Origin: Neoechinorhynchus agilis
Lineage: Eukaryota; Animalia; Acanthocephala
DNA length: 64,000 bases
Reading direction: 5' to 3'
NCBI GenBank assembly: GCA_051530055.1
Contig: CM121343.1
Coordinates: forward strand, 1,954,389-2,018,388
The translations under genes were made by a program, and so were the position numbers. The notes beneath the pieces are model-generated. The model saw only the letters and a program-made list of their open reading frames with translations, searched no databases and was not told the origin of the DNA. Below, one piece after another: positions 1 to 64,000 of the stretch. Positions within the stretch are counted from its first letter, which is position 1; every line of letters begins with the position of its first letter.

Positions 1-3000
1 ATGCCCATTGTTAAGACCAGTAACAGTGCATTTGCATTCCTAAACGTAGCTTGTATTAACAAATCGAAAAGTCGTATTTGGGTGGACATCACCTTAGTAC
101 TGTTCGGTACGAGGGTCCAATCACTATCGGCCTCATTAATATCTCTTTTTTCGACTGCATAATTTGTTATCTTAGAACCGCCATTATCATTTGGCCGTTG
201 CCATGTTATTGTGCACTCCGACTTGCCAATGTCCGTGACAGCTAGCGGTCCCTGAACCTTTCCTGGTACGTCATGTACATTTAGATTAAAGGGAGCATTC
301 AAGTTGCCCGAATCGCCAGCGATATTCAAAATATATGCTCCGGCATCAGCGCGACATGCATCGTCCATTGAAACAGTAACAGTTCCGTCGATTTCAATCA
401 CCTTGATCTCATTTCCCAAGCGAACTGTTTCGCCATCTTTAGTTAGTTTAAACGTAAAAGGTCCTTCTCCACGCACTGGCAGCTTCATTCTAAAGGTTTC
501 ATGAGCACTCACGGACTGGTCCTTTGTGTATTCATCGACTTTTAGGGGTTCTGCATTGCAATGCTTTTAATGGCAATTAACAGCATTTAATAGACTGACC
601 TTTCAATCTAACAAAGCATTCACTTCTCGCGTTACCAAATGGGTTCTTGAGCTCGCAACAAATGCTTGATCTGTCATCGCTTTCCCATACATCTGATATG
701 CGTAGTGTTGATGAGTTATCCCCTTTTTCTAGTGAATATCTCAATCCGGGCGTTATCATTATTCCGTTTTTGAACCTAAATCATGAGCGCTTCATCTGTC
801 GTCAATACCAAAAAACCAACCATGTAACTTCAGGAGCAGGCAACGCTTCAAACTTGACCGAAAATACGCTAGGTTGATTAACTAATATTTCCTGATCTTT
901 CAATGATTCAATAAATTCAGGTTTGCAACCGTCTAAATGAGCGCACTTATTGTTGGAGGCGGCGTTGAAAATCACTCGTACTCGAAAATTGAGTTATTCG
1001 TATAGGTGCCGTCGATAAACTAGCTTCAGATTCCCCGGCATCATTAAGTGCCTTTAAGCGGAACTCTTGCAGCGAATATTCGGGAAGCCCACGGATAGAG
1101 ACGACATCAGTTAGATCTTCGGCTCTTATTGTATCACCCGTTTTCCAATCTGCGTCCGTCGGACTCTTGTATTCAATTTTATAGCTTGTTACTGGATAAC
1201 CAGGCGATTCAATGGGTACGTCCCAGTTTAATGATACAAAATCCTTGCCTACATCCACTATATTTGGCTTGTTTGGTTTAAGCGGTTTCTCTAGTTTTAA
1301 TGATTGAATCACAAATGCAATTTTATTTAATGGTACATACTTATTGATTCCTTCGTCATGGCATCCCTGTCTAATTCAGTAGGCTCACTGAATCCCGCTT
1401 CATTTTTTGCTTTTATTCGGAATTCATAGATCACCCCTGGGACTAGGTTTTCAACTATACTGAGATTCTTTAAATTTACAAAAGTAAGACGTTTAAATAC
1501 CTTTGACTTCGCTAACTCTCGGCTGAACATGTTGAATAGGCATCCAAACTTCCTCGCCCTTTTTTCTCATATCTATGACATATTCCGATATTTTTGAGCC
1601 TCCATCGCTTCTTGGTCGTGCCCAAGACAAATCGATCGATTGTAAATCGCTTGACGTAGCTTTAAAATCCAACGGTTTTTCAGGTGAGGCTAAAGAAGCA
1701 ATTTAACCTCGAGTGTAGTTCAAACTACTCTTACAGAAAGGAAAACGCGCTACAATTGGATCGGACATTTGTAGTGGTTCTGATAGACCGCACAAGTTTT
1801 CTGCGAATACTCGGAATTTATACTGGTGTCCAGGTTCTAGATCCGAAACTTCGAACGATGTGCTTTTGCAAGTTTTAGAAATTGACTCCCAAAAGTCGGG
1901 ATTATTCAGGTCAGTCATCTCAATAACATAATTGGTAATGCTTTCACCTCCGTCATGCTAGCACAGAAAATGTTACCACAAATTATTTCGGTTAAAATTA
2001 CCTTCGGTGGTTCCCAAGAAATTCGACACCCGTCGGGTCGTAAGTTCGCAACCTGTATAGGGCCGTTTGGTTGGCTAGGAGTGTCTAGAACAACTAAGTT
2101 GACTACTCCAGTTTCCTTTCCATGTACATTTTCAAGCGAAAATGTATACGCTCCAGCCTGATTCAGTTCTGCTTTGTCAGATGATACCAGCACTTGTCCA
2201 TCTTGAACCTGCAGTTTGAGATCGCTTGCTCCCATTGGCAAGACATCTCTTTTGCTAAGCTGTGCAACTGGCATGGGTGAAGCAACGAATGGGATCCGAA
2301 ACATTATAGGCTGATTTCGTTTAACTTTTACGTCTTTTCTACCCACTTCAAACCCGTACAAAACAGGTCGGGCATCAGGAGCCCGAGGTTGTAAGGGTTC
2401 ATCTGACGCACACCAATCACCTTGACCAGCCTTGTTAACCGCTGATACTCGAACGTCGTACTGTTTTCCTTCTGTCAATCCAAAAATCGTTATTTCATTG
2501 TCCCGGACTGGTTGCTTATTAGCTGCGATCCACTTTTGACCCTCTGTGTCTTTGTACTCCACCATGTACCCACTTATCTCATTGCCTCCATCATCTAGCG
2601 GTTTTTCCCATTGAACTGCTACACTGGAGTAATTATACTGTTTATAACTTATTTCTGAAGGTTGACCAGGTACATTGAACGGATATTTGATATTTACTGG
2701 CGAGGAAGTTATTAAGGGTTCACTTTTGCCAATATCATTTTGGGCAAAAATCCTGAATTCGTATTTTTTTCCGGTGGAAAGTTCATTCATATTGCACTCG
2801 GTAGACCGAAAATTTCCTGCTACTGTTTCCCAATCTTTATTCGTATCGGCTAGCCTCCTTTCAACAATGTACTTTCCAAGCGGTAATCCACCATCGTCGG
2901 CCGGAGGAGACCAATTTAACACGCAACTGCTGTCTTCTATCTTTGAGATTTCCAAAGGGCCAGAGGGAGGACTAGGCACGTCTTGAACCGTAACGTTGAT

Positions 3001-6000
3001 CGGTAGTCGCACACTTCCCAACCGATTAATAAGCTCTATCTCATATAGTCCAGAATCGCTTCGTGTTGCATCATTCTTATCTACAGTAATATAGTCCTGT
3101 AATACGCTTACATTGAAATCTTTGCCGTCGTCCTCCAGCTCAAATCCATTCTTATATAACTTATAAGACGTATTGGAACCTGATAAATGCCCGAATTTCA
3201 TTTTTAGCGGGTCGTGAGCTTTTACTGTGATATGCTGAGGTCCGTAAATGCCAACAAATTCTGGTTTCTTCGTATCATCAATATATGCGGATACAGTTGC
3301 ATCACTAGGCCTGCTCAATCCAGCATCATTTCGTGCTTGTATTCTGAAGCACGCCTTCGATACGTCGCCCAAATCGGAAATAGTAAACTTCTTGTCTTCA
3401 TAAGGAGCTGTGCCTGCATGCCTCCACGTAAGCCCATTATCCTCACTGATTTCGATTATTACCTCGGAAGGATAAGACTCATCATTCACATCTACGTCCT
3501 TTTTCCAAGTTAAGGTGCAAGATTCGTTTGTTACATTTTCGACGTTTGGCAAGCTAGGAACACCGGGTATAGTGATCTTTTTCCTTGTTTCTTGATCTTC
3601 TGATGGTAAGCTTGCCTTGCCCTCGCCAGCTTCATTCAACGCTTTAACCCGAAATCGATATGTTTGGTTTTCGACTAGATCTGTAGCTTCGAATGTATTG
3701 AGTGTAGTGGGGCGCCTCGAAACGGGTTTCCATTTGTCAGCGTCTGCTGTTTTCATTTCAACCATATATCCTGTAATCGGGTTGCCGCCGTCTTTTTCGG
3801 GTCTTGTCCACTGTACTTTTATGCACGATGGACTGTAATCGATAATTTGTGGCTGCCCAGGCTGCGATGGCGGATCAAACGGTGGCTTGATCGTGACATA
3901 TGATTCCGCATCCAATGGCTCACTGCACCCGAATTTGTTTTCTGCTCGAACCCTAAATTTGTACTTGGCATTCTGTTTTAAATTTTGTACAGTGTATTTG
4001 CAGGTAGTTGCGGCATCAGAGCATAATATCCATTCATCACTTCCTTCTTGTTGTTTCTCCACTCTGTAATCTAAAAACAGTGCTCATTTCCACTATTCAA
4101 TTAAGCTTATCATGATCATACTCAAAATGGCTGAATTTCCATCATTCGCTGGCTGAGTCCAATTGAGAGTAATCCGATCAGTGCTGGGATTTGAAAATTC
4201 AATAGGACCAACGGGCATGGCCGGAACGTCTTATTGACAGAATTACTTGAGAGTTAACGAAGTTTCATGATATACCTAGAACTGTAAGGTTAACTTTCAC
4301 CTCTGATTTTCCCATTTCGTTTTCGGCCTCAAGAAGATATATGCCGTTGTCCTCAAAATTCACTTTTGCCTTAGAAATTTTGACACCCTCGGTGTTATTC
4401 GTTTCGATTTCAAAGCTATTGCAAAATTCAGAGTTATTTTCATCGATAAAAGATCACAATCCTACCCAGTAGATCTATCTGGTGCTTGTTCCGATTTCCA
4501 CGTCAATTGTGGATGTGGCGATCCGGTTAATAAAAAGCTGAAGTCGAATGCTTCTCCCGCTTTGACTTTTAAATTATAGCTCCCATTTATGGGAGAAATG
4601 GACGTTGTTATTTTCGGCTCCTCTGAACATGCAGTTTACATAATTTCCGATATTTTTACTCAAATCATACCTTTTTCAGGTTTTGCCACGATTGTATCCG
4701 ACTCATCGCTATTTTCGCTTTGTCCAGCAATATTGCATGCATAAACACGATACCGGTACTCATTATCAGAGCGTACTTTATTATCCTCATACTCGAGTTC
4801 CTAGAAAAGTATCTAGAAGTTTAACCATAGTCATCCACAAACTCACAGTTGCAGATAATTTATCGAGGCGGCGCCATTTATTTGTTAAATTATCGAACCT
4901 TTCGATTATGTAGCATTGAACGGTAGCGCCTCCATCTGATGGGGGTTCGCTCCATCTAATTTTGATAGCACTTCTGTCTCTTGACACAACAAGTGGCTTG
5001 CCAGGAGCATCCGGTTTATCATAAGGATCCTTCACCAGTGTCATGCATTCTGTTGTTAATGCTTCACTGACACCTTCAAAATTTTCAGCTTTTACTCTAA
5101 ATTCGTATTCCCTTCCTTCCTTTAAATTAGCTACTTTACAGGATGGTTCTGTTAATAAGTCGTTCACTTTAGTCCATTCGCCTCCCTTTTCCCGTTTTTC
5201 AACGATATAATTTAATAAAGGCCTGCCGCCCATATGCAGGGGAACCATCCATTCTAGATTTACCGAGCTCTTCGTGACATTTGACACTTGCAATGGTCCA
5301 ACAGGTGGACTGGGTTTGTCTGGATAAAAATTAACCGAAGATTACCCAAACATATTCGACCTACCTAAAACGAGTATCTCGATTTCAGCACTGTCAGATC
5401 CCACTTCATTTGCCAGTTGAAGTGTGTATGTCCCCGAGTTGTTCCGATCGGGACTATTTATCATCAGGCAAGTATTATTCTCCTCAGTCAAGAAATTGGC
5501 ATCATTTTTGTTTAATTCCTAAATTTCTGCACTTAATCTATTATAACATTTATTTCACATACTTTTCCGTTAAAAAGCCAAGTCACCTTTGGCTGAGGTT
5601 CTGCTGTAAATGGAACTTTAATTGCTAACTGTTGAGATGATTTGATTTGCAGTGGTTTTAGTGCAGTTTTCTCAATACGTGGAGCTACTGCAGGTGGAAT
5701 CTCTCAGTAACATTACACGGCAACAACTTTGTTAACTCACGTTTGTTCTTTAGCGTATGAATGACAGTGGAATTCTCACTAGCCTTCCCTTTTCCTGCCA
5801 CATTGACTGCAGTTACGCGGAACTCATAATCCGTATTATCTTTTAGATCATCGATTAATACCTCGTTAAGATTACCGTTCGTTTCTGCAACCTATAATTA
5901 CAGTAAGCGATGAAACCTTCCTTTAGGATACTTATGATTCTCACATTTGACCAATGCCCAGACTTGCTCCTCATTTCAATCAAATACTTTTCGACCCTGG

Positions 6001-9000
6001 CGTTTTCGGCACTTTGTGCGGCTACCCATTTAAGTCGAATACTATTGTTGGTGACTTCACATGCCACCGGAGTTCCGGGTGCAGATGGTGGATCTTTTAA
6101 ATTAACACAATAGGTATTTTATGCATTCTTAGGTACTTATTGGTACACCTACCGAATTCCGGTTTTGCCAATATGGATTTTTCAGTTTCTAAATACTCAT
6201 TGCCCTGTCCGGCCTGGGATATTGCTTTCACACGGAATTTGTATCGTTTTCCTTCATCTAGTTCTGGAACGGTATATCGCCCTTCAGCACACTGTCCGAC
6301 TGCTATCCATTCTCCAAGAGACTCATCTAACTTCTCAACGATGTAGCCTGTAATTGGCCTGCCACCATCATCTATAGGAGGTTGCCATGTAATGGAACAC
6401 GAGTTATTTGTGACCCGGGTAATTTTTATAGGACCTGTAGGTGCTTTCGGCGGCTCTATATGAAGTTCCTGTAAAATTAAAATACAAGAAGGCTAACTTG
6501 TGTACCCGTCACATGAATTTTTACATCAAGTTGTGATGTGCCAATATTATTACTAGCAATTATTGAATACGTTCCTGTGTCTCCTCGTGCAGCTTTCGTC
6601 ACGATCAGTACTAATCCGTCCGGAGTTTCCTCTTTCTTGATGTTACTATTCTTGACACTTTTCCCATTCACAAGAATCTTATAGCTGGGTTTCGGTTTTC
6701 CTTTCAAATTTTTTATATTGCCGTAAATAATGCGTCAATTAATTATCATAGCATACCAATAGCTTTTACGGGGATCCGGATCTCCTCTCCAACTGTGGCC
6801 CATACGCTACCTATTTCATTTTCGAACTTAGGCTTGTAATCGGCTATTTAAATAAAAATTATTGTCTGAATACTTTAAGCAATTTTTACCTTCTTCAATC
6901 TCTACACTGCATTTAGATTCAATGTCGTCAACTATAATTGAATACTGGCCAGCACTTGCAACGGAAGGGTTGCTTATCTTTAATTGATAATTTCCTTCTG
7001 AATCGCTTGTAATTTTACAACTGTGATCGAAATAAAAACAAACATTTGGTCACAAATTCTTAATTCTATGCTCAACTCACCTGTCGCTCGGCATCACTCG
7101 GTGACCGTCTTTAAACCAAGAGATTAATTTGTCATTCATATTCAATTGCAGCTTCAATACTAGGTCATCTCCTTCTTTTATTTGTACATTAGAAAGTCCT
7201 TGTTTTATTTTAAGTGCCGCTAAATTAAAAAATTTATTATATTTTAAGGTAATTTTGAATCTCGAATTGATGATTAAAAGGAGTTAAAAATTTACAAAAC
7301 TATTTGATGAAAATTCAAAAATCCGTTTGTCAGCGTTATTAACATACATGAAAATCTTTACGATTCCTAACATTTGACATTTAGCAGCAGTAATTTACGA
7401 AATCGTAGTCATAGGAAGCATTTAAGTTACGATCTTTTTCCTTACAACCAACACGTTAAACATCAATTCACGGAAATCATTGGACAGATGGAAATAATTT
7501 CTCCACGCTATTAAAATCAAAACTTTGTTCCTAATTATTATTATCGATTTTTCTAATTTGTTAACTTACGTTTAACTTGGGTGTTAGTAAACGTTGACAT
7601 GACTCCAGTTCTGCATTCGTATTTTCCGCTGTGGAGACTGGGATCAGAGTTATGTATAATCATTTTACGAATGTGTCCATCGGATATAAACGTATATTTA
7701 TCGGTCATAATGTCCTGGTTTATAACCTAACGGAAAAGCACTCAATGTATTATCTACATATTTCGCCAATAACGAACTTCACCCTGATAGAACCATTCAC
7801 ATTCTGCTTCTGGGTCTTCAACTTCGACTTCCAAGACAAGATCATCGTGCTCATTCACAACGATCGAATCGGGTAGCTTGCGGCGAAATCTCCATTGTGG
7901 CTCCGTGACATACAAATAGCATGTAGTTTTAGATTGACGCTCATCATCTATCATACAAGTAAAAACTCCTTCGTCTTCTTTTTGCGTTCGCTGGATCCGG
8001 AGTACGCAGCGGACTCCATCGATATACATTTTGAAATGCTCATTGTCCGGCTGATAGACAGATTTTTAAGATACAGTAAAATCTATGCGATCTTACTTTT
8101 ATCTGCTCTTTTCCCTTAAACCACTTAATCGGACAATCCTGATTATTAACGTGACACTCCAAAATTGTTGGCTTTGTACGAAAAACTTCCATTTTAGTCG
8201 CAAGCAACTTATAAAACTCATAGACAACTTTTCCAGCCGCCACTTCAAGCCATGCTTTTGTTTCGATTCCATTCACGGAAACCATGTATCGACCAGAATC
8301 ATCGGGATGGAGCTTTCGAATTATAAGCTTATGCACGGCACCATGCGACACAAAGTTATATTTAAGGCCATGAAATATCTCAACTCTGTTTTTATACCTT
8401 TAATTTAAATATTTAGAGGTAAATAAATTTTTTTAAAACATTTATACCATCGCAACGTGCCGCCATTTTTACAGAAAGTTGCTTGTAGCGTTGCTGTTAA
8501 ATCCATTTCATTCACCTGGAGATCGCTGAGCCCTTTTAACCAACGGTCAGGGTCCTATTTCTTTTGTAAATGCTATCTACTTGGATATTTAGGGTACCTT
8601 TTTCTTAACGGCTGTCTTTTTTAATGAAGGCCATTGAATTGTGTCAGTTCCAGAGGGGCGGCGATCACCGTCACCCTGTAGCCTTTTTATGCTTTTCTCA
8701 TCACCTGATTCCTAATGGATTCCAGAACATTAGATCGAATTAATCGTATTAACTGGACTCACCTGGTCACTAACTATGGAACTGCTACTGGTACCTACGA
8801 AAATTAGTGTCAGACAATACTTAAATACGATTCGCACTTCTACATACTCCTTAAACGTTCACCAGGTAGTTGCTGCGAGGAACGCTTCTTCAGTTGCGAT
8901 CTTAAATCCATGTCTTGACCTTTTTCTGAAGTGATGATTAATGTGACATTGGAACCAAAATGATAAAGATCAACCTTCTACATAAACCCAGAATTCGGCT

Positions 9001-12000
9001 ACTGCATCACCGTCCAAATTTCGAGCTTTCAGCGAATACATTCCTTCGTCAGTCAATTTGGATCTTATGATTTCGAGGCTAATGCTTCCAGTGTTCGGAT
9101 TTTGCTGAATTTTATATTTGGGCCCGTTATTTAGAACCTTGTTCCCTTTCATCCACTCTACTTTTGGAAACGGACTAGCTTCTACTTTAGCATCGACAAT
9201 CAGATTTTTATCTGTACAGGAAGCGCTTTGAATGAAGAATAAAAATGTGAAAATTACAACCTTTTTGAACTTTAACATTTTGAGGAGGAATTAAGAAAAC
9301 TGGAGCTTTTGAGATCGACCGGGTTGCTAAACATGGATTATACATCGAGTGTGGCTCTAATAGTTCACAACCTTTATGCAAATTCGTTTCGCCGTTGTTG
9401 TCTTCTATTTTTAATTTTATTAATGTATTGTAAACAGTTTCATACCTTCAGCCGTAATCTTGATCTGAAAGGAATCCAGGCCGAACTCATTTTGCAGGAT
9501 GCACTTGTATAGACCGGATTGTATCTTGTTGAATGAAGAAAACGACAATCTAGTTGTATTTTCTTTGGTTACAATTTTTACGTTCTGTATCAATTATGAT
9601 TGTTACATGAATAATCGAAATATTCGGTAACCTTTTGTGAATCAATCGCTTTTCCGTTCTTTGTCCATTCAACGATAATAGGTTGATCACCCAAAAACGT
9701 TCCTTCAATCTCACATGACGCTCCGGTTTGAACAACCTAGGAATTATTTTGCTTTAAAGGTCAAACATTCGAAGTCAACACGAACTTTATCCTTTGGCTT
9801 GTTAACAAATTTTGGTGGTGTCCCAATAGACTTTATCTTAACATGCTCTAAAAATATAATAGGTAAATTAATTTATAAATTTGTTCAAATGGTTTTAAAC
9901 CTTCTGTTATTCGGAATCGAATTTTAGCCGAGTTACTGTTTGCACTTTGTGCGATCATCTCGTAATCGCCAACGTCCGCAAGATTTGGATTTAATAAGTT
10001 CATATAAAAGCATGTAATTCCATCCTTAATGATTTTTTGATCCAGATCTACTTTATTAGTGACCTTATAATTGATAACAATACCTAATGGTGTGTTTATT
10101 TCCATGTCAAATTTACCTTTTTTAACTGTACGCCCTCTTTGTACCATGAAGAGGAGGGTGCCTTACCAGAAGAAAATTTACATTCGATCTCCACACGAAG
10201 GGTCCCATCTGAATTCAAAACTTCAGCATTTTGAAGCTCAAGCATTTCTGATTCCTTTATCCTAAAATGAAATACGTTGTAGTTCAAGAAAGCATCAGAA
10301 CATCGTTTGAACGTATACAGAAACTCAATGAAAATAATATGACAATAAAGCACTTTCATTGCGCCGATAAAGGAAAGGTAATAGGAGAACTCGTGGTCTT
10401 TTTTTTGGAACGACCAAAAATGTCATTTAAAACGACTTCTAGCCTTTCTCTTATAAAGTTCCAATATTGGTTGTTTTCTGGCGGAAAAATTGAAATGATT
10501 TTATTTCAAAATCCGATATTTCGGCACAATCTTGTGCTTGTGTCACATATTTAAAAACTTACAAGCAACCTCGATAAAGGCAGAAGATTTATCCGAAATA
10601 TCGGATTTTAAAATAATTTCTCCTCCAGAAAACAACCAATATGAACAATTCAATCTTCAAACAGTTCCAATATCTGTGGGAATTTTGTTTAACGATAAGA
10701 TTGCACGATACATAATAATGAGATTGCAGCGAGCATGGTTTTCATGCTCTAAAGCTATAGCAGTTATCGTTTCATAAGATAGTAAATGAACAAACGAGTA
10801 TTTAATGAAAAACATTTCGCCACCATATTGTATAAAAAATGCTTTAAAGGTTTAAGCTTGGTCGCATACCTATTTTTCGCTATAATCGTATAAGCAAAGG
10901 ATTCTCCGGACTGATTTGCTGCCGACAACTTATAGCAGCCTGCAACCTTAGGTGTCTATAAATTATCATATAGATCAGAGGTTCACTCATGCGTTGTTTT
11001 ACCTTGAACCGTAATTTAGCAATATGTTGCGCTCCTTCTGACTGCGAAGTGATCAAAATTTCTCTTCCATCTTCAATTTTTTCATCGTTTGAATTATACC
11101 AAATGAGTGTTGGGACTTCTTGACTGTACACCTGCGCTTCAATTACAGTATCACCCATCTTCAGATTTTTTATTCTCGCTTCATTCTGACTTGGTATATC
11201 GCCTCGAATAGGTACAATTCCTTTCGCTGCGTGCAAAAATGGTGTTTGACGGAATAAGGAATCGCTATTCAAACCATCGCGTTTCATATTAATTTTAAGT
11301 CCGCCGAATTGATTGATTACAAACAATGTATATTTGGATCCAGAATCACCAAGCGCTGGGGCCGGTAACTCAATTTGAACACCGTAAGTGTTTTCATCCG
11401 TTTGTGCTTTCGAAGCAAAAATTGAAGCTTTAGTAACCCGCTTTCCATTTTTTTGAAAATCAACGATAAAATCTAGAATGCATTTGACTACTAAATCCAG
11501 CTTGATGATGTTGTCATTGTTAGATTTTGTGGATATCGGCCTCGATGTTAAAATGGGCAATGGACCACTAGATGGCCTCCTGTTTAGTTTCATACGCAAT
11601 ATGATTTCCCAATTAAATTCTCATGTGTACTAACCCGCTCACATCTATCGTTTGGAGGTCACAAGAGTACGATTTTTCAAAACTGGTCCCTGTAATGGTT
11701 GCATTGTATTGACCAATATCATTATCCTCTACATCATATATCGCCAATATACTTGAGTAGGATGATTTGCCTTGAATGAGTCTAAATATCAAATCTTAGA
11801 ACAAAACAGTGAGATTTAATCGATCTTACAAAGTCCTATATCTATCCGTTTTGCTTAAATCAGCAGTTCCTTTGTTCAGCGTCCATTTACATTTGGGTTC
11901 GAAATTCGATGAAAACGTAAAATTTATGACTGCAATGTTTTTGAAAAAAACTTGAAAAGTTTTACTGATAACTTCAACGCCTTCGTTTGTCCCGCGTTGG

Positions 12001-12463
12001 CTCGTTGACCTACATATCAACTTGCTTTGCTGAGATTAATTTACGCGTGAACATACCTCTTTAGCTTAGAAATTTTCTGATCTGCGACCTTAGTTTTCTC
12101 AACTGGTGTTTCCTCTGGATCGCGCTGTTCCAATACATTTTCTTGTATGTTTTCAAGTTTTGGTATACTGGTAACAGGTAATTCAACATTCAATTGGCCT
12201 TTGAAGTTTCTAACTTCGCACTTGTATACACCGCAGTCATCCTTGTTAAACTTTTTGATCGATAGTGATGCAATATAGCATTCAGCATTTCCCTTAACGT
12301 CTGTTTTATGGCGAAATCCTTCTCGGATGGGATTTCCATTGAGAGTCCATCCATAGGTTGGTTTCGGAGCAGCTTTGACTTCGAACGATATGCACACGGT
12401 CCCATTTGAATCTATTCCTGATACACTTGCAGGTTTTACAAGGTGCGGTGGTGACCTCGACAT
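1..12463 (-). CDS. unc-22: Twitchin/projectin (titin-family giant muscle protein), multi-exon 5' portion; continues beyond window position 1
   Basis: Successive minus-strand exons encode I-set Ig domains (e.g. 12041-12463, 8970-9278) followed by Fn3-Fn3-Ig super-repeats (1915-4062 PPSQPGQPQIIDYSPSCIKVQWTRPEKDGGNPITGYMVE; 4787-5293), joined by short GT-AG introns. The kinase domain is not in the window. The start Met at 12463 is inferred. Confidence 0.88.
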
Positions 12464-12855
12464 GCCTATCGATTACGGATTATCGATTATATTGAACGCT
12501 GTGAGGCCTCTAATGTCTGGAAAGGAAATTATTTATTGGCAGTGAGTTATATGTTCCGAATTTTCAGACGGTAATAACGAGTATAGTAGTGTTTGTTCTA
12601 GATTAAGTAGCACTAATGGGAGTACGAGGATTACTCAGAAGATTATAAAAATGCTGATCAGTGTTAGTTTTTTTTGGGTCTCTAACTCACCAATAGTACA
12701 ACCTAAGGATTTGAGTTTCGTTATAGTAAAAACTAAGACTAAAGACCAACTTTTTGAACACTGATACAGATAATAGCGCCCAAGCGTCGAATTAAATGCC
12801 TAGAGACGATCGAGCGATGATGATGGAGGAAACTGCTTTCTATGAGCATCCCACG

Positions 12856-13480
12856 TTACATAGTGTTGGTGCGAATGTGTATACAGGAACCTCTTCCTGA
12901 TTTTCTTTGCAGACTGGCGCGTCTGCCATTTAGTATCACAACGTGCAAAACCTTCGCAAAAAGCAACACAAAGATAATATGCTCCGCCATCGTGCCGTCT
13001 TCATAACAGAAGTCAGCAGGAAGGTAGTACCAAAGTACTAATGCGATGTCTGTACTTGTCTGTGGATTCCAAAGTGTTTCACACATCCACCAGGGAACTC
13101 TTCTTCACTCTCGTGACATTTGTGTCGTTTTGTACCGCAAAGCTAAGATTGATTTGAAATACACATCGATCTCGTAGGTAAATTTTTTGGAAAAAATCGA
13201 CACAGCCAAGACCACAAATACCTCATAGAATTTCCAGCAATATTATTATTGCCTATAATCAACATCCAGCCGGCAATGATCGCGGCATGCGTGTACACAC
13301 ACAGAGTCATCCACTTCTCATGAGCGTTAATCGCGCCTATCATTATTATCCGCTACACATCCACAACCGAACCCATCTAAGAGCTCTTCTAATTTTACCG
13401 CAGAAGGTCTCCGCCTGCGACAAATATCGCATATCGCAAGCGATTGCGTGCTGGGATGCCAACGATTGTCATTGTCCTTA
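12856..13480 (-). CDS. Possible small multi-exon membrane protein, family not recognised
   Basis: Hydrophobic ORF pieces (13143-13343, 12856-13086) with GT/AG sites between them. I could not build a fully consistent splice model. Confidence 0.2.
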
Positions 13481-14365
13481 TATAAAATAGATAAGATCAC
13501 GACTGGCCAAAGACTGTCAAGGGAATTAGCGTAGAACAATGGAAGTGGAATTCTGCGTCCTGTTTGGATAGAAAGCGTTTTAGGTCTTAGATAATTCTAA
13601 GATAAATCGACCCGTTCTAATGTCCTTTTGTAGAGTCGACTGCTTTTGCTGCTTAAGAAATGCCTTAAAAGTTTCGGCCATTGAACAAATCTAATGAGAA
13701 AACTCAAGTGACCAAAATAAAAAAACCCAAGATTCCATTGAAATTCGAGGGAAGAAGTGAACGTGGTTAAAAGTACGTTTATAAGAAATCGCAGCAGTCA
13801 AAATCAGAAGTCATACTCCTGCGCTTACTACGACGATATAGATTTATCGATCCAAAATAATAGCGGCCAAGAAGAGAAGATAATCTGATTGATTTTTGGA
13901 GACAAAAGTTGACATTTAAATCTGATAAAACTTGTGATGTTTATATATAGGAATTCCGTGCTAGAATTGTTCTTTGTAAATCCATACGCGATCTTATAAA
14001 CCCACAAATTTTTTAATCTGAAGGTCCAGAACCATGCTGGAGATATAGATCTGAATTGTATACGTGACTCAGGATATAAAATCGCAAAAATAAAGAATTT
14101 GGCTGTACAAATCTCGAGAAAATCCATACCGGGATGTTAAGTTTTGACTTGTGGTGAACATAATTACCCGGTTAAAAATGATTTTATTCTTCTGAAATAT
14201 TTCGAAAGAGGAAACCTCGCCTCACCTCAATCATTGTTTGCAAGTGTTTACGACGTTTCACCTTAATTTTTCATATAGAAAATCAGCGTAACTGTAGACC
14301 AATCGTTCACTTTTGATGCTACTTTAATATTATGTACACTCGCATGCCACCATAAGCAACGTCAA

Positions 14366-16100
14366 TCAACCTTTGTTATTAAGGGATCTCGATACCGGTT
14401 CTTTTTTGATGGACGATATCCGAGGTTTTTTGGCTCTAATATTAGGTACTACTGTATCACGGTCACCCGTTTGACTTCCATCTAACGACAAGGCTATATC
14501 AGCATTTGAACAGTTCTTTGGACTATTTTCATCATCAGTACTAGTTATTTCAATTAACTCTGGTGATTTTGGGCTCAGGATTTCACAATCAAGTTCGTCT
14601 TCAATAGCTCCAGCAATCACGCTAGAACTATCTAAAGTTCTTTCACTAATTTCTCCATTGCAAGTAAATCGAGTGCATTTCTTCTTTCGCCTACAAGCTT
14701 TGCACCACAAATCAACATGTTGTGATCCATATCGTGCTCTACATTTTCTAATCATTTCTAAAATTGAATTCAATAGCAACTTGCACATTGATAGAGACGG
14801 AAACGTACCTAGATTGGCTGAGTTAGAACTATCATTTGACTCACGATGTATCCTCCGTCGTTTTCGAAGACCATAATTATCCCTTGCACTCCATCCTGGA
14901 TGCTGTTCCATGTGTCTCACTCTTTCCAACCGGGCCATTTCATAGTATTTAGCCTGCTCTTCTTTGCTGAGAGAGTGCCATTTTCGTCCTAGAATCTGAT
15001 TGATTGCGGCGCTTTCTTTTAATGCTGTATCAGTGGCTACTTTGGGCCGATTTTCACGCATGAACAACATGAATGCGTTCAATGGCTTCTTTACATGAGG
15101 CCGTTTTGCAGTCGTAGCTGCTGCCGTCGTCGCTCCAGATTCAACACTGCTGCTACAATTGTTACTGTTGTCAAATAGATACCAAGGACGGTTGTACGAC
15201 GAAGAACTATCCCTTTGGTGCATACGGTCATTATTGCCGATCATCAGCATATTGAGAGAATTATCGTATACACTTGAAGGTGCTATCGGTTGTTGATTAT
15301 AGTATCCATGATTGTACAAGCGTACATTTGGTACATGTTGACCCAAAACAACTGCGGCTAATGCTCTAGCGGCTGCACCGGCTACTGAAGCTTCGTCGTT
15401 AGTTGGTCGACCAAAATAACTGTGATCCTGGGAACAGGCTTGAAACCCATATTGGTTATCTCGGTTAATTTGGGCCCATGCCATTGCACCACAATCCTGA
15501 TTTGGAACGCAACTAGGCGTTACCTCTAAATTTACATAATTACGAGTGTTCGTATTGCCGAATTGACGTTCAATATAATCAGCATTAAAGAACCGGACGG
15601 CGTTCGTTTCATTAATAATCGGCATCCTTGGACCGGGATCACTGGAAGGGTTCGGAAATTGAATGGAATTCCTTGGTTGTGTGGGCGGGTGAACACGTTC
15701 TAAAGTTTGAAATGAAACTCACCATTTAAAAATGGGAAGTCGTAATCGGGGATTTTCAATAAATTGGACCTTAATATCAGATTGATTTACTGAACGTTCG
15801 ATTTCATTGTTGTCGAAGTGAGTCGAATCGTTATCAGGAATCTCAATCTTCGGTTGCTCCTTGAGTCATGGCAGTTAATTTCTTAACAAGACTGAAATGT
15901 CAACTGACCTCAACGTCATCGTCATCGATGTGATTAACGGAATGTTCCACAAGACCAAGTTTATCTTCCATGAGTTGATCAACAGTTGCATCCATGTCGC
16001 CTTCATCTGCAAAGACTTTAACTTCATCCTCGTTCGGTGATGATCCTTTAATTTGTTGACCATCGAAATATAATTTCGAACTTGTAGACACCGTGGACAT
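14366..16100 (-). CDS. TCF: TCF/LEF (pangolin/POP-1) Wnt effector with beta-catenin-binding domain, HMG box, basic tail and C-clamp
   Basis: Exon 1 has [10 protein letters not shown] (beta-catenin binding). HMG box [15 protein letters not shown]...WSARDNYG, then RKRRR and C-clamp KCRARYG...[11 protein letters not shown]. Inferred introns of ~49-51 nt, including 14758-14808. Confidence 0.95.
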
Positions 16101-16584
16101 TTTGGACCACCAATACTCTCACAACCACCACCAATGCTGCTGCTCTTTAAGTCTAAAGGCGGTGAAAGTACGGCTAAATGAGAAGTGATTTTCAATGTTG
16201 AGTGAAGGTTGTTTTCTCAAACAAAACACAAACGCGGTCCTTTGTATTTGTGGGATCAGGACGCACGGATGGCGTGACCGCTAAGACATTATGTGCGTAT
16301 GCAGGCGATTCCATTTGTAGGCTTCCTTTGAATCAAAGTTCCAAATGAATGATATATCTTCTCATTAATCAGTTTACTTGATTCTATGTCGGCTAGCGCG
16401 GTCTGTTTCAAACGAGCCGCTCAACTAGTAAGAAACGTAGCCGCATACTCCTAGACTTCATTAATCTCTTAGAAGGTGATGAGCAGTGTTGTCCATCGCT
16501 TCCTAACCATTATGGAGCCTTCGTTAAGTTATCCACTCACTTGACCGCTAAATAAAATGGTCGACGGAGACGTACATTCACTTT

Positions 16585-19560
16585 TACAGTTGGCATTTTA
16601 GCCTCCTTTAGCGAACCAGAACAATACTTTGGCAGTTTTTTTAACTCATTTGCGGCGAATAAACCCAAAAGTTACATCCTTCCTTTAACAAGTGACACTT
16701 TTTCAATTATGGATACTCAATTAATGAATTCTATTCGCTTCTAGTTACCATTTTAGCCTCCTTTAGCGAACTAGAACAATACTTTGGTAATTTTGCACTC
16801 ATCTGCGTCGGATAAACCAAAAAGTTACATCCTTCCGTTAACAAGTGACACTTTTTCAATTATGGATTCTCACTTAAAGAATTCTATTCGCTTCTACAGT
16901 GACCATTTTAGCCTCCTTTAACGAACCAGAACGATACTTTGGCCATTTTGAACTCATCTGCGTCGGATAAACCAAAAAGTTAACCCTTTCCGTTAACAAG
17001 TGACATTTTTTCAATTATGGATACTCAAAGAATTCTATTCGCTTCTACAGTTACCATTTTAGCCTCCTTTAGCGAACCAGAACGATACTTTGGCCATTTT
17101 GCACTCATCTGCGTCGGATAAACCAAAAAGTTAACCCTTTCCGTTAACAAGTGACATTTTTTCAATTATGGATACTCAAAGAATTCTATTCGCTTCTACA
17201 GTTACCATTTTAGCCTCCTTTAGCGAACCAGAACAATACTTTGGCAATTTTGCACTCATCTGCGTCGGATAAACCAAAAGGTTAACACCTTCCGTTAACA
17301 AGTGACATTTTTTCAATTATGGATACTCAAAGAATTCTATTCGCTTCTACAGTTACCATTTTAGCCTCCTTTAGCGAACCAGAACAATACTTTGGCCATT
17401 TTGCACTCATCTGCGTCGGATAAACCCAAAGGTTAACACCTTCCGTTTATAAGTGACATTTTTTCAATTATGGATACTCAAAGAATTCTATTCGCTTCTA
17501 CAGTTACCATTTTAGCTTCCTTTAGCGAACCAGAACAATATTTTGGCCATTTTGCACTATTCTGGCGGATAAACCCAAAGGTTAACACCTTCCGTTTATA
17601 AGTGACATTTTTTCAATTATGGATACTCAAAGAATTCTATTCGCTTCTACAGTTACCATTTTAGCTTCCTTTAGCGAACCAGAACAATATTTTGCCATTT
17701 TGCACTCATCTGCGTCGGATAAACCAAAAGTTAACACTCGTTAACAAGTGACATTTTTTCAATTATGGATACTCAGAATTCTATTCGCCACAGTTACCAT
17801 TTTCCTTTAGCGAACCAGAACGATACTTTGGTAATTTTGCACTCATCTGCGTCGGATAAACCAAAAGGTTAACACCTTCCGTTAACAAGTGACATTTTTT
17901 CAATTATGGATACTCAAAGAATTCTATTCGCTTCTACAGTTACCATTTTAGCCTCCTTTAGCGAACCAGAACAATACTTTGGCCATTTTGCACTCATCTG
18001 CGTCGGATAAACCCAAAAGTTAACACCTTCCGTTTATAAGTGACATTTTTTCAATTATGGATACTCAAAGAATTCTATTCGCTTCTACAGTTACCATTTT
18101 AGCCTCCTTTAGCGAACCAGAACAATACTTTGGCCATTTTGCACTCATCTGCGTCGGATAAACCAAAAAGTTAACACCTTCCGTTAACAAGTGACATTTT
18201 TTCAATTATGGATACTCAAAGAATTCTATTCGCTTCTACAGTTACCATTTTAGCTTCCTTTAGCGAACCAGAACAATATTTGGCCATTTTGCACTCATCT
18301 GCGTCGGATAAACCAAAAAGTTAACACCTTCCGTTTACATGACATTTTTTCATTATATATCAAAGAATTCTATTCGCTTCTACAGTTACCATTTTAGCCT
18401 CCTTTAGCGAACCAGAAATACTTTGGCAATTTTGCACTCATCTGCGTCGGATAAACAAAAAAGTTAACACCTTCCGTTAACAAGTGTCAAAGAATTCCAT
18501 TCGCTTCTACAGTTAAAATTTTAGCTTTCTTTAGCGAACCAGAACAATACTTTGGCAGTTTTGCACTCATTTGCGGCGGACAAAACCAAAAGTTTGCATC
18601 TTCCGTTTACAAGTGACATTTTTTCAATTATGGATACTTAAAGAATTCTATTCGCTTCTACAGTTACCATTTTAGCCTTCGTTAGCGAACCAGAACGATA
18701 CTTTGGCCATTTTGCACTCATCTGCGTCGGATAAACCAAAAGGTTAACACCTTCCGTTTATAAGTGACATTTTTTCAATTATGGATTCTCAAAGAATTCT
18801 ATTCGCTTCTACAGTTACCATTTTAGCCTCCTTTAGCGAACAAGAACAATATTTTGGCCATTTTGCACTCATCTGCGTCGGATAAACCAAAAAGTTAACA
18901 CCTTCCGTTCACAAGTGACATTTTTTCAATTATGGATATCGAATTAAAGAATTCTATTCGCTTCCACAGTTACCATTTTAGCTTCTTTTAGCGAACCAGA
19001 ACGATACTTTGGTAATTTTTCACTGATCTGCGTCGGATAAACCCAAAAATTAACACCTTCCGTTAACATGTGACATTTTTCAATTATTTATACCAATTGA
19101 AGAATTCTATTCGCTTCTACAGTTATCATTTTAGGCTCCTTTAGCGAACCAGAACAATATTTTGGCAATTTTGCACTCATTGGCGTCGGATAAACCAAAA
19201 AGTTAACACCTTCCATTAACAAGTGACATTTTTTCAATTATGGATACTCAAAGAATTCTATTCGCTTCTACAGTTACCATTTTATCCTCCGTTAGCGAAC
19301 CAGAAAATACTTTGGCCATTTTGCACTCATCTGCGTCGGATAGCCCGAAAAGTAAACACCTTCCGTTAACAAGTGACATTTTTTCAGTTATGGATTCTCA
19401 CTCAAAGAATTCTATTCGCTTCTACAGTTACCATTTTAGCCTCCTTTAGCGAACCAGAACAATACTTTGGCCGTTTTGCATTCATCTGCGTCGGATAGCC
19501 CGAAAAGTAAACACCTTCCGTTAACAAGTGACATTTTTTCAATTATGGATAGTCAATTTA
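16585..19560. repeat. 151-bp tandem satellite, about 20 copies
   Basis: The unit 'ttaccattttagcctcc...cgcttctacag' recurs at 17051, 17202 and 17353 (period 151). Edge units are more diverged. Confidence 0.95.
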
Positions 19561-20524
19561 AGAGTTTTAATGGCTCTGAAGAGCTTACAAGCATTATTCA
19601 AAGCAGCCGTCCTTGTTTAGTTGTCGAAAGGCGGTTGCAGCTTTGTCATCATTTCGCCCTTAGATTTTAAGTGATTTATGTGACTATTTTCAAGCGAAAA
19701 ACAATTAAGTTTCAATAGTTTCGTCATTTGTTTTATTACTATATTTTCAATGGCAATCCACGGCAAAAAAATGCACCCTGCTAATATTCATCGGCTGACG
19801 TCGATTATTATAAACTATAAAGCCTAAATCGATCATAATTAGTCGTCTTTTTAGGATAAGAAGGTTCAACACATAAGTCCATTCATTCGACTACAAAGTT
19901 CAATTAAATTCGTGTTCTCATTTGTTGTATAAACCTGTAAATGCAAACGATGGCAAAATATTGGCAACAGTTTCACTTTGTTAAGCTGTAAATTATTGCC
20001 ACTTTTTGCGTTCTAGACAGCATAGCTAAAGCATGAACATTTAAATATCAGCCAAATCGTTATAAATTCCTTCTGACACTTTGTGTAATGCAACTCTTCT
20101 ATCCCAGCATTGCAATAGATTAGTGGAGTACTTTTATGAGTACTAAGAAACTACTTTGTCCCGGCAGCATTGAAAATTTTCAAAAAGTGGTCCTAATGGA
20201 ATTTGTTTGTAAAATTTCACAATTCTTAGATACATAGAAGAAGCTAATAGTTAGCTGCAAAGCGAACGGTCTATACGTTTATTAAAAAAAGTGTCCAGAA
20301 TTTAATCGAGGCAATGACCTCCTGGAAAATCCCTTTGACACCACAAATATTTTGGATTTAGCGCACGACTAATGCGCGATTAAATCGATTTCATGCTTTC
20401 GCTATTTTATCCTTGATTTTTAACTCGCCTAGAATTCGATTTATCAGTCCAAATGAGATTTAAAAAACACTACAGATCACAATTTAAATTATGGTGATCA
20501 TAACCATATGATAAAACATATTTT

Positions 20525-21720
20525 ATTTAGTTGAAATATTTCACAGCGAAACCTCGCCTCGTGATAAAGAGAAAATCCTTCGGGATGATAGATTTGGCGA
20601 CGTGGTGATCAAAATCCACGGGTAAAAAATATTTTATCGATTTGTAATATTTCACGACGAAGCTTCGCTTCATCAGCAAGAGAAAATCCTTCGGGATGAC
20701 AGATTTAGCGATGTGGTGAACACAATCTCCGGGTAAAATATATTTTTTGATTTGTAATATTTCACGCCGAAGCCTCACCTCATCAGCAAGAGAAAATCCT
20801 CCGGGGTAATAGATTTGGCGATGTGGTGATCAAAATCCCCGGGTAAAAGATATTTTATCGATTTGTAATATTTCACGACGAGGCCTCGCTTCATCATAAA
20901 GAGAAAATCCTTCGGGGTGTTAGAAATCACGATGTTTTGATCATTATCCCCGAATAAAAGATATATTATCGATTTGTAATATTTCACGATGAAGCTTTGC
21001 TTCATCATAAAGAGAAAATCCTTCGAGGTGTTAGAAGTCGCGATGTGGTGATCATTATCCCCGGATACAACATATTTTATCGATTTGTAATATTTCACGA
21101 CGAGGCCTCGCTTCATCATAAAGAGAAAATCCTTCGGGGTGTTAGAAATCACGATGTTTTGATCATTATCCCCGAATAAAAGATATATTATCGATTTGTA
21201 ATATTTCACGATGAAGCTTTGCTTCATCATAAAGAGAAAATCCTTCGAGGTGTTAGAAGTCGCGATGTGGTGATCATTATCCCCGGATACAACATATTTT
21301 ATCGATTTGTAATATTTCACGACGAGGCCTCGCTTCATCATAAAGAGAAAATCCTTCGGGGTGTTAGAAATCACGATGTTTTGATCATTATCCCCGAATA
21401 AAAGATATATTATCGATTTGTAATATTTCACGATGAAGCTTTGCTTCATCATAAAGAGAAAATCCTTCGAGGTGTTAGAAGTCGCGATGTGGTGATCATT
21501 ATCCCCGGATACAACATATTTTATTGATTTGTAGTATTTCACGAAAATGCCACGCTTAATCATCAAGAGAAAATCCTTCGGGGTGATAAATTTAGCGATG
21601 TGGTGATCATAATACCCGGGATAAAATATATTTTATTGATTTGTAATATTTCACGATAAAGCAACGTTTGATCATCAAGAGAAAATCCTTCGGGAGGATA
21701 GATTTGGCGATGTAGTGATT
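20525..21720. repeat. 111-bp tandem repeat with a near-identical 222-bp A/B higher-order core
   Basis: Identical ORFs at 20997 and 21219 (offset 222). Alternating 37-aa translations on the minus strand. Diverged monomers at both ends. Confidence 0.93.
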
Positions 21721-22074
21721 TTTTCTTTTGGCACACATCCCACCGATCCGGTTCAGGGCTAATAAATTATCAGCCGTGAGGCCACGTGTAGATACTAAAA
21801 AGTAACCGGCTAACCAGACTTCAAAAAAATGAAAATAAAAATATTTTATTAATTTGAAATACGTTTGCATCATCCCGGAGGATTTCCTCTAAATGATTGA
21901 CAGATCATAATATTTTGGAACCACGCCTGCGATTTGTTTTTTATTGCGGAAAAACTGAAGGAATTTATTAACTCCGATATTTCGGCACGATCGTTTGCCT
22001 TTATCAAGATACTCACGGCACAAGATTGTGCAACTTCAAACACAACTACGATTATTTTTCAACTAAGTTTCTGC

Positions 22075-22279
22075 GAACGTGGGGAAAAATTATATATCCA
22101 AGATGACTTTGATTGAAATATTTCGTCGAATCACGCTGGACTTCTTTAGTCAATTATTACTTGTAAGTATTTAAATAATTTAAAAACTTACAAGCAATAA
22201 TTGACTGAAGAAGTCCAGCGTGATTGGACGAAATATTTCAATAAAAGTCATCTCGGATATATAATTTTTCCCCACGTTC
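22075..22279. mobile_element. 205-bp fold-back (palindromic) element carrying a hammerhead motif
   Basis: Arms of ~100 bp (gaacgtggggaaaaattatatatcc... / ...ggatatataatttttccccacgttc) with about 6 mismatches and a loop of a few nt. Confidence 0.75.
22200..22242 (+). ncRNA. Minimal type-I hammerhead ribozyme motif
   Basis: ATTGA (stem I) - CTGAAGA - A - GTCCA/gcgtgat/TGGAC (stem II) - GAA - ATAT (palindromic stem III) - T (cleavage site) - TCAAT (stem I, 5/5 pairs). Confidence 0.7.
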
Positions 22280-24076
22280 ACATACTCATGGATTTTATCT
22301 TTAACTAAGTTTCTCTAACTTGCTGGACTATGTTCTGGACTTTATCTGGAAAATAGGAAATATTGTATTATTTTGCTGGGTTTAGGGTTTCTGTTCTTAG
22401 TTCACAAACTGGTATAATGTGAGACTACAAATTTCAGTCAACTGGAAACTGCTCCTTCACGTATTTGCATCAATCTTTCAAAAGGCAAGCAAAGCAAATA
22501 ATGGGGACACCGGTTAACCGATATTGTGTATTCCTTTATCATTATTTGGTCTATACTTGGTGCTATATCTCTAAACCAAATCGTGCCGCTACCTCATTAT
22601 GGAAACCTCTGAAACCCGATCCACTTGGACGTAATGACTTCCATTTTATACATAAAAGGATATTCCTTCCGATTAAATTGTCTCAGTTTTACGAACGTAG
22701 AAATCGCAGCTCGGAAAAACAGGTTAAATAGCTGGTCCAGCAGTCCACAACCAGCATCCACTCGTGAATTACTTTAGAATAAAAGTAGGTAACTCAAAAA
22801 GCAAGAAAATTGCTGAATTTGAAGGTGAGACAATTTCCATAATTCGACTAAGTTTCTATTTTTCTGCATGTCCGCCAGTTCAATGAAACCCTCGAGCATT
22901 CTAATAAACCACCGGGCATTTTTACACCGCAAAAACGGGTTGCACTTTACGTCACAAGCGCGGTGAATATTAAATATCGTATTTAAACGTTTGCCTGATT
23001 GAGCGTAGGTTAATAATCTTTCAATATTAGTGTTTGCAGTTAGTCTGATATTTACGTCGGAAGCTATAAGCTCGTTAGATATTTAGCGTTGTCAATTACG
23101 CCGTAACGACTTGTTGAACGTTTTTGCTTTTCCAAACGTATTGTTTTCGATCTTGCCTACAACTTCGTTAGATTGAGTTTTGAAACAATGAGCGTTAAAG
23201 TAGGCTTCGACATGATCTTTTGAACAGCTCAACCACTCACGTGCTCATTCTCAACCGCAAAAGCCACGCTCAGCGCATTATGCCACCTTTACGGTCTGAC
23301 GAACTACAGCTTGGAAAAATAGCAATGTCAATTGGTTCCCTCATGGACATCGCATTCGTACAAGATTGATTAGGAACCATATCATGACAGAGGATCTTAT
23401 GTAATTCCTGCTGTTATCATTGCTAACTTTTTAGAGGCACAGTATCCTTGACTTTTAAGGGATCAAAACCGCAAAGGCGGGAAACGGCCAATCTGTGGCT
23501 ATAAATTCGTGGCTAAGCAGCTGATGATAGTAGGTTTATCAATTTCGAAAATTCTTATAAGTTGCTCCGTACATGCTTTCTAAAAAATTCACAATTCCAT
23601 ATCAACGATGATCTCTCAAGTTAAGGGATCAAAATCCAATTCACAAATTCCTCTTTTTTCCAGCCCGGCCCCTCCGTTTATGTAAAAATGCCAATATCTG
23701 ACTTAAAATCCAAACTTGCTTTATCCACAACAAAAAGTTGTACTAGTTTTCAGTACAGGATAATAAGCAAGGATGATAGTCCTTCCCATTATGTTTTCAA
23801 GATATTCCATAAACACGCCGATTAGAGCGATATCACACGGTGGTCGTGCTCAAGGTAAATGTATATTTTCCGATAAGATTGAGGGTACACGCGAGTGTGT
23901 GGGTATGCATATAAACGCCCTCGAATAATAAGAGGCCCGGGTTTCTACATTTGATTCCAGATACGATACATGGCTGAATCGCGTTTACTCGAGTCGGGTG
24001 TCCCAGAAGAGCGACAACCAATTCAGTAAGTTCCACGTTTTTTATCATCGGATTCTCTCACATTAAACTAATTTAG

Positions 24077-25025
24077 GGAGAAGAATGGCTTATTTAGTCG
24101 AATAATTAGGCCACTCTTGGCTGAATTCGTAAGTGGCTCGTTTGCGTATCTACACTAATCGCCATCATCATCATCGTAGAACGGCACATGTTGTTATCTT
24201 TTAATCGGGATGCTCGTTTGGTGTTCAACGAGTGATTATATTGCAACGGCGATCGCATTTGGTATTGGTCTGGCCGCATACCTTGCTTGTTTTGGTCATA
24301 TTAGGTATGTAGGGCAGAAAATTTGTTACTAACTTTCCATTCAAAAAATACCCAGTGGTGGACATTTCAATCCAGCAACCACTCTTGCTGTTTTTGTGGC
24401 GGGCGAAGTGCACTTTGTTCTAGCTGCAATATATGTTGTAACTCAGTTAATCGGTGGAATCGTTGCTGCTGCACTCGTAAAGCTTTTATGGAGAGGACCC
24501 TGCGCTCATGATGGCAGTGATGTCGCGGATCATCAAACGCGAGAAGTTCTCCAGGACGTTTCTGATGGTCAAGCGCATGAACTTGTCGATGAGGTTAACG
24601 ATGTGATTAGACAATTTCAAATCAAAGATGTGATGGACAACTCATGGTGGTTGCAAGTGATCGCGGAAGCCTTATTGACGATGATCTTTACATTTGTCAT
24701 TTTGATGACTACGAAGGATAGAATGTCAAAAACCGGATTAGCGCCGTTCCTCGTCGGTCTGACTCTAACAGCGTGTATGTTAGCCGGTGGTAAAATCAGT
24801 CAAGGACACTTGAATCCGGCAAGAAGTCTAGGAAGCGCTATCTTATCAGGACAATGGACTCGACATTATATTTACTGGGCAGGTCCAGTATTAGGCGCGT
24901 TGATTTCTGGCCTAATCTACAGGTAATTCTTTGTCTAAGATATACACACAAGTAGTTAAATTTTGTTTTTTAGATTTGTTTTCGCTCATAATCATTATCG
25001 CTTTAATAAGCGATCGAGGAGATGA
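24077..25025 (+). CDS. Aquaporin (MIP family), AQP8-like; first exon not located
   Basis: The spliced model gives LLAEF-NGT...GHISGGHFNPA...GHLNPARSLGSAILSGQWTRHYIYWAGPVLGALISGLIYR, with two NPA boxes and three 51-nt GT-AG introns. Confidence 0.92.
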
Positions 25026-25898
25026 GAGGCATTAACAACAGATACATTAGGTCGTGATAGTTAGTTGCGATGTGCCAAGTTTCACATCGCCTTAGAAAAA
25101 GGAGCAGAGTATGCTTCTGGCATTCTTCACAACACCATGACCCTAACCCGTTTCTTTTTAATATCATCAAGAACATTCTTGCATTAGTTTGAAAGTTGTT
25201 GGCGGCGGCGGCACTGTGAGTTCATGAGAGAAAGTGAACTCGGTTAAGTCATATGCATTCGTGATTGAGGTGTCAAAGTCCTCGAAGCACGTCCGGGTGT
25301 AAAATCACGGTGAACAAGGCGTCTACGTCTTACACGAGTTTCACAATTTTTCGCCGGTGCAATTGCTACACAAAGCCTTGGTTGGCGGATTTTGGGCGCA
25401 ACGCTGGACATTGTGGATCCAGAGTGGAGCCACCACTGTATGGGGAAGTGAAGATGCGCATCGAGGCGTAACGGCCTACGTCGCAGTAGAAGTAGTAGTA
25501 GTCGTAGTTTTGTCGAACACCACCGATTGTAGCTCGCTGTGCATGTGCATTGTTGGCGTTGATGGTGGTGGTAGTGGTTGTAGTAATAGCGGCAGAGCAG
25601 CACCACCAGCAGCACCAATAGAGCAGCAGCGTTCTAGTTAGCACTTGGGGTGGTACACCCCAACGCTCTCTCTCTCGCGAATGGGCGTCCTCAGCTTCCC
25701 ATTGCTTTGTGTGCTCTCACACCCCCGTTAAGGAGACGCTTTCAGTGATCTGAAAGGGAGATGGCGCTTGGCAATAAGTACTTACGACGTTCTTTTCCAT
25801 TAGTAGTCCTTTTATATGTACACACGAACACAACTCAGCGATGATGAACCTTCTCTGACAACCTTTTCTCAGATTTGGTGCATTCTCACCTTAAAGCA

Positions 25899-28800
25899 AT
25901 GCCATCTAACGGAGACGATGAAATCTCGTTTAAACACACCAGCTCATTCGAACGAATGAAATTTATCGAAAGTCGTCTGAGGGACCCTCAATTTAGTGCT
26001 AACATCAACTGTCTGATGGTTAGAATTTGCCATAAACACTTTTCTTATTCGCGTTTTGTAGGATGCTCTTACTTCAATCGTACATGACCGGTGCACGTGC
26101 TCATTGTCTCCAATTTACGGTCATCAGCGTCCTCGATTACAACAAATCAATACTCCTGTCGCATGGACCAGCTCATCGTCGAATTCAAAATGCCTCGCAA
26201 CTACTGGCGCGGAATGCATTGGAGGAGACTGTTATTATAAAAATAGCCACCAGGAAAAATACTGGCAGAGAGGTGAGTCTTCATGTTATAATCAATCTAT
26301 AACATCCGTAAGGTGAACATTTAAAAATCACAGTAAAATAATTTCGATTTCAAATTAGCTTTGCGCAATACATTGCAGTCACTGTCCTTATTAATGCAAT
26401 AAATTTCTATCTGCGTATTTATGGTGAAAAAGTTAAAGGATAAGTGTTTTATTCGCAGCGAATAAAACACTTAAACAACCTTGTAAAATTATTGTTTAGA
26501 AATCTTCACCCGCGGTAAACGATTATTTCGATTAAAGATGTTTTGAACCTCTTCGGATTCATCATCAGCTTGTTAGTTAGTATCCGACGAGGTTCGAAAC
26601 GTCTTTAATCAAAATAATCATTTACCGCGGGTGTAGACTTCTAAACAATAATTCCAGTCACATTCTCCGGTACCTCACATATCGACATTTTCAACCTTGA
26701 TAAAGGCACGAGATTGTGCTGAAATATCTGATTTAATAAATTCAAGAGTGAATAGTTCAATACTCTACCTCTCACTAATATGAGATAAATATGAAAATTA
26801 GCAACGACATTAATCTTTTTTATCTACTAAAATAGCATTGTACTCATTACCAGTATTTGGGCTTCCACAACCAACTTCTTACTTTTACAGTTGGGTAAGT
26901 GGTAACTCTGCAATTAATTTATCGTTCTGAAGTCTTGTTAATCATACATTAATAATGCCTTTTTAGTGAAGGACGCAGTAATACTTCTAAATAACTGCCG
27001 GATGAATACTCAGGATTTTACGTTTATTAATTTTATTGGAAAAGGTGCATTTGGAAAAGTGCACCTTGTCAGACACAAAGAATCTGACCAGCTTTATGCG
27101 ATGAAGGTGCTTCGAAAATCTACAATGATAAGGAAGGCGAACAGCGCTCTTTTTTGGGCGGAACGTGAAATCATGGCCTTCGCGAACAGCGAGTGGATTG
27201 TAAAGTTACATCACGCTTTTCAGGATTTCGATCATCTGTATATGTTAATGGATTTTGTACCGGGTGGTGATCTTGTTACTATAATGTCTAATCACGATCT
27301 TACCGAATCCGACGTAAAGTTCTACGTTGCCGAAGTCATCATGGCTGTCGAGGCTGTCCATTCCCTCGGATATGTTCATCGAGATATTAAGCCAGACAAT
27401 ATGCTAATCGATGTTGATGGACACATTAAATTGGCAGATTTTGGAACCGCTGCTCAGGTCAGCATTCACGATGGCCTCGTGGACTGCATTGTAGCAGTCG
27501 GTACTCCCGACTATATAAGTCCTGAAATTTTGCATTCCCAATCAACCTCACTACCTTATGGACTTGAAACTGACTGGTGGTCCGTCGGAGTACTGGCATA
27601 TGAACTGTTAGTGGGCGAAACGCCGTTTTATGCTGAATCGTTAGTTGGGACGTACAGCAAAATAATGAACCACGAGAAGTATTTAAAATTCCCGGACTCT
27701 CTAATTATATCTGATAATGCCAAGCATCTCGTTAAGTCTTTTCTACAAGATCGATCAACGCGGTTAGGAAAAAACGGAATAAAGGAAATAAAGGGACATG
27801 CGTTTTTTCAAGATAGTAGTTGGACGTGGGACAACATTAGGAGCACTCAGCCGCCTGTGCTGCCTAAACTTAGCTGCCCTGAGGATACTAGTTATTTTGA
27901 GGAATGTGGAGGAAGCGACGATATTGCACAAGATAGTGAATATTTTTGCTCATGGATGCATTACAGGTCATTGCAGGGTGAATCTTCTTTTGAAAAATAA
28001 TTCAGCAATGAGCGGTTCGTTACTTAAAGTACAATCTTTAATTTGTAAGCAAGCCTAAGTTAAAATAATTTCTTAAAAGGTCATTAGGTCCTTCAATTTA
28101 ATTAATTGCCTTATAGTAAAGCCTAGCGCTCTTTGTTTTGCAGGTCGAAAATCACCATTAGATCAAAATACAATTTTTAGCGATATTTTTGAAGGATTCT
28201 ACTCAAACTTCTCATCCACTGGTCTTAAATTTTTAGAACAGTTTATCCTTGAATGCAATGAGGAGAAGTTTGCTAAATAATTTTTGTATTGAATATAATT
28301 CAGCTTCGCTTTTTGAGTATTCCATAATATCAATATACTCTTGATGTCCTCCTGGCTAATTAAATCCATGAACAATGTACAGCATAGATGGTGAATGTAG
28401 CTTCGAGAAAAAATGCGGAGGCAAACGGGATACCGCATTGAACACTCACGGCGATGGAGAGTCCGACCTGTGTCTCTACTGCGCATTTGTGGGTTTCTCG
28501 TACTCATGTGATCAAACTCCGTTTGCGAATTTGGATGTCGAACCAAATACGGCACTCGATAACGTCGATCATGATAAGACAATTTGCAACGAAGAAGATG
28601 ATATTGACGACCGCTTTAATGGATCTACAATAACGGACAAAAGAAATGATTTTGAATATTCATACAGACAAAAGCACAAGAAATATTTTGAAAAGTGTGA
28701 ATTGTGTGAAGAGCTAACGAAAGAGATCGATGAATTGAAGCATGTTATAGAAGCGCTTGCTGATTGCGAAAAGAAAGATTTATCTACGGATCCTCTAACG

Positions 28801-31104
28801 TTGAGCCTCAGTGAAGACATAAAAGGAATGTCCCCAGAACGAAAAGAAAGTGCTGCTGTCAAATCAGAAAAACACTTATTGCCAATTTTCGAACCTTTAG
28901 TTTCTTGTAATTCTCTAGATCCTGTCTCGATGCACTTTTCGGTTGCGGCTAATAATAATTCTATTGAAGATGATATGGACACTCTATATCGAAGTCAGAT
29001 CAAGAGTCTGACATGCGAACTGAATGGAGCTTTGGAGCGAAATAAGAAATTGCAGAGTGAACTAGATGTAAATCGACGTGAAATCGTCTATATGAAGTCG
29101 GTCATACGAGCTCACAGTAAATTAGATGAGCAACGAACAGTTGTAAGCAGTCGTCTACGTGAATCACATAGGCGAGAAGCTTCATTGTTAGCCGATTTAG
29201 CGGATGCTCGTACTAAGTATGAAGAACTCGCCGATGAGTATGAGCGGATGAATAGACAGCTTAATTCATTGAGTGAAGCTCACAAGAAATCGCTCGCTGA
29301 ATTTGATGCTCTTCGCAAGGAAAAATCGCAGCTTGAAGAAAAAGTTGAACATTTGGTACAAGAATGCAATGAGCGTGATATGTCGAATAACAAGGTTCAG
29401 AACGAATTATCGGATTTAAAACGTCGATATGAAGAGCAGCGTTTGATGAAGGCCGAAACTGTTAAAAAATTGGATCAATTACTCCGAAATCCGGAGGAAA
29501 TTGTGAAGATAAGCGGCCATGTATTAAATGGCTCCTATTGCAAAGGTGATTCAAACGAGAAAAGGTGGATAGGAGCTTGTGGGCGAGCTGGAAATGCGCT
29601 TTTCAAACACGTTGGTTCCCAACAAGTGAAAAGTATACACCGCGTTTTGCCTTAAATGTCCACTTTATGTTTAGGCATATCAGATCCCAAGTTGAAAGGG
29701 TGGAAAATGTACTGTTATGTTTGCTATTCGTACAATTTAAGCTCTGGGTGATTCTTATTCTACTTCGATTTCCGGTGTTCATTGTGTATGCAGGACTCTT
29801 TTCTAAGTGCATTATTAAGCTGAAATTTTGTTTTGATATGATCCCAAGATTCAAAATTTTCCACAAAACTTCACTAGATGGAATAGAGCTTCTGTAAAAT
29901 ATTTCTGCTTTATTTGTTGAGAATCTCGAAAATAGGTCGTTCCAGTGAAAGAAGTGATAGTACAAGTAAAGGGCACGTCGAACACACAAGTCCAATCGCA
30001 AGTGCAATGAGTAGCTATATAAAGCAAAATCGAGGGCATAGGTTGGAACAAAAATGTAAACAACTTGAGCAATCCTTGCGGAATGAAAGGTTAGTTTGGA
30101 ATAAAGAACGCCAGAATCTTATAAAAGAAGTTGAAAGGCAAAGAACGAATGCTTTATGTTATCAAAGAGAGAACTCAGATTTTGAGGAGAATAGCTTTAG
30201 CCACCGAAGTATGATGTTTAAACAAAAGAAAAAACCGGCGAATTTAAACCCCAAATGTTCACTATCGCTGACGGTTGGTAGTAGCGCTCAAACGACAGTG
30301 AGTTCGGATCCATTATCAGTGCTATTGGAAGCGTGGCTGCATTTGCCGTCCAAGCATAATATAAAGCGCAACGGTTGGAAAAAGCAATATTGTGTCCTTT
30401 TCAAGCAGAGTGTCGCGTTCTATTCTAGCGAAAAGGATTTTTTTACGAACGGAACTCCGACCAAGACGATCTACATGAATAACTTAAAGTAGTTTGAGTG
30501 AAATTGGGATTGATAAACTTCACTCAAATTTGCTATATATCATGTCAGAGCCGTTAAACAATGTGATGTGATTCGCGTGGATTCATCGCTGATACCTCGG
30601 ATTTTCCAATTGATTTACGATACGACCTGCGCACTTACGAAGAGTGAGAGAAGTTATGTTTCATCCGGTTTTGGAGAGGCAAATAAGGATGATCGCCATT
30701 CAGTAGTAAGTAAATACAGCAATCATAATAATGATGAGGATGATTGCGCAGTGAGCATCAATAGTCTCGGAGAAGGAAACTTGGATTGTATAGAATATCG
30801 TCATCATTCGTTCATGACAGTATCTTATAGAATCCCGACAACATGCGATGTATGCGGAAAATCGTGCTTTAATTTCTTTAGTCCGCCGGCAGCTATTGAA
30901 TGCACTAGATGTCACCTTAGGAGTCACAAGTGTCACTTATCGGATGAGAAAGCTACGATTGGTTTTTGCGAATTAAAGAACAGTAAGCAGTCAGCGAAGG
31001 TACTTTTGGTATTATGCAATACGGCAAGTCAACAAAATACATGGATAGCTACTATTAGAGCACAGATAGAAGCAAGAAAACAAGTGCAAGGTGGAATGGC
31101 TTGA
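25899..31104 (+). CDS. ROCK: Rho-associated coiled-coil kinase (ROCK/LET-502)
   Basis: N-terminal RLRDPQFSANINCLM|DALTSIVHD, AGC kinase domain (GKGAFG, HRDIKPDN, DFG, VGTPDYISPE; 26966-27966), coiled coil (28383-29570), and a split PH domain (KRNGWKKQY) interrupted by a C1 zinc finger (HSFMTVSYRIPTTCDVC...CTRCHLRSH). Confidence 0.93.
26487..26653. mobile_element. 167-bp fold-back element (71-bp arms, 25-nt spacer) in a ROCK intron, with a hammerhead-like motif on the minus strand
   Basis: Arms 26487-26557 and 26583-26653 differ at 7/71 positions. The minus strand reads CTGATGA-T-GAATC/cgaaga/GGTTC-AAAACATC, and the opposite arm keeps GAAACGTC. Confidence 0.7.
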
Positions 31105-31331
31105 AGATAAATTTTGTGTTTTCATATTATTAACCAACTTTATTGCTTAAGGTCTTACATTTAATGTTCAGCAAGTGTGCGCCAAAACTCATGTAACAAT
31201 TTTAAGGCTATAAAAAACGTGGATGATTGTAACGTTTAAGCTGTTAATACCGAACCTCGTCGCAATGTACGACGGATAAATCGTAAATAATTAAAGCCAA
31301 AGGACTTTTTAAAATATCTGTTTCAGCTATC

Positions 31332-34300
31332 TGAAGTATCTTCACTCTTCATGATAAGTTTTATTAACGTTTTTTCAAAACCTGACCAACTGCAAAAACC
31401 AAAAACAAACGCACACACCCCCAAACATCGTTTGGTCATTATCGATCGGACGCGCAGTGCGTGTCACGATCGCTCACTATATAACATTTCTCCCCTCCTT
31501 AATTGAGACCGGAGGTGTCGCAATCGTTTAACCACTCAGGTCGACGTCGTATTCTCGTACTCCTTCGCAATGGGTCCGTGACATTGAATCCCCTTTCCGT
31601 CTCATTCGTTGGTTCATCATTGATGGGCTCATTGGGCGTTTGTTCCCCGTGCGGCAATTCCCCTGCCTTTGCTATGGCTACTGCTGGTCTCAGGTGATCG
31701 GCGTGTTTCCTCTCTATCCCTCTTTCGGTCCTAACTTCATAGGAGACGGGACCATTTCGATTCTCCACTCGCCCTGAACACCATCGTCGATCATGTTACG
31801 TCTTGCACCACACCTGCTCGTCCTTCTCGAACTCCATCCACTTTGAGCCTTGGTCGTGCTTATCCTTCCATTTTTCTTTGTTTTCCACCCTAGTGTCGTG
31901 GTCGTCCTTGTGAAGGTTATCGAATAGTACTCGAATTGGGCGTCCGAACATCGCCACAACAGGACTTACTCCGGTCGTCGCATTTGGACAGTTTCTGTAG
32001 CTTAATAGAAAGCTTTGTAATTGTTTTTTGTGCGCGCATCGAGGGAAACATCTGAAAACCCTCTCTTTTACTGTTCGAACAAATCGTTCGGCTTGACCGT
32101 TAGTACGAGGGTGGTATGGTGTCCAATAAATAGGTTTGCTTCCATTACTCATTAGGAAATCTTGAAACGTTTCGGATCGGAAGCTTGAACCGTTATCCAT
32201 GACCACCTTTTTTGGCAAACCGAAATGGCAGAATAATCGGCGCATATGAGTGACGAGGGTCGTCGCATCAGTCAAGCGCACTTCGATTACCTCTGGCCAC
32301 TTCGTGAACGCATCGACCACGATGAGCCACATTGTGTTCTGCACTGAACCAGCGTAATCTATGTGGATCCACTCCCATGGAGTCCTCGGCACATCCCAAG
32401 GTATCATGTCCACCTCTGGTTGCTTCCGTTGCCCTTCTTGACACGCCTGACATAGACTCACATAGTCTTCGATCGCTTTATCCAATCGCGGCCACCAGAC
32501 GTACATCCTGGCCAAAGACTTCATCGACGTACACCCGGGATGGCTGATGTACATTTTGAGAACCCAATCTCGCAACGCCTCTGGGATAATCATCCTACCC
32601 AGCCAAAATAGGATGTTGTTTTCGACCGATAGTTCTCCCTTCTTTTCGTAATATGTCCGTAAATCATTCGAAATCACTTCGGGCCATTGTGTCTTGATAT
32701 ACTTACACACCCTCGTCAGCACAATATCGTTTCTTAAACTCCGTTTCAACATCTCTGCGTTTATGAGTTTTGAATCGTCACAATATATTAGATCAATTTC
32801 ATTGACAAAACTCTCCACTGGTTCATTTGAAACTTCTGGTATTCTTGATAGTGCATCGGCATATACATTCTCTTTGCCTTTCATATATTCGATGGTGTAA
32901 TCATATTCGGCCAACACAATCGCCCATCTTCGCAAACGGTTACCATGTATCTGATTCAAGTCTTTTTTATGGCCGAATAACTACGTCCGAATAAGAAGTG
33001 GTGAAATTTCTTTATTCCAAACAATATCGCCCCGGCTTCTTTACCTATTGTTAAATAATTTTTTCCGCAGGTGATAAAGTTCTTGACGCATAAGCGATCG
33101 CTCTCCAGTTTCTCCCTTCCTGCTGCAAGAGTACCGCCCAAACCCCACTTCACTCGCATCACACGACAGGATTACCTCTTTCTCAACAGCATACGGCATC
33201 AACACTTTCGGATGTTCCATCAACTTTTTCGCTGCCATGAAACTATCTTGTTCTATTTTCCCCCATCTCCATGGAATCTTCGAACTGGTCAGTCTGTGAA
33301 GCGGACTACACACAGCGTGCAAATGTGGCAAAAATCGTTCATGGTGTCCTGCTGCTCCGAGGAAGGCTCTCAATTGCGTTCGTGTTTTCGGAGGTGGAAA
33401 ATTTATCATTGACCGCAATTTTGCTTGTGGTGCTCTTATTGTCCCCGATTCCCAGATCATTCCTAAAATCTCAACCTTTTCCTGGAGAAAACAGCATTTT
33501 CCTAACTTCAGTGTTAATCCTGTGTCTTCCAATCTCTGCAGAACTCGACGTAGGTTGTCTATGTGTTGCTCATCGTCGTTTCCGCTTATCACGATATCAT
33601 CTAAGTATACTGTGACATTCGGAATATCTTCTAATAACTGATTCATAAATCGCTGAAATATGAAAGGCGCTGAATAGATCCCAAATGGCAATCTCGTATA
33701 TTGATAATAACCCATAGGCGTTGTAATCGTCAATAGTTTTTGCGATTTTTGTGATATCGGTAACTGTAGGTAGGCATCCTTCAGATCGAGTTTGCTACAT
33801 TTCCATCCGGAACCGATCTTGCTTAGTATATCCTCGATTTTCGGAATTATACAACTGTCTCTTTTAAGATATTCGTTTATAGTGACTCGAAAATCACCAC
33901 ATACTCTGATCCTGTTATTCGCTTTCTTCACGAGAACGATCGGTGTGGCCCATTCCAGCGGTTCTCTCGTCGGATCCACTTTCCTTAGAACGCCGATTGC
34001 TTGAAGCCTGTTCATCTCCTCCAGTAAACATTCAACCACCGGAAGAGGAACTCTCCGTGCCGGAAAATTTTTGGACTCGCATCATCTCTCACTGACAATT
34101 CAACTTGATATCCCTTGATTTTCCCCAACTCATTCGAAAACAGTTTAGCATATTCCTTCTCTGGTTTCATCTCCATCTGATTTATTGGGGATACCACACC
34201 GATCCCCGTCCCTTGGTTTCCTCTCCAGATCGCATCTAACTGCACCGGAACTATACCAACAGCAGATATCCAATTTAGTCCACACAATGCTCTATCCATG

Positions 34301-35569
34301 GTTCGCACCACGGCAACTTCGACCATGGCTCGACGTCCCTCGAATTCCACCTCCATTTGACCAGTTCCCACAGTGTCGAGTGCCTGTCCACCATATGCTT
34401 TCAGGCGAAGACCCTCTCTAAGCGGTTTAGATCCTAATTGTGTCTAAATCCGCATCGGGATCACCGAGACACCGGCACCGGTGTCATATTCCATCTCCAC
34501 TGATCTTCCATTGACTTTAAGAATTAGCGTCCACTTTTGGTTTTGTCCAACAGCGTTGATGTTTCTAATTACTTCTTCCTCCTCTCCAATCTGTTTTACC
34601 TGCTTGACCTGCGATCGGAAACAATTCCGTGCAAAATGGCCAAATCTTCCACAGTTGAAACATCTTCCTCCTCGGCTGTTTGGAAATGTCTGAGAGTTTC
34701 CTCCTCGAAAAATACACGGCTCGTTGCTTTTATGAACTTTTCCACATCGATTATAGATGGTTCTTCTTCGATCATCGGCATGATTCCACTTCTCGAAGTT
34801 TCTCGCCACTACCCGGTCCTTCGTTTGTCTTACCTCCGCTATCACTCGTTCCATTGGGATGCATAGATCTAGGACTTGTTTCATCGATACAATTTTTTTC
34901 CTGTATCTCGTCTGGCCAACGGCACCTTATCTCCGTCTCGATTCGGGCATCGTTCAAACCAATAGCGAAACGATCCCGTAACCGTTCGTCCAAGTTTTCC
35001 CCATAGCTACAGCACACACTTAGCGCGCGCAATCGATCTGCAAACTCGTTGAAAGACTCACCATCTTTTCTATTGGCTTTCGAACGCAAAACGGGCAGCA
35101 AATATTGTCGTAGTTGGCGTAAGTAGATCGGTCATTGACTGAATAATTTCCTGGTAACCAAGATTACCGACATCCTTAGGAAATACATGTCTTTCCAATT
35201 TGCTTAGGTTAGTATCACCCATAAACGCCAATAGCAGCATCGCTTTCGCTTCGGACACCCGTTTCCCGATTCCGCGGATACCTTTTAACCATAGGTGTCA
35301 ATCTAAACGACGAATGCACGTTGTCCATCCTACGCCCGTGGATTCCGAACACGGGTCCATTCGGAACAGTTCTAACTTACGGTCCAAATCCTGAATCCCA
35401 CCGCTGTCACCAATTGAAGTATCTTCACTCCTCATGATAAGTTTTATTAACGTTTTTTCAAAACCTGACCAACTGCAAAGCCCAAAAACAAACGCACACA
35501 CCCCCAAACATCGTTTGGTCATTATCGATCGGACGCGCAGTGCGTGTCACGATCGCTCACTATATAACA
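31332..35569 (-). mobile_element. Full-length Ty3/gypsy LTR retrotransposon, Mag-like, frameshifted gag-pol
   Basis: LTRs 31332-31486 and 35415-35569 (155 bp, 3 differences, TG...CA). TSD CTATC on both sides. PPT at 31487-31499. PBS at 35393-35412 complementary to a tRNA-Leu-type 3' end (gaatcccaccgctgtcacca). Gag CCHC, protease YDTGAGVS, RT YLDD, RNase H and integrase with GPY/F-like tail, spread over several frames. Confidence 0.95.
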
Positions 35570-35660
35570 CTATCCTTTAAGTACTTTTTTCGTGCACTCA
35601 TCGCGAATAACCAAATATAAGTAATAATTTTCAGATTTTATCATTGCCCAAAATGTTATT

Positions 35661-35990
35661 TTGAGCAAAGTGCAAATTACCAATACTATTTACGATAATG
35701 TTCAAGTAGCAATGCACAGCAAATCTAACCACAGGAACGCGGACGACATTATAATTTGCGCAACTAAAGCAGTTATTTTATTGGACATGAACAAGTCTTT
35801 TGATCTTGTTGATCGACCTGTGATCTATAAAGTTCTTAATCATTTCAAAGTACCGAATAATCTCATAGACAAAATAAAGCCTCTCTCGGAAACTATATAA
35901 TATTTTCTTGATTTGAATCCGGGTAAGAACAAATAATTCCTTAGATACGGAGTGTCATCGGCCTCTCCACTTTAACAAAAAACGGTTTGT
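35661..35990 (+). pseudogene. Degenerate non-LTR (RTE-like) reverse transcriptase relic
   Basis: LLDMNKSFDLVDRPVIYKVLNHFKVPNNLIDKIK matches the non-LTR RT 'D..KAFD.V....L...G+P..LI..IK' segment. Confidence 0.5.
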
Positions 35991-36049
35991 TTTAGTCTCC
36001 ACTTTGAGCGAACGACAATGCAAAACATCGATATTTTCATCCTTTGCTT

Positions 36050-38577
36050 TATGCTGATAACTTTATTTTCCTTGTTTATAACAAAAGTGGGGAATTTCGT
36101 GCAGGTATAATTGAGAGTATCATCTTAAAAATACAAAGCATTTGTCCAAATCAAATCCAGCAGTGAAAAGAGTAAACAAGTCTAAATCCCGCCAAGCAAA
36201 ACAGCAGATGCAAAGCAAATTTTAATAAATAAATTAAATATGAACAGGTTTTAACATAACATGAAAAACGTTAACATGGACCTTATGACGTCGTTAATGG
36301 TCACTACATAGGCACCCCTCAAGAAGGTTCTTCCGTTTTTTTTGCGAGGTCTGCCTCGTTTAGGAGGTTCAGTGAGAATGACGGGTGATGTTGGATCGGT
36401 ATACGCTTGTTTGAGGCGATCTATCGGAACGTTCTCGGGTTTTCCACCGAGATCGATCATGAAAAACTTTTCGTTGCGATTAAGTACTTTGTAAGGTCCG
36501 GTATCCGGCGCCTGTATAGGATTCCCATGATGACCGCGTCTGACAAAAACGAACGATGCTCTGCTGAGAGCATTTGGTACAAACGTCGTCAATTTAACAT
36601 GGTTCTCAACGGGCGTGGGAGCAAGAGATTTAACTTTATTACGTCGCCGTTGTAGATGAGTGTGAGAATCGACTTGGCTAAGTGAGGAATTAAGAAAATC
36701 GGCAGCTATGTTGATGGCACCTTCATATACATGCTCTGCTGCCGAGGAATCAACGTCGGCTTTGGGCGCGGTGCGAATTCCTAACAAAATCCAAGGCAAT
36801 TCGTCAATCCAGTTGTTTCCGCAGAGGCGAGCTTTCAAAGCCGATTTCAGATGCCTGTGGAATCTTTCTACCATTCCATTGGATTTAGGATAATACGCGG
36901 TTGTACGGTGGAGCTTCATTCCTAAATGTTCTGAGATTGTTCTCCACAGCTCTGATATGAACTGCCGTCCTCGATCGGAGGTGATGTCGTTAGGAATACC
37001 AAAACGAGCTATCCATTGGCTGATAAGTGCTATTGCACACGTTACGGCGTCGGTATTATTTAAAGGAATCGCCTCGGGCCATCGAGTATATCGGTCTATC
37101 ACGGTTAATAAATGAGTGAAACCTTGTGATGCCGGTAGCGGACCTACTAAATCTATGTGGATGTGATCAAATCGACGTTGCGGAGGTTCGAAAGTAGAAA
37201 GCGGTGCTCGTATGCGTCTTTGAACCTTAGCCTTTTGACATCCGATGCATGAATGAACCCAGGCACCAACATCCTTTGATAAACCAAGCCAAACGTATCT
37301 TGTTTTAACCAATTTACGGGTGTCCATGATGATGGTACCAACGGTCTATCACGGCCAGTCGAAATGTCACACAAAATAGTTTGTCCTGTGCCATTGAAAG
37401 GAATTTCCTTCAACTGTAGCGAGGTATTCGCTGAACGATATGCCTGGATGTGTTGATCAGACTTTTGATCTTCTGCCATCGCTTCAAACGATATTCCTTC
37501 GGAAATACTGGCTAAATAATCAACGCGGGACAATGCATCGGCAACTTGGTTCTCTTGTCCACTAATATGTTCGATATTGGTCGTGAACTCAGATATATAA
37601 TTCAAATGTCGTTGTCGACGGGCTGACTAAGGATCCGAAACTTTTGTCATCGCATAAACTAAAGGTCGATGATCAGTATAAATCGTAAACGATCGGCCCT
37701 CGACGTAATATCGAAAATGTCGGACAGCAAAATACATAGTCAGAAGCTCGCGATCGAAGGTGCTGTACTGTTGTTCAGGTTTACGCAGTTGTTTGCTGAA
37801 GAATGCCAGCGGCTGCCATGAATCGGACACATTCTGCTGTAGAACAACGCCAATAGCGAACTCAAATGCATCTGTACTGAGAGAGATTGGTGCGTCGGTC
37901 ACTGAATGTGAAAGCATCGTTGCGTTTGCTAGAACGGCTTTAGTTTTTTCGAATGCTGAAGCCATTTCAACTGTCCAAGAAAAACTTCGTAGATTTATTT
38001 TACCAGAAAACGCTTGGTAGAGCGGACGCATCGGACGGGCTGCCAAAGGGATGAAATGATGATAATAATTTACCATACCATCAAATCCTTGCAAAGCTTT
38101 GGTGGATGTTGGAGGAGGGAAGCTGCGAATCGCGCTTACTTTATCTGGCAATGGTACTGTACCCCGTCCACTCACACGGTGTCCTAGGAAACCGATCTGT
38201 TCTACCCCGAACTCACACTTATCTGGGTTCAGAACGAGGCCGTACTCCGAGAGTCGATCGAACAATGTTCGTAGATGTTTCCTGTGCTCAAATCGATTTG
38301 AACTCGCGATCAGTATATCATCTAAGTAGACGAAAGCAAAATTCACTCCTGAACAAACCGTATCTATTCCTTACGTCGACCACTAAACCTGAGTGTCGAA
38401 GGAAATCAGCGCCTAGGATAGGGTGTTTAACCGCGACAAGAGTGAACATCCATTCCGTCTGAGTTTTACCAAAATTCAACTGCAATAGCTTGTTGCCGAA
38501 TGTTGAGATTGTTGAAGCTGTAAGTACTCTGCTGGAGTGTTTGGTCTGTTTATCGAGTGTTGTGGCTGGAAGGATGA
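36050..38577 (-). mobile_element. 5'-truncated Ty3/gypsy element (CsRN1-like) with an internal deletion between protease and RT
   Basis: Protease C-half (HPILGADFL) is joined directly to RT FVYLDD, followed by RNase H (YSTFDRELL) and integrase (HIHIDLVGPLP...PPKRGRPRK). PPT, then TGTAGTG LTR start at 36308. The LTR end is not defined. Confidence 0.85.
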
Positions 38578-40077
38578 GTGGTTTCCTCAGGAGCGGATTT
38601 CGTTTCAAGATTGAAATCGTCTTGGAATTCCCAGTATAGGATGCTGTCGGCAGATGTGATCTCCCTCTTCACCAAAATTCCTGTCGATGTGGCAATAGAT
38701 CTCGCAGTTCCTCTCCTGTCCACGAACACTGAATGGAATTTAACTAATAGTGACTGGCGAAAGCTATTGCAGTTTTGCACCAGATTCTGCAACTTCCAGT
38801 TCAACGGCATCGACTATGATCAGAAAGATGGAGTAGCAATGGGCAGCCCGTTAGCCCCTGTGCTTGCTGAGCTAGATATGCGGCACTGGGAGGACGAACA
38901 TTTGCCGTCGATACAGGGGGTTAATATCTGGTTCAGATATGTGGACGACACGTTCCTGTTGATCGACCCTTCAGAGACTAAAATGAATCGCCTTAAACAT
39001 GAACTGAATGGAAGGGACGACAATATTCAGTGGACGATCGAGGAGGAGGACCATGGTAAGTTTCCGTTCCTGGATGTGTGGATATACCGATTAGCCAGTG
39101 GAAACTACACGACCAGCGTGTACCGAAAGAGAGGTATACCAGTGGGCCTTGTGCCATGGACATCAGCCCAACCTCGCAAATACAAAAATTCGAGGATTAG
39201 GTCACTCATCCATCGTGCTCTTACACATTGTAGCAACGCTAAGTTGTGTAACGAGGAGATTGATTACCTAAAGTACATATCAGGTCGATATGGTATCAAG
39301 CTGGATAATATCATGCTTGTTGATCCTGTTAAACAGCCTTTCCGGATAAAGATTATTGATTTTGGGTGGGCTATCACTCCAGATCCAACGGCGAACTATA
39401 CGTGCATTCAAAATCGAATTTACCGTGCTCCCGAAATCATAATCGGATACCAATTCATCGAGTCAATCGACATGTGGAGTCTAGCCGTAACTCTGGTGAC
39501 ACTCTATCTCGGATGCTATATGTATCCCGGATATTTTGAGTTCGAGCAACTCAAATACATTACGGACACTCAAGGACCTCTTCCCATGGACATGCTCATT
39601 CGCGGAACAAAAACTGCGCAATTTTTCGATGTATATAGGCAGAATTCCGGCGACCTTGTATTTGAGTTAAAGAACGTCAACTCCTACAACGCTGAAACGG
39701 GTCTTTTATTTCGGGAACGGCGACGATACCAACTTCATTCATTGGATGACCTTGCTATTCTGGTTTTGCGTGGCGAAAATATTGGCCCAAACGCCGCAGC
39801 CCAGGAACTTGACCGTCTATGTTTTACTGATTTGATGAAGAAAATGCTGACACTCGATCCACACGTTCGAATGAGTGCAATTCTTGGATTAGAACATCCA
39901 TTTTTGACTTTGGATCATTTATTCGCTGAACCCGAATACCTTCAAGGGAGCCGCAATGATATGAAGGTTTGTCCAATTACAAGCTACCATCACAAACGTC
40001 TTCAGGACGAACAGAGACCGTTACTGAATACCTCGTGGCTTATTGAAGATTATAGGGGAACTCAGCGGAATATTTGA
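38578..40077 (+). CDS. Chimeric ORF: Penelope-like RT core/thumb fused in frame to the C-terminal half of the HIPK-like kinase
   Basis: About 239 aa of PLE RT (ADVISLF, GVAMGSPLAP, FRYVDD, FPFLDV) run into IKLDN...IDFG...RAPE at 39294. The kinase part is near-identical to 51265-52038. Confidence 0.8.
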   Translation: MVSSGADFVSRLKSSWNSQYRMLSADVISLFTKIPVDVAIDLAVPLLSTNTEWNLTNSDWRKLLQFCTRFCNFQFNGIDYDQKDGVAMGSPLAPVLAELDMRHWEDEHLPSIQGVNIWFRYVDDTFLLIDPSETKMNRLKHELNGRDDNIQWTIEEEDHGKFPFLDVWIYRLASGNYTTSVYRKRGIPVGLVPWTSAQPRKYKNSRIRSLIHRALTHCSNAKLCNEEIDYLKYISGRYGIKLDNIMLVDPVKQPFRIKIIDFGWAITPDPTANYTCIQNRIYRAPEIIIGYQFIESIDMWSLAVTLVTLYLGCYMYPGYFEFEQLKYITDTQGPLPMDMLIRGTKTAQFFDVYRQNSGDLVFELKNVNSYNAETGLLFRERRRYQLHSLDDLAILVLRGENIGPNAAAQELDRLCFTDLMKKMLTLDPHVRMSAILGLEHPFLTLDHLFAEPEYLQGSRNDMKVCPITSYHHKRLQDEQRPLLNTSWLIEDYRGTQRNI

Positions 40078-41142
40078 CACGAAGACTCTTCGGACAAGAA
40101 TTTCACCATTTGGACAACAATCTTGGAATTTAAAAATAAAACGTTTGGTCAATATTTCTTGCATGGCGCAATGCTATATTTATAGAAGAGATAAAAATTT
40201 AAACGGGTTTATCAAGAAAATACAGAATCCATTTCGTTGAATTTTGTTGTCTTTATCATAGAATTTGCGATCTTGGTAAATCTCGAAAGTCATTAATTAT
40301 TTCTATGTTTTAATTAGTTAATTCTTGTGATCTACGAAGCTACTCCTTTATTTGTTTTTAAATTCTCTAAAAATAGGGCCAAAATTTTGATGCATTGTGC
40401 AATTGCTAGATTTAACAAATAATATTATCGGATCAACATTTATCCGAAATTTTTAAAAAGTTTGTTTAAAAACTTAAAATCTCATATATTCTAACCATTA
40501 TAAAAATATAAATATTTTTGATGGGCAATGGACTTTAAAAGAAATCTAAAGAAATTAAATTCAATTGCCGGCTTTAAAATGATATAATTGCATAAGAAAC
40601 TAGAATTAGAAGTTGAGTTTTCTTATTATTTGATATGCTTCTCGCGTATCGACCGACAGCAAAAAAAATAATACTGTCATCGAATAAAAATTTATTGCGC
40701 ACTTGCTATTGTATTAACTTTTCCGAAAAATATTATTTGATATGAAACAATGATAATGTCTCTTGTTTACAATGTCGTTCCTCTTTCTTATATAACCGTC
40801 AATAATACGCTTGCTCGATTTTTCCCGACGTCGAATGACCGCTTAATTGCTGCATTCAGCTTATTATTTAGCATCGCCGCGCCAATTACATTAAAAGAAA
40901 ACGTGCCAATCTTTTCATTGTTCAACTTGTCTTCCCAGCGAAGGACAAAAATTTATTTATTTATTTCGTGTTTTTCTGACGTGATATCTTCTCTATAATG
41001 ACAAATCGATATCTTTTTCATGGAAGCCGAGTGCCATTCGGGCTTTGGTAACTGGAATACCTACGTTGTGTTTCGTTTTTCATTTATTTGGAAAGATTTT
41101 CTCTCGACCGAAAGCAAAAAAACCAGTGCAAGGTTGATTTCC

Positions 41143-41395
41143 TTGAAGATAAATTTTGTGTTTTCATATTATTAACAAACTTTATTTCTTGAGGTATAAA
41201 ATTCAATGTTTAGCAAGTTTTTTCAGAAATTCATGTAATAATATTAAGGGATATGAAAAACGTTGATGAGGGGAGCGTTTAACCTTTTAATACCGAACCT
41301 TGTCACAATGTCCGACGGATAAATGGCAAAGAATTAAAGAAAAAGGACAGCAGCAAACGTGCTTTTTAAAATATTTACTTGAGCTATTTTTGACT
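41143..41395 (+). repeat. Diverged duplicate of the ROCK stop/3' flank (31101-31331)
   Basis: cttgaagataaattttgtgttttcatattattaa...ccgaacct(c/t)gtc...gacggataaat...agctat is shared with 31101-31331. Confidence 0.75.
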
Positions 41396-42039
41396 ACCAC
41401 TTTCTTGGATCTACATCGAATCTGTGAGGGCCTTTCGTAATCTTTTTTTGTTGTAAATATCATATTTTTTACTAATTCCTCGTATAAGTGCAAATATTAT
41501 ATTGTATATTATCATTTAGCTTCAATTTAGTCAAAAAAACCTAGTTTAATGAGTCAATAATCGTTTTTGATAAAGAATGGACAATGAAAATAATTGAACT
41601 AATAGAACAGTAGAATATTAGAGACTTAAAAGATCATCCCAGCATGAGGGACGATTAAAATTATTTTGTTGTTTTCAATTTTATTTTGATGGCATGGGCA
41701 TTTCGGTGGTTGAATGAGAAGTCCATTCGAAAGGAATAGAGATCTAGAGATATCTCATATATTCGACCCTTATTTGTTCGTTGCCAGGGTTTTTCATGCC
41801 ATTAAATAATTTTCTGATTTAGGAAAAAAATGATTATACAATGATGAAGGACGGATTTTGGTATGCTGTGTATAATAAATAAAAATAAATGAGAATGTTG
41901 AACACTTGATAAAACGTACATCACAGAAAGCAGAGAAAATCTTTTTCGCGCTGCGGGTAACTGCTCACTGCCTGAATATCCACATGAAAGATTGAGAGCA
42001 TAAAAAATCTTCATATAAAGTGTAATTCTCGCCAAAAAA

Positions 42040-42700
42040 AGGATTGAAGTATTTTCCGGTTTGCTTCATACCATCCCCAATAAGCTGGCAGAGAAATATC
42101 GGCTCCTTTTCTGATACCCAAATCGCCGGAGGCCTCGTCCGAGTGCTGAGTATTTAAAATTTTCTCGAGAGAGGTTTTTACCATCTCGTCTAATTTTGCC
42201 TGTATATCCTTATGTCTAGAAAAGGTGCTGTGCAGAACTTATGCAACAATTTTTGAATGAAGAGGTGGTTTTTATTAGAAACAGAGCCTCGTGCGAAGTT
42301 AATTCATCAACTAATTCGCACAGTACCGAAAGTTGCAGTTGAAGATTGACAATCTCTGCTTCTACATTAGAACCAAAAGTGCAGCTTCCTAGAAGACTCG
42401 ACCGGTTTAGAGTGATCAATTCTATCCTGGGGCCATGTTCTGGAAATCCTTCACGGTAGTTTTCCTGTTCGCCTCATCTTCCACGTTCATCACTAAAATC
42501 TCGCATTTCGCAGCATTCAATTCAATGCCAATTTTCGCCGTCTCCTTCACGAGTGTCTCCGAATCCGGCACCATAAAGGTATCAGCCGTTAAAGTTTGAC
42601 TGGAGAGAATGCGCGACGGGATTGAATGCGAGTGAGAAGGCTATCGGGCCCAAAGGATCCCTTGTTGAACTTCTATTTGTGACCCTGTTGTTGTTCAACA
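42040..42700 (-). pseudogene. Degenerate CRE-like non-LTR retrotransposon RT fragment
   Basis: Fragmented RDPLGPIAFSLAFNPVAHSLQS, HEALFLIK and GDLGIRKGADISLPAY resemble CRE-clade motifs (GDPLGP.LF, H.AL.LL, GGLG+R....ALPA). Confidence 0.55.
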
Positions 42701-43197
42701 ACCACGTTTTGTGGAGAGAAATGAGGAAATTCGGGTGAATGCCAATGGAAAATGATCTTATGATCAGTATGATTTGATGTTCAATAACCACGTTTTGTAT
42801 TCAGAAACAATACCCACTCCGAATGCAATAGTGATCACCATTAGAAGACATTCACCAATAGACGAGACGGTGAAAGCATCGGCGATAAATGATTTTGAAC
42901 CCCTTTGACCCTGAAAAAAAGGATGTCATTTACGACGTTTAATCGTACAAAGCTAGATTTAAACGATCTTATTTATTGATTGTTTGTACCGTTGCTGCAG
43001 TCATTAAGCAAAGCTGATTTTATTTCCAGTGCTAAAGAGAGCAATCGCTTATAAGTAAACTTGAATTGGATTTAATTACAAAAAACAGAACTAATTAAGC
43101 TTAAATACGTTGGCTCTACGGATTGATCACCATGGCAACTAAATATCTAATATGTTCAAAATTTAGTAGTGGGACGTTCATCAACTTCATCTTCAGA

Positions 43198-43539
43198 ATG
43201 GAAACACCGTGCCACGACTACCCACTCCAAGGCATGTACGTCGTCAATTTGGAAGTTCAACACGGTTCAACGATGTTGCCGTTGTACTTGCAAAGAGATA
43301 GACCTATCAGAGTATCGGATCTCCAAGAGAAAATCGCGAAGGTTTCATGCATTCCTCTGTGCATGCAGCGAATTTACTTTGAAGGACAGTACCTCCATCG
43401 ATGGCCTAACGCACGGCTCTTGGACTTTGGCGTCGTGAATGGAGTTCGTTTAACTCTTGCCGGCACCACCTGCACAAGACACGATCCAAAGTGCACTGAG
43501 TGTCTCGTTTGTAAGGATGCCAACGTTTGTTATCACTGA
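43198..43539 (+). CDS. Small ubiquitin-like-domain protein (BAG1-type UBL) with a Cys/His-rich C-terminal tail
   Basis: VNLEVQHGSTMLPLYL...VSDLQEKIAKVSCIPLCMQRIYFEGQYL...LLDFGVVNGVRLTLAG fits the UBL pattern. Tail is CTRHDPKCTECLVCKDANVCYH. Confidence 0.65.
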   Translation: METPCHDYPLQGMYVVNLEVQHGSTMLPLYLQRDRPIRVSDLQEKIAKVSCIPLCMQRIYFEGQYLHRWPNARLLDFGVVNGVRLTLAGTTCTRHDPKCTECLVCKDANVCYH

Positions 43540-43855
43540 GGGCGACAGAGTTAAAATTATTTACTGACCAAAAATAAGCTTTTTGAATGAGTACAATGCT
43601 TTTGGAAAAATAGGGATGGATTGCAAGCTTTGCGGCCAACTATTGAGTTTCGTGGTAAGACTGCCAGTAATATCAATGGCGGAAAACACTAATCTGGGGA
43701 ACAAAGAGACGCATCCACGAAAACTCTGAGTTAGTTTCAATGCAGTCTGTCAATATAGAGGTGAATCTCTTTGCGGCCTGATATCACGTGCCTATTGGGA
43801 TTATTTTAAGAACGTCTCTAGGCAAAACTCGTACAATATTCCCTTCAAATGGAAT

Positions 43856-44353
43856 TTAATTTTGTACTGGTGATAGGATTTTTAGGCCCACAATCAATGG
43901 ACTTTGGGGATGAACCGGAACCGCCGCAGCGTGAATCACGGGGCCATGAACCCTTAGAACTCCTGTTTTCATCAGGGAGAAAATCTCATCACAAACCTCA
44001 CAGAATCCTGCTGAGAAGCACGCTCGTGTTTTATCCATTACAACCCAATTCACGAGTTTGTGTTCATATACCGGTTCATTAAAAGATCTAATTCGCAGTA
44101 ATCTGTATTTTATACCCGAGAAAGGAAATAAGAATTCAGCACAGTAGGGACAAATTATAGCATTGATTGTCGATGGAATGCGACTTCTAAAATCGAATTG
44201 TCGACCGCATTGCTTTATGTTCATGGGCACCGGTATGAGAAAGTAAAGCATCGTGTACAAAACTGTCGGAATCATTGAATCATATAGCGTTTGTAATAAA
44301 TTCCATTCAAGGTTTAAGATAATCTTTTCCCTGAACATTTTATCCGATTTCAA
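43856..44353 (-). CDS. Possible RNase P subunit Rpr2/RPP21-like zinc-ribbon protein
   Basis: RIPSTINAIICPYCAEFLFP...YRL...CEVC gives two CxxC pairs in an Rpr2-like context. Similarity judged by eye only. Confidence 0.35.
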   Translation of the reverse strand: MKSDKMFREKIILNLEWNLLQTLYDSMIPTVLYTMLYFLIPVPMNIKQCGRQFDFRSRIPSTINAIICPYCAEFLFPFSGIKYRLLRIRSFNEPVYEHKLVNWVVMDKTRACFSAGFCEVCDEIFSLMKTGVLRVHGPVIHAAAVPVHPQSPLIVGLKILSPVQN

Positions 44354-44853
44354 GCGCTACAGAAACTTCGCTGTGAACAATGTCGATTTAGAACGATACA
44401 ATTCTTTAAAGCTTGTTACTTTTCCAAAAGAAGGGGTTTTACTTGCTCGTTAAAATGACGATAAATGTACTATCTCACCTGCAAAGATGCTCTCGAAATG
44501 CGTTGTAAATAAGCTCAGAATAAATAAAAAAACGCATTTATCGATTTTCTTGGACGAACATTCCAGTTTTGCACAACACATCCCTCGGATTATTGAATCG
44601 TGACAAGGATTAAGAGGTTTTTGGTAGAATTCGAATATCAGTAATCCTCCATTAAGATGACCTTGTAAATCATGTGATGTGTTGCGGAAAATAAAATCCT
44701 GTTTATAATTTGATTCCAAGTGATCATGTGATCGAATAATTTGCTGCTCTTAAATGAGGGCAATCGCCACCTTTACATAAAGTTTTGTGAACGTTATAGA
44801 TCTCAAATTTATTTAACTGCAAATTTTTTAACCGCAAAAATCAGAAAAGGGCA

Positions 44854-45606
44854 ATGGAGACTCAAGCAACTACGACAAATCAAAATGCACCAATTAATAA
44901 CGATCAGCGAAATCAGAGAGAGACGGCCAAAATCCAAATAATAATCCAACTATTGAAAATAACTCGACTAATGTTAATTTTCAAGGCCAACCCCAATTTC
45001 AGGAGCAGAGCTTTCAGACAACGGCAACCGCAATTTCGCCATCGAACCGCCAAGCGTTGATCCCGCTATGTTCAATCTGTAATGAAGTTCACCCTTATGA
45101 AACCGTTCCAAATCAAAGACTGTTATCTGTGCCCGTTGTACCAGTTCAAAAAGCGAGATTTTACAGACTGCGAAGAGGGTATACCTTTAAATCCGATAGA
45201 TTTAACTATGTTGCCCAATCGATTATTGGCCACGGATCCTTTGCCAATGTGATAAAATGCATCCAACAAGAAAGTGGAGTTCAGGTTGCGCTAAAGGTTC
45301 AAACTTACCGTTCGTCAATAGCAAGCGATGCCGAAGTAAAAATTCTCCGAAAATTAGAGATTAATAAGGCACGTGATTTTAACATCGTTGCTACATTTGA
45401 CGCTTTCCAACAGAATTGTCATCAATGTATTGCATCTGAAACGCTTGCGATAGACATGTTCCAATATCTCAAAAAGAGAGATTTCAAACCCTTGGCACCA
45501 AAGTTGAGACAACTACGGATTATCCACGCTGATATCAAGCTGGATAATATCATGCTTGTTGATCCCGTTAAACAGCCTTTCCGGATAAAGATTATTGATT
45601 TTGGGT
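44854..45606 (+). pseudogene. HIPK-like kinase pseudogene, N-terminal half only
   Basis: Paralog of 50533-51326 with a frameshift near 44920, a 45-bp in-frame deletion (KPLAPKL vs KPLALRFIRPIADQCFAALAKL) and truncation right after IDFG. Confidence 0.85.
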
Positions 45607-45972
45607 AGTTCTCTGAACGTCGGAAATGACGATCCAGAATTCCTGTGTCGTACAAAATAAAAAAATAAAAAATATAAAATATTTCCAATCAGAGATTTTG
45701 ATCAACACATCCCCGAGAACAAAAAAGACGACTGTGAACGAGTATTATGAACAGTGGTGGGTCCGCTCATTAATGACGATTTTTAAGCAGAGACAGACCC
45801 ACTCATATCAATATGTCTTGGATTATTATTTTCGGGGGAAAGGATACTACTTTTTGGTAGTTTAGCCACCCGGATCCGGGGAGGGGGTAGCAAAACTACG
45901 AAAACAAAGGAAAATCATATCAATATGTTGTCTTTTTTCTAATCGATCACTTACTTAAATATTACAAGAAAT

Positions 45973-48447
45973 CATTCATTATTACTGTTGGGTGGAACGA
46001 GATTTGTTTTGTGCGGACACCCAGACGTTTTTTATTATGCAAATTTTCGGAGAGCAAAGTCTCCCTCTTCAGACTTAAGACATGCCGAGAAAACAGCATC
46101 ATACCTAACTGCGCAAAATTAAAATCGGGGATGATCGGCTTCGATAATTCTAATCTCAGAAAAGAAATGGAAATGAGACTGGTCAGGTTCGGCATCCAGG
46201 AAATGAGAGGACGTTATTCAGGTTATAACGAAAAACGACTAAGATTATGGGAATTCCTCATTCGAAAACTGGAATCGCACGACATAAAATTTATGACGGA
46301 CCATGTCAACAAAAGTGGTAAGAAACACGAAGACAAAATCAAGGCCGGGGATGCCAAAAAGCTTAGAAAACTGGGAATTCGTAAAGAAAACGATATAGGA
46401 CCCGAAGCTATTAACTTATCATCGAAAAATCTAAGCGAGGATGTAATGAAGGTTCTCAATCCGGGACCAGAATTCGTACCTTTTAAGCGAATGAAAGATT
46501 CTCAGATAAGATGCGATTTTGAAATTATGATGAAGAGAGTACCAGGAGAAATCAAAAGTCGTATCGCTGCCTGTGATACTAGGGCCATAATTGAAAACCG
46601 TCGCGGAAAACATAACATCGAAGCAGCAGAAAATTCTGAAAATGCTCAAGGAAGATAGGACCATCACGATCTGCAAAGCAGATAAAGGTAGAAATCTTGT
46701 AGTGGTGAACACTGAAGATTACCAAAAACAAGGAGATATACTTCTTCAGTCAGGAAAATTTAAAACGCTAGAGATAGATCCCACAAAGAATAGGAGCAAG
46801 AAACTTGGAGTTTTTGAAGGATCTGAAGCGTAGGAAGATGATTTCGGAGGAATTTTATTACAAAACCAAATCCACATCGTCCTACACACCGTTTCTCTAC
46901 CTGTCTCCGAAGATACATAAACCCCAACTACAATTCCGCCCAATAATCGCAAATTACGGATCATTCAACCATAACCTTGCGCGAATGATCAATATGCAAA
47001 TGAAAGTCATTGCAGAAGACGATTGGTTCTCTAAGGTCAAGGATGGAATAGAATTCTCTAAGAGAATAAGGGGAAGATGCTCAGAAGGAACCTGGCATGC
47101 CACAGCAGATGTTGAGGCGCTGTTCACGAATCTCCCTCTTATGAAGGCATCCAGGATGGCAACGAACCTTCCTGCCGAAAAGTGCACGACACCAGCGCTC
47201 CCAGCCAAGGATTGGCTAACCCTAATCCGATGGTGCACACGACAAAATGCGTTTACTTTTGAAGGAAGGGTCTTTGAACAAATAGATGGAGTCGCTATGG
47301 GGTCACCGATAGCACCGGCGCTCGCGGACATCTACATGAGGAAATGGGAGGAGAAGATAAAAGATAGGATACCCCAAATCAAGGAGTGGATACGTTATGT
47401 AGATGATGTGTTCATCGTCCTTAACGAAGACCCTAGGAAATGTAACCTTTTGGAAAGGCTGAACGAAGTAGACCCAAGCATAAAGTGGACCATTCAATTT
47501 GAGGAAAACAGGAGAATTCCATTTCTAGACGTGATGGTAAATCGAGGAAAAAGAAGAATAAACACAAGTCTCTATAGAAAGGAACATTTGAGTTGGCGAT
47601 GCCCACATTGGAGAAGCCACAAATCAAGGACATACAAAATATTGGCAGCAAAAGCACTGTATGCGAGAGCCAAACAAATATGTTCAAGTGCTTCGTGCTT
47701 CAAGGTGGAAGAAGATAAAATTACTAAAATGTTAAGAGAACAAGGATATCCTAACCAATCTATCAAACAAGCCAGGATGAAGATGTGGGGAACTATCAAA
47801 AAAGGAGATCAAAAGGAATGCGTAAAAGAAAACTCGATATGGTTGGGAGGCCGCTTCATTAGCGACGTATGCACGGCGAACGTTAGGAAGGCAACCCAGG
47901 GGATTCCTTGTAGGTTTTATACCAAAGCTGGTGGAACCCTTGCGGGGTACTTCAAGAGGAAGCCAGAAAGGAAGCACGACGCAGGGGTATACGGCATACC
48001 GTGTAAAGATTGCAATGCGGTCTATATAGGTCAGACCATCCAGGGACTGAAGAAACGCATTCAACAGCACAAATATAACGTGCGAAAAGGAGACACCGCG
48101 TCAGCGATTTTCAACCATATCTCCATACACGACCACGAGGTCAATTTTGAGGGCGCCAGGATGCTAGTGCAGGAAGAAAACCTGGAGAGGAGGTTGACAA
48201 TGGAAGCCCTGATGATTAAAAAAGAAGACCACCTTATGGAGGGCAACAAAAGTAATGTCACGCTTATGTTGCAGCCGGAAGAGGTTAAAACATGGTCCAG
48301 GATCCAGGATGCTACCGGGCAAGAGGCATTTTTTAAAAGAGATTCTCAAGACAATAATTTTTTCAGATGACCAAAAGCCTGAAGAGGGAGACTTTGCTCT
48401 CCGAAAATTTGCATAATAAAAAACGTCTGGGTGTCCGCACAAAACAA
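45973..48447 (+). mobile_element. Penelope-like retroelement (RT + GIY-YIG) with an inverted 5' pseudo-LTR and 12-bp TSD
   Basis: KADKG, LSPKIHK..FRPII, GVAMGSP, RYVDD and GIY-YIG GVYGIPCKDCNAVYIGQT. Two frameshifts near 46640 and 46810. 71-bp identical inverted repeat at 46002-46072 and 48379-48449. TSD attacaagaaat at 45961-45972 and 48448-48459. Confidence 0.93.
48377..48414 (+). ncRNA. Minimal hammerhead motif in the Penelope pseudo-LTR (second copy on the minus strand at ~46037-46074)
   Basis: CTGAAGA-G-GGAGA/ctttgc/TCTCC-GAA-AATT (palindromic stem III)-T-GC. Stem I is short and imperfect. Confidence 0.55.
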
Positions 48448-48464
48448 ATTACAAGAAATGTATT

Positions 48465-50010
48465 CTCGTGTGATGAAACATCGGCATGTGCTATTTTCTG
48501 GAAATACTTTAATCGCCTAAAAACTTGAATAGAAAATTTTTTTGTTCTTTTTAAAGGCTTTTTTGGAAGTCAACTCAAAAGATCCTTTTGATAATTAAGT
48601 ACTCGAGAGAAACTATTTGATTTGCACTTAGAATTTGTGAGGAAATCGATGGGAAATTTTGAATCTTCTATCTTCGAGTTTTCGTTCAAAGTTAGCAGGG
48701 GAAATGGTTGTCTCCCTTCGTTGATATTCAACGGACAATTTGGATTATTTATCAGATGAAAGCAGCAAAAGCCAGAACTGATTAGAAAACAAAAAATCAG
48801 TCTTTTTTATTGAATCCGTTGATGGTGATTACGGCAACAAAATAAATACCTTTCTAGATGAAATGCTACGAGCTACTTCATCGAGTGAGGATTTTAAGGG
48901 CGATTAAAGTGAAGTAACAGATATATTTTGTGATTAATAAGGAATAAATCTATATATTTTTTGTGTATTGTCCTATCCTCCCAAGTATATAGTATCGCAA
49001 TCAATTAATGGTCTACAATGCGGGGTGCAACAGGAGAAAACCATCATTAACTTAGCATTCTTGGAAGCTTGACCGATGATATACCAATGCAACTAATATT
49101 AAATACCAGAACGTAATGAATATCTCTAAACGAATGGAAAGTATAATGGAAATGCTAGCGAATGTAAAGGGAATCCATATCCTGAGTATGGATAAAAACA
49201 ACGAATTCTGTGTCCTAAATGAAACGCAATATAGGAGAATGGCAAATGAAAGTTTAAATGATACATCCCTTCAAAAGTTAAATGTCTCGCCAGCGGCCAA
49301 AAGGGAAAAAGAGCTTAACAGCCTTCTCCTAAGGCTTACAAGAATGGGAAAAATCCCTGAGACCTACTACAAAGATATGCTCGCACTCCCAAAATGTACA
49401 TCCCGACCAATAATAGCAGCTCATTGCTCATACAGTAACAAGGTCGCCTTAAAATTGACAGGTTTTCTGAGACCCAGTCTCGTAAGCAGAGACAGATACA
49501 ATCAAATCAATATTTCGTTTTATTTCCAATCGATCAGTTAATTAAATGTAACAATATATCTTGTGTGATAAACAATCGACATGGGCTAATCTTCGGGAAT
49601 ACTTCAATAGAAAATTTTTTGTTCTTCGTAAAAGCTTTTTTTGGAAGTCAACTCAAAAGATCTTTTTGACAATAAAGTACTCGAGACTTCGAGATGATGT
49701 TCAAAGTGAGCAGGGGAAATGGTTGTCTCCCATCGTTGATATTTAACGGACATTTTAGATTATTTGTAAAGAAGGAAGGTTACTCTATGAATGTAAGTTC
49801 AAAATGCATCCGTTCATTTAGATGCGGACAAGAGTGGAAAGATAGAATGAACGTTGCATTTCTAGCAACTGCGAAAAAAGTTTGTTTGTGAGGACGAAAA
49901 ATCCGTCCTTTGATTGAATCCGTTGATAGTAATTGCGACAAAATAAATATTTTTTAGATAAAATTATACGAGCGACATCACCGATTTAAGATTTTAAGGG
50001 CGATTGAAGT
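48465..50010 (+). repeat. Diverged direct duplication (48465-48930 vs 49560-50010) flanking a PLE fragment
   Basis: Shared blocks gaatagaaaatttttttgttct...ggaagtcaactcaaaagatc, caggggaaatggttgtctccc and gattttaagggcgatt. Confidence 0.75.
49116..49500 (+). pseudogene. Penelope-like RT N-terminal fragment (third, distinct PLE)
   Basis: IHILSMDKNNEFCVLNETQY...LLRLTRMGKIPETYY...LPK..SRPIIAAHCSYS matches the PLE ADKG...LPK.HK..RPI region. Confidence 0.65.
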
Positions 50011-50532
50011 GACGGCACATTGGATTCCTGACAAATATTAAAAATGTTTTTGGTAGAATTCGAATATCAGTAATCCTCTATCAAGATAACCTTTTAAATC
50101 ATGTGATGTGTTGCTAAAAATAAAATCCCGTTGATAATTTGATTCCAAGTGATCATGTGATCGAATAATTCGCTGCTGTTGAATGAGGACGTTAGAAAGG
50201 ATCTATTTCATGAAGCTTTAAGAAAACGAAATTCTGAGCAACACAAGTTAGAATCTGCATTGTCAATAAAGCAAGTATATATTTTTGTAATTGTTTTTGG
50301 ACCTGTTGTTCTGATGATAATGCGCGGATTGAGCAACAGTTTAAATGGTTTGTACATCTCTTCGATGTTAGCGGTCTTCGTGATGAGGATATGGATCGCA
50401 CGAATAGTTCATGTGTTCATCGAGACTTTCAAGGGAAAAGACTGCCACCTTTACATAAAGTATTGTGAACGTTATAGATCTCAAATTTATTTAACTGCAA
50501 AGTTTTTTAACCACAAAGTTCAAAAAAGGGCA

Positions 50533-52038
50533 ATGGAGACTCAAGCAACAACGACAAATCAAAATGCACCGATTAATAACGATCAGCGAGATCAGAGGGA
50601 CTACCGCAATCCGAACAATCATCCAACTCATGAGAATAACTTTACTAACGTTAATTTTCAAGGCCAACCCCAATTTCAGGAGCAGAGCTTTCAGACAACG
50701 ACAACCGCAATTTCGCCATCGAACCGCCAAACGTTGATCCCGCTATGTTCAATCTGTAATGAAGTTCACCCTTATGAAACCGTTCCAAATCAAAGACTGT
50801 TACCTGTGCCCGTTGTACCAGTTCAAAGTGCGAGATTTTACAGACTGCGAAGAGGGTACACCTTTAAATCCGATAGATTTAACTATGTTGCCCAATCGAT
50901 TATTGGCCACGGATCCTTTGCCAGTGTGATAAAATGCATCCAACAAGAAAGTGGAGTTCAGGTTGCGCTAAAGGTTCAAACTTACCGTTCGTCAATAACA
51001 AGCGATGCCGAAGTAAAAATTCTCCGAAAATTAGAGATTAATAAGGCACGTGATTTTAACATCGTTGCTACATTTGACGCTTTCCAACAGAATTGTCATC
51101 AATGTATTGCATTTGAAACGCTTGCGATAGACATGTTCCAATATCTCAAAAAGAGAGATTTCAAACCCTTGGCACTGAGATTTATAAGACCTATAGCAGA
51201 TCAGTGCTTTGCCGCTCTTGCAAAGTTGAGACAACTACGGATTATCCACGCTGATATCAAGCTGGATAATATCATGCTTGTTGATCCTGTTAAGCAGCCT
51301 TTCCGGATTAAGATTATTGATTTTGGGTGGGCTATCACTCCAGATCCAACGGCGAACTATACGTACATCCAAAATCGAATTTACCGTGCTCCCGAAATCA
51401 TAATCGGATACCAATTCATCGAGTCAATCGACATGTGGAGTCTAGCCGTAACTCTGGTGACACTCTATCTCGGATGCTATATGTATCCCGGATATTTTGA
51501 GTTCGAGCAACTCAAATACATTACGGACACTCAAGGACCTCTTCCCATGGACATGCTCATTCGCGGAACAAAAACTGCGCAATTTTTCGATGTATACAGG
51601 CAGAATTCCGGCGACCTTGTATTTGAGTTAAAGAACGTCAACTCCTACAACGCTGAAACGGGTCTTTTATTTCGGGAACGGCGACGATACCAACTTCATT
51701 CATTGGATGACCTTGCTATTCTGGTTTTGCGTGGCGAAAATATTGGTTCAAACGCCGCAGCCCAGCAACTTGACCGTCTATGTTTTACTGATTTGATGAA
51801 GAAAATGCTGACACTCGATCCACACGTTCGAATGAGTGCAATTCTTGGATTAGAACATCCATTTTTGACTTTGGATCATCTATTCGCTGAACCCGAATAC
51901 CTACAAGAGAGCCGCAATGATATGAAGGTTTGTCCAATTACAAGCTACCATCATAAACGTCTTCAGAACGAACAGAGACCGTTACTGAATACCTCGTGGC
52001 TTATTGAAGATTATAGGGGAACTCAGCGGAATATATGA
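50533..52038 (+). CDS. HIPK: Intact intronless HIPK-like (DYRK family) Ser/Thr kinase lacking the HIPK C-terminal domains; frame is open upstream to 50161
   Basis: GHGSFA, VALK, AEVKIL, HADIKLDN, IKIIDFGWA and YIQNRIYRAPEIIIG...IDMWSL...EQLKYITDTQG match the HIPK kinase domain, with catalytic residues present. Confidence 0.85.
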   Translation: METQATTTNQNAPINNDQRDQRDYRNPNNHPTHENNFTNVNFQGQPQFQEQSFQTTTTAISPSNRQTLIPLCSICNEVHPYETVPNQRLLPVPVVPVQSARFYRLRRGYTFKSDRFNYVAQSIIGHGSFASVIKCIQQESGVQVALKVQTYRSSITSDAEVKILRKLEINKARDFNIVATFDAFQQNCHQCIAFETLAIDMFQYLKKRDFKPLALRFIRPIADQCFAALAKLRQLRIIHADIKLDNIMLVDPVKQPFRIKIIDFGWAITPDPTANYTYIQNRIYRAPEIIIGYQFIESIDMWSLAVTLVTLYLGCYMYPGYFEFEQLKYITDTQGPLPMDMLIRGTKTAQFFDVYRQNSGDLVFELKNVNSYNAETGLLFRERRRYQLHSLDDLAILVLRGENIGSNAAAQQLDRLCFTDLMKKMLTLDPHVRMSAILGLEHPFLTLDHLFAEPEYLQESRNDMKVCPITSYHHKRLQNEQRPLLNTSWLIEDYRGTQRNI

Positions 52039-52214
52039 CACGAAGACTCTTCGGACAAGAATTTCATCATTTCGACAACAATCTTGGAATTTAAAAATAA
52101 AACGCTTGGTCAATATTTCTTGCATGGCGCAATGCTATATTTATAGAAGAGACAAAAATTTAAACGGATTTATCAAGAAAATACAGAATCCATTTCGTTG
52201 AATTTTATTAGTAC

Positions 52215-53110
52215 AAAATACTTTTCGTCATACGAAGTACAACATCTCAATGAACTACTTCGAAATTCGCCTCTCCCAAACTGGGTTCTTCGCTGCATCA
52301 TCCCCGAACTTCTCGACCCTCTTACCCACATTATAAACCTCAGCTTTTTATATAGCATCTAACCCTCTTTCCTGAAAACTGCCAAAGTTATACTCGTTCC
52401 AAAAAAGGGCATCCTATTTCGGTCGAATCATTCCGTTCAACTTCCATTCTACCCGTTCTTTCAAAAATCATCGAAAAATGTTTCAAATCTTGCCTTCTTC
52501 CACTCCACGAAAAGTTATCGCCCCTACAATTTGGCTTCCTACTCTGATTTTCTGCAACCGATGCCCTGCTTTGCATTTATGACACGCTCCTACGTAACCT
52601 CGACAATAATCCCTCCCATGTCACCCGTCTCCTTCAACTTGATTTATCTGAAGCTTTCGACTCAGTGGACCATCCACTCCTTCTCCGGGCCTGCTCCGAT
52701 TTTGGTCTCAACTTGTGGCAGATCCGCTGGCTCGAATCTTATCTTCTCAATCACAAACATTACATTCACTGCCGTTCTACCTCTTCAATCAGCCTATCCA
52801 TCACGCTGTGCTGTCATCACTTCTCTTTAATATTTTCCTAAACAACCTCAAACCTCTCTTCTTTCACTCTAAACTTTTCTTATACGCTGACGATATCGCC
52901 CTCATCACCCATTCACCACCCCACCTCTCCCTTTCTTTAACCTCTAAAGAAATCACATGGGAGATTTCTGCACCAATTAAAAACTCTACCTGAATTTCTC
53001 TAAATGCTTCGAAATGATCCCATCTTTGTCCCTCAATCAAACTTGAAATGGGACTCGAAAATTTCTAATTCCCTCAAACACAATACCTTTAAAATCTACC
53101 TACTCAAACG
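52215..53110 (+). pseudogene. Degenerate CR1/L2-like LINE RT fragment
   Basis: Broken frames: PLTHIINLSF, KTAKVILVPKKG, SILPVLSKIIEK, LQFGF, DLSEAFDSVDH, LFNIFLN, LYADD. Confidence 0.75.
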
Positions 53111-54341
53111 ACCCCACCTAATGACAAATCGATATCTTTTTCATGGAAGCCGAGTGCCATTCGAGCTTTGGCAACTCGAATACCTACGTTATGCTTTTCA
53201 TTAATTTGGAACACTTCGCTTCCCCTGGACCAAAGTTTGCTCTTTTCCTTCCATGTTTTTGGTATGAAAGTCGATGCACACAAATGTGGAATTAGGATTC
53301 GTTGGGTGGAAAATACGAAAAGTGAAATACAATAAACTAAATAATTTTTTGTAATGAGGGAACATTTAGAAATCGAGTCATTTAAAGAACATCTTATAGC
53401 TACCAAAATGTTTCTTAACCGAATGGCGGGGAAGAGGAAAACGCCGAGTATCGATATCTTTCGCTAATTGGTCGTAATTTTTTAACTTGGCACGCACCTA
53501 GGAATTTCACACTTTGGTTTCTAAGACGCGCGTTAGTCCTTAAATCTCGAGAGATAACTGGACCGTCACATCATTTAATACCAATTAAGACATTATTTCG
53601 ATTGGTGTCATCTGCGCTCTTCTTCTAATTTTTATTCGCAACTACGTTACTCTAAAACAAGCATTAAGTGAACAGTTCCGGGAATTAATTAAAAAATGGT
53701 CCAAAATGCAAACGGCTATTGGCTCGCCTGGCTTCCGGATCCCAAAATACTCCGCGAATATATTTTGAATATTCCCAAATCAATGCGTCGCTGTGTTGGA
53801 TATTAAGACATTAAGAACCCGAACTATTCAAGAATATAACTAATCGTTAGATTTCGATTGTTTTGGTCAGGCAAAATAAAAGAAATAATTTAATTTTAAT
53901 TTTATGTTTCGTCCTTTACGTTGGACATCTTCAGAATTGTAAAGTGTTTTATTTGTAAAAATCTACACAATTCTAGTTCCACGTAGAAGACGAAACATTA
54001 ATCAAATTAAATTAATTTTCATTATTTCGCCTGACAAAAAATCTATGGATAACATCTTTACAATATTTCGATTTATAGTGTTGATCTGAATACGCTCGTT
54101 CGGTCTGTATGAAATACATTCATGCCTTTCATTGTTACTTATTTGAAGCTTTTACCATTAAAAAGTAAAATATGTGAGCTAAAACAGCTTTGAAAAAAAG
54201 CACAAAGATGATGTTATTCCTGTAACTAATTTCATCCAAGTTGAATTCGACAAATGCATCGCCTTTGAACGTTTCACTGAGCTGCTTGTGGTACTCCCTA
54301 ATGTAACGTGTTCGCTAAAATATACAATTCATTTCAGATAA

Positions 54342-54581
54342 ATGTCAGAACTGACTAGACTCTACAAAGAGATAATTCGCGTGTCATCTCGATTCTGCAA
54401 TTACAATATACGGAAATATTTCGTCGATCGAGCTCACTACCAATTTAAGTTTGCTGTGGTGGATCCTTCTATTGATATTGAAACTTTCATTAGCAATAAA
54501 AGGGCGGAGCTTAAGATCATAAAGAGATTGACGTCAATTTCAGCTCTATATCCCATTGACAAACCTCCTGTCATTGATTAA
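54342..54581 (+). CDS. LYRM4: LYR-motif protein 4 / ISD11 (Fe-S cluster assembly)
   Basis: 79 aa: LYKEIIRVSSRFCNYNIRKYFVDRA...ELKIIKRLTSISALY...VID, the ISD11 pattern. Confidence 0.85.
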   Translation: MSELTRLYKEIIRVSSRFCNYNIRKYFVDRAHYQFKFAVVDPSIDIETFISNKRAELKIIKRLTSISALYPIDKPPVID

Positions 54582-54895
54582 TTTATTTAATAATATGATT
54601 TAACGAATGTGGAGGTTAAATGGTAGTCATTCTGAAGAAAAATCTTGCTTGATATTGATGAGTTCAGCAGTTTGCAGCGTTTGCTCTACAATTTTTTAAC
54701 CATTAAATTTTATTTGTTAAAGTACAAAACGTGCAATCACCACCGTCCGTAATTTGAGAGGCATTTTTAACATTTTGCTTTTTTAAACGTTTTGAGGGCA
54801 TATAGGGCTTTTCTAATGGGTTTTAATGCTCAAACTGTTCCTAAATCGACGAAACCTTGGTCTCATTCAAACTGCACAAAATTCTTGTATATTTG

Positions 54896-55184
54896 ACGTT
54901 GGCGAATCCTGTTCCCGGCGTTATCGGCACTAATTTAAAATATTTGAGAGATATTTCACAAATAAATGAGTAACGATGGGGACAGGATTCGCCAACGTAC
55001 AATCAAATTCACCCAGAGGACAATGATATATGACATTCTTGTACGAATCCTGTTCCCGGTGTTATCGACACAAATTTAAAATATTTGAGAGATATTTCAC
55101 AAATAAATGAGTAACGATGGGGACAGGATTCGCCAACGTACAATCAAATTCACCCAGAGGACAATGATATATGACATTCTTGTA
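54896..55184. mobile_element. MITE-like 103-bp element (about 21-bp TIRs) within a 141-bp tandem duplication
   Basis: acgttggcgaatcctgttccc (54896) vs gggacaggattcgccaacgt (ends 54998). Units 54903-55043 and 55044-55184 are near-identical. Confidence 0.65.
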
Positions 55185-55453
55185 TGTTGCAGTGTGCGTT
55201 TGTAAATGTGAACCTTAAGCTTATCTAATCGAATGCTCAGACGAAAGCAACCAATAATCGCATTTATTCTCATTCAGCATGTTAAATGCAGTGCTCTAAC
55301 TTTACCGACATTGAGCCATTTTTGTTTACCACAAATCTTGGAAGATTATAAGAAATAAGACCACCGTTTATTAAGGACATTCAATAAGTTCCTCCTAAGG
55401 AGTAATCTCAGATAATATATCCGATTTATTACACTTTTACAAATAAGCGTATG

Positions 55454-57655
55454 TTACTCATTTCCCTCACAGCTAAGTGAAGCCTCCATTGCAACCGAGT
55501 TCTCAAAGATTGGCAATGTTCGTAATAACTTTAAAATATAAGGCCTTCTTCTACAACTTTTCGCAATAATATGTGCGTTTTTGCTTAATGTGGTGAGTTC
55601 TGAGATATGAGCAGCGATTTTGTACATCTTTTCGTAGTTCAGAGTATTTCCTTCTAGAACATCAGGCATAACTTCAGTCAAGTAATGAATATCCTTAAGC
55701 TCCACACAGAAAAACGGAATGCATATTGAGTTCGATGTTTGCTTTAACTTTGCCAGAGCTCCCCTATACGAGGCGAAATTGTTCGAAACGTCAAGTAAAG
55801 ATCGATAGTACGTAAATCGAGTATTATGACTGACGGATACCAAAGGCCAAGTCTTTTTTAGTCTACGAACTGCAGTGTGGTCCATACCACCAATGATAGC
55901 TAGTGCAGAATTAAAATTTTTCATCTTGATGAGGAATTCGATTACATCTACGAAATACTCAATAACGCGTATCCTCTTGCGGCGCTTTAATTGCTTAACA
56001 ATCTCAGTAGTTGCGAAGTAGCCAAGGCGGTTCACCCAACTAACGTAGGCGTCAAGATTAAAGGTCCGTTTTATCGCATTGCTGGCATCTTTCTTATCAG
56101 TGCCCAGGTATTGAATATACTCTTCAGGACCGATATACTCCAAATGTTCTACTTCCAAAATGTACAATTGTTCTGCTAACACCGCAGGATCCTCATGCTG
56201 ATCGATTATTGATATATTCAATAAGTTCTTGTCGGTTTTATTTTCCAGATCGCGATCCTTTTCGTATTTTTCGAGACCTCTTAACTAAAATAAACGTATA
56301 ATGCATAAGACAATATTTGCATAAGTCAGAAAATCTAATTCCCGGTCAGAGATAGAATTTTGGGTGAAAGATATGAAATGGAGTTTTACTAAAATTGCTG
56401 TATTGTTGTCGACGGACAGTGTAAAATGGCACTCATTTTGTAGTGAGGTCCTCTTGTAAAACTCAAAGCCAATGATTATCAAAAAGGTCATTGAACGTAC
56501 GGGATTTCAGATAAGGATAAAATGATCCGACAACTCTGGTTATCGTTGGCTTATATTAAATTGATGTCCTCCCGCCTTAAATTAAAAAGTGCGAAACTTA
56601 TCAGAAAAATGAGTAGCATATACTCATTGCTTCAATAAAAAGGTTCAGATCCAAGTATTTACTACCTACCTCGTTTAAGAGCGATTTGATTGCAAAGCGA
56701 ACATCCATGCAGATATTGGGATTGTACTTTAGACAAGCTGTTACCAAGTGCTTCAAATCGTTCATTAAAGCAGGATTACGAAAATCGTATGGCATCGAGT
56801 AAATCCAGTACGAAATTATAAACATTACATGATTTGTTCTGACTGTAATATCGGTATCCGCGGACGTAGTGACTACAAATATCCTTTTGACGATTTCAGG
56901 CAAAACATCAACAATGCTCATGAACCGCCGAATATTTAAGAAGAAGACAAACATAAGTTCCTGCGAAGGAATATATCCGCGCCTGGGTGTAACAGACGAA
57001 ATGAATTGATCGATGTAGGTATTTATGGTCGAACTTTGAGGATCCTTCTGTTTTCTTGGTAATTTTGGATTCGATTTCAGCATATTTTTGTTTAAATGTG
57101 AGCTTTTATTGAATTCAGAGTGGTTGGTAGCATTGAACGCGTGTTCGGTTGATGCTGAACTTTTGTTACGAGCGTTGAAGGAGTAAACAATGTTTGGATG
57201 TTTTTCGATAGACTGTATATCCGAATGCCTAATCTCGTTGGGATATGCATGAGCATCAACAACAGCGTCTGAATCCATTATGTGTTGCGTATCGATATTC
57301 ACGCCACATTCTCGTGGTTCAACACCGATCTCCCAAGTAGCGTTTTGTGTCAACGATGCATTCTTTACAGTCTAAGAGACCGATTAGACTATAAAGCGTA
57401 CTTCTCAAGAAAATCTGTTTGTTTAGTTAGATTTCTCGGGGATCTTTTTACGTTCGATGAGGAAACTAAGAAATCACCCAAATAACTGAGATCCTCCGGC
57501 GTTTTCCTTACAGTGAAATCATCAAAATCATAAATGGATCTCGGGTTATTAACAGACAAATTTAAAGGTCGGTGATTAGTCGTTGCTATGTTCCTCGGTG
57601 TCGATTTAGGACGCTTATAGTCCTGTTGCTGCACATTATGTTCATTAAATGCCAT
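55454..57655 (-). CDS. RASGEF1: RasGEF1-type guanine nucleotide exchange factor (REM + CDC25 domains)
   Basis: REM segment (YIPSQELMFVFFLNIRRF...YWIYSMPYDFRN) is spliced (LLNE|LRGLE, ~56669 to 56286) to the CDC25 domain (LAEQLYILE...WVNRLGY...NFNSALAIIGGM..TAVRRLKKTW...NFASYR...IPFF). The 5' exon junction near 57390 is unresolved. Confidence 0.85.
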
Positions 57656-58059
57656 GATAAAAAGTTGACCTGTTGTTCCTGCTGAAATGCAAGACTGTTC
57701 TCTTGTGCGTTGGCAGAAATCCGGGTTAGGAATGGGTGTTGGACGGGGCAGTTAAGAGATAGAAAATGGTAGGGAAAATTATTTAGCACACGTCATTTCT
57801 ATGCCCGTTGTGAGAACCTAAAGGAATTTAATGTTTCCTACGCTATACTCATGGAGCGCAGCGCCGGCTTTTAGACAGTGACGATTATACAACATACACA
57901 CACATCAAAGTGAGCGTAGCTACTTTCATAGGAAGGAGAAATATGCGAGGAAACCCCGTGTAGATCACAAACATTGGTGTTATCAACGATTTAGGTATCT
58001 TCATTAAGAATTTGGCGAATTGTTACACACTCGAGTTTTATTATCGAAATCCTCATTGC

Positions 58060-58860
58060 GAATTGAATTTTCCTCGGCTAACGACGCTTGAGAAGAAGGC
58101 TGAGGCATTGAAAATTTGCAATGAAGAGTTCAATGAAACTCGAGTGGGAGAACAATTCGCCATTGAGAATACACTCGAACGAACAATTGGATTGTTCGAT
58201 TTAGATTCTAAAAGTGTTATATAGGTGTTTACTCGGTAAATAAATTTTTATTGAATACGTTTCGAACCACGTCTCGCATTCATAAGTCCATGATGAACCC
58301 GACGAGGTTCGAAACGTCTTTAATCGAAAAAAATCTTCGATCGTTTTGGTTCTAGACGTTTTGACTTGAGCGGTGGGCAGCGGGCGCAAATCCAGAGCGC
58401 CCCAGGTTAGAAAATGAGGCACATTAATGTAAATAAAGGAATTACAACACCGATTACCAAGAGCCTAATAGGTATCATGAAAATAATAAAAATATTACCA
58501 TGCTACCAGCGTAAGGGGATGACTGCAGCGCTGATTTGAGTGTATTTAATAATATATTCATTTTATTAAACTTTTCTGAAGCAGCAAAATAAATCTCTAT
58601 CAATGTATTTTAAATATGCTTAATCATCTTAAAATTGAGGTCACATCGATTAATTTGACTTTTGAATTTAATAGGGAGCCACGTCGGAAACATCCACTTT
58701 CTTTAGCACTAATGACTTACCTAAAAGAAGACAATCTTACAATAACAAGAGCAAAGATCCTACAGTCAATAAGTTGGACGTTTTTAACCATTCCAGGGGC
58801 AGCCTGGAAATGGAAGCGTGAGGACTCATGCCATGTGACATTATGCAAAAATCAATAAAT
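58060..58860 (+). pseudogene. Possible pogo/Tigger transposase relic, interrupted by the fold-back element
   Basis: RLTTLEKKAEALKIC (psq-HTH-like) and DNLTITRAKIL...GAAWKWKR (CENP-B-HTH-like) fragments. Weak. Confidence 0.25.
58232..58335. mobile_element. Second, degraded copy of the 26487-26653 fold-back/hammerhead element
   Basis: cggtaaat...acgtttcgaacc.cgtc / atgatgaacccgacgaggttcgaaacgtctttaatcg aligns with the arms and spacer of 26487-26653. Confidence 0.65.
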
Positions 58861-60180
58861 GAAGCGGTTAAAAAATTAATTGTTTATCGGATTATGATTT
58901 TTAAACGTTTGATTTTAAGCGTTGAAGTTAATATTCCTTACATGGCTGATTTTTGGGCACACAGCTCACTGATTTTGGTCAGGGAAGCACATTAAATCAT
59001 ACTTAAAACCCCTCGAATATGCGGTAACGAGTTTGTACACCCTTCGGATCTTCAGATACCTCCCCCGAGGAGGTGGGAATCATTAGTGAGTTCTCTCCAT
59101 GGTTGTGTAGTCGTGTAGGGTATTCACTTAAACGCTTAAATTTTGACTTGTACGTTTAGGAAAGGAAAGCAAATCAAGACTTCTTATTTAAACGTACAAA
59201 CGTTTTTACTCGCTTTGATGAGATTTACAAAGCTCCAATTCTCACCTCGGCATCTACGTTACCGGAGGTCCGGCTTATATGTTTATTAGATAAAAAGTAA
59301 ACCTGACCTTTGAAAACATAGAGACAGATATGCGAATTAAACCTATGTTAATCCGATGAAGACTAAAATATCCGTGTACTGCAAAAATGACAGGAAGGCA
59401 CATAAACGAATCTGCCAATTAAATGTTATAAAGATATTTCGAAATAGGAAAGAGAAAATCGTTGTTAGATTTATTTTGAGGAGTTTTATACCACAGATAA
59501 TTTATAAAAGTTACGATGGGAACAGAGGAACATCTTTATTTTCCATTGCCTCAAGAATCTAGCATTCCCTTTCTGGATCGCTGATTCTCTAATAAAAATA
59601 GTTGGCTACACGGCTTTTCTTTGTTGTTCCCACTAATAATATTCTAACCTTGGTTAACAATTCTGCGGTGAATGCCGATATTCTTTTCTTATACTCCATA
59701 TATTATTCTGCAGCAATAAAGCCGCACAGACACAGTTCCTAGACCACTTTGATAACGTTGGAATATCCAACACCAAAAGGATTCAATTCCGTTTTATCCA
59801 GGGCCAATATTTTCGAGACTACGATCGCTTGACTCGAATAACTAGGTGGTGCAAAAGTGAATTCACCAGGAACGCAGGGGCCTAGAAAATTCCAGTGTTC
59901 TCAGGTGTCTTTGAATCCTCGTACTGATTACTAAATAGATGAATAGTGAATTGATCATTGAGCCACCAAAATCGATACAAAAACAAGTAGCGACTAAAAT
60001 CTTGGCACCCCAACCGAACCCGTCGTGCATTTCAAAATCAATAGCCACATTCATTTAACCTATCAGAACTATTCCAATATCGCATCTTACCGAAATTTAA
60101 AGCTGTTTTCATAAGAAAATCGATACAGATTTAGGGCATCCCTTCCCCGGCATTTTTCCTTCTTGGCATGAAGTCACGCG

Positions 60181-60565
60181 GAGTTTGTACATTCTTGTCC
60201 GGATTCTAAGATACCTCCAGAAGGCGGAACTTTCCTTCGGCGATATTTCGTCCACTTTGTTTATGCGTCACAGGCGATCGTGGATATTGAACCCTTTGAC
60301 CCTGAAATATGGATTCATGGCTCAAGCCCACTTCACCTTTTCAACACAACTACGGAATGTACAAACTCGGCCAGTATTTTAGCTCGGGGTAAGTGTTGAA
60401 TTCTTAAATGTTTTTACTGGCAAGCCAGTTCTATTGATTCAGATTTAGGAGATTATCATAACACTTCCTTAACAACAACACACCAACGCGCTGCCACACC
60501 ACTACCACAATAATCATTGGCACACTCTACATACGTCACCCGTCACCGCAATATTGATCACCACA
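60181..60565 (-). repeat. Extra LTR copy next to the 3' LTR at 60669-61063
   Basis: gagtttgtacattcttgtcc...gatcaccaca repeats 60675-61063. Confidence 0.8.
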
Positions 60566-60668
60566 GACATTCCTTCTCCGGCATCTTTTGTTTTTCCTTC
60601 TTGCCATGAAGCCACACCGATCTCTTACATCACTGAAGTGATTGAATCACTTAGAATCTGATGCATAC

Positions 60669-63600
60669 TGTAAAGAGTTTGTACATTCTTGTCCGGATTC
60701 TAAGATACCTCCAGGAAGCGGGACCCCTTCCTTCAGCGATGTTTCGTCCCCTTTTTAGTTGTGCATCATCGGCGATCGTTGATATTGAACCCTTTGACTC
60801 TTAAACCGGGATTAAAGGCTCAAGTCCAGTTTACCTTTTCAGCACAACTACGGAATGTACGAACCCGGCCAGTATTTTAGCTCGGGTTAAGTGTTGAATT
60901 CTTAAATGCTTTTACTGGCAAGCCGGTTCTATTGATTCAAATTTAGGAGATTATCATAACACTTTCTTAACAACAACACACCAACGCGCTGCCACACCAC
61001 TACCACAATAATCATTGGCACACTCTACATACGTCACCCGTCACCGCAATATCGATCACCACATCTCTTCTCCCAATCAAATTTGAAACGTTGTGGAGGT
61101 CGTCTTATTCTTGTGCATCTCCGGAGTAGCTTCTCTGGTTCCTTTTTGAACTAGCTTCGTTTGCTTCGCCCGATCGTCGACGGCCTCGCTTGCTTCCTTT
61201 TCAGACACTGGTTTCTCCTCCTTCGCCGAATCCCCTTCGTTCCTTGATGACTTCTCTTCCTCATCTGTCTCTGTGGACTTCGATCCATCCATCCTATTCT
61301 CTGGTTTTAGCATTGCGAACTTTGTTTCATCCAACTCTGCATTGCTAGTCTCTTTTCCCCATCTGCATCGTAAATAGTCCACATGAATCCTCTGCTCTTT
61401 ACCGTTTTCATCAACAACACGATAAGATACCGGCCCTGTCCTGCGCTCTATCTTTCCTTTACCAAATCAAGTCCTTGTCTTGAAATTGGTACTTTTTCTT
61501 CAGATCGAACATCACTTTCAAATTTTCTGAGACGTTTTTTCATCAGGTGATGTGTGCATATTGTCGAACAATGTGGGTAAACGTCTGCCTATTAATTTTT
61601 CCGCTGGTGTTATTTTGGTGACATTGTTCTTGGAATTTCTATAATTAAAAAGAAACGCCTATAATTCCTTTTGATCAATATCTCCGATTTTGTCCATCGT
61701 TCTTCGTTTGGAAGTACCAACTATTCGTTCTAACAACCCATTGGTCTGAGGGTGATACGGAGACAATCTGTTTTGGAATTCCAAATCTGGCAAAGCAATC
61801 TTTGAGTTTGGCTATCACACAACCGGTCGTTGCTCGGCTTCCCAAGTTCCAAATCTCTGGCCACTTACTCGTGGCATCCACTAACAGCAAAAACATCTTA
61901 AAATAGACGGGCACTGCCAAATCGATGTGAAGTCCTGTCCATGATGTTGCTGGAGTATCCCATGGATACATCGGTTGTCTTTTCTTCAGAACCCTTCGCT
62001 TCTGGCAGTGTTTGCATTGATTGACGAAGATTTCCACGTCTGCTCCAATTGTAATGACCGTCGTGGAGCATACTCAACACCGTTGGGCGCAATTGCTTAA
62101 GAATGACAATTCTTTGTTGCATCATGAGCATGCCGTCTTCCTCTTACAATTCGCTTCTTCGGTCCCAGTATTTCTTTTCATCTCTATCCATCTTAGGCTC
62201 GCAACCGTATTTCAAAAACCTGACTATTCGTTGAGTTTCATCATCGTATTTCGTAGCCTCAATAATCGTCCTTCTTGATAGCTGATAGTGTTTGACACCT
62301 TCGTTCTGAATCGTAAACAACGTCCTGGCGTCGACAGTGCTCTCCTTTGCTTCTAGACTTAGTGGGTTGGGTAAGCGAGATAGACACTCGGCATACAAAT
62401 TCGTTTTGCCCTTCACGTATCTCACATCGTAATCGTACTCGTCCAACGTACTATTCGTCCATTGGTCATCTTGCTTAATGTTCTGTTTTCTCCAAATATA
62501 TGCCTTAACGGTTGATGATCCGTTTCGATCGTGAAGTGTCGGCCAAAAATATATTTACGAAAAGCCAGGGCTTCCTTATCCAATGTTGAATATTATAGCC
62601 CTGCTGGGCTGAGTTTCTTGGAAGCAAACATGATAGGCATATATTTCTGGTTTCGCTCATCAAATTGGAAAATAGCAGCTCTAACTCCTTTCTCGCTAGC
62701 ATCACAAGCTAAGGTCACTAGTTTCGCTTCATCGAATAGTATCAAGCTGATATGATTCGATACAGCCTCCTTGACATCGATAAACGCATTTTTTCATTTT
62801 TGCCCCATTTCCACTTGGGATTCACTATAAGCAAATCCTGCAACGGTGCAAAAATTGTTTGCAAATGTGATATGAATTTGTCTAAGAAGTTCACCGCACC
62901 TAAAAAGGATAGCAGCTCTTTCTTACAAACAGGATCTGCCGCCAGTTTCAAATCATCCACTCGTTCTGCACTTGCTTGTCATTCCCCTTCACCAGAGAGT
63001 GCCCCAAATAACTAACATGTTCTTTTAGAAATTGACATTTGTCCTTCTTTACTCGCACTCCCGCCGATTCCAGCCTTGAAAGGACAGTCTTCGAGTTCCG
63101 CAAATGGTCCTCATCATTCGTCCCCGAGACAATAATATCATCAATATATGCTTGTGTCATCGGTATGCCCTCAAGCAGCTCATCCATGAACAGCTGAAAC
63201 ATCTTCGGAGCTGCAGAAATTCCGAATTGGAGTCTTTGATAGCTGAACAACTCCCGGGAGTTGCAATCGTCAATAGTCCCTTAATGTCCTCATCAACTTC
63301 GAATTGTAAATATGCATCAGCCAGGTCTAAGACAGAATACTTCTAACCATTGAACAATTTACCCGCTAGTACCTCCATACTAGGCACCTTAAAGTCCCCG
63401 CAACTCCGAATCCTTCCATCGGGTATTTTTATGGGCATAATCGGTGTCGCCCATTCGATTGACTGTTCGGCGCTCTGCACTGGCTTGAGAATTCCTTCAC
63501 CTTCCAGTCGCTGTAATTCTTCTTTGATCGGTTTAATCAATGCGAACGGTATCCAACGAGCTGGCAGAAAAATGGGTTCGGCATTCTTTTTCAATGATAA

Positions 63601-64000
63601 TTTAACTTTATAATTCTTGATCGTGTCTTGGGTTTTTCGAAATACATTCGCATAATCACCCACAAGCTTTTGTAAACGTACGTCCCTTGATCCTTCGTTA
63701 ACGGTATTCACGAAAACCTGATAAGGCAGCTTCATCTCGAATTCCCTGCACCATACCAGTCTGAACAAACATCGAGGTGCCCTATCTATCACAGTCACCG
63801 GGACCTTATTCCTTTGATTTTCAACTTCCACCCATACCTTGCATTGTCCCAAATTCGGTATCCTCGATCCACTGAAACCGGTCAATAATGAGCTAGTTTC
63901 CCTATGCGATTCCAAACGACTTTACTTATTATACTGACATCGGCACCTGTGTCAAATTGCATCGAAACTTTAGAACCATTTATCCTGACTTCCACCCATG
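60669..64000 (-). mobile_element. Degenerate Mag-like Ty3/gypsy element; 5' part lies beyond the window
   Basis: Protease FDTGADVSI near 63940, RT WATPIMPIK and AYIDD, RNase H, integrase HIDLA. PPT gggagaagaga at 61064-61074, then 3' LTR TGT...ACA at 60669-61063. Many frame breaks. Confidence 0.88.

Follow-up and report, generated by a model that had tools for sequence, protein, structure and literature searches.

What does a palindrome that carries a hammerhead ribozyme motif in each of its arms represent in the DNA of the acanthocephalan Neoechinorhynchus agilis: a ribozyme locus in its own right, or a fragment of something else? The locus lies in the window, the 64-kb stretch of DNA that was analysed as a whole, and the palindrome is likely to be a retrotransposition relic, left by a Penelope-like element (PLE) or else by PLE machinery acting on a short non-autonomous element. 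On this account it would be a piece of a PLE insertion rather than a free-standing ribozyme locus, a point that the sequence-only reading had missed.

That reading described a 205-bp near-perfect palindrome in intergenic DNA. The palindrome is real, but its length is 211 bp, positions 22075–22279 being the part that lies within the outermost mismatch. A repeat search and base-by-base comparison resolve it into two arms of 105 nt each around a 1-nt centre:

22072–22176, minus strand: left arm, an approximately unit-length hammerhead-bearing copy with its 3′ end outward (left), in a 105-nt inverted repeat at 93%.
22177, no strand: palindrome centre, a single base; the adjoining self-complementary ATTTAAAT occupies 22169–22176.
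22178–22282, plus strand: right arm, the left arm's unit on the plus strand, with its 3′ end outward (right).

The arms are complementary at 98 of 105 positions (93%) and differ at 6.7% of positions, the seven mismatches falling at 22074/22280, 22100/22254, 22111/22243, 22128/22226, 22147/22207, 22159/22195 and 22169/22185. In both arms the 5′ end faces the centre and the 3′ end points outward, a head-to-head arrangement in which the two copies stop at one common nucleotide, and the 3′-terminal sequence of the arm is ...CCCCACGTTCACA. The intergenic location agrees with the assembly gene calls, which place the site between an HMG-box gene and an aquaporin gene, 1.6 kb upstream of the latter, whose coding region begins at window position 23871. 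The locus belongs to CM121343.1 of assembly GCA_051530055.1, and an aquaporin exon 2 kb downstream matches an N. agilis protein at 100% identity.

Each arm holds one copy of the hammerhead motif, in different states of preservation:

22200–22242, plus strand: intact minimal type I hammerhead, recognised by sequence, isolated-segment fold, descriptor scan and covariation.
22112–22154, minus strand: mutated hammerhead copy with CTAAAGA (G5 to A, plus-strand base 22147) and a C-C mismatch in helix II (plus-strand base 22128).

Specifically, the plus-strand motif reads ATTGA (22200–22204), CTGAAGA (22205–22211), A (22212), GTCCAG (22213–22218), the loop cgtga (22219–22223), TTGGAC (22224–22229), GAAA (22230–22233), TAT, T (22237) and TCAAT (22238–22242). 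Helix I pairs ATTGA with TCAAT over 5 bp and is open, as in type I hammerheads, and helix II pairs 22213–22218 with 22224–22229 through five Watson-Crick pairs and one G-U, closed by G10.1-C11.1 (G22213-C22229) and preceded by the unpaired extra A22212 after A9. There is no helix III; a palindromic, self-complementary AUAU is present at 22233–22236. The right arm holds all conserved core positions (C3–A9, G12–A14, A15.1/U16.1 and H17 = U), with U16.1 at 22236, U17 at 22237 and the predicted cut between 22237 and 22238. The minimum-energy fold of the isolated segment 22190–22250 consists of helices I and II at -9.3 kcal/mol. The left-arm copy fails the conserved core through its G5-to-A change. 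The claim of one intact and one mutated hammerhead within the palindrome is therefore borne out at the level of sequence and predicted structure, and its details hold as well: the stems of the intact motif and the cut after 22237 had been parsed correctly, and CTAAAGA and the stem II mismatch are seen in the minus-strand arm as stated.

The right-arm motif is non-random, because a minimal-hammerhead (min-HHR) descriptor yields one match in the window and none in 200 dinucleotide-preserving shuffles, both strands being scanned. The descriptor is our own rendering of features described in PMC4209133, and asks for a helix I of at least 4–5 bp, CUGANGA with 0–1 extra base, a G-C-closed helix II of 4 bp or more, GAAA, a palindromic 15.x–16.x and H17; when neither the G-C closure nor the palindrome is demanded, shuffles average 0.01 hits each. 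The Rfam hammerhead models find no match in the window at the gathering score, nor at E ≤ 10 in 21900–22450 (551 bp). The same models also miss the PLE-linked control hammerheads behind open reading frames in the metagenome contigs L006 and L007, so they are without power for this class and their negative result here carries little weight. The curated Rfam hammerhead models thus miss the PLE min-HHR class altogether.

The class itself was defined by Cervera & de la Pena 2014 in repeats of metazoan PLEs, with the hallmarks of no helix III, an unpaired base after A9, G10.1-C11.1, a palindromic 15.x–16.x and a short helix I; many of its members are single motifs from truncated elements, and some are dual motifs on opposite strands 100–700 bp apart (PMC4209133). 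Monomers of these ribozymes show no cleavage and dimers cleave weakly (PMC4209133), the dimer activity being also credited to Lunse et al. 2017 (PMC6765202). The right-arm hammerhead resembles this class in being type I, with an open helix I (5 bp here, 4–5 bp as described), no helix III, a palindromic AUAU, an extra base between A9 and G10.1, the G10.1-C11.1 pair and no loop-loop contacts, and the locus resembles it in placing dual motifs on opposite strands, as near truncated elements. It departs from the class in its helix II, which has 5–6 bp in contrast to 7–8 bp in the main Schistosoma families, and in its host, since the acanthocephalan N. agilis is absent from the cited min-HHR papers. 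Moreover, the palindrome copy has no RT/EN open reading frame attached to it, which stands against the PLE reading.

Relatives outside N. agilis were sought by scanning metagenome contigs with the pattern CTGANGANGTCC-N(3-14)-GGACGAAATATT, derived from the right-arm motif, and 18 contigs matched. The matched motifs take the form ATTGA-CTGATGA-A-GTCC..GGAC-GAAATATT-TCA, in which similarity at the pattern-fixed positions follows from the design of the search; ATTGA and TCA, present in most, lie outside the search pattern. L006 has an intact 802-aa open reading frame with RVT_1 and a weak GIY-YIG match, whose stop the motif follows by 44 nt; in L019 a spacing of 44 nt likewise separates the motif from an open reading frame remnant, and in both contigs the hammerhead is near-identical to that of the right arm. 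In L007 the motif occurs twice in direct orientation at a spacing of 201 nt, and upstream of the pair is an inverted copy of 80 nt, with arms 96% complementary.

An alignment of 18 hammerheads from the window and the metagenome contigs contains both-side changes in 8 of 11 helix pairs. For these 18 sequences, the covariation score is 0.305, compared with 0.133 ± 0.023 in shuffles (0 of 500), and paired cells make up 75.6%, compared with 65.9 ± 1.7% in shuffles (0 of 500), values to be read with four helix II base pairs fixed by the search pattern in 12 metagenome rows and with the structure taken from one member; slid controls all score lower. In helix II, for instance, pair five is A-U at the 22-kb hammerhead and G-C or G-U in the others, while pair 1.1-2.1 is U-A at the 22-kb hammerhead, C-G in L007 and G-C in the window's own PLE. 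Both helices thus appear to be backed by compensatory changes among relatives.

A looser scan reveals hammerhead-like motifs of the same build at four other places in the window. The window contains one PLE, whose parts are as follows:

46805–48370: PLE open reading frame with RT (RVT_1) and GIY-YIG domains, about 30% identical to rotifer and other PLE proteins.
CTGAAGA from 48379, plus strand: PLE hammerhead built like the right-arm motif, 9 nt downstream of the stop that closes the 46805–48370 open reading frame.
46019–46087, minus strand: inverted twin of the PLE hammerhead, at the upstream end of the element.
46002–46076/48375–48449: inverted ends of the PLE, a 75-nt inverted repeat at 99%.

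This element is flanked by a 10-bp target-site duplication (TSD), TACAAGAAAT, and by a one-sided extension of about 29 nt on the left only. Similarity between the palindrome arms and its 3′ end is not significant (z = 1.3). Searching proteins with its open reading frame yielded no paralogue from N. agilis, since the annotation masks transposons. The published N. agilis genome measures 46.2 Mb, and the genome paper makes no mention of Penelope elements.

Related copies occur in three further forms:

53862–54038: second, decayed palindrome, whose left arm keeps CTGAAGA-T-GTCC..GGAC-GAAA and whose right arm has lost the core.
14154–14256, minus strand: solo decayed copy, aligning with arm positions 3–98 (local alignment z = 8.5).
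20510–21719: tandem array of related 111-bp units, separated from the palindrome by 350 bp.

The 22-kb arm aligns locally with the 53.9-kb arm at z = 7.1. The array units, on the minus strand, read ...CTGATGA/ATGATGA-N-stem-GAAATATT..., with ATGATGA (C3 to A) in most of them; alternate units are 100% identical, which points to amplification at the DNA level. Direct homology between arm and array is not significant (nhmmer E = 0.05 in a 450-nt search, core only). The solo copy at 14154–14256 belongs to the array family (nhmmer E = 5e-15), and the arm–array link holds solely via this 14.2-kb copy. Additionally, the arm's length approximates one unit of the 111-bp family, as judged from its alignment over positions 3–98 to the solo member. 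The arm is thus one roughly unit-length member of a dispersed hammerhead-bearing repeat family.

Two side observations concern repeated sequence in the window. The arm's first 20 nt (22178–22197) recur exactly at 10549–10568, with the same starting base and at the centre of another palindrome, a recurrence for which the PLE-relic reading offers no explanation. A 'family X' (21932–22008, 10464–10642 and 26696–26743) is suggestive of a decayed hammerhead unit, at z ≤ 3.0.

The sequences that flank the palindrome on either side have the layout of an insertion:

22058–22072, plus strand: putative TSD, left copy, TTCAACTAAGTTTCT, of a direct-repeat family.
22283–22299, plus strand: candidate PLE 'tail', TACTCATGGATTTTATC, 17 nt that separate the right arm from the right repeat, on one side only.
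22300–22314, plus strand: putative TSD, right copy, TTTAACTAAGTTTCT, 14/15 identical to the left copy.

Base 22072 is common to the left TSD copy and the first base of the left arm, leaving that boundary ambiguous by 1 nt. From left to right, the locus can be read as a putative TSD, an inverted copy, a direct copy, a short tail and a TSD. With up to 2 mismatches, the TSD 15-mer occurs three times in the 64 kb, always within 800 bp of the palindrome. No empty-site paralogue of the insertion was found in the window, and the weak resemblance of the tail to the array unit segment upstream of the array hammerhead is not significant (nhmmer E = 0.3).

The third 15-mer copy lies at 22843–22857 and has no explanation in the insertion reading. 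The interval between the second and third copies (22315–22842) was considered as another hammerhead insertion and rejected, there being no significant similarity to the arms on either strand; it has no repeats elsewhere within the window.

PLE insertions are described as highly 5′-truncated, often with an adjacent inverted 5′-truncated copy, mostly head-to-head, with palindromes at the junction and a 30–40-bp tail at one end (Craig et al. 2021, PMC8557442; Arkhipova et al. 2013, PMC3846280), and rotifer PLE TSDs are quoted as 8–10 bp. The palindrome shares with these head-to-head insertions an adjacent inverted copy, 5′ ends and palindromic sequence at the junction, flanking direct repeats and an extension on one side only. 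The window's own PLE (46002–48449) likewise combines a TSD, a tail and an inverted 75-nt end, and the head-to-head layout is also found in L007. Unlike described PLE insertions, the palindrome has nothing between its copies, both of which stop at one nucleotide, and its TSD of 15 bp and tail of 17 nt differ from the quoted 8–10 bp and 30–40 bp. Hammerhead type, insertion architecture and relatives in other organisms are what the proposed link to PLEs rests on, and the ancestral identity of the arms is one that we infer from sequence comparison.

If the palindrome is such a relic, it would consist of two copies of the element's 3′-terminal ~105 nt, joined head to head with their 3′ ends outward, lying between a 15-bp TSD and accompanied by a short one-sided 'tail'. 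Each copy would bear the element's minimal type I hammerhead, which in the parent element may process multimeric transcripts, two copies pairing via AUAU in place of helix III. The inverted pair could have formed by either of two routes: both cleaved target strands may have primed reverse transcription on the element RNA, or the first cDNA may have snapped back on the palindromic ATTTAAAT at its end and copied itself. In a 2024 study, both strands of the target were cut and extended by a PLE protein, reverse transcription began at two internal positions, which accounts for the tail, and insertion in vitro did not require cleavage by the hammerhead (PMC11167929); snap-back copying of cDNA has been proposed for rotifer Penelope (PMC3846280). 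That both arms stop at one base beside ATTTAAAT suggests a unit-length RNA template or snap-back, and the common arm end fits these rather than random 5′ truncation of two independent cDNAs. After insertion, seven substitutions would have arisen between the arms, two of them disabling the left hammerhead while the right one kept every conserved nucleotide.

The arm differences show no sign of selection on the ribozyme, since two of the seven fall inside the 43-nt hammerhead motif and 2.9 would be expected if they were evenly spread. Judged against relatives, the left arm seems to hold the derived base at five or more of the seven positions, a bias that is not significant.

At its present site the hammerhead is probably inert, because the locus has no open reading frame, provides one sense hammerhead per strand and forms a hairpin that out-competes the ribozyme fold. 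The predicted hairpin across both arms reaches -144.5 kcal/mol on the plus strand and -150.2 kcal/mol on the minus strand, compared with -8.3 for the hammerhead fold, and in any transcript spanning both arms this 105-bp hairpin would be expected to swamp the hammerhead. Each transcript strand carries one sense and one antisense hammerhead, and no intramolecular dimer can therefore form. In a cofold model, two right-arm RNAs form a homodimer via GAAAUAUUUC, a perfect 10-nt palindrome, at -28.6 kcal/mol compared with twice -9.3 kcal/mol for the monomers. The modelled GAAAUAUUUC duplex also pairs G12–A14, so it would not itself be the active fold and, by itself, is no evidence of an active dimer.

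A further reading, which we consider unlikely, is that the ~105–111-nt unit is itself a non-autonomous retroelement of unusually small size that depends on PLEs, a 'mini-retrozyme' whose RNA has a defined 5′ end at AUUUAAAAAC. Its head-to-head dimers would arise via both-strand priming on unit-length RNA or via cDNA snap-back and, where transcribed, would be 105-bp dsRNA hairpins that could feed siRNA silencing of the family. Hints in this direction are the match between the arm and one 111-bp unit, the 20-nt recurrence at 10.5 kb and the common arm end. Animal retrozymes are described as direct tandem units of 170–400 nt with canonical hammerheads (Cervera & de la Pena 2020, PMC7229834), so that the unit, if this were true, would be smaller than those described. 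A PLE origin of retrozymes and hammerhead satellites has been proposed (bioRxiv 10.64898/2026.07.22.740005). The family resembles retrozymes and hammerhead satellites such as newt satellite 2 and Schistosoma Sm-alpha in its short hammerhead repeat units, both dispersed and tandem, and in hammerheads thought to act as dimers. It differs from retrozymes in its unit of ~105–111 nt, in a minimal hammerhead without loop 1, in its inverted copies and in an array whose units are mostly C3-mutated.

Against a MITE or a chance motif stand the sister motifs that the looser scan brought out, one in the array and others at 48.4, 46.0 and 53.9 kb. It remains to weigh a MITE or foldback DNA transposon, moved by a cut-and-paste transposase, whose arms derive from or captured hammerhead sequence, and we regard this as improbable. 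Such an element would be small, non-coding and capable of forming a hairpin, as the palindrome is, and the symmetric structure with its 1-nt centre, the flanking direct repeats and the other short palindromes in the window (10464–10642 and 53862–54038) are in keeping with it. In contrast, the whole element is inverted repeat and has no internal region set between distinct terminal repeats; the flanks, a long asymmetric 15-bp repeat with a one-sided 17-nt spacer, are unlike a transposase-type TSD; and no second copy bearing the palindrome's ends exists in the 64 kb. Moreover, single-arm and direct tandem relatives of the unit exist, which cut-and-paste of a palindrome would not be expected to yield, and a bona fide PLE in the same window is flanked by the same architecture as the palindrome.

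Still less probable is a functional small-RNA locus, in which the stem of a hairpin RNA, siRNA or miRNA precursor was selected and the hammerhead is incidental. The very high predicted stability of the hairpin is what such a locus would show, many Rfam miRNA-precursor models align to it with E down to 6e-15, and small-RNA profiles have been linked to inverted PLE structures in a rotifer (PMC3846280). All of these model matches lie far under threshold, however, since even the best of them, MIR7533, scores 74.4 bits where the gathering score is 230, and they fall on both strands, tracing the stem as they would for any long hairpin. The arms also diverge without compensation, only one of the seven mismatches being kept as a G-U pair in plus-strand RNA and three of the seven in minus-strand RNA. 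A transposon relic could also give rise to siRNA incidentally, which would agree with the PLE-relic reading and is no rival to it.

Lower again in probability stands an active retrozyme-like element, transcribed and with the right-arm hammerhead releasing or circularising a small RNA. The intact right-arm core is consistent with activity, as is the presence of a 111-bp tandem array of related units 350 bp away, and tandem type I hammerhead repeats yield circRNAs in many invertebrates (PMC7229834). Such processing needs two hammerheads on the same strand, however, and the palindrome's copies are inverted; the class lacks the loop-loop contacts of retrozymes and is reported inactive as a monomer (PMC4209133); and the hairpin is predicted to sequester the motif. 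The neighbouring array is itself mostly C3 to A, with its alternate units 100% identical.

Most improbable of all is a chance hammerhead-like string within an ordinary local inverted duplication, for which the lack of an Rfam hammerhead match even at E ≤ 10 in the 551-bp search and the short, AT-rich helices might be cited, and against which stand the shuffles (0 of 200 yield the motif), the related motifs with compensatory changes in the window and beside PLE open reading frames elsewhere, and the PLE-linked controls that Rfam likewise misses.

Read as a PLE relic, the palindrome does not overturn current understanding and would lengthen the already long list of minimal hammerheads associated with Penelope elements by one from an acanthocephalan. 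One 64-kb window would hold the full range of unit forms: an autonomous element with inverted ends, two dimers of which one is exactly head-to-head and the other decayed, a copy standing alone and a tandem array. Annotators of invertebrate genomes would treat such palindromes as PLE insertion scars rather than label them MITEs, miRNA genes or ribozymes in their own right. How PLE cDNAs are joined, through a unit-length template or by snap-back, is a question on which the exact arm symmetry offers a small, concrete clue.

Units of the hammerhead family recur in the window beyond the 22-kb palindrome, which carries an intact hammerhead in its right arm and a mutated copy in its left, and they lie among further repeats as follows.

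Repeats of the window
10464-10642: decayed palindrome whose arms constitute family X, 68% over 191 nt
14154-14256 (-): decayed solo unit of the 111-bp family
16576-19556: 151-bp tandem array, ~20 units, higher-order period 302 bp
20510-21719, with remnants to ~21897: 111-bp tandem array, ~11 units
53862-54038: second palindrome, older, of the same family as the 22-kb palindrome

The second palindrome retains CTGAAGA-T-GTCC-aacgtaaa-GGAC-GAAA in its left arm (minus strand), while the core of its right arm has decayed to CTAG..., the two arms still matching each other at E=2.6e-4 (nhmmer). The solo unit, situated directly downstream of the HMG-box gene, links the 111-bp array (E=5e-15) with the arm of the 22-kb palindrome (z=8.5, local alignment).

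Within the right-arm hammerhead, GAAATATTTC at 22230-22239 forms a perfect 10-nt palindrome extending from G12 through position 1.2, and its last two bases (TC), which lay outside the search pattern used for the metagenome relatives, are conserved in most of them (the L002-L019 hammerheads). The right arm (22240-22245), the Penelope-like element (PLE) of the window (48414-48419) and the solo copy (14180s) each have an AATAAA-like string 5-10 nt past the hammerhead; in the left arm of the 22-kb palindrome it is changed to AATCAA. This string may represent a polyadenylation signal or AT-richness only.

The 15-mer flanking the 22-kb palindrome as a putative target-site duplication (TSD) has a third copy, TTCGACTAAGTTTCT, at 22843-22857, 543 bp rightward, and the 528 bp between the second and third copies are neither repeated within the window nor similar to the palindrome arm. 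Family X arms are found again at 26696-26743 (26.7 kb) and at 21932-22008, the latter upstream of the 22-kb palindrome at a distance of 66 nt. The right arm's initial 20 nt recur exactly at the centre of the family X palindrome (10549-10568), beginning at the identical base, and CGAAATAT and AATAAAATCAT are present in family X as in the hammerhead units; homology between family X and these units is not significant (z<=3).

Separately, the window holds a PLE with a full insertion signature at 45963-48459.

Components of the PLE
45963-72 and 48450-59: TSD, 10 bp, TACAAGAAAT
45973-46001: tail (one-sided extension), ~29 nt, one side only
46002-46076: inverted copy of the 3' end, 75 nt
46805-48370: ORF, RT + GIY-YIG
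48379-48410: minimal hammerhead (min-HHR), CTGAAGA-G-GGAGA..TCTCC-GAAA-ATT-T

N-terminal homology extends upstream of the ORF to ~46044 in other frames, so that a frameshift or a retained intron must be present, and 49500-49560 provides an uninterrupted paralogous flank. Two more PLE reverse-transcriptase fragments lie at 49107-49487 and 38578-39390 (tblastn), the latter reading through into a kinase-like ORF (38578-40077), and LTR-type retrotransposon fragments (integrase, reverse-transcriptase, RNase H) occupy the minus strand at 31796-37327, directly downstream of the AGC-kinase gene.

The large 151-bp array has the HMG-box gene on one side and the 111-bp array on the other, and no hammerhead core turned up within it in the hammerhead scan. 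The 111-bp array adopts a 222-bp higher-order repeat in which every second unit is 100% identical. On its minus strand, each unit contains a hammerhead-like box with GAAATATT at the box end; CTGATGA is kept only in two units, the second and third counted from the left end, with starts at 20810 and 20700, while most of the remaining units carry ATGATGA (C3->A). The 111-bp unit of this N. agilis array falls below the reported size of animal retrozymes, 170-400 nt.

Follow-up and report, generated by a model that had tools for sequence, protein, structure and literature searches.

A 499-codon frame joining a Penelope-like reverse transcriptase fragment to a HIPK-like kinase C-lobe in Neoechinorhynchus agilis, most likely a by-product of DNA rearrangement

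A 64,000-nucleotide stretch of contig CM121343.1 from the acanthocephalan Neoechinorhynchus agilis (hereafter the window) contains a stop-free frame in which the interior part of a reverse transcriptase (RT) from a Penelope-like element (PLE) continues into the C-terminal lobe of a HIPK-like kinase. Most likely, this chimera is a dead by-product of DNA rearrangement and not a working gene. The reading that we prefer, with a probability of about 0.55, is that an illegitimate junction, formed at the DNA level within a transposon island, fell in frame by chance and is non-functional. Four features can be read directly from the DNA: the anatomy of the frame, the truncations, the duplication of the kinase segment and the absence of retrotransposition hallmarks.

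The chimeric frame and its two halves

36251..38577, − strand: decayed Ty3/Gypsy-like pol remnant (integrase, RNase H, C-terminal part of the RT, and protease with ILGADFL)
38578..40077, + strand: stop-free frame of the chimera, 499 codons from a GTG start, with the first ATG at codon 22
38578..39290, + strand: fragment x, an internal PLE RT piece (motifs A–E and thumb, up to 'GYP')
39291..39293, + strand: junction triplet TGG, with two alternative readings
39294..40077, + strand: coding part of kinase copy A, a HIPK-like C-lobe from 'IKLDN' to the stop
40078..40248, + strand: non-coding 3′ flank of copy A, common to copy C, with 6 differences in 171 nt

An earlier note on this DNA described a stop-free 499-codon Penelope RT–HIPK frame, and this frame is indeed present on the plus strand at 38578..40077. 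It follows directly on a TGA (38575-38577) and ranks fourth by length among the stop-free frames of the window. Codons 1–238 are the internal PLE RT piece and codons 239–499 the HIPK-like kinase C-lobe. Alignment confirms the note's statement that the RT runs in frame into the kinase at 39294, at the position of the PLE 'GYP' motif.

The RT half is only part of a PLE rather than an element in itself. Fragment x shares 35–46% identity with proteins that contain PF00078 and PF26215 (plus PF28514, and in some cases GIY-YIG). Against full-length PLEs, motif A (SADVISLFTKIP), GVAMGSPLAP, YVDD, FLDV, YRK and the thumb all align, and the alignment stops at 'SGRYG', the counterpart of the PLE 'NGYP' motif. 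The core is of PLE type in its GVAMGSP, YVDD and FLD motifs, its PF26215 thumb and its 'GYP' linker, and the Pfam RVT_1 match on the chimeric ORF is by itself below threshold (22.2 vs 29.6 bits). Fragment x spans Pfam RT positions 70–167 of 205 and corresponds by homology to PLE residues ∼347–590. It is truncated at both ends; because the N-terminal domain, RT motifs 1–2 (the fingers) and the GIY-YIG endonuclease are all missing, the RT half is predicted to be incapable of acting as an enzyme. A search of the chimeric ORF for GIY-YIG gave no match, and the neighbouring PLE y has one.

The junction itself can be read in two ways. The TGG triplet may represent the kinase TGA with an A-to-G change, or else a pair of untemplated G's following the PLE 'TAT'. 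Kinase homology begins at 39294 (TATCAAG); tolerating one mismatch moves the start to 39291, and with that start GGT in the chimera is opposite GAT in the intact gene, which is the codon of the HxD aspartate. The x|A junction contains 0–3 nt of filler or microhomology (TAT GG TAT).

At its 5′ end the frame opens at a junction with antisense Gypsy sequence, and neither promoter nor exon evidence was found upstream. We considered extending the RT frame 5′ across a putative intron, with GTAAGT at 38510 and an acceptor at ∼38590, and rejected this since stops interrupt the upstream plus-strand frame and retropepsin is read on the minus strand there. That minus strand appears to encode the retropepsin flap Gly ... 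ILGADFL and probably a decayed DSGATHS-like site. The Gypsy protease is cut off at ∼38577, where fragment x begins, and the N-terminal part of the Gypsy RT has been deleted internally at ∼38346. An LTR pair for this remnant was not found.

Codons 239–499 match HIPK2 and HIPK3 with E=1e-50 (query 239–452 = HIPK2 144–356), and DYRK1A more weakly (3e-17), a similarity of HIPK type. Copy A occupies only positions 124–263 of the 263-position Pkinase profile. Its N-lobe is missing and it opens with 'G-IKLDN', placing a Gly at the HxD aspartate site; its catalytic domain is incomplete, whereas all motifs are present in copy C. The profile span and the Gly codon bear out the earlier claim that the kinase lacks its ATP-binding lobe and the HxD aspartate, and by its sequence the kinase half should be unable to act as an active kinase. 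The same claim invoked a Tyr→Cys change in the activation loop, and here the evidence divides. The substitution is real (39404, TGC in copy A vs TAC for the Tyr of copy C), but its use as a marker of inactivation does not stand. Intact N. agilis HIPK-like paralogues have Cys or Val at this position, so Tyr does not define the family, and since Cys is native to some of them, the change alone is no sign of inactivation. In HIPK2 the activation-loop tyrosine is the autophosphorylation site.

An intact intronless kinase gene and its partial copies

40996..41093, + strand: 98-nt repeat, 88.8% identical to 53119-53211
44595..45606, + strand: kinase copy B, upstream region and N-lobe, ending at the DFG motif, 3′-truncated
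46002..48449, + strand: PLE y, near full-length and of another family, with a 521-codon RT+GIY-YIG frame
48520..50019, + strand: old PLE Z remnant, with an N-terminal ORF piece at 49101-49481
50020..52209, + strand: kinase copy C, an intact HIPK-like gene without introns; the span takes in its upstream region and 171 nt of 3′ flank
52210..53037, + strand: dispersed repeat adjoining the end of copy C, its RT-like frames (YADD) broken

The source of the kinase half is represented within the window by copy C, which lies 12 kb downstream of copy A, with copy B between them. The frame of copy C is open from 50161 to 52038, with a likely initiator Met at 50533, and its Pkinase domain is complete (GxGxxG, VALK, HAD, DFG and APE). 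Paralogues P0250 and P0253 are likewise intronless. An exact look-up of the 619-aa frame of copy C returned nothing on record, and we found no deposited gene model for this intact copy.

Positions 39294–40248 and 51255–52209 are 97.9% identical (20 differences in 955 nt). The shared 3′ flank, previously placed as far as 40246, in fact extends to 40248. On the copy C side the homology is terminated by the repeat at 52210..53037, which has further copies on other chromosomes. A second shared flank (40999-41080 vs 53121-53200), which the note had attributed to the same duplication, does not belong with the first. It falls in the 98-nt repeat, which is only 88.8% identical overall (94% over its first 78 nt); because unrelated sequence parts it from the first block on both sides, we read it as separate, and it is probably a different, older repeat. 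Copies A and C were also considered as misplaced haplotypes, and this was rejected because their flanks are unrelated except for that repeat. A further candidate between copies A and B, the ORF at 43123-43539, had no Pfam support as ubiquitin-like.

The coding parts of copies A and C differ at 14 positions, nine synonymous and five non-synonymous. The dN/dS comparison suggested in the note was made for the kinase half against copy C and gives 0.15 (Fisher p=0.0007), a pairwise value for the two lineages taken together. Neutral drift of copy A since the split would predict ∼17–19 non-synonymous changes (P(≤5 in 14) ∼0.02). As non-synonymous changes are fewer than this neutral prediction, either the truncation would be very recent, or gene conversion has acted, or the C-lobe may still be constrained. 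The non-coding flank is 3.5% diverged, compared with a dS of 0.055. One replacement, Glu→Gly at 39947 in copy A, is probably derived on the copy A side, judging from the relatives, most of which keep Glu.

Copy B supplies what copy A lacks. Its last 74–77 nt are the first 74–77 nt of copy A, so that together they tile one gene, though in reversed order; an overlap of this kind at the start of A and the end of B has a chance probability of ∼7%. Relative to copy C, copy B is frameshifted, has a 279-bp gap and has lost 45 bp in frame, and its kinase part has 10 differences in 550 nt, making it as close to C as A is.

Origin of the junction

We infer that the events followed the order given here, took place at the DNA level and left nothing functional. 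The local intronless HIPK-like gene (copy C) would have been partly duplicated, with copy A retaining the C-lobe and 3′ flank and copy B only the upstream region and N-lobe. End-joining or deletion would then have set copy A beside an internal fragment of a young PLE RT gene, with no more than three bases of ambiguity or filler at the join. The frame would have been kept by luck, at a chance of 1 in 3, and would be open because both pieces are young copies of intact genes. Any product would be devoid of the RT fingers, the endonuclease, the kinase N-lobe and the catalytic aspartate. Several observations make a DNA-level origin the best fit: the A–C homology crosses 171 nt of non-coding flank, a 3′-truncated copy B could not be produced by simple reverse transcription of mRNA or target-primed reverse transcription (TPRT), and several other internal deletions occur nearby. 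The nearby deletion junctions include those of the Gypsy remnant (∼38346 and ∼38577), the loss of RT and endonuclease from PLE Z, and the 45-bp and 279-bp gaps of copy B. The earlier preference for DNA-level duplication therefore holds on the strength of the 171-nt flank and copy B, and loses the second flank as an argument.

The lack of retrotransposition marks points the same way. Around the chimera (38578-40248) we found no target-site duplication, no flanking direct or inverted repeat or PLE terminal repeat, and no match to a hammerhead or any Rfam family, even at E up to 1. An AATAAA lies ∼60 nt after the copy A stop, and homology with copy C ends ∼110 nt past it, ∼80–90 nt beyond the expected cleavage site, with no poly(A) tail or A-run at that end (40248). 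Copy A thus lacks the priming tail of a retrocopy, as well as its target-site duplication and target continuity. The sequence 3′ of copy A is 30% GC with no long minus-strand ORF, compared with 43–46% GC in the Gypsy interior, and seems unlike what would be expected had the chimera inserted into the Gypsy element; no repeat joins the Gypsy interior upstream to this unrelated downstream flank. Neither 38347-39293 nor 40249-40995 has a second copy in the window or at four other genome loci.

These absences weigh against a template jump by a PLE RT, in which the enzyme would have copied the 3′ part of a HIPK-like mRNA (or read-through transcript) and then moved to PLE RNA at 'GYP'. Target-primed copying would have stopped early and left a 5′-truncated PLE–kinase retrocopy, still non-functional. 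The layout suits such an event, with an internal PLE piece 5′ of the 3′ part of a host transcript, a truncated PLE 5′ end and a 0–3 nt junction, and the intronless kinase gene makes mRNA and DNA donors indistinguishable. PLE pieces also lie at the x|A, B|Z and Z|C boundaries, and rotifer PLEs capture host DNA, mobilise genes and have been proposed as builders of chimeric ORFs (PMC3846280). However, a jump would not account for the missing target-site duplication, poly(A) or simple-repeat tail, PLE terminal repeat and hammerhead 3′ of copy A, for downstream sequence that does not resume the upstream Gypsy element, or for homology that passes the expected poly(A) site. Copy B cannot form in this way, and only one copy of the junction is known. 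We regard a template jump as rather unlikely.

An unlikely extension of this idea is Penelope-driven exon shuffling, in which PLE machinery would have made the partial HIPK-like copies. Copy B would represent a 1.3-kb duplication of the target around PLE Z, and the origin of copy A would be a template jump in which the kinase C-lobe replaced the GIY-YIG endonuclease. PLE fragments occur at three kinase-copy boundaries within 12 kb. PLE Z, which is without RT and endonuclease, has direct repeats D (48520-48919) and D′ (49598-50019) that are 80–89% identical, and the end of D′, a terminal repeat of PLE Z, is the exact start of the B–C homology, at the 5′ boundary of copy C. Copy B does resemble a 1.3-kb duplication on the far side of PLE Z, and no repeat occurs 3′ of copy C. 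PLE y is nested inside the partial PLE Z copy; its N-terminal part is in a different frame and it has 75-nt inverted ends. We examined D and D′ as a diverged RT, which would have made Z|C a second RT–kinase junction, and found no significant RT similarity. In PLE coordinates, fragment x starts within ∼5 residues of the end of PLE remnant z; tested as halves of one copy, z and x share no DNA to compare. Independent accidental breaks would predict neither the 74–77 nt A/B overlap nor the x/z abutment, a hint of a single structured event that exon shuffling would make PLE-mediated. Both coincidences, and the low dN/dS between copies A and C, count against the preferred reading. Separately, of these two abutting pieces, z is old and degenerate and x looks young.

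The junction, or the order A...B...C, could instead be a product of hybrid assembly, Hi-C scaffolding or gap closing. The assembly is a MaSuRCA/Flye hybrid of Illumina and ONT R9.4 reads with very little HiFi; about 50 worms were pooled for it, and the later steps used purge_dups, instaGRAAL and TGS-GapCloser (PMC12690905). Hybrid assembly of pooled worms across a repeat-dense region with near-identical copies invites such errors, and kinase pieces that tile one gene in reverse order with an overlap are of the kind that an error could leave. Moreover, the start of copy B is on a HinfI site, an instaGRAAL cut site. That is the sole breakpoint on a DpnII or HinfI site (1 of 12, vs ∼0.5 expected), and the x|A junction is at least 28 nt from the nearest one. 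The window contains no N run, the two sides of x|A have no common repeat to mislead an assembler, and copies A, B and C carry real substitutions and different flanks, and so are not collapsed or duplicated haplotypes. An artefact is improbable.

Least of all do we expect a functional chimera, probably expressed from Met22 or Met246, whose dead C-lobe would serve as decoy or scaffold for the intact kinase's partners or substrates. In its favour are 499 codons free of stops, a kinase-half dN/dS under the neutral prediction, and a BRAKER gene call over the kinase half. For copy A the deposited model has 238 aa, starts at Met246 and leaves out the RT half; because the annotation was built on a repeat-masked genome, with the kinase-half gene called by BRAKER, that omission says little. 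A low dN/dS would follow equally from recent truncation or gene conversion, and the broken copy B is equally C-like. A lone C-lobe and a fingerless RT palm would be unlikely to fold stably, the frame starts at the antisense Gypsy junction with no upstream exon or promoter evidence, and the probably A-derived Glu→Gly falls at a site where Glu is mostly kept.

Protein searches likewise offered no homologous RT–kinase. Both halves occurred together in none of the best 150 matches from 1.84 billion protein representatives, and were both covered by 0 of the 120 matches listed from a 5.8-billion-protein search; exact look-ups of the 499-aa ORF and its Met22 version found nothing on record. P0006, which at first sight covers 80% of the query, was rejected as an RT–kinase because its alignment past the junction is a gappy, insignificant PLE linker/endonuclease extension. 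The high-scoring multi-stretch matches P0242–P0249 were set aside too, as Pfam assigns each of them two or three kinase domains without any RT. At the other N. agilis HIPK-like loci (L004–L007), neither fragment x nor the junction was found again. These loci hold scattered, unrelated PLE fragments. The search for other RT–kinase chimeras that the note had proposed thus turned up none in the window, at the four other N. agilis loci or among the protein matches listed. The note's word 'fusion', taken functionally, does not survive: the RT is truncated at both ends, the frame sits beside a Gypsy remnant, the databases searched yielded no RT–kinase, and the gene model covers the kinase only.

Significance and relation to known systems

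Under the preferred DNA-level origin, the chimera as it stands is one more transposon–host chimeric pseudogene and mainly an annotation caution, with deposited 'kinase' models on copy A (238 aa) and copy B (a 370-aa hybrid) and none found on the intact copy C. Were the junction real, transcribed and recurrent, it would mean that PLEs shuffle host coding segments in frame, and would provide a natural example of PLE template jumping, whose mechanism is poorly understood. Exon shuffling, if true, would extend rotifer PLE-driven gene-family expansion to acanthocephalans and add in-frame domain capture.

The kinase half resembles HIPK/DYRK-group (CMGC) kinases, with a C-lobe 40–45% identical to HIPK2/3 and a HIPK-type insert after APE. 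Unlike HIPKs, the local genes are short (430–620 aa), intronless and lineage-specific, and are without the long HIPK C-terminal regions. As in other chimeric pseudogenes of transposons and genes, a recent truncated paralogue of an intact neighbour is joined in single copy to transposon fragments, lacks essential catalytic parts and sits among other deletion junctions. It differs from ordinary cases in its in-frame junction, its unusually long 499-codon frame and its having fewer non-synonymous changes than neutral decay would leave.

Template switching by the LINE-1 RT gives chimeric retrocopies, such as U6–L1 and mRNA–L1, which have a 3′ poly(A) end and lie between target duplications of 10–20 bp. 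The N. agilis chimera is similar in that two unrelated transcribed sequences are joined head to tail in the same orientation, with a truncated 5′ partner and a sharp, low-homology junction. It differs in having neither poly(A) nor a target duplication, and the enzyme would be a PLE RT; we know of no established case of host-mRNA chimeras made by PLE RT.

Closest in lineage are the bdelloid rotifers, the sister group of acanthocephalans, in which microhomology-mediated deletions and truncated PLE copies occur in transposon islands (PMC3846280). PLEs are abundant in Syndermata and have been implicated in the expansion of rotifer host gene families. In A. vaga, PLE terminal repeats and an 8-bp target duplication bracket a mobilised gene, whose transposition is proven by an empty allelic site (PMC3846280). 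Copy A, unlike that gene, has neither terminal repeats nor a target duplication, and its PLE part is an internal RT fragment in a single known copy. The A. vaga case also features partial tandems, inverted terminal repeats and microhomology deletions, and template-jump chimeric ORFs have been proposed there (PMC3846280). Both cases come from Syndermata and place PLEs in transposon islands beside expanded host gene families (PMC3846280), and in N. agilis, as in A. vaga, PLE pieces border host genes, here three HIPK-like copies.

The RT–kinase frame and its two halves

A stop-free frame of 499 codons (38578–40077, plus strand), with a TGA immediately 5′, ranks fourth by length among the stop-free frames in the window. 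An earlier note, made from the sequence alone, described it as a fusion of a reverse transcriptase (RT) and a kinase, and this composition is present: codons 1–238 encode Penelope-like element (PLE) RT and codons 239–499 a HIPK-type kinase. The RT half, fragment x (38578–39290), is an internal portion of a PLE RT whose closest database relatives share 35–46% identity and carry PF00078 and PF26215 (with or without PF28514), some with GIY-YIG as well. Alignment with full-length PLEs places its start just ahead of motif A (SADVISLFTKIP) and its end at ‘SGRYG’, the counterpart of the PLE ‘NGYP’ motif. It retains GVAMGSPLAP, YVDD, FLDV, YRK and the thumb; missing are the N-terminal domain, RT motifs 1–2 and the GIY-YIG endonuclease. 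A random run of 238 codons of its base composition would be stop-free with a probability of only ∼1.5e-6, which identifies fragment x as recently copied from a functional gene and not as an ORF arisen by chance. The kinase half matches HIPK2/3 (E=1e-50, HIPK2 residues 144–356), and its match to the Pkinase profile is confined to the C-terminal half (positions 124–263 of 263).

Kinase copies, junction and surrounding elements

Self-comparison of the window shows that the kinase part of the chimera belongs to a local family with copies A, B and C.

Features of the window, in order of position
947–12463, minus: titin/twitchin-like Ig/FN3 exons, host gene by the transposon island
14366–15625, minus: HMG-box protein, host gene by the island
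∼23970–25030: aquaporin, host gene by the island
26966–31104: ROCK-like kinase, host gene by the island
to ∼38577, minus: Ty3/Gypsy-like pol upstream of the RT fragment (integrase, RNase H, RT C-terminal part, protease)
39294–40248, plus: copy A, the kinase half of the chimera and 171 nt of 3′ flanking sequence
44595–45606, plus: copy B, upstream region plus N-lobe as far as DFG
46002–48449: PLE y, nearly full-length, between B and C, nested in a partial copy of the older PLE Z
48520–50019: PLE Z, direct repeats D and D′ around an N-terminal ORF piece, between B and C
50020–52209, plus: copy C, intact intronless HIPK-like gene (frame open 50161–52038) with a complete kinase domain and all catalytic motifs
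52210–53037: dispersed RT-bearing repeat directly after copy C, with copies on other chromosomes
55454–57353, minus: RasGEF, host gene by the island
61675–63915, minus: further Gypsy-like pol remnant

Copies A and C differ at 20 of 955 positions. Copy B matches C at 98% identity in its kinase part (10 of 550 positions differ) and at only 87–93% in its upstream part. Its defects are a frameshift, a gap of 279 bp and an in-frame deletion of 45 bp. A and B have 74–77 nt in common (39291/4–39367 = 45530/3–45606), and A is located 5 kb upstream of B although both are on the plus strand.

At the junction (cga tat gg/t atc aag), homology of copy A to B and C begins at 39294, or at 39291 should GGT derive by mutation from GAT, which encodes the HxD aspartate; under both readings filler or microhomology amounts to 0–3 nt, and the RT/kinase junction shows no splice-site logic. 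The window, which starts near position 1,954,389 of the record, lies within chromosome CM121343.1 (7.82 Mb) of the acanthocephalan Neoechinorhynchus agilis (GCA_051530055.1), a MaSuRCA/Flye hybrid assembly of Illumina and ONT reads, with very little HiFi, from a pool of ∼50 worms, post-processed with purge_dups, instaGRAAL and TGS-GapCloser (PMC12690905). A hybrid assembly of pooled worms leaves room for an artefact, but the window contains no N runs and the junction lies away from scaffolder cut sites, and we regard a misassembly as quite improbable.

The Gypsy-like pol adjoining fragment x has lost the N-terminal part of its RT by internal deletion and terminates within the protease at ∼38577; no LTR pair for it was found in the window. 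Another Ty3/Gypsy element (31332–35569, minus) has 155-nt LTRs that are 98% identical (31332–31486, 35415–35569) and gag/protease, RT/RNase H and integrase frames split over several ORFs. Copy A is followed by 747 nt of unique sequence (30% GC) and then two short dispersed repeats. A second flank reported as shared with copy C (40996–41093 versus 53119–53211) is only 88.8% identical and not contiguous with the A/C block, and was therefore treated as a separate repeat.

Between B and C, the endpoint of D′ is the exact start of B/C homology, and B–Z–C looks like a 1.3-kb target duplication around PLE Z, with B corresponding to C coordinates ∼50020–51328. PLE y may have been recently active. A single frameshift near 46810 separates its N-terminal part from the 521-codon RT+GIY-YIG frame, and its 75-nt inverted terminal repeats show 99% complementarity. 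The N-terminal remnant z of PLE Z (49101–49481) stops at PLE residue ∼342, followed by GTAAGC and a 47-nt intron-like stretch. Fragment x begins at PLE residue ∼347, such that z and x abut in PLE coordinates and lie 10 kb apart in the DNA.

More short intronless HIPK-like paralogues occur on other N. agilis chromosomes, and a long canonical-looking HIPK lies on the same chromosome as the window. Two near-identical paralogues, the intronless P0250 and P0395, whose model appears spliced (L004 10001–11377, L005 10001–11704), lie in opposite orientation a few tens of kb apart on CM121341.1 (∼18.94–19.00 Mb); their near-identity indicates that recent duplication of the kinase family extends beyond the window. 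The L005 paralogue has a PLE RT fragment (L005 6204–6530, minus) 3.5 kb upstream. Two dispersed repeat families (52210–53037; 42217–42684), of which one has disrupted RT frames that include YADD, also adjoin HIPK-like paralogues on other chromosomes at 73–81% identity (L005 20534–21287; L006 13576–14357, 11870–12577; L004 6506–6789). Elsewhere the window holds tandem arrays at 16576–19556 (151-nt unit, ∼20 copies, higher-order period 302 nt) and 20510–21719 (111-nt unit, ∼11 copies; a repetitive minus-strand frame of 263 codons runs across the array), and palindromic stretches at 22072–22282 (211 nt, 93% complementary) and 26487–26653 (167 nt, 83% complementary; related copy at 58234–58332).

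Database matches, gene models and selection

In a HMMER scan over 1.84 billion representative proteins for other RT–kinase chimeras, no protein among the 150 top scorers matched both halves; any genuine fusion would have scored above all single-domain matches. The top multi-stretch matches each have two or three kinase domains and were rejected as fusions. The only 100% match, P0241, is a 238-aa model on copy A; it starts from Met246 and is predicted to contain an intron of 48 nt. Annotation used BRAKER2 on the repeat-masked genome (PMC12690905). A 370-aa model with a Pkinase match (43198–45608) joins an unrelated upstream ORF without a Pfam domain (43123–43539) to copy B, itself frameshifted and 3′-truncated, and is probably an annotation chimera. 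No gene model for the intact copy C was found in the protein collections, though the broken A and B are modelled.

Coding differences between A and C comprise nine synonymous and five non-synonymous changes (dN/dS = 0.15), where ∼17–19 non-synonymous changes would be expected had A been neutral since the split (P of five or fewer among 14, ∼0.02). This low ratio is the sole point in favour of a functional chimera, which we consider very improbable. On the simplest reading, either A remained intact as a paralogue until a short time ago or it undergoes gene conversion with C; the mosaic of copy B, whose upstream region is old and whose kinase part is young, suggests conversion. The Glu to Gly change at 39947 probably arose on the A lineage. 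The activation-loop Tyr to Cys change, previously taken as a sign of inactivation, is not evidence of decay, since the intact paralogues P0250 and P0395 also have Cys.

Origin of the chimera

PLEs capture host DNA and have been proposed to build chimeric ORFs by template jumps (PMC3846280), and a jump by a PLE RT could in principle have made this one. The expected hallmarks are absent, however, and we judge such an origin unlikely. We found no target-site duplication, poly(A) tail, PLE terminal repeat, hammerhead or any other Rfam family at the chimera, and in the window and four other genome loci neither fragment x nor the post-A sequence recurs. A/C homology continues ∼80–90 nt past the cleavage site expected from an AATAAA 60 nt after the stop.

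We favour, with a probability of about 0.55, an accident of rearrangement at the DNA level, in which illegitimate end-joining or deletion would have joined a partial kinase duplicate to an internal piece of a young PLE. The junction would be in frame by chance, and the youth of both parts would explain why the frame is still open. At least four further deletion junctions occur in the region around the chimera. Two breakpoint coincidences, the A/B overlap of 74–77 nt and the start of x within ∼5 residues of the end of z, hint at a structured event, but the hallmarks expected are lacking.

The fusion observed in the earlier note was confirmed; its interpretation, template switching or an insertion/deletion accident with downstream flanks favouring DNA-level duplication, is supported in part only. 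The feature is an ordinary pseudogene made of transposon and host parts, some of whose structural regularities are unexplained. Interest is low to moderate unless reads show the chimera to be transcribed or recurrent.
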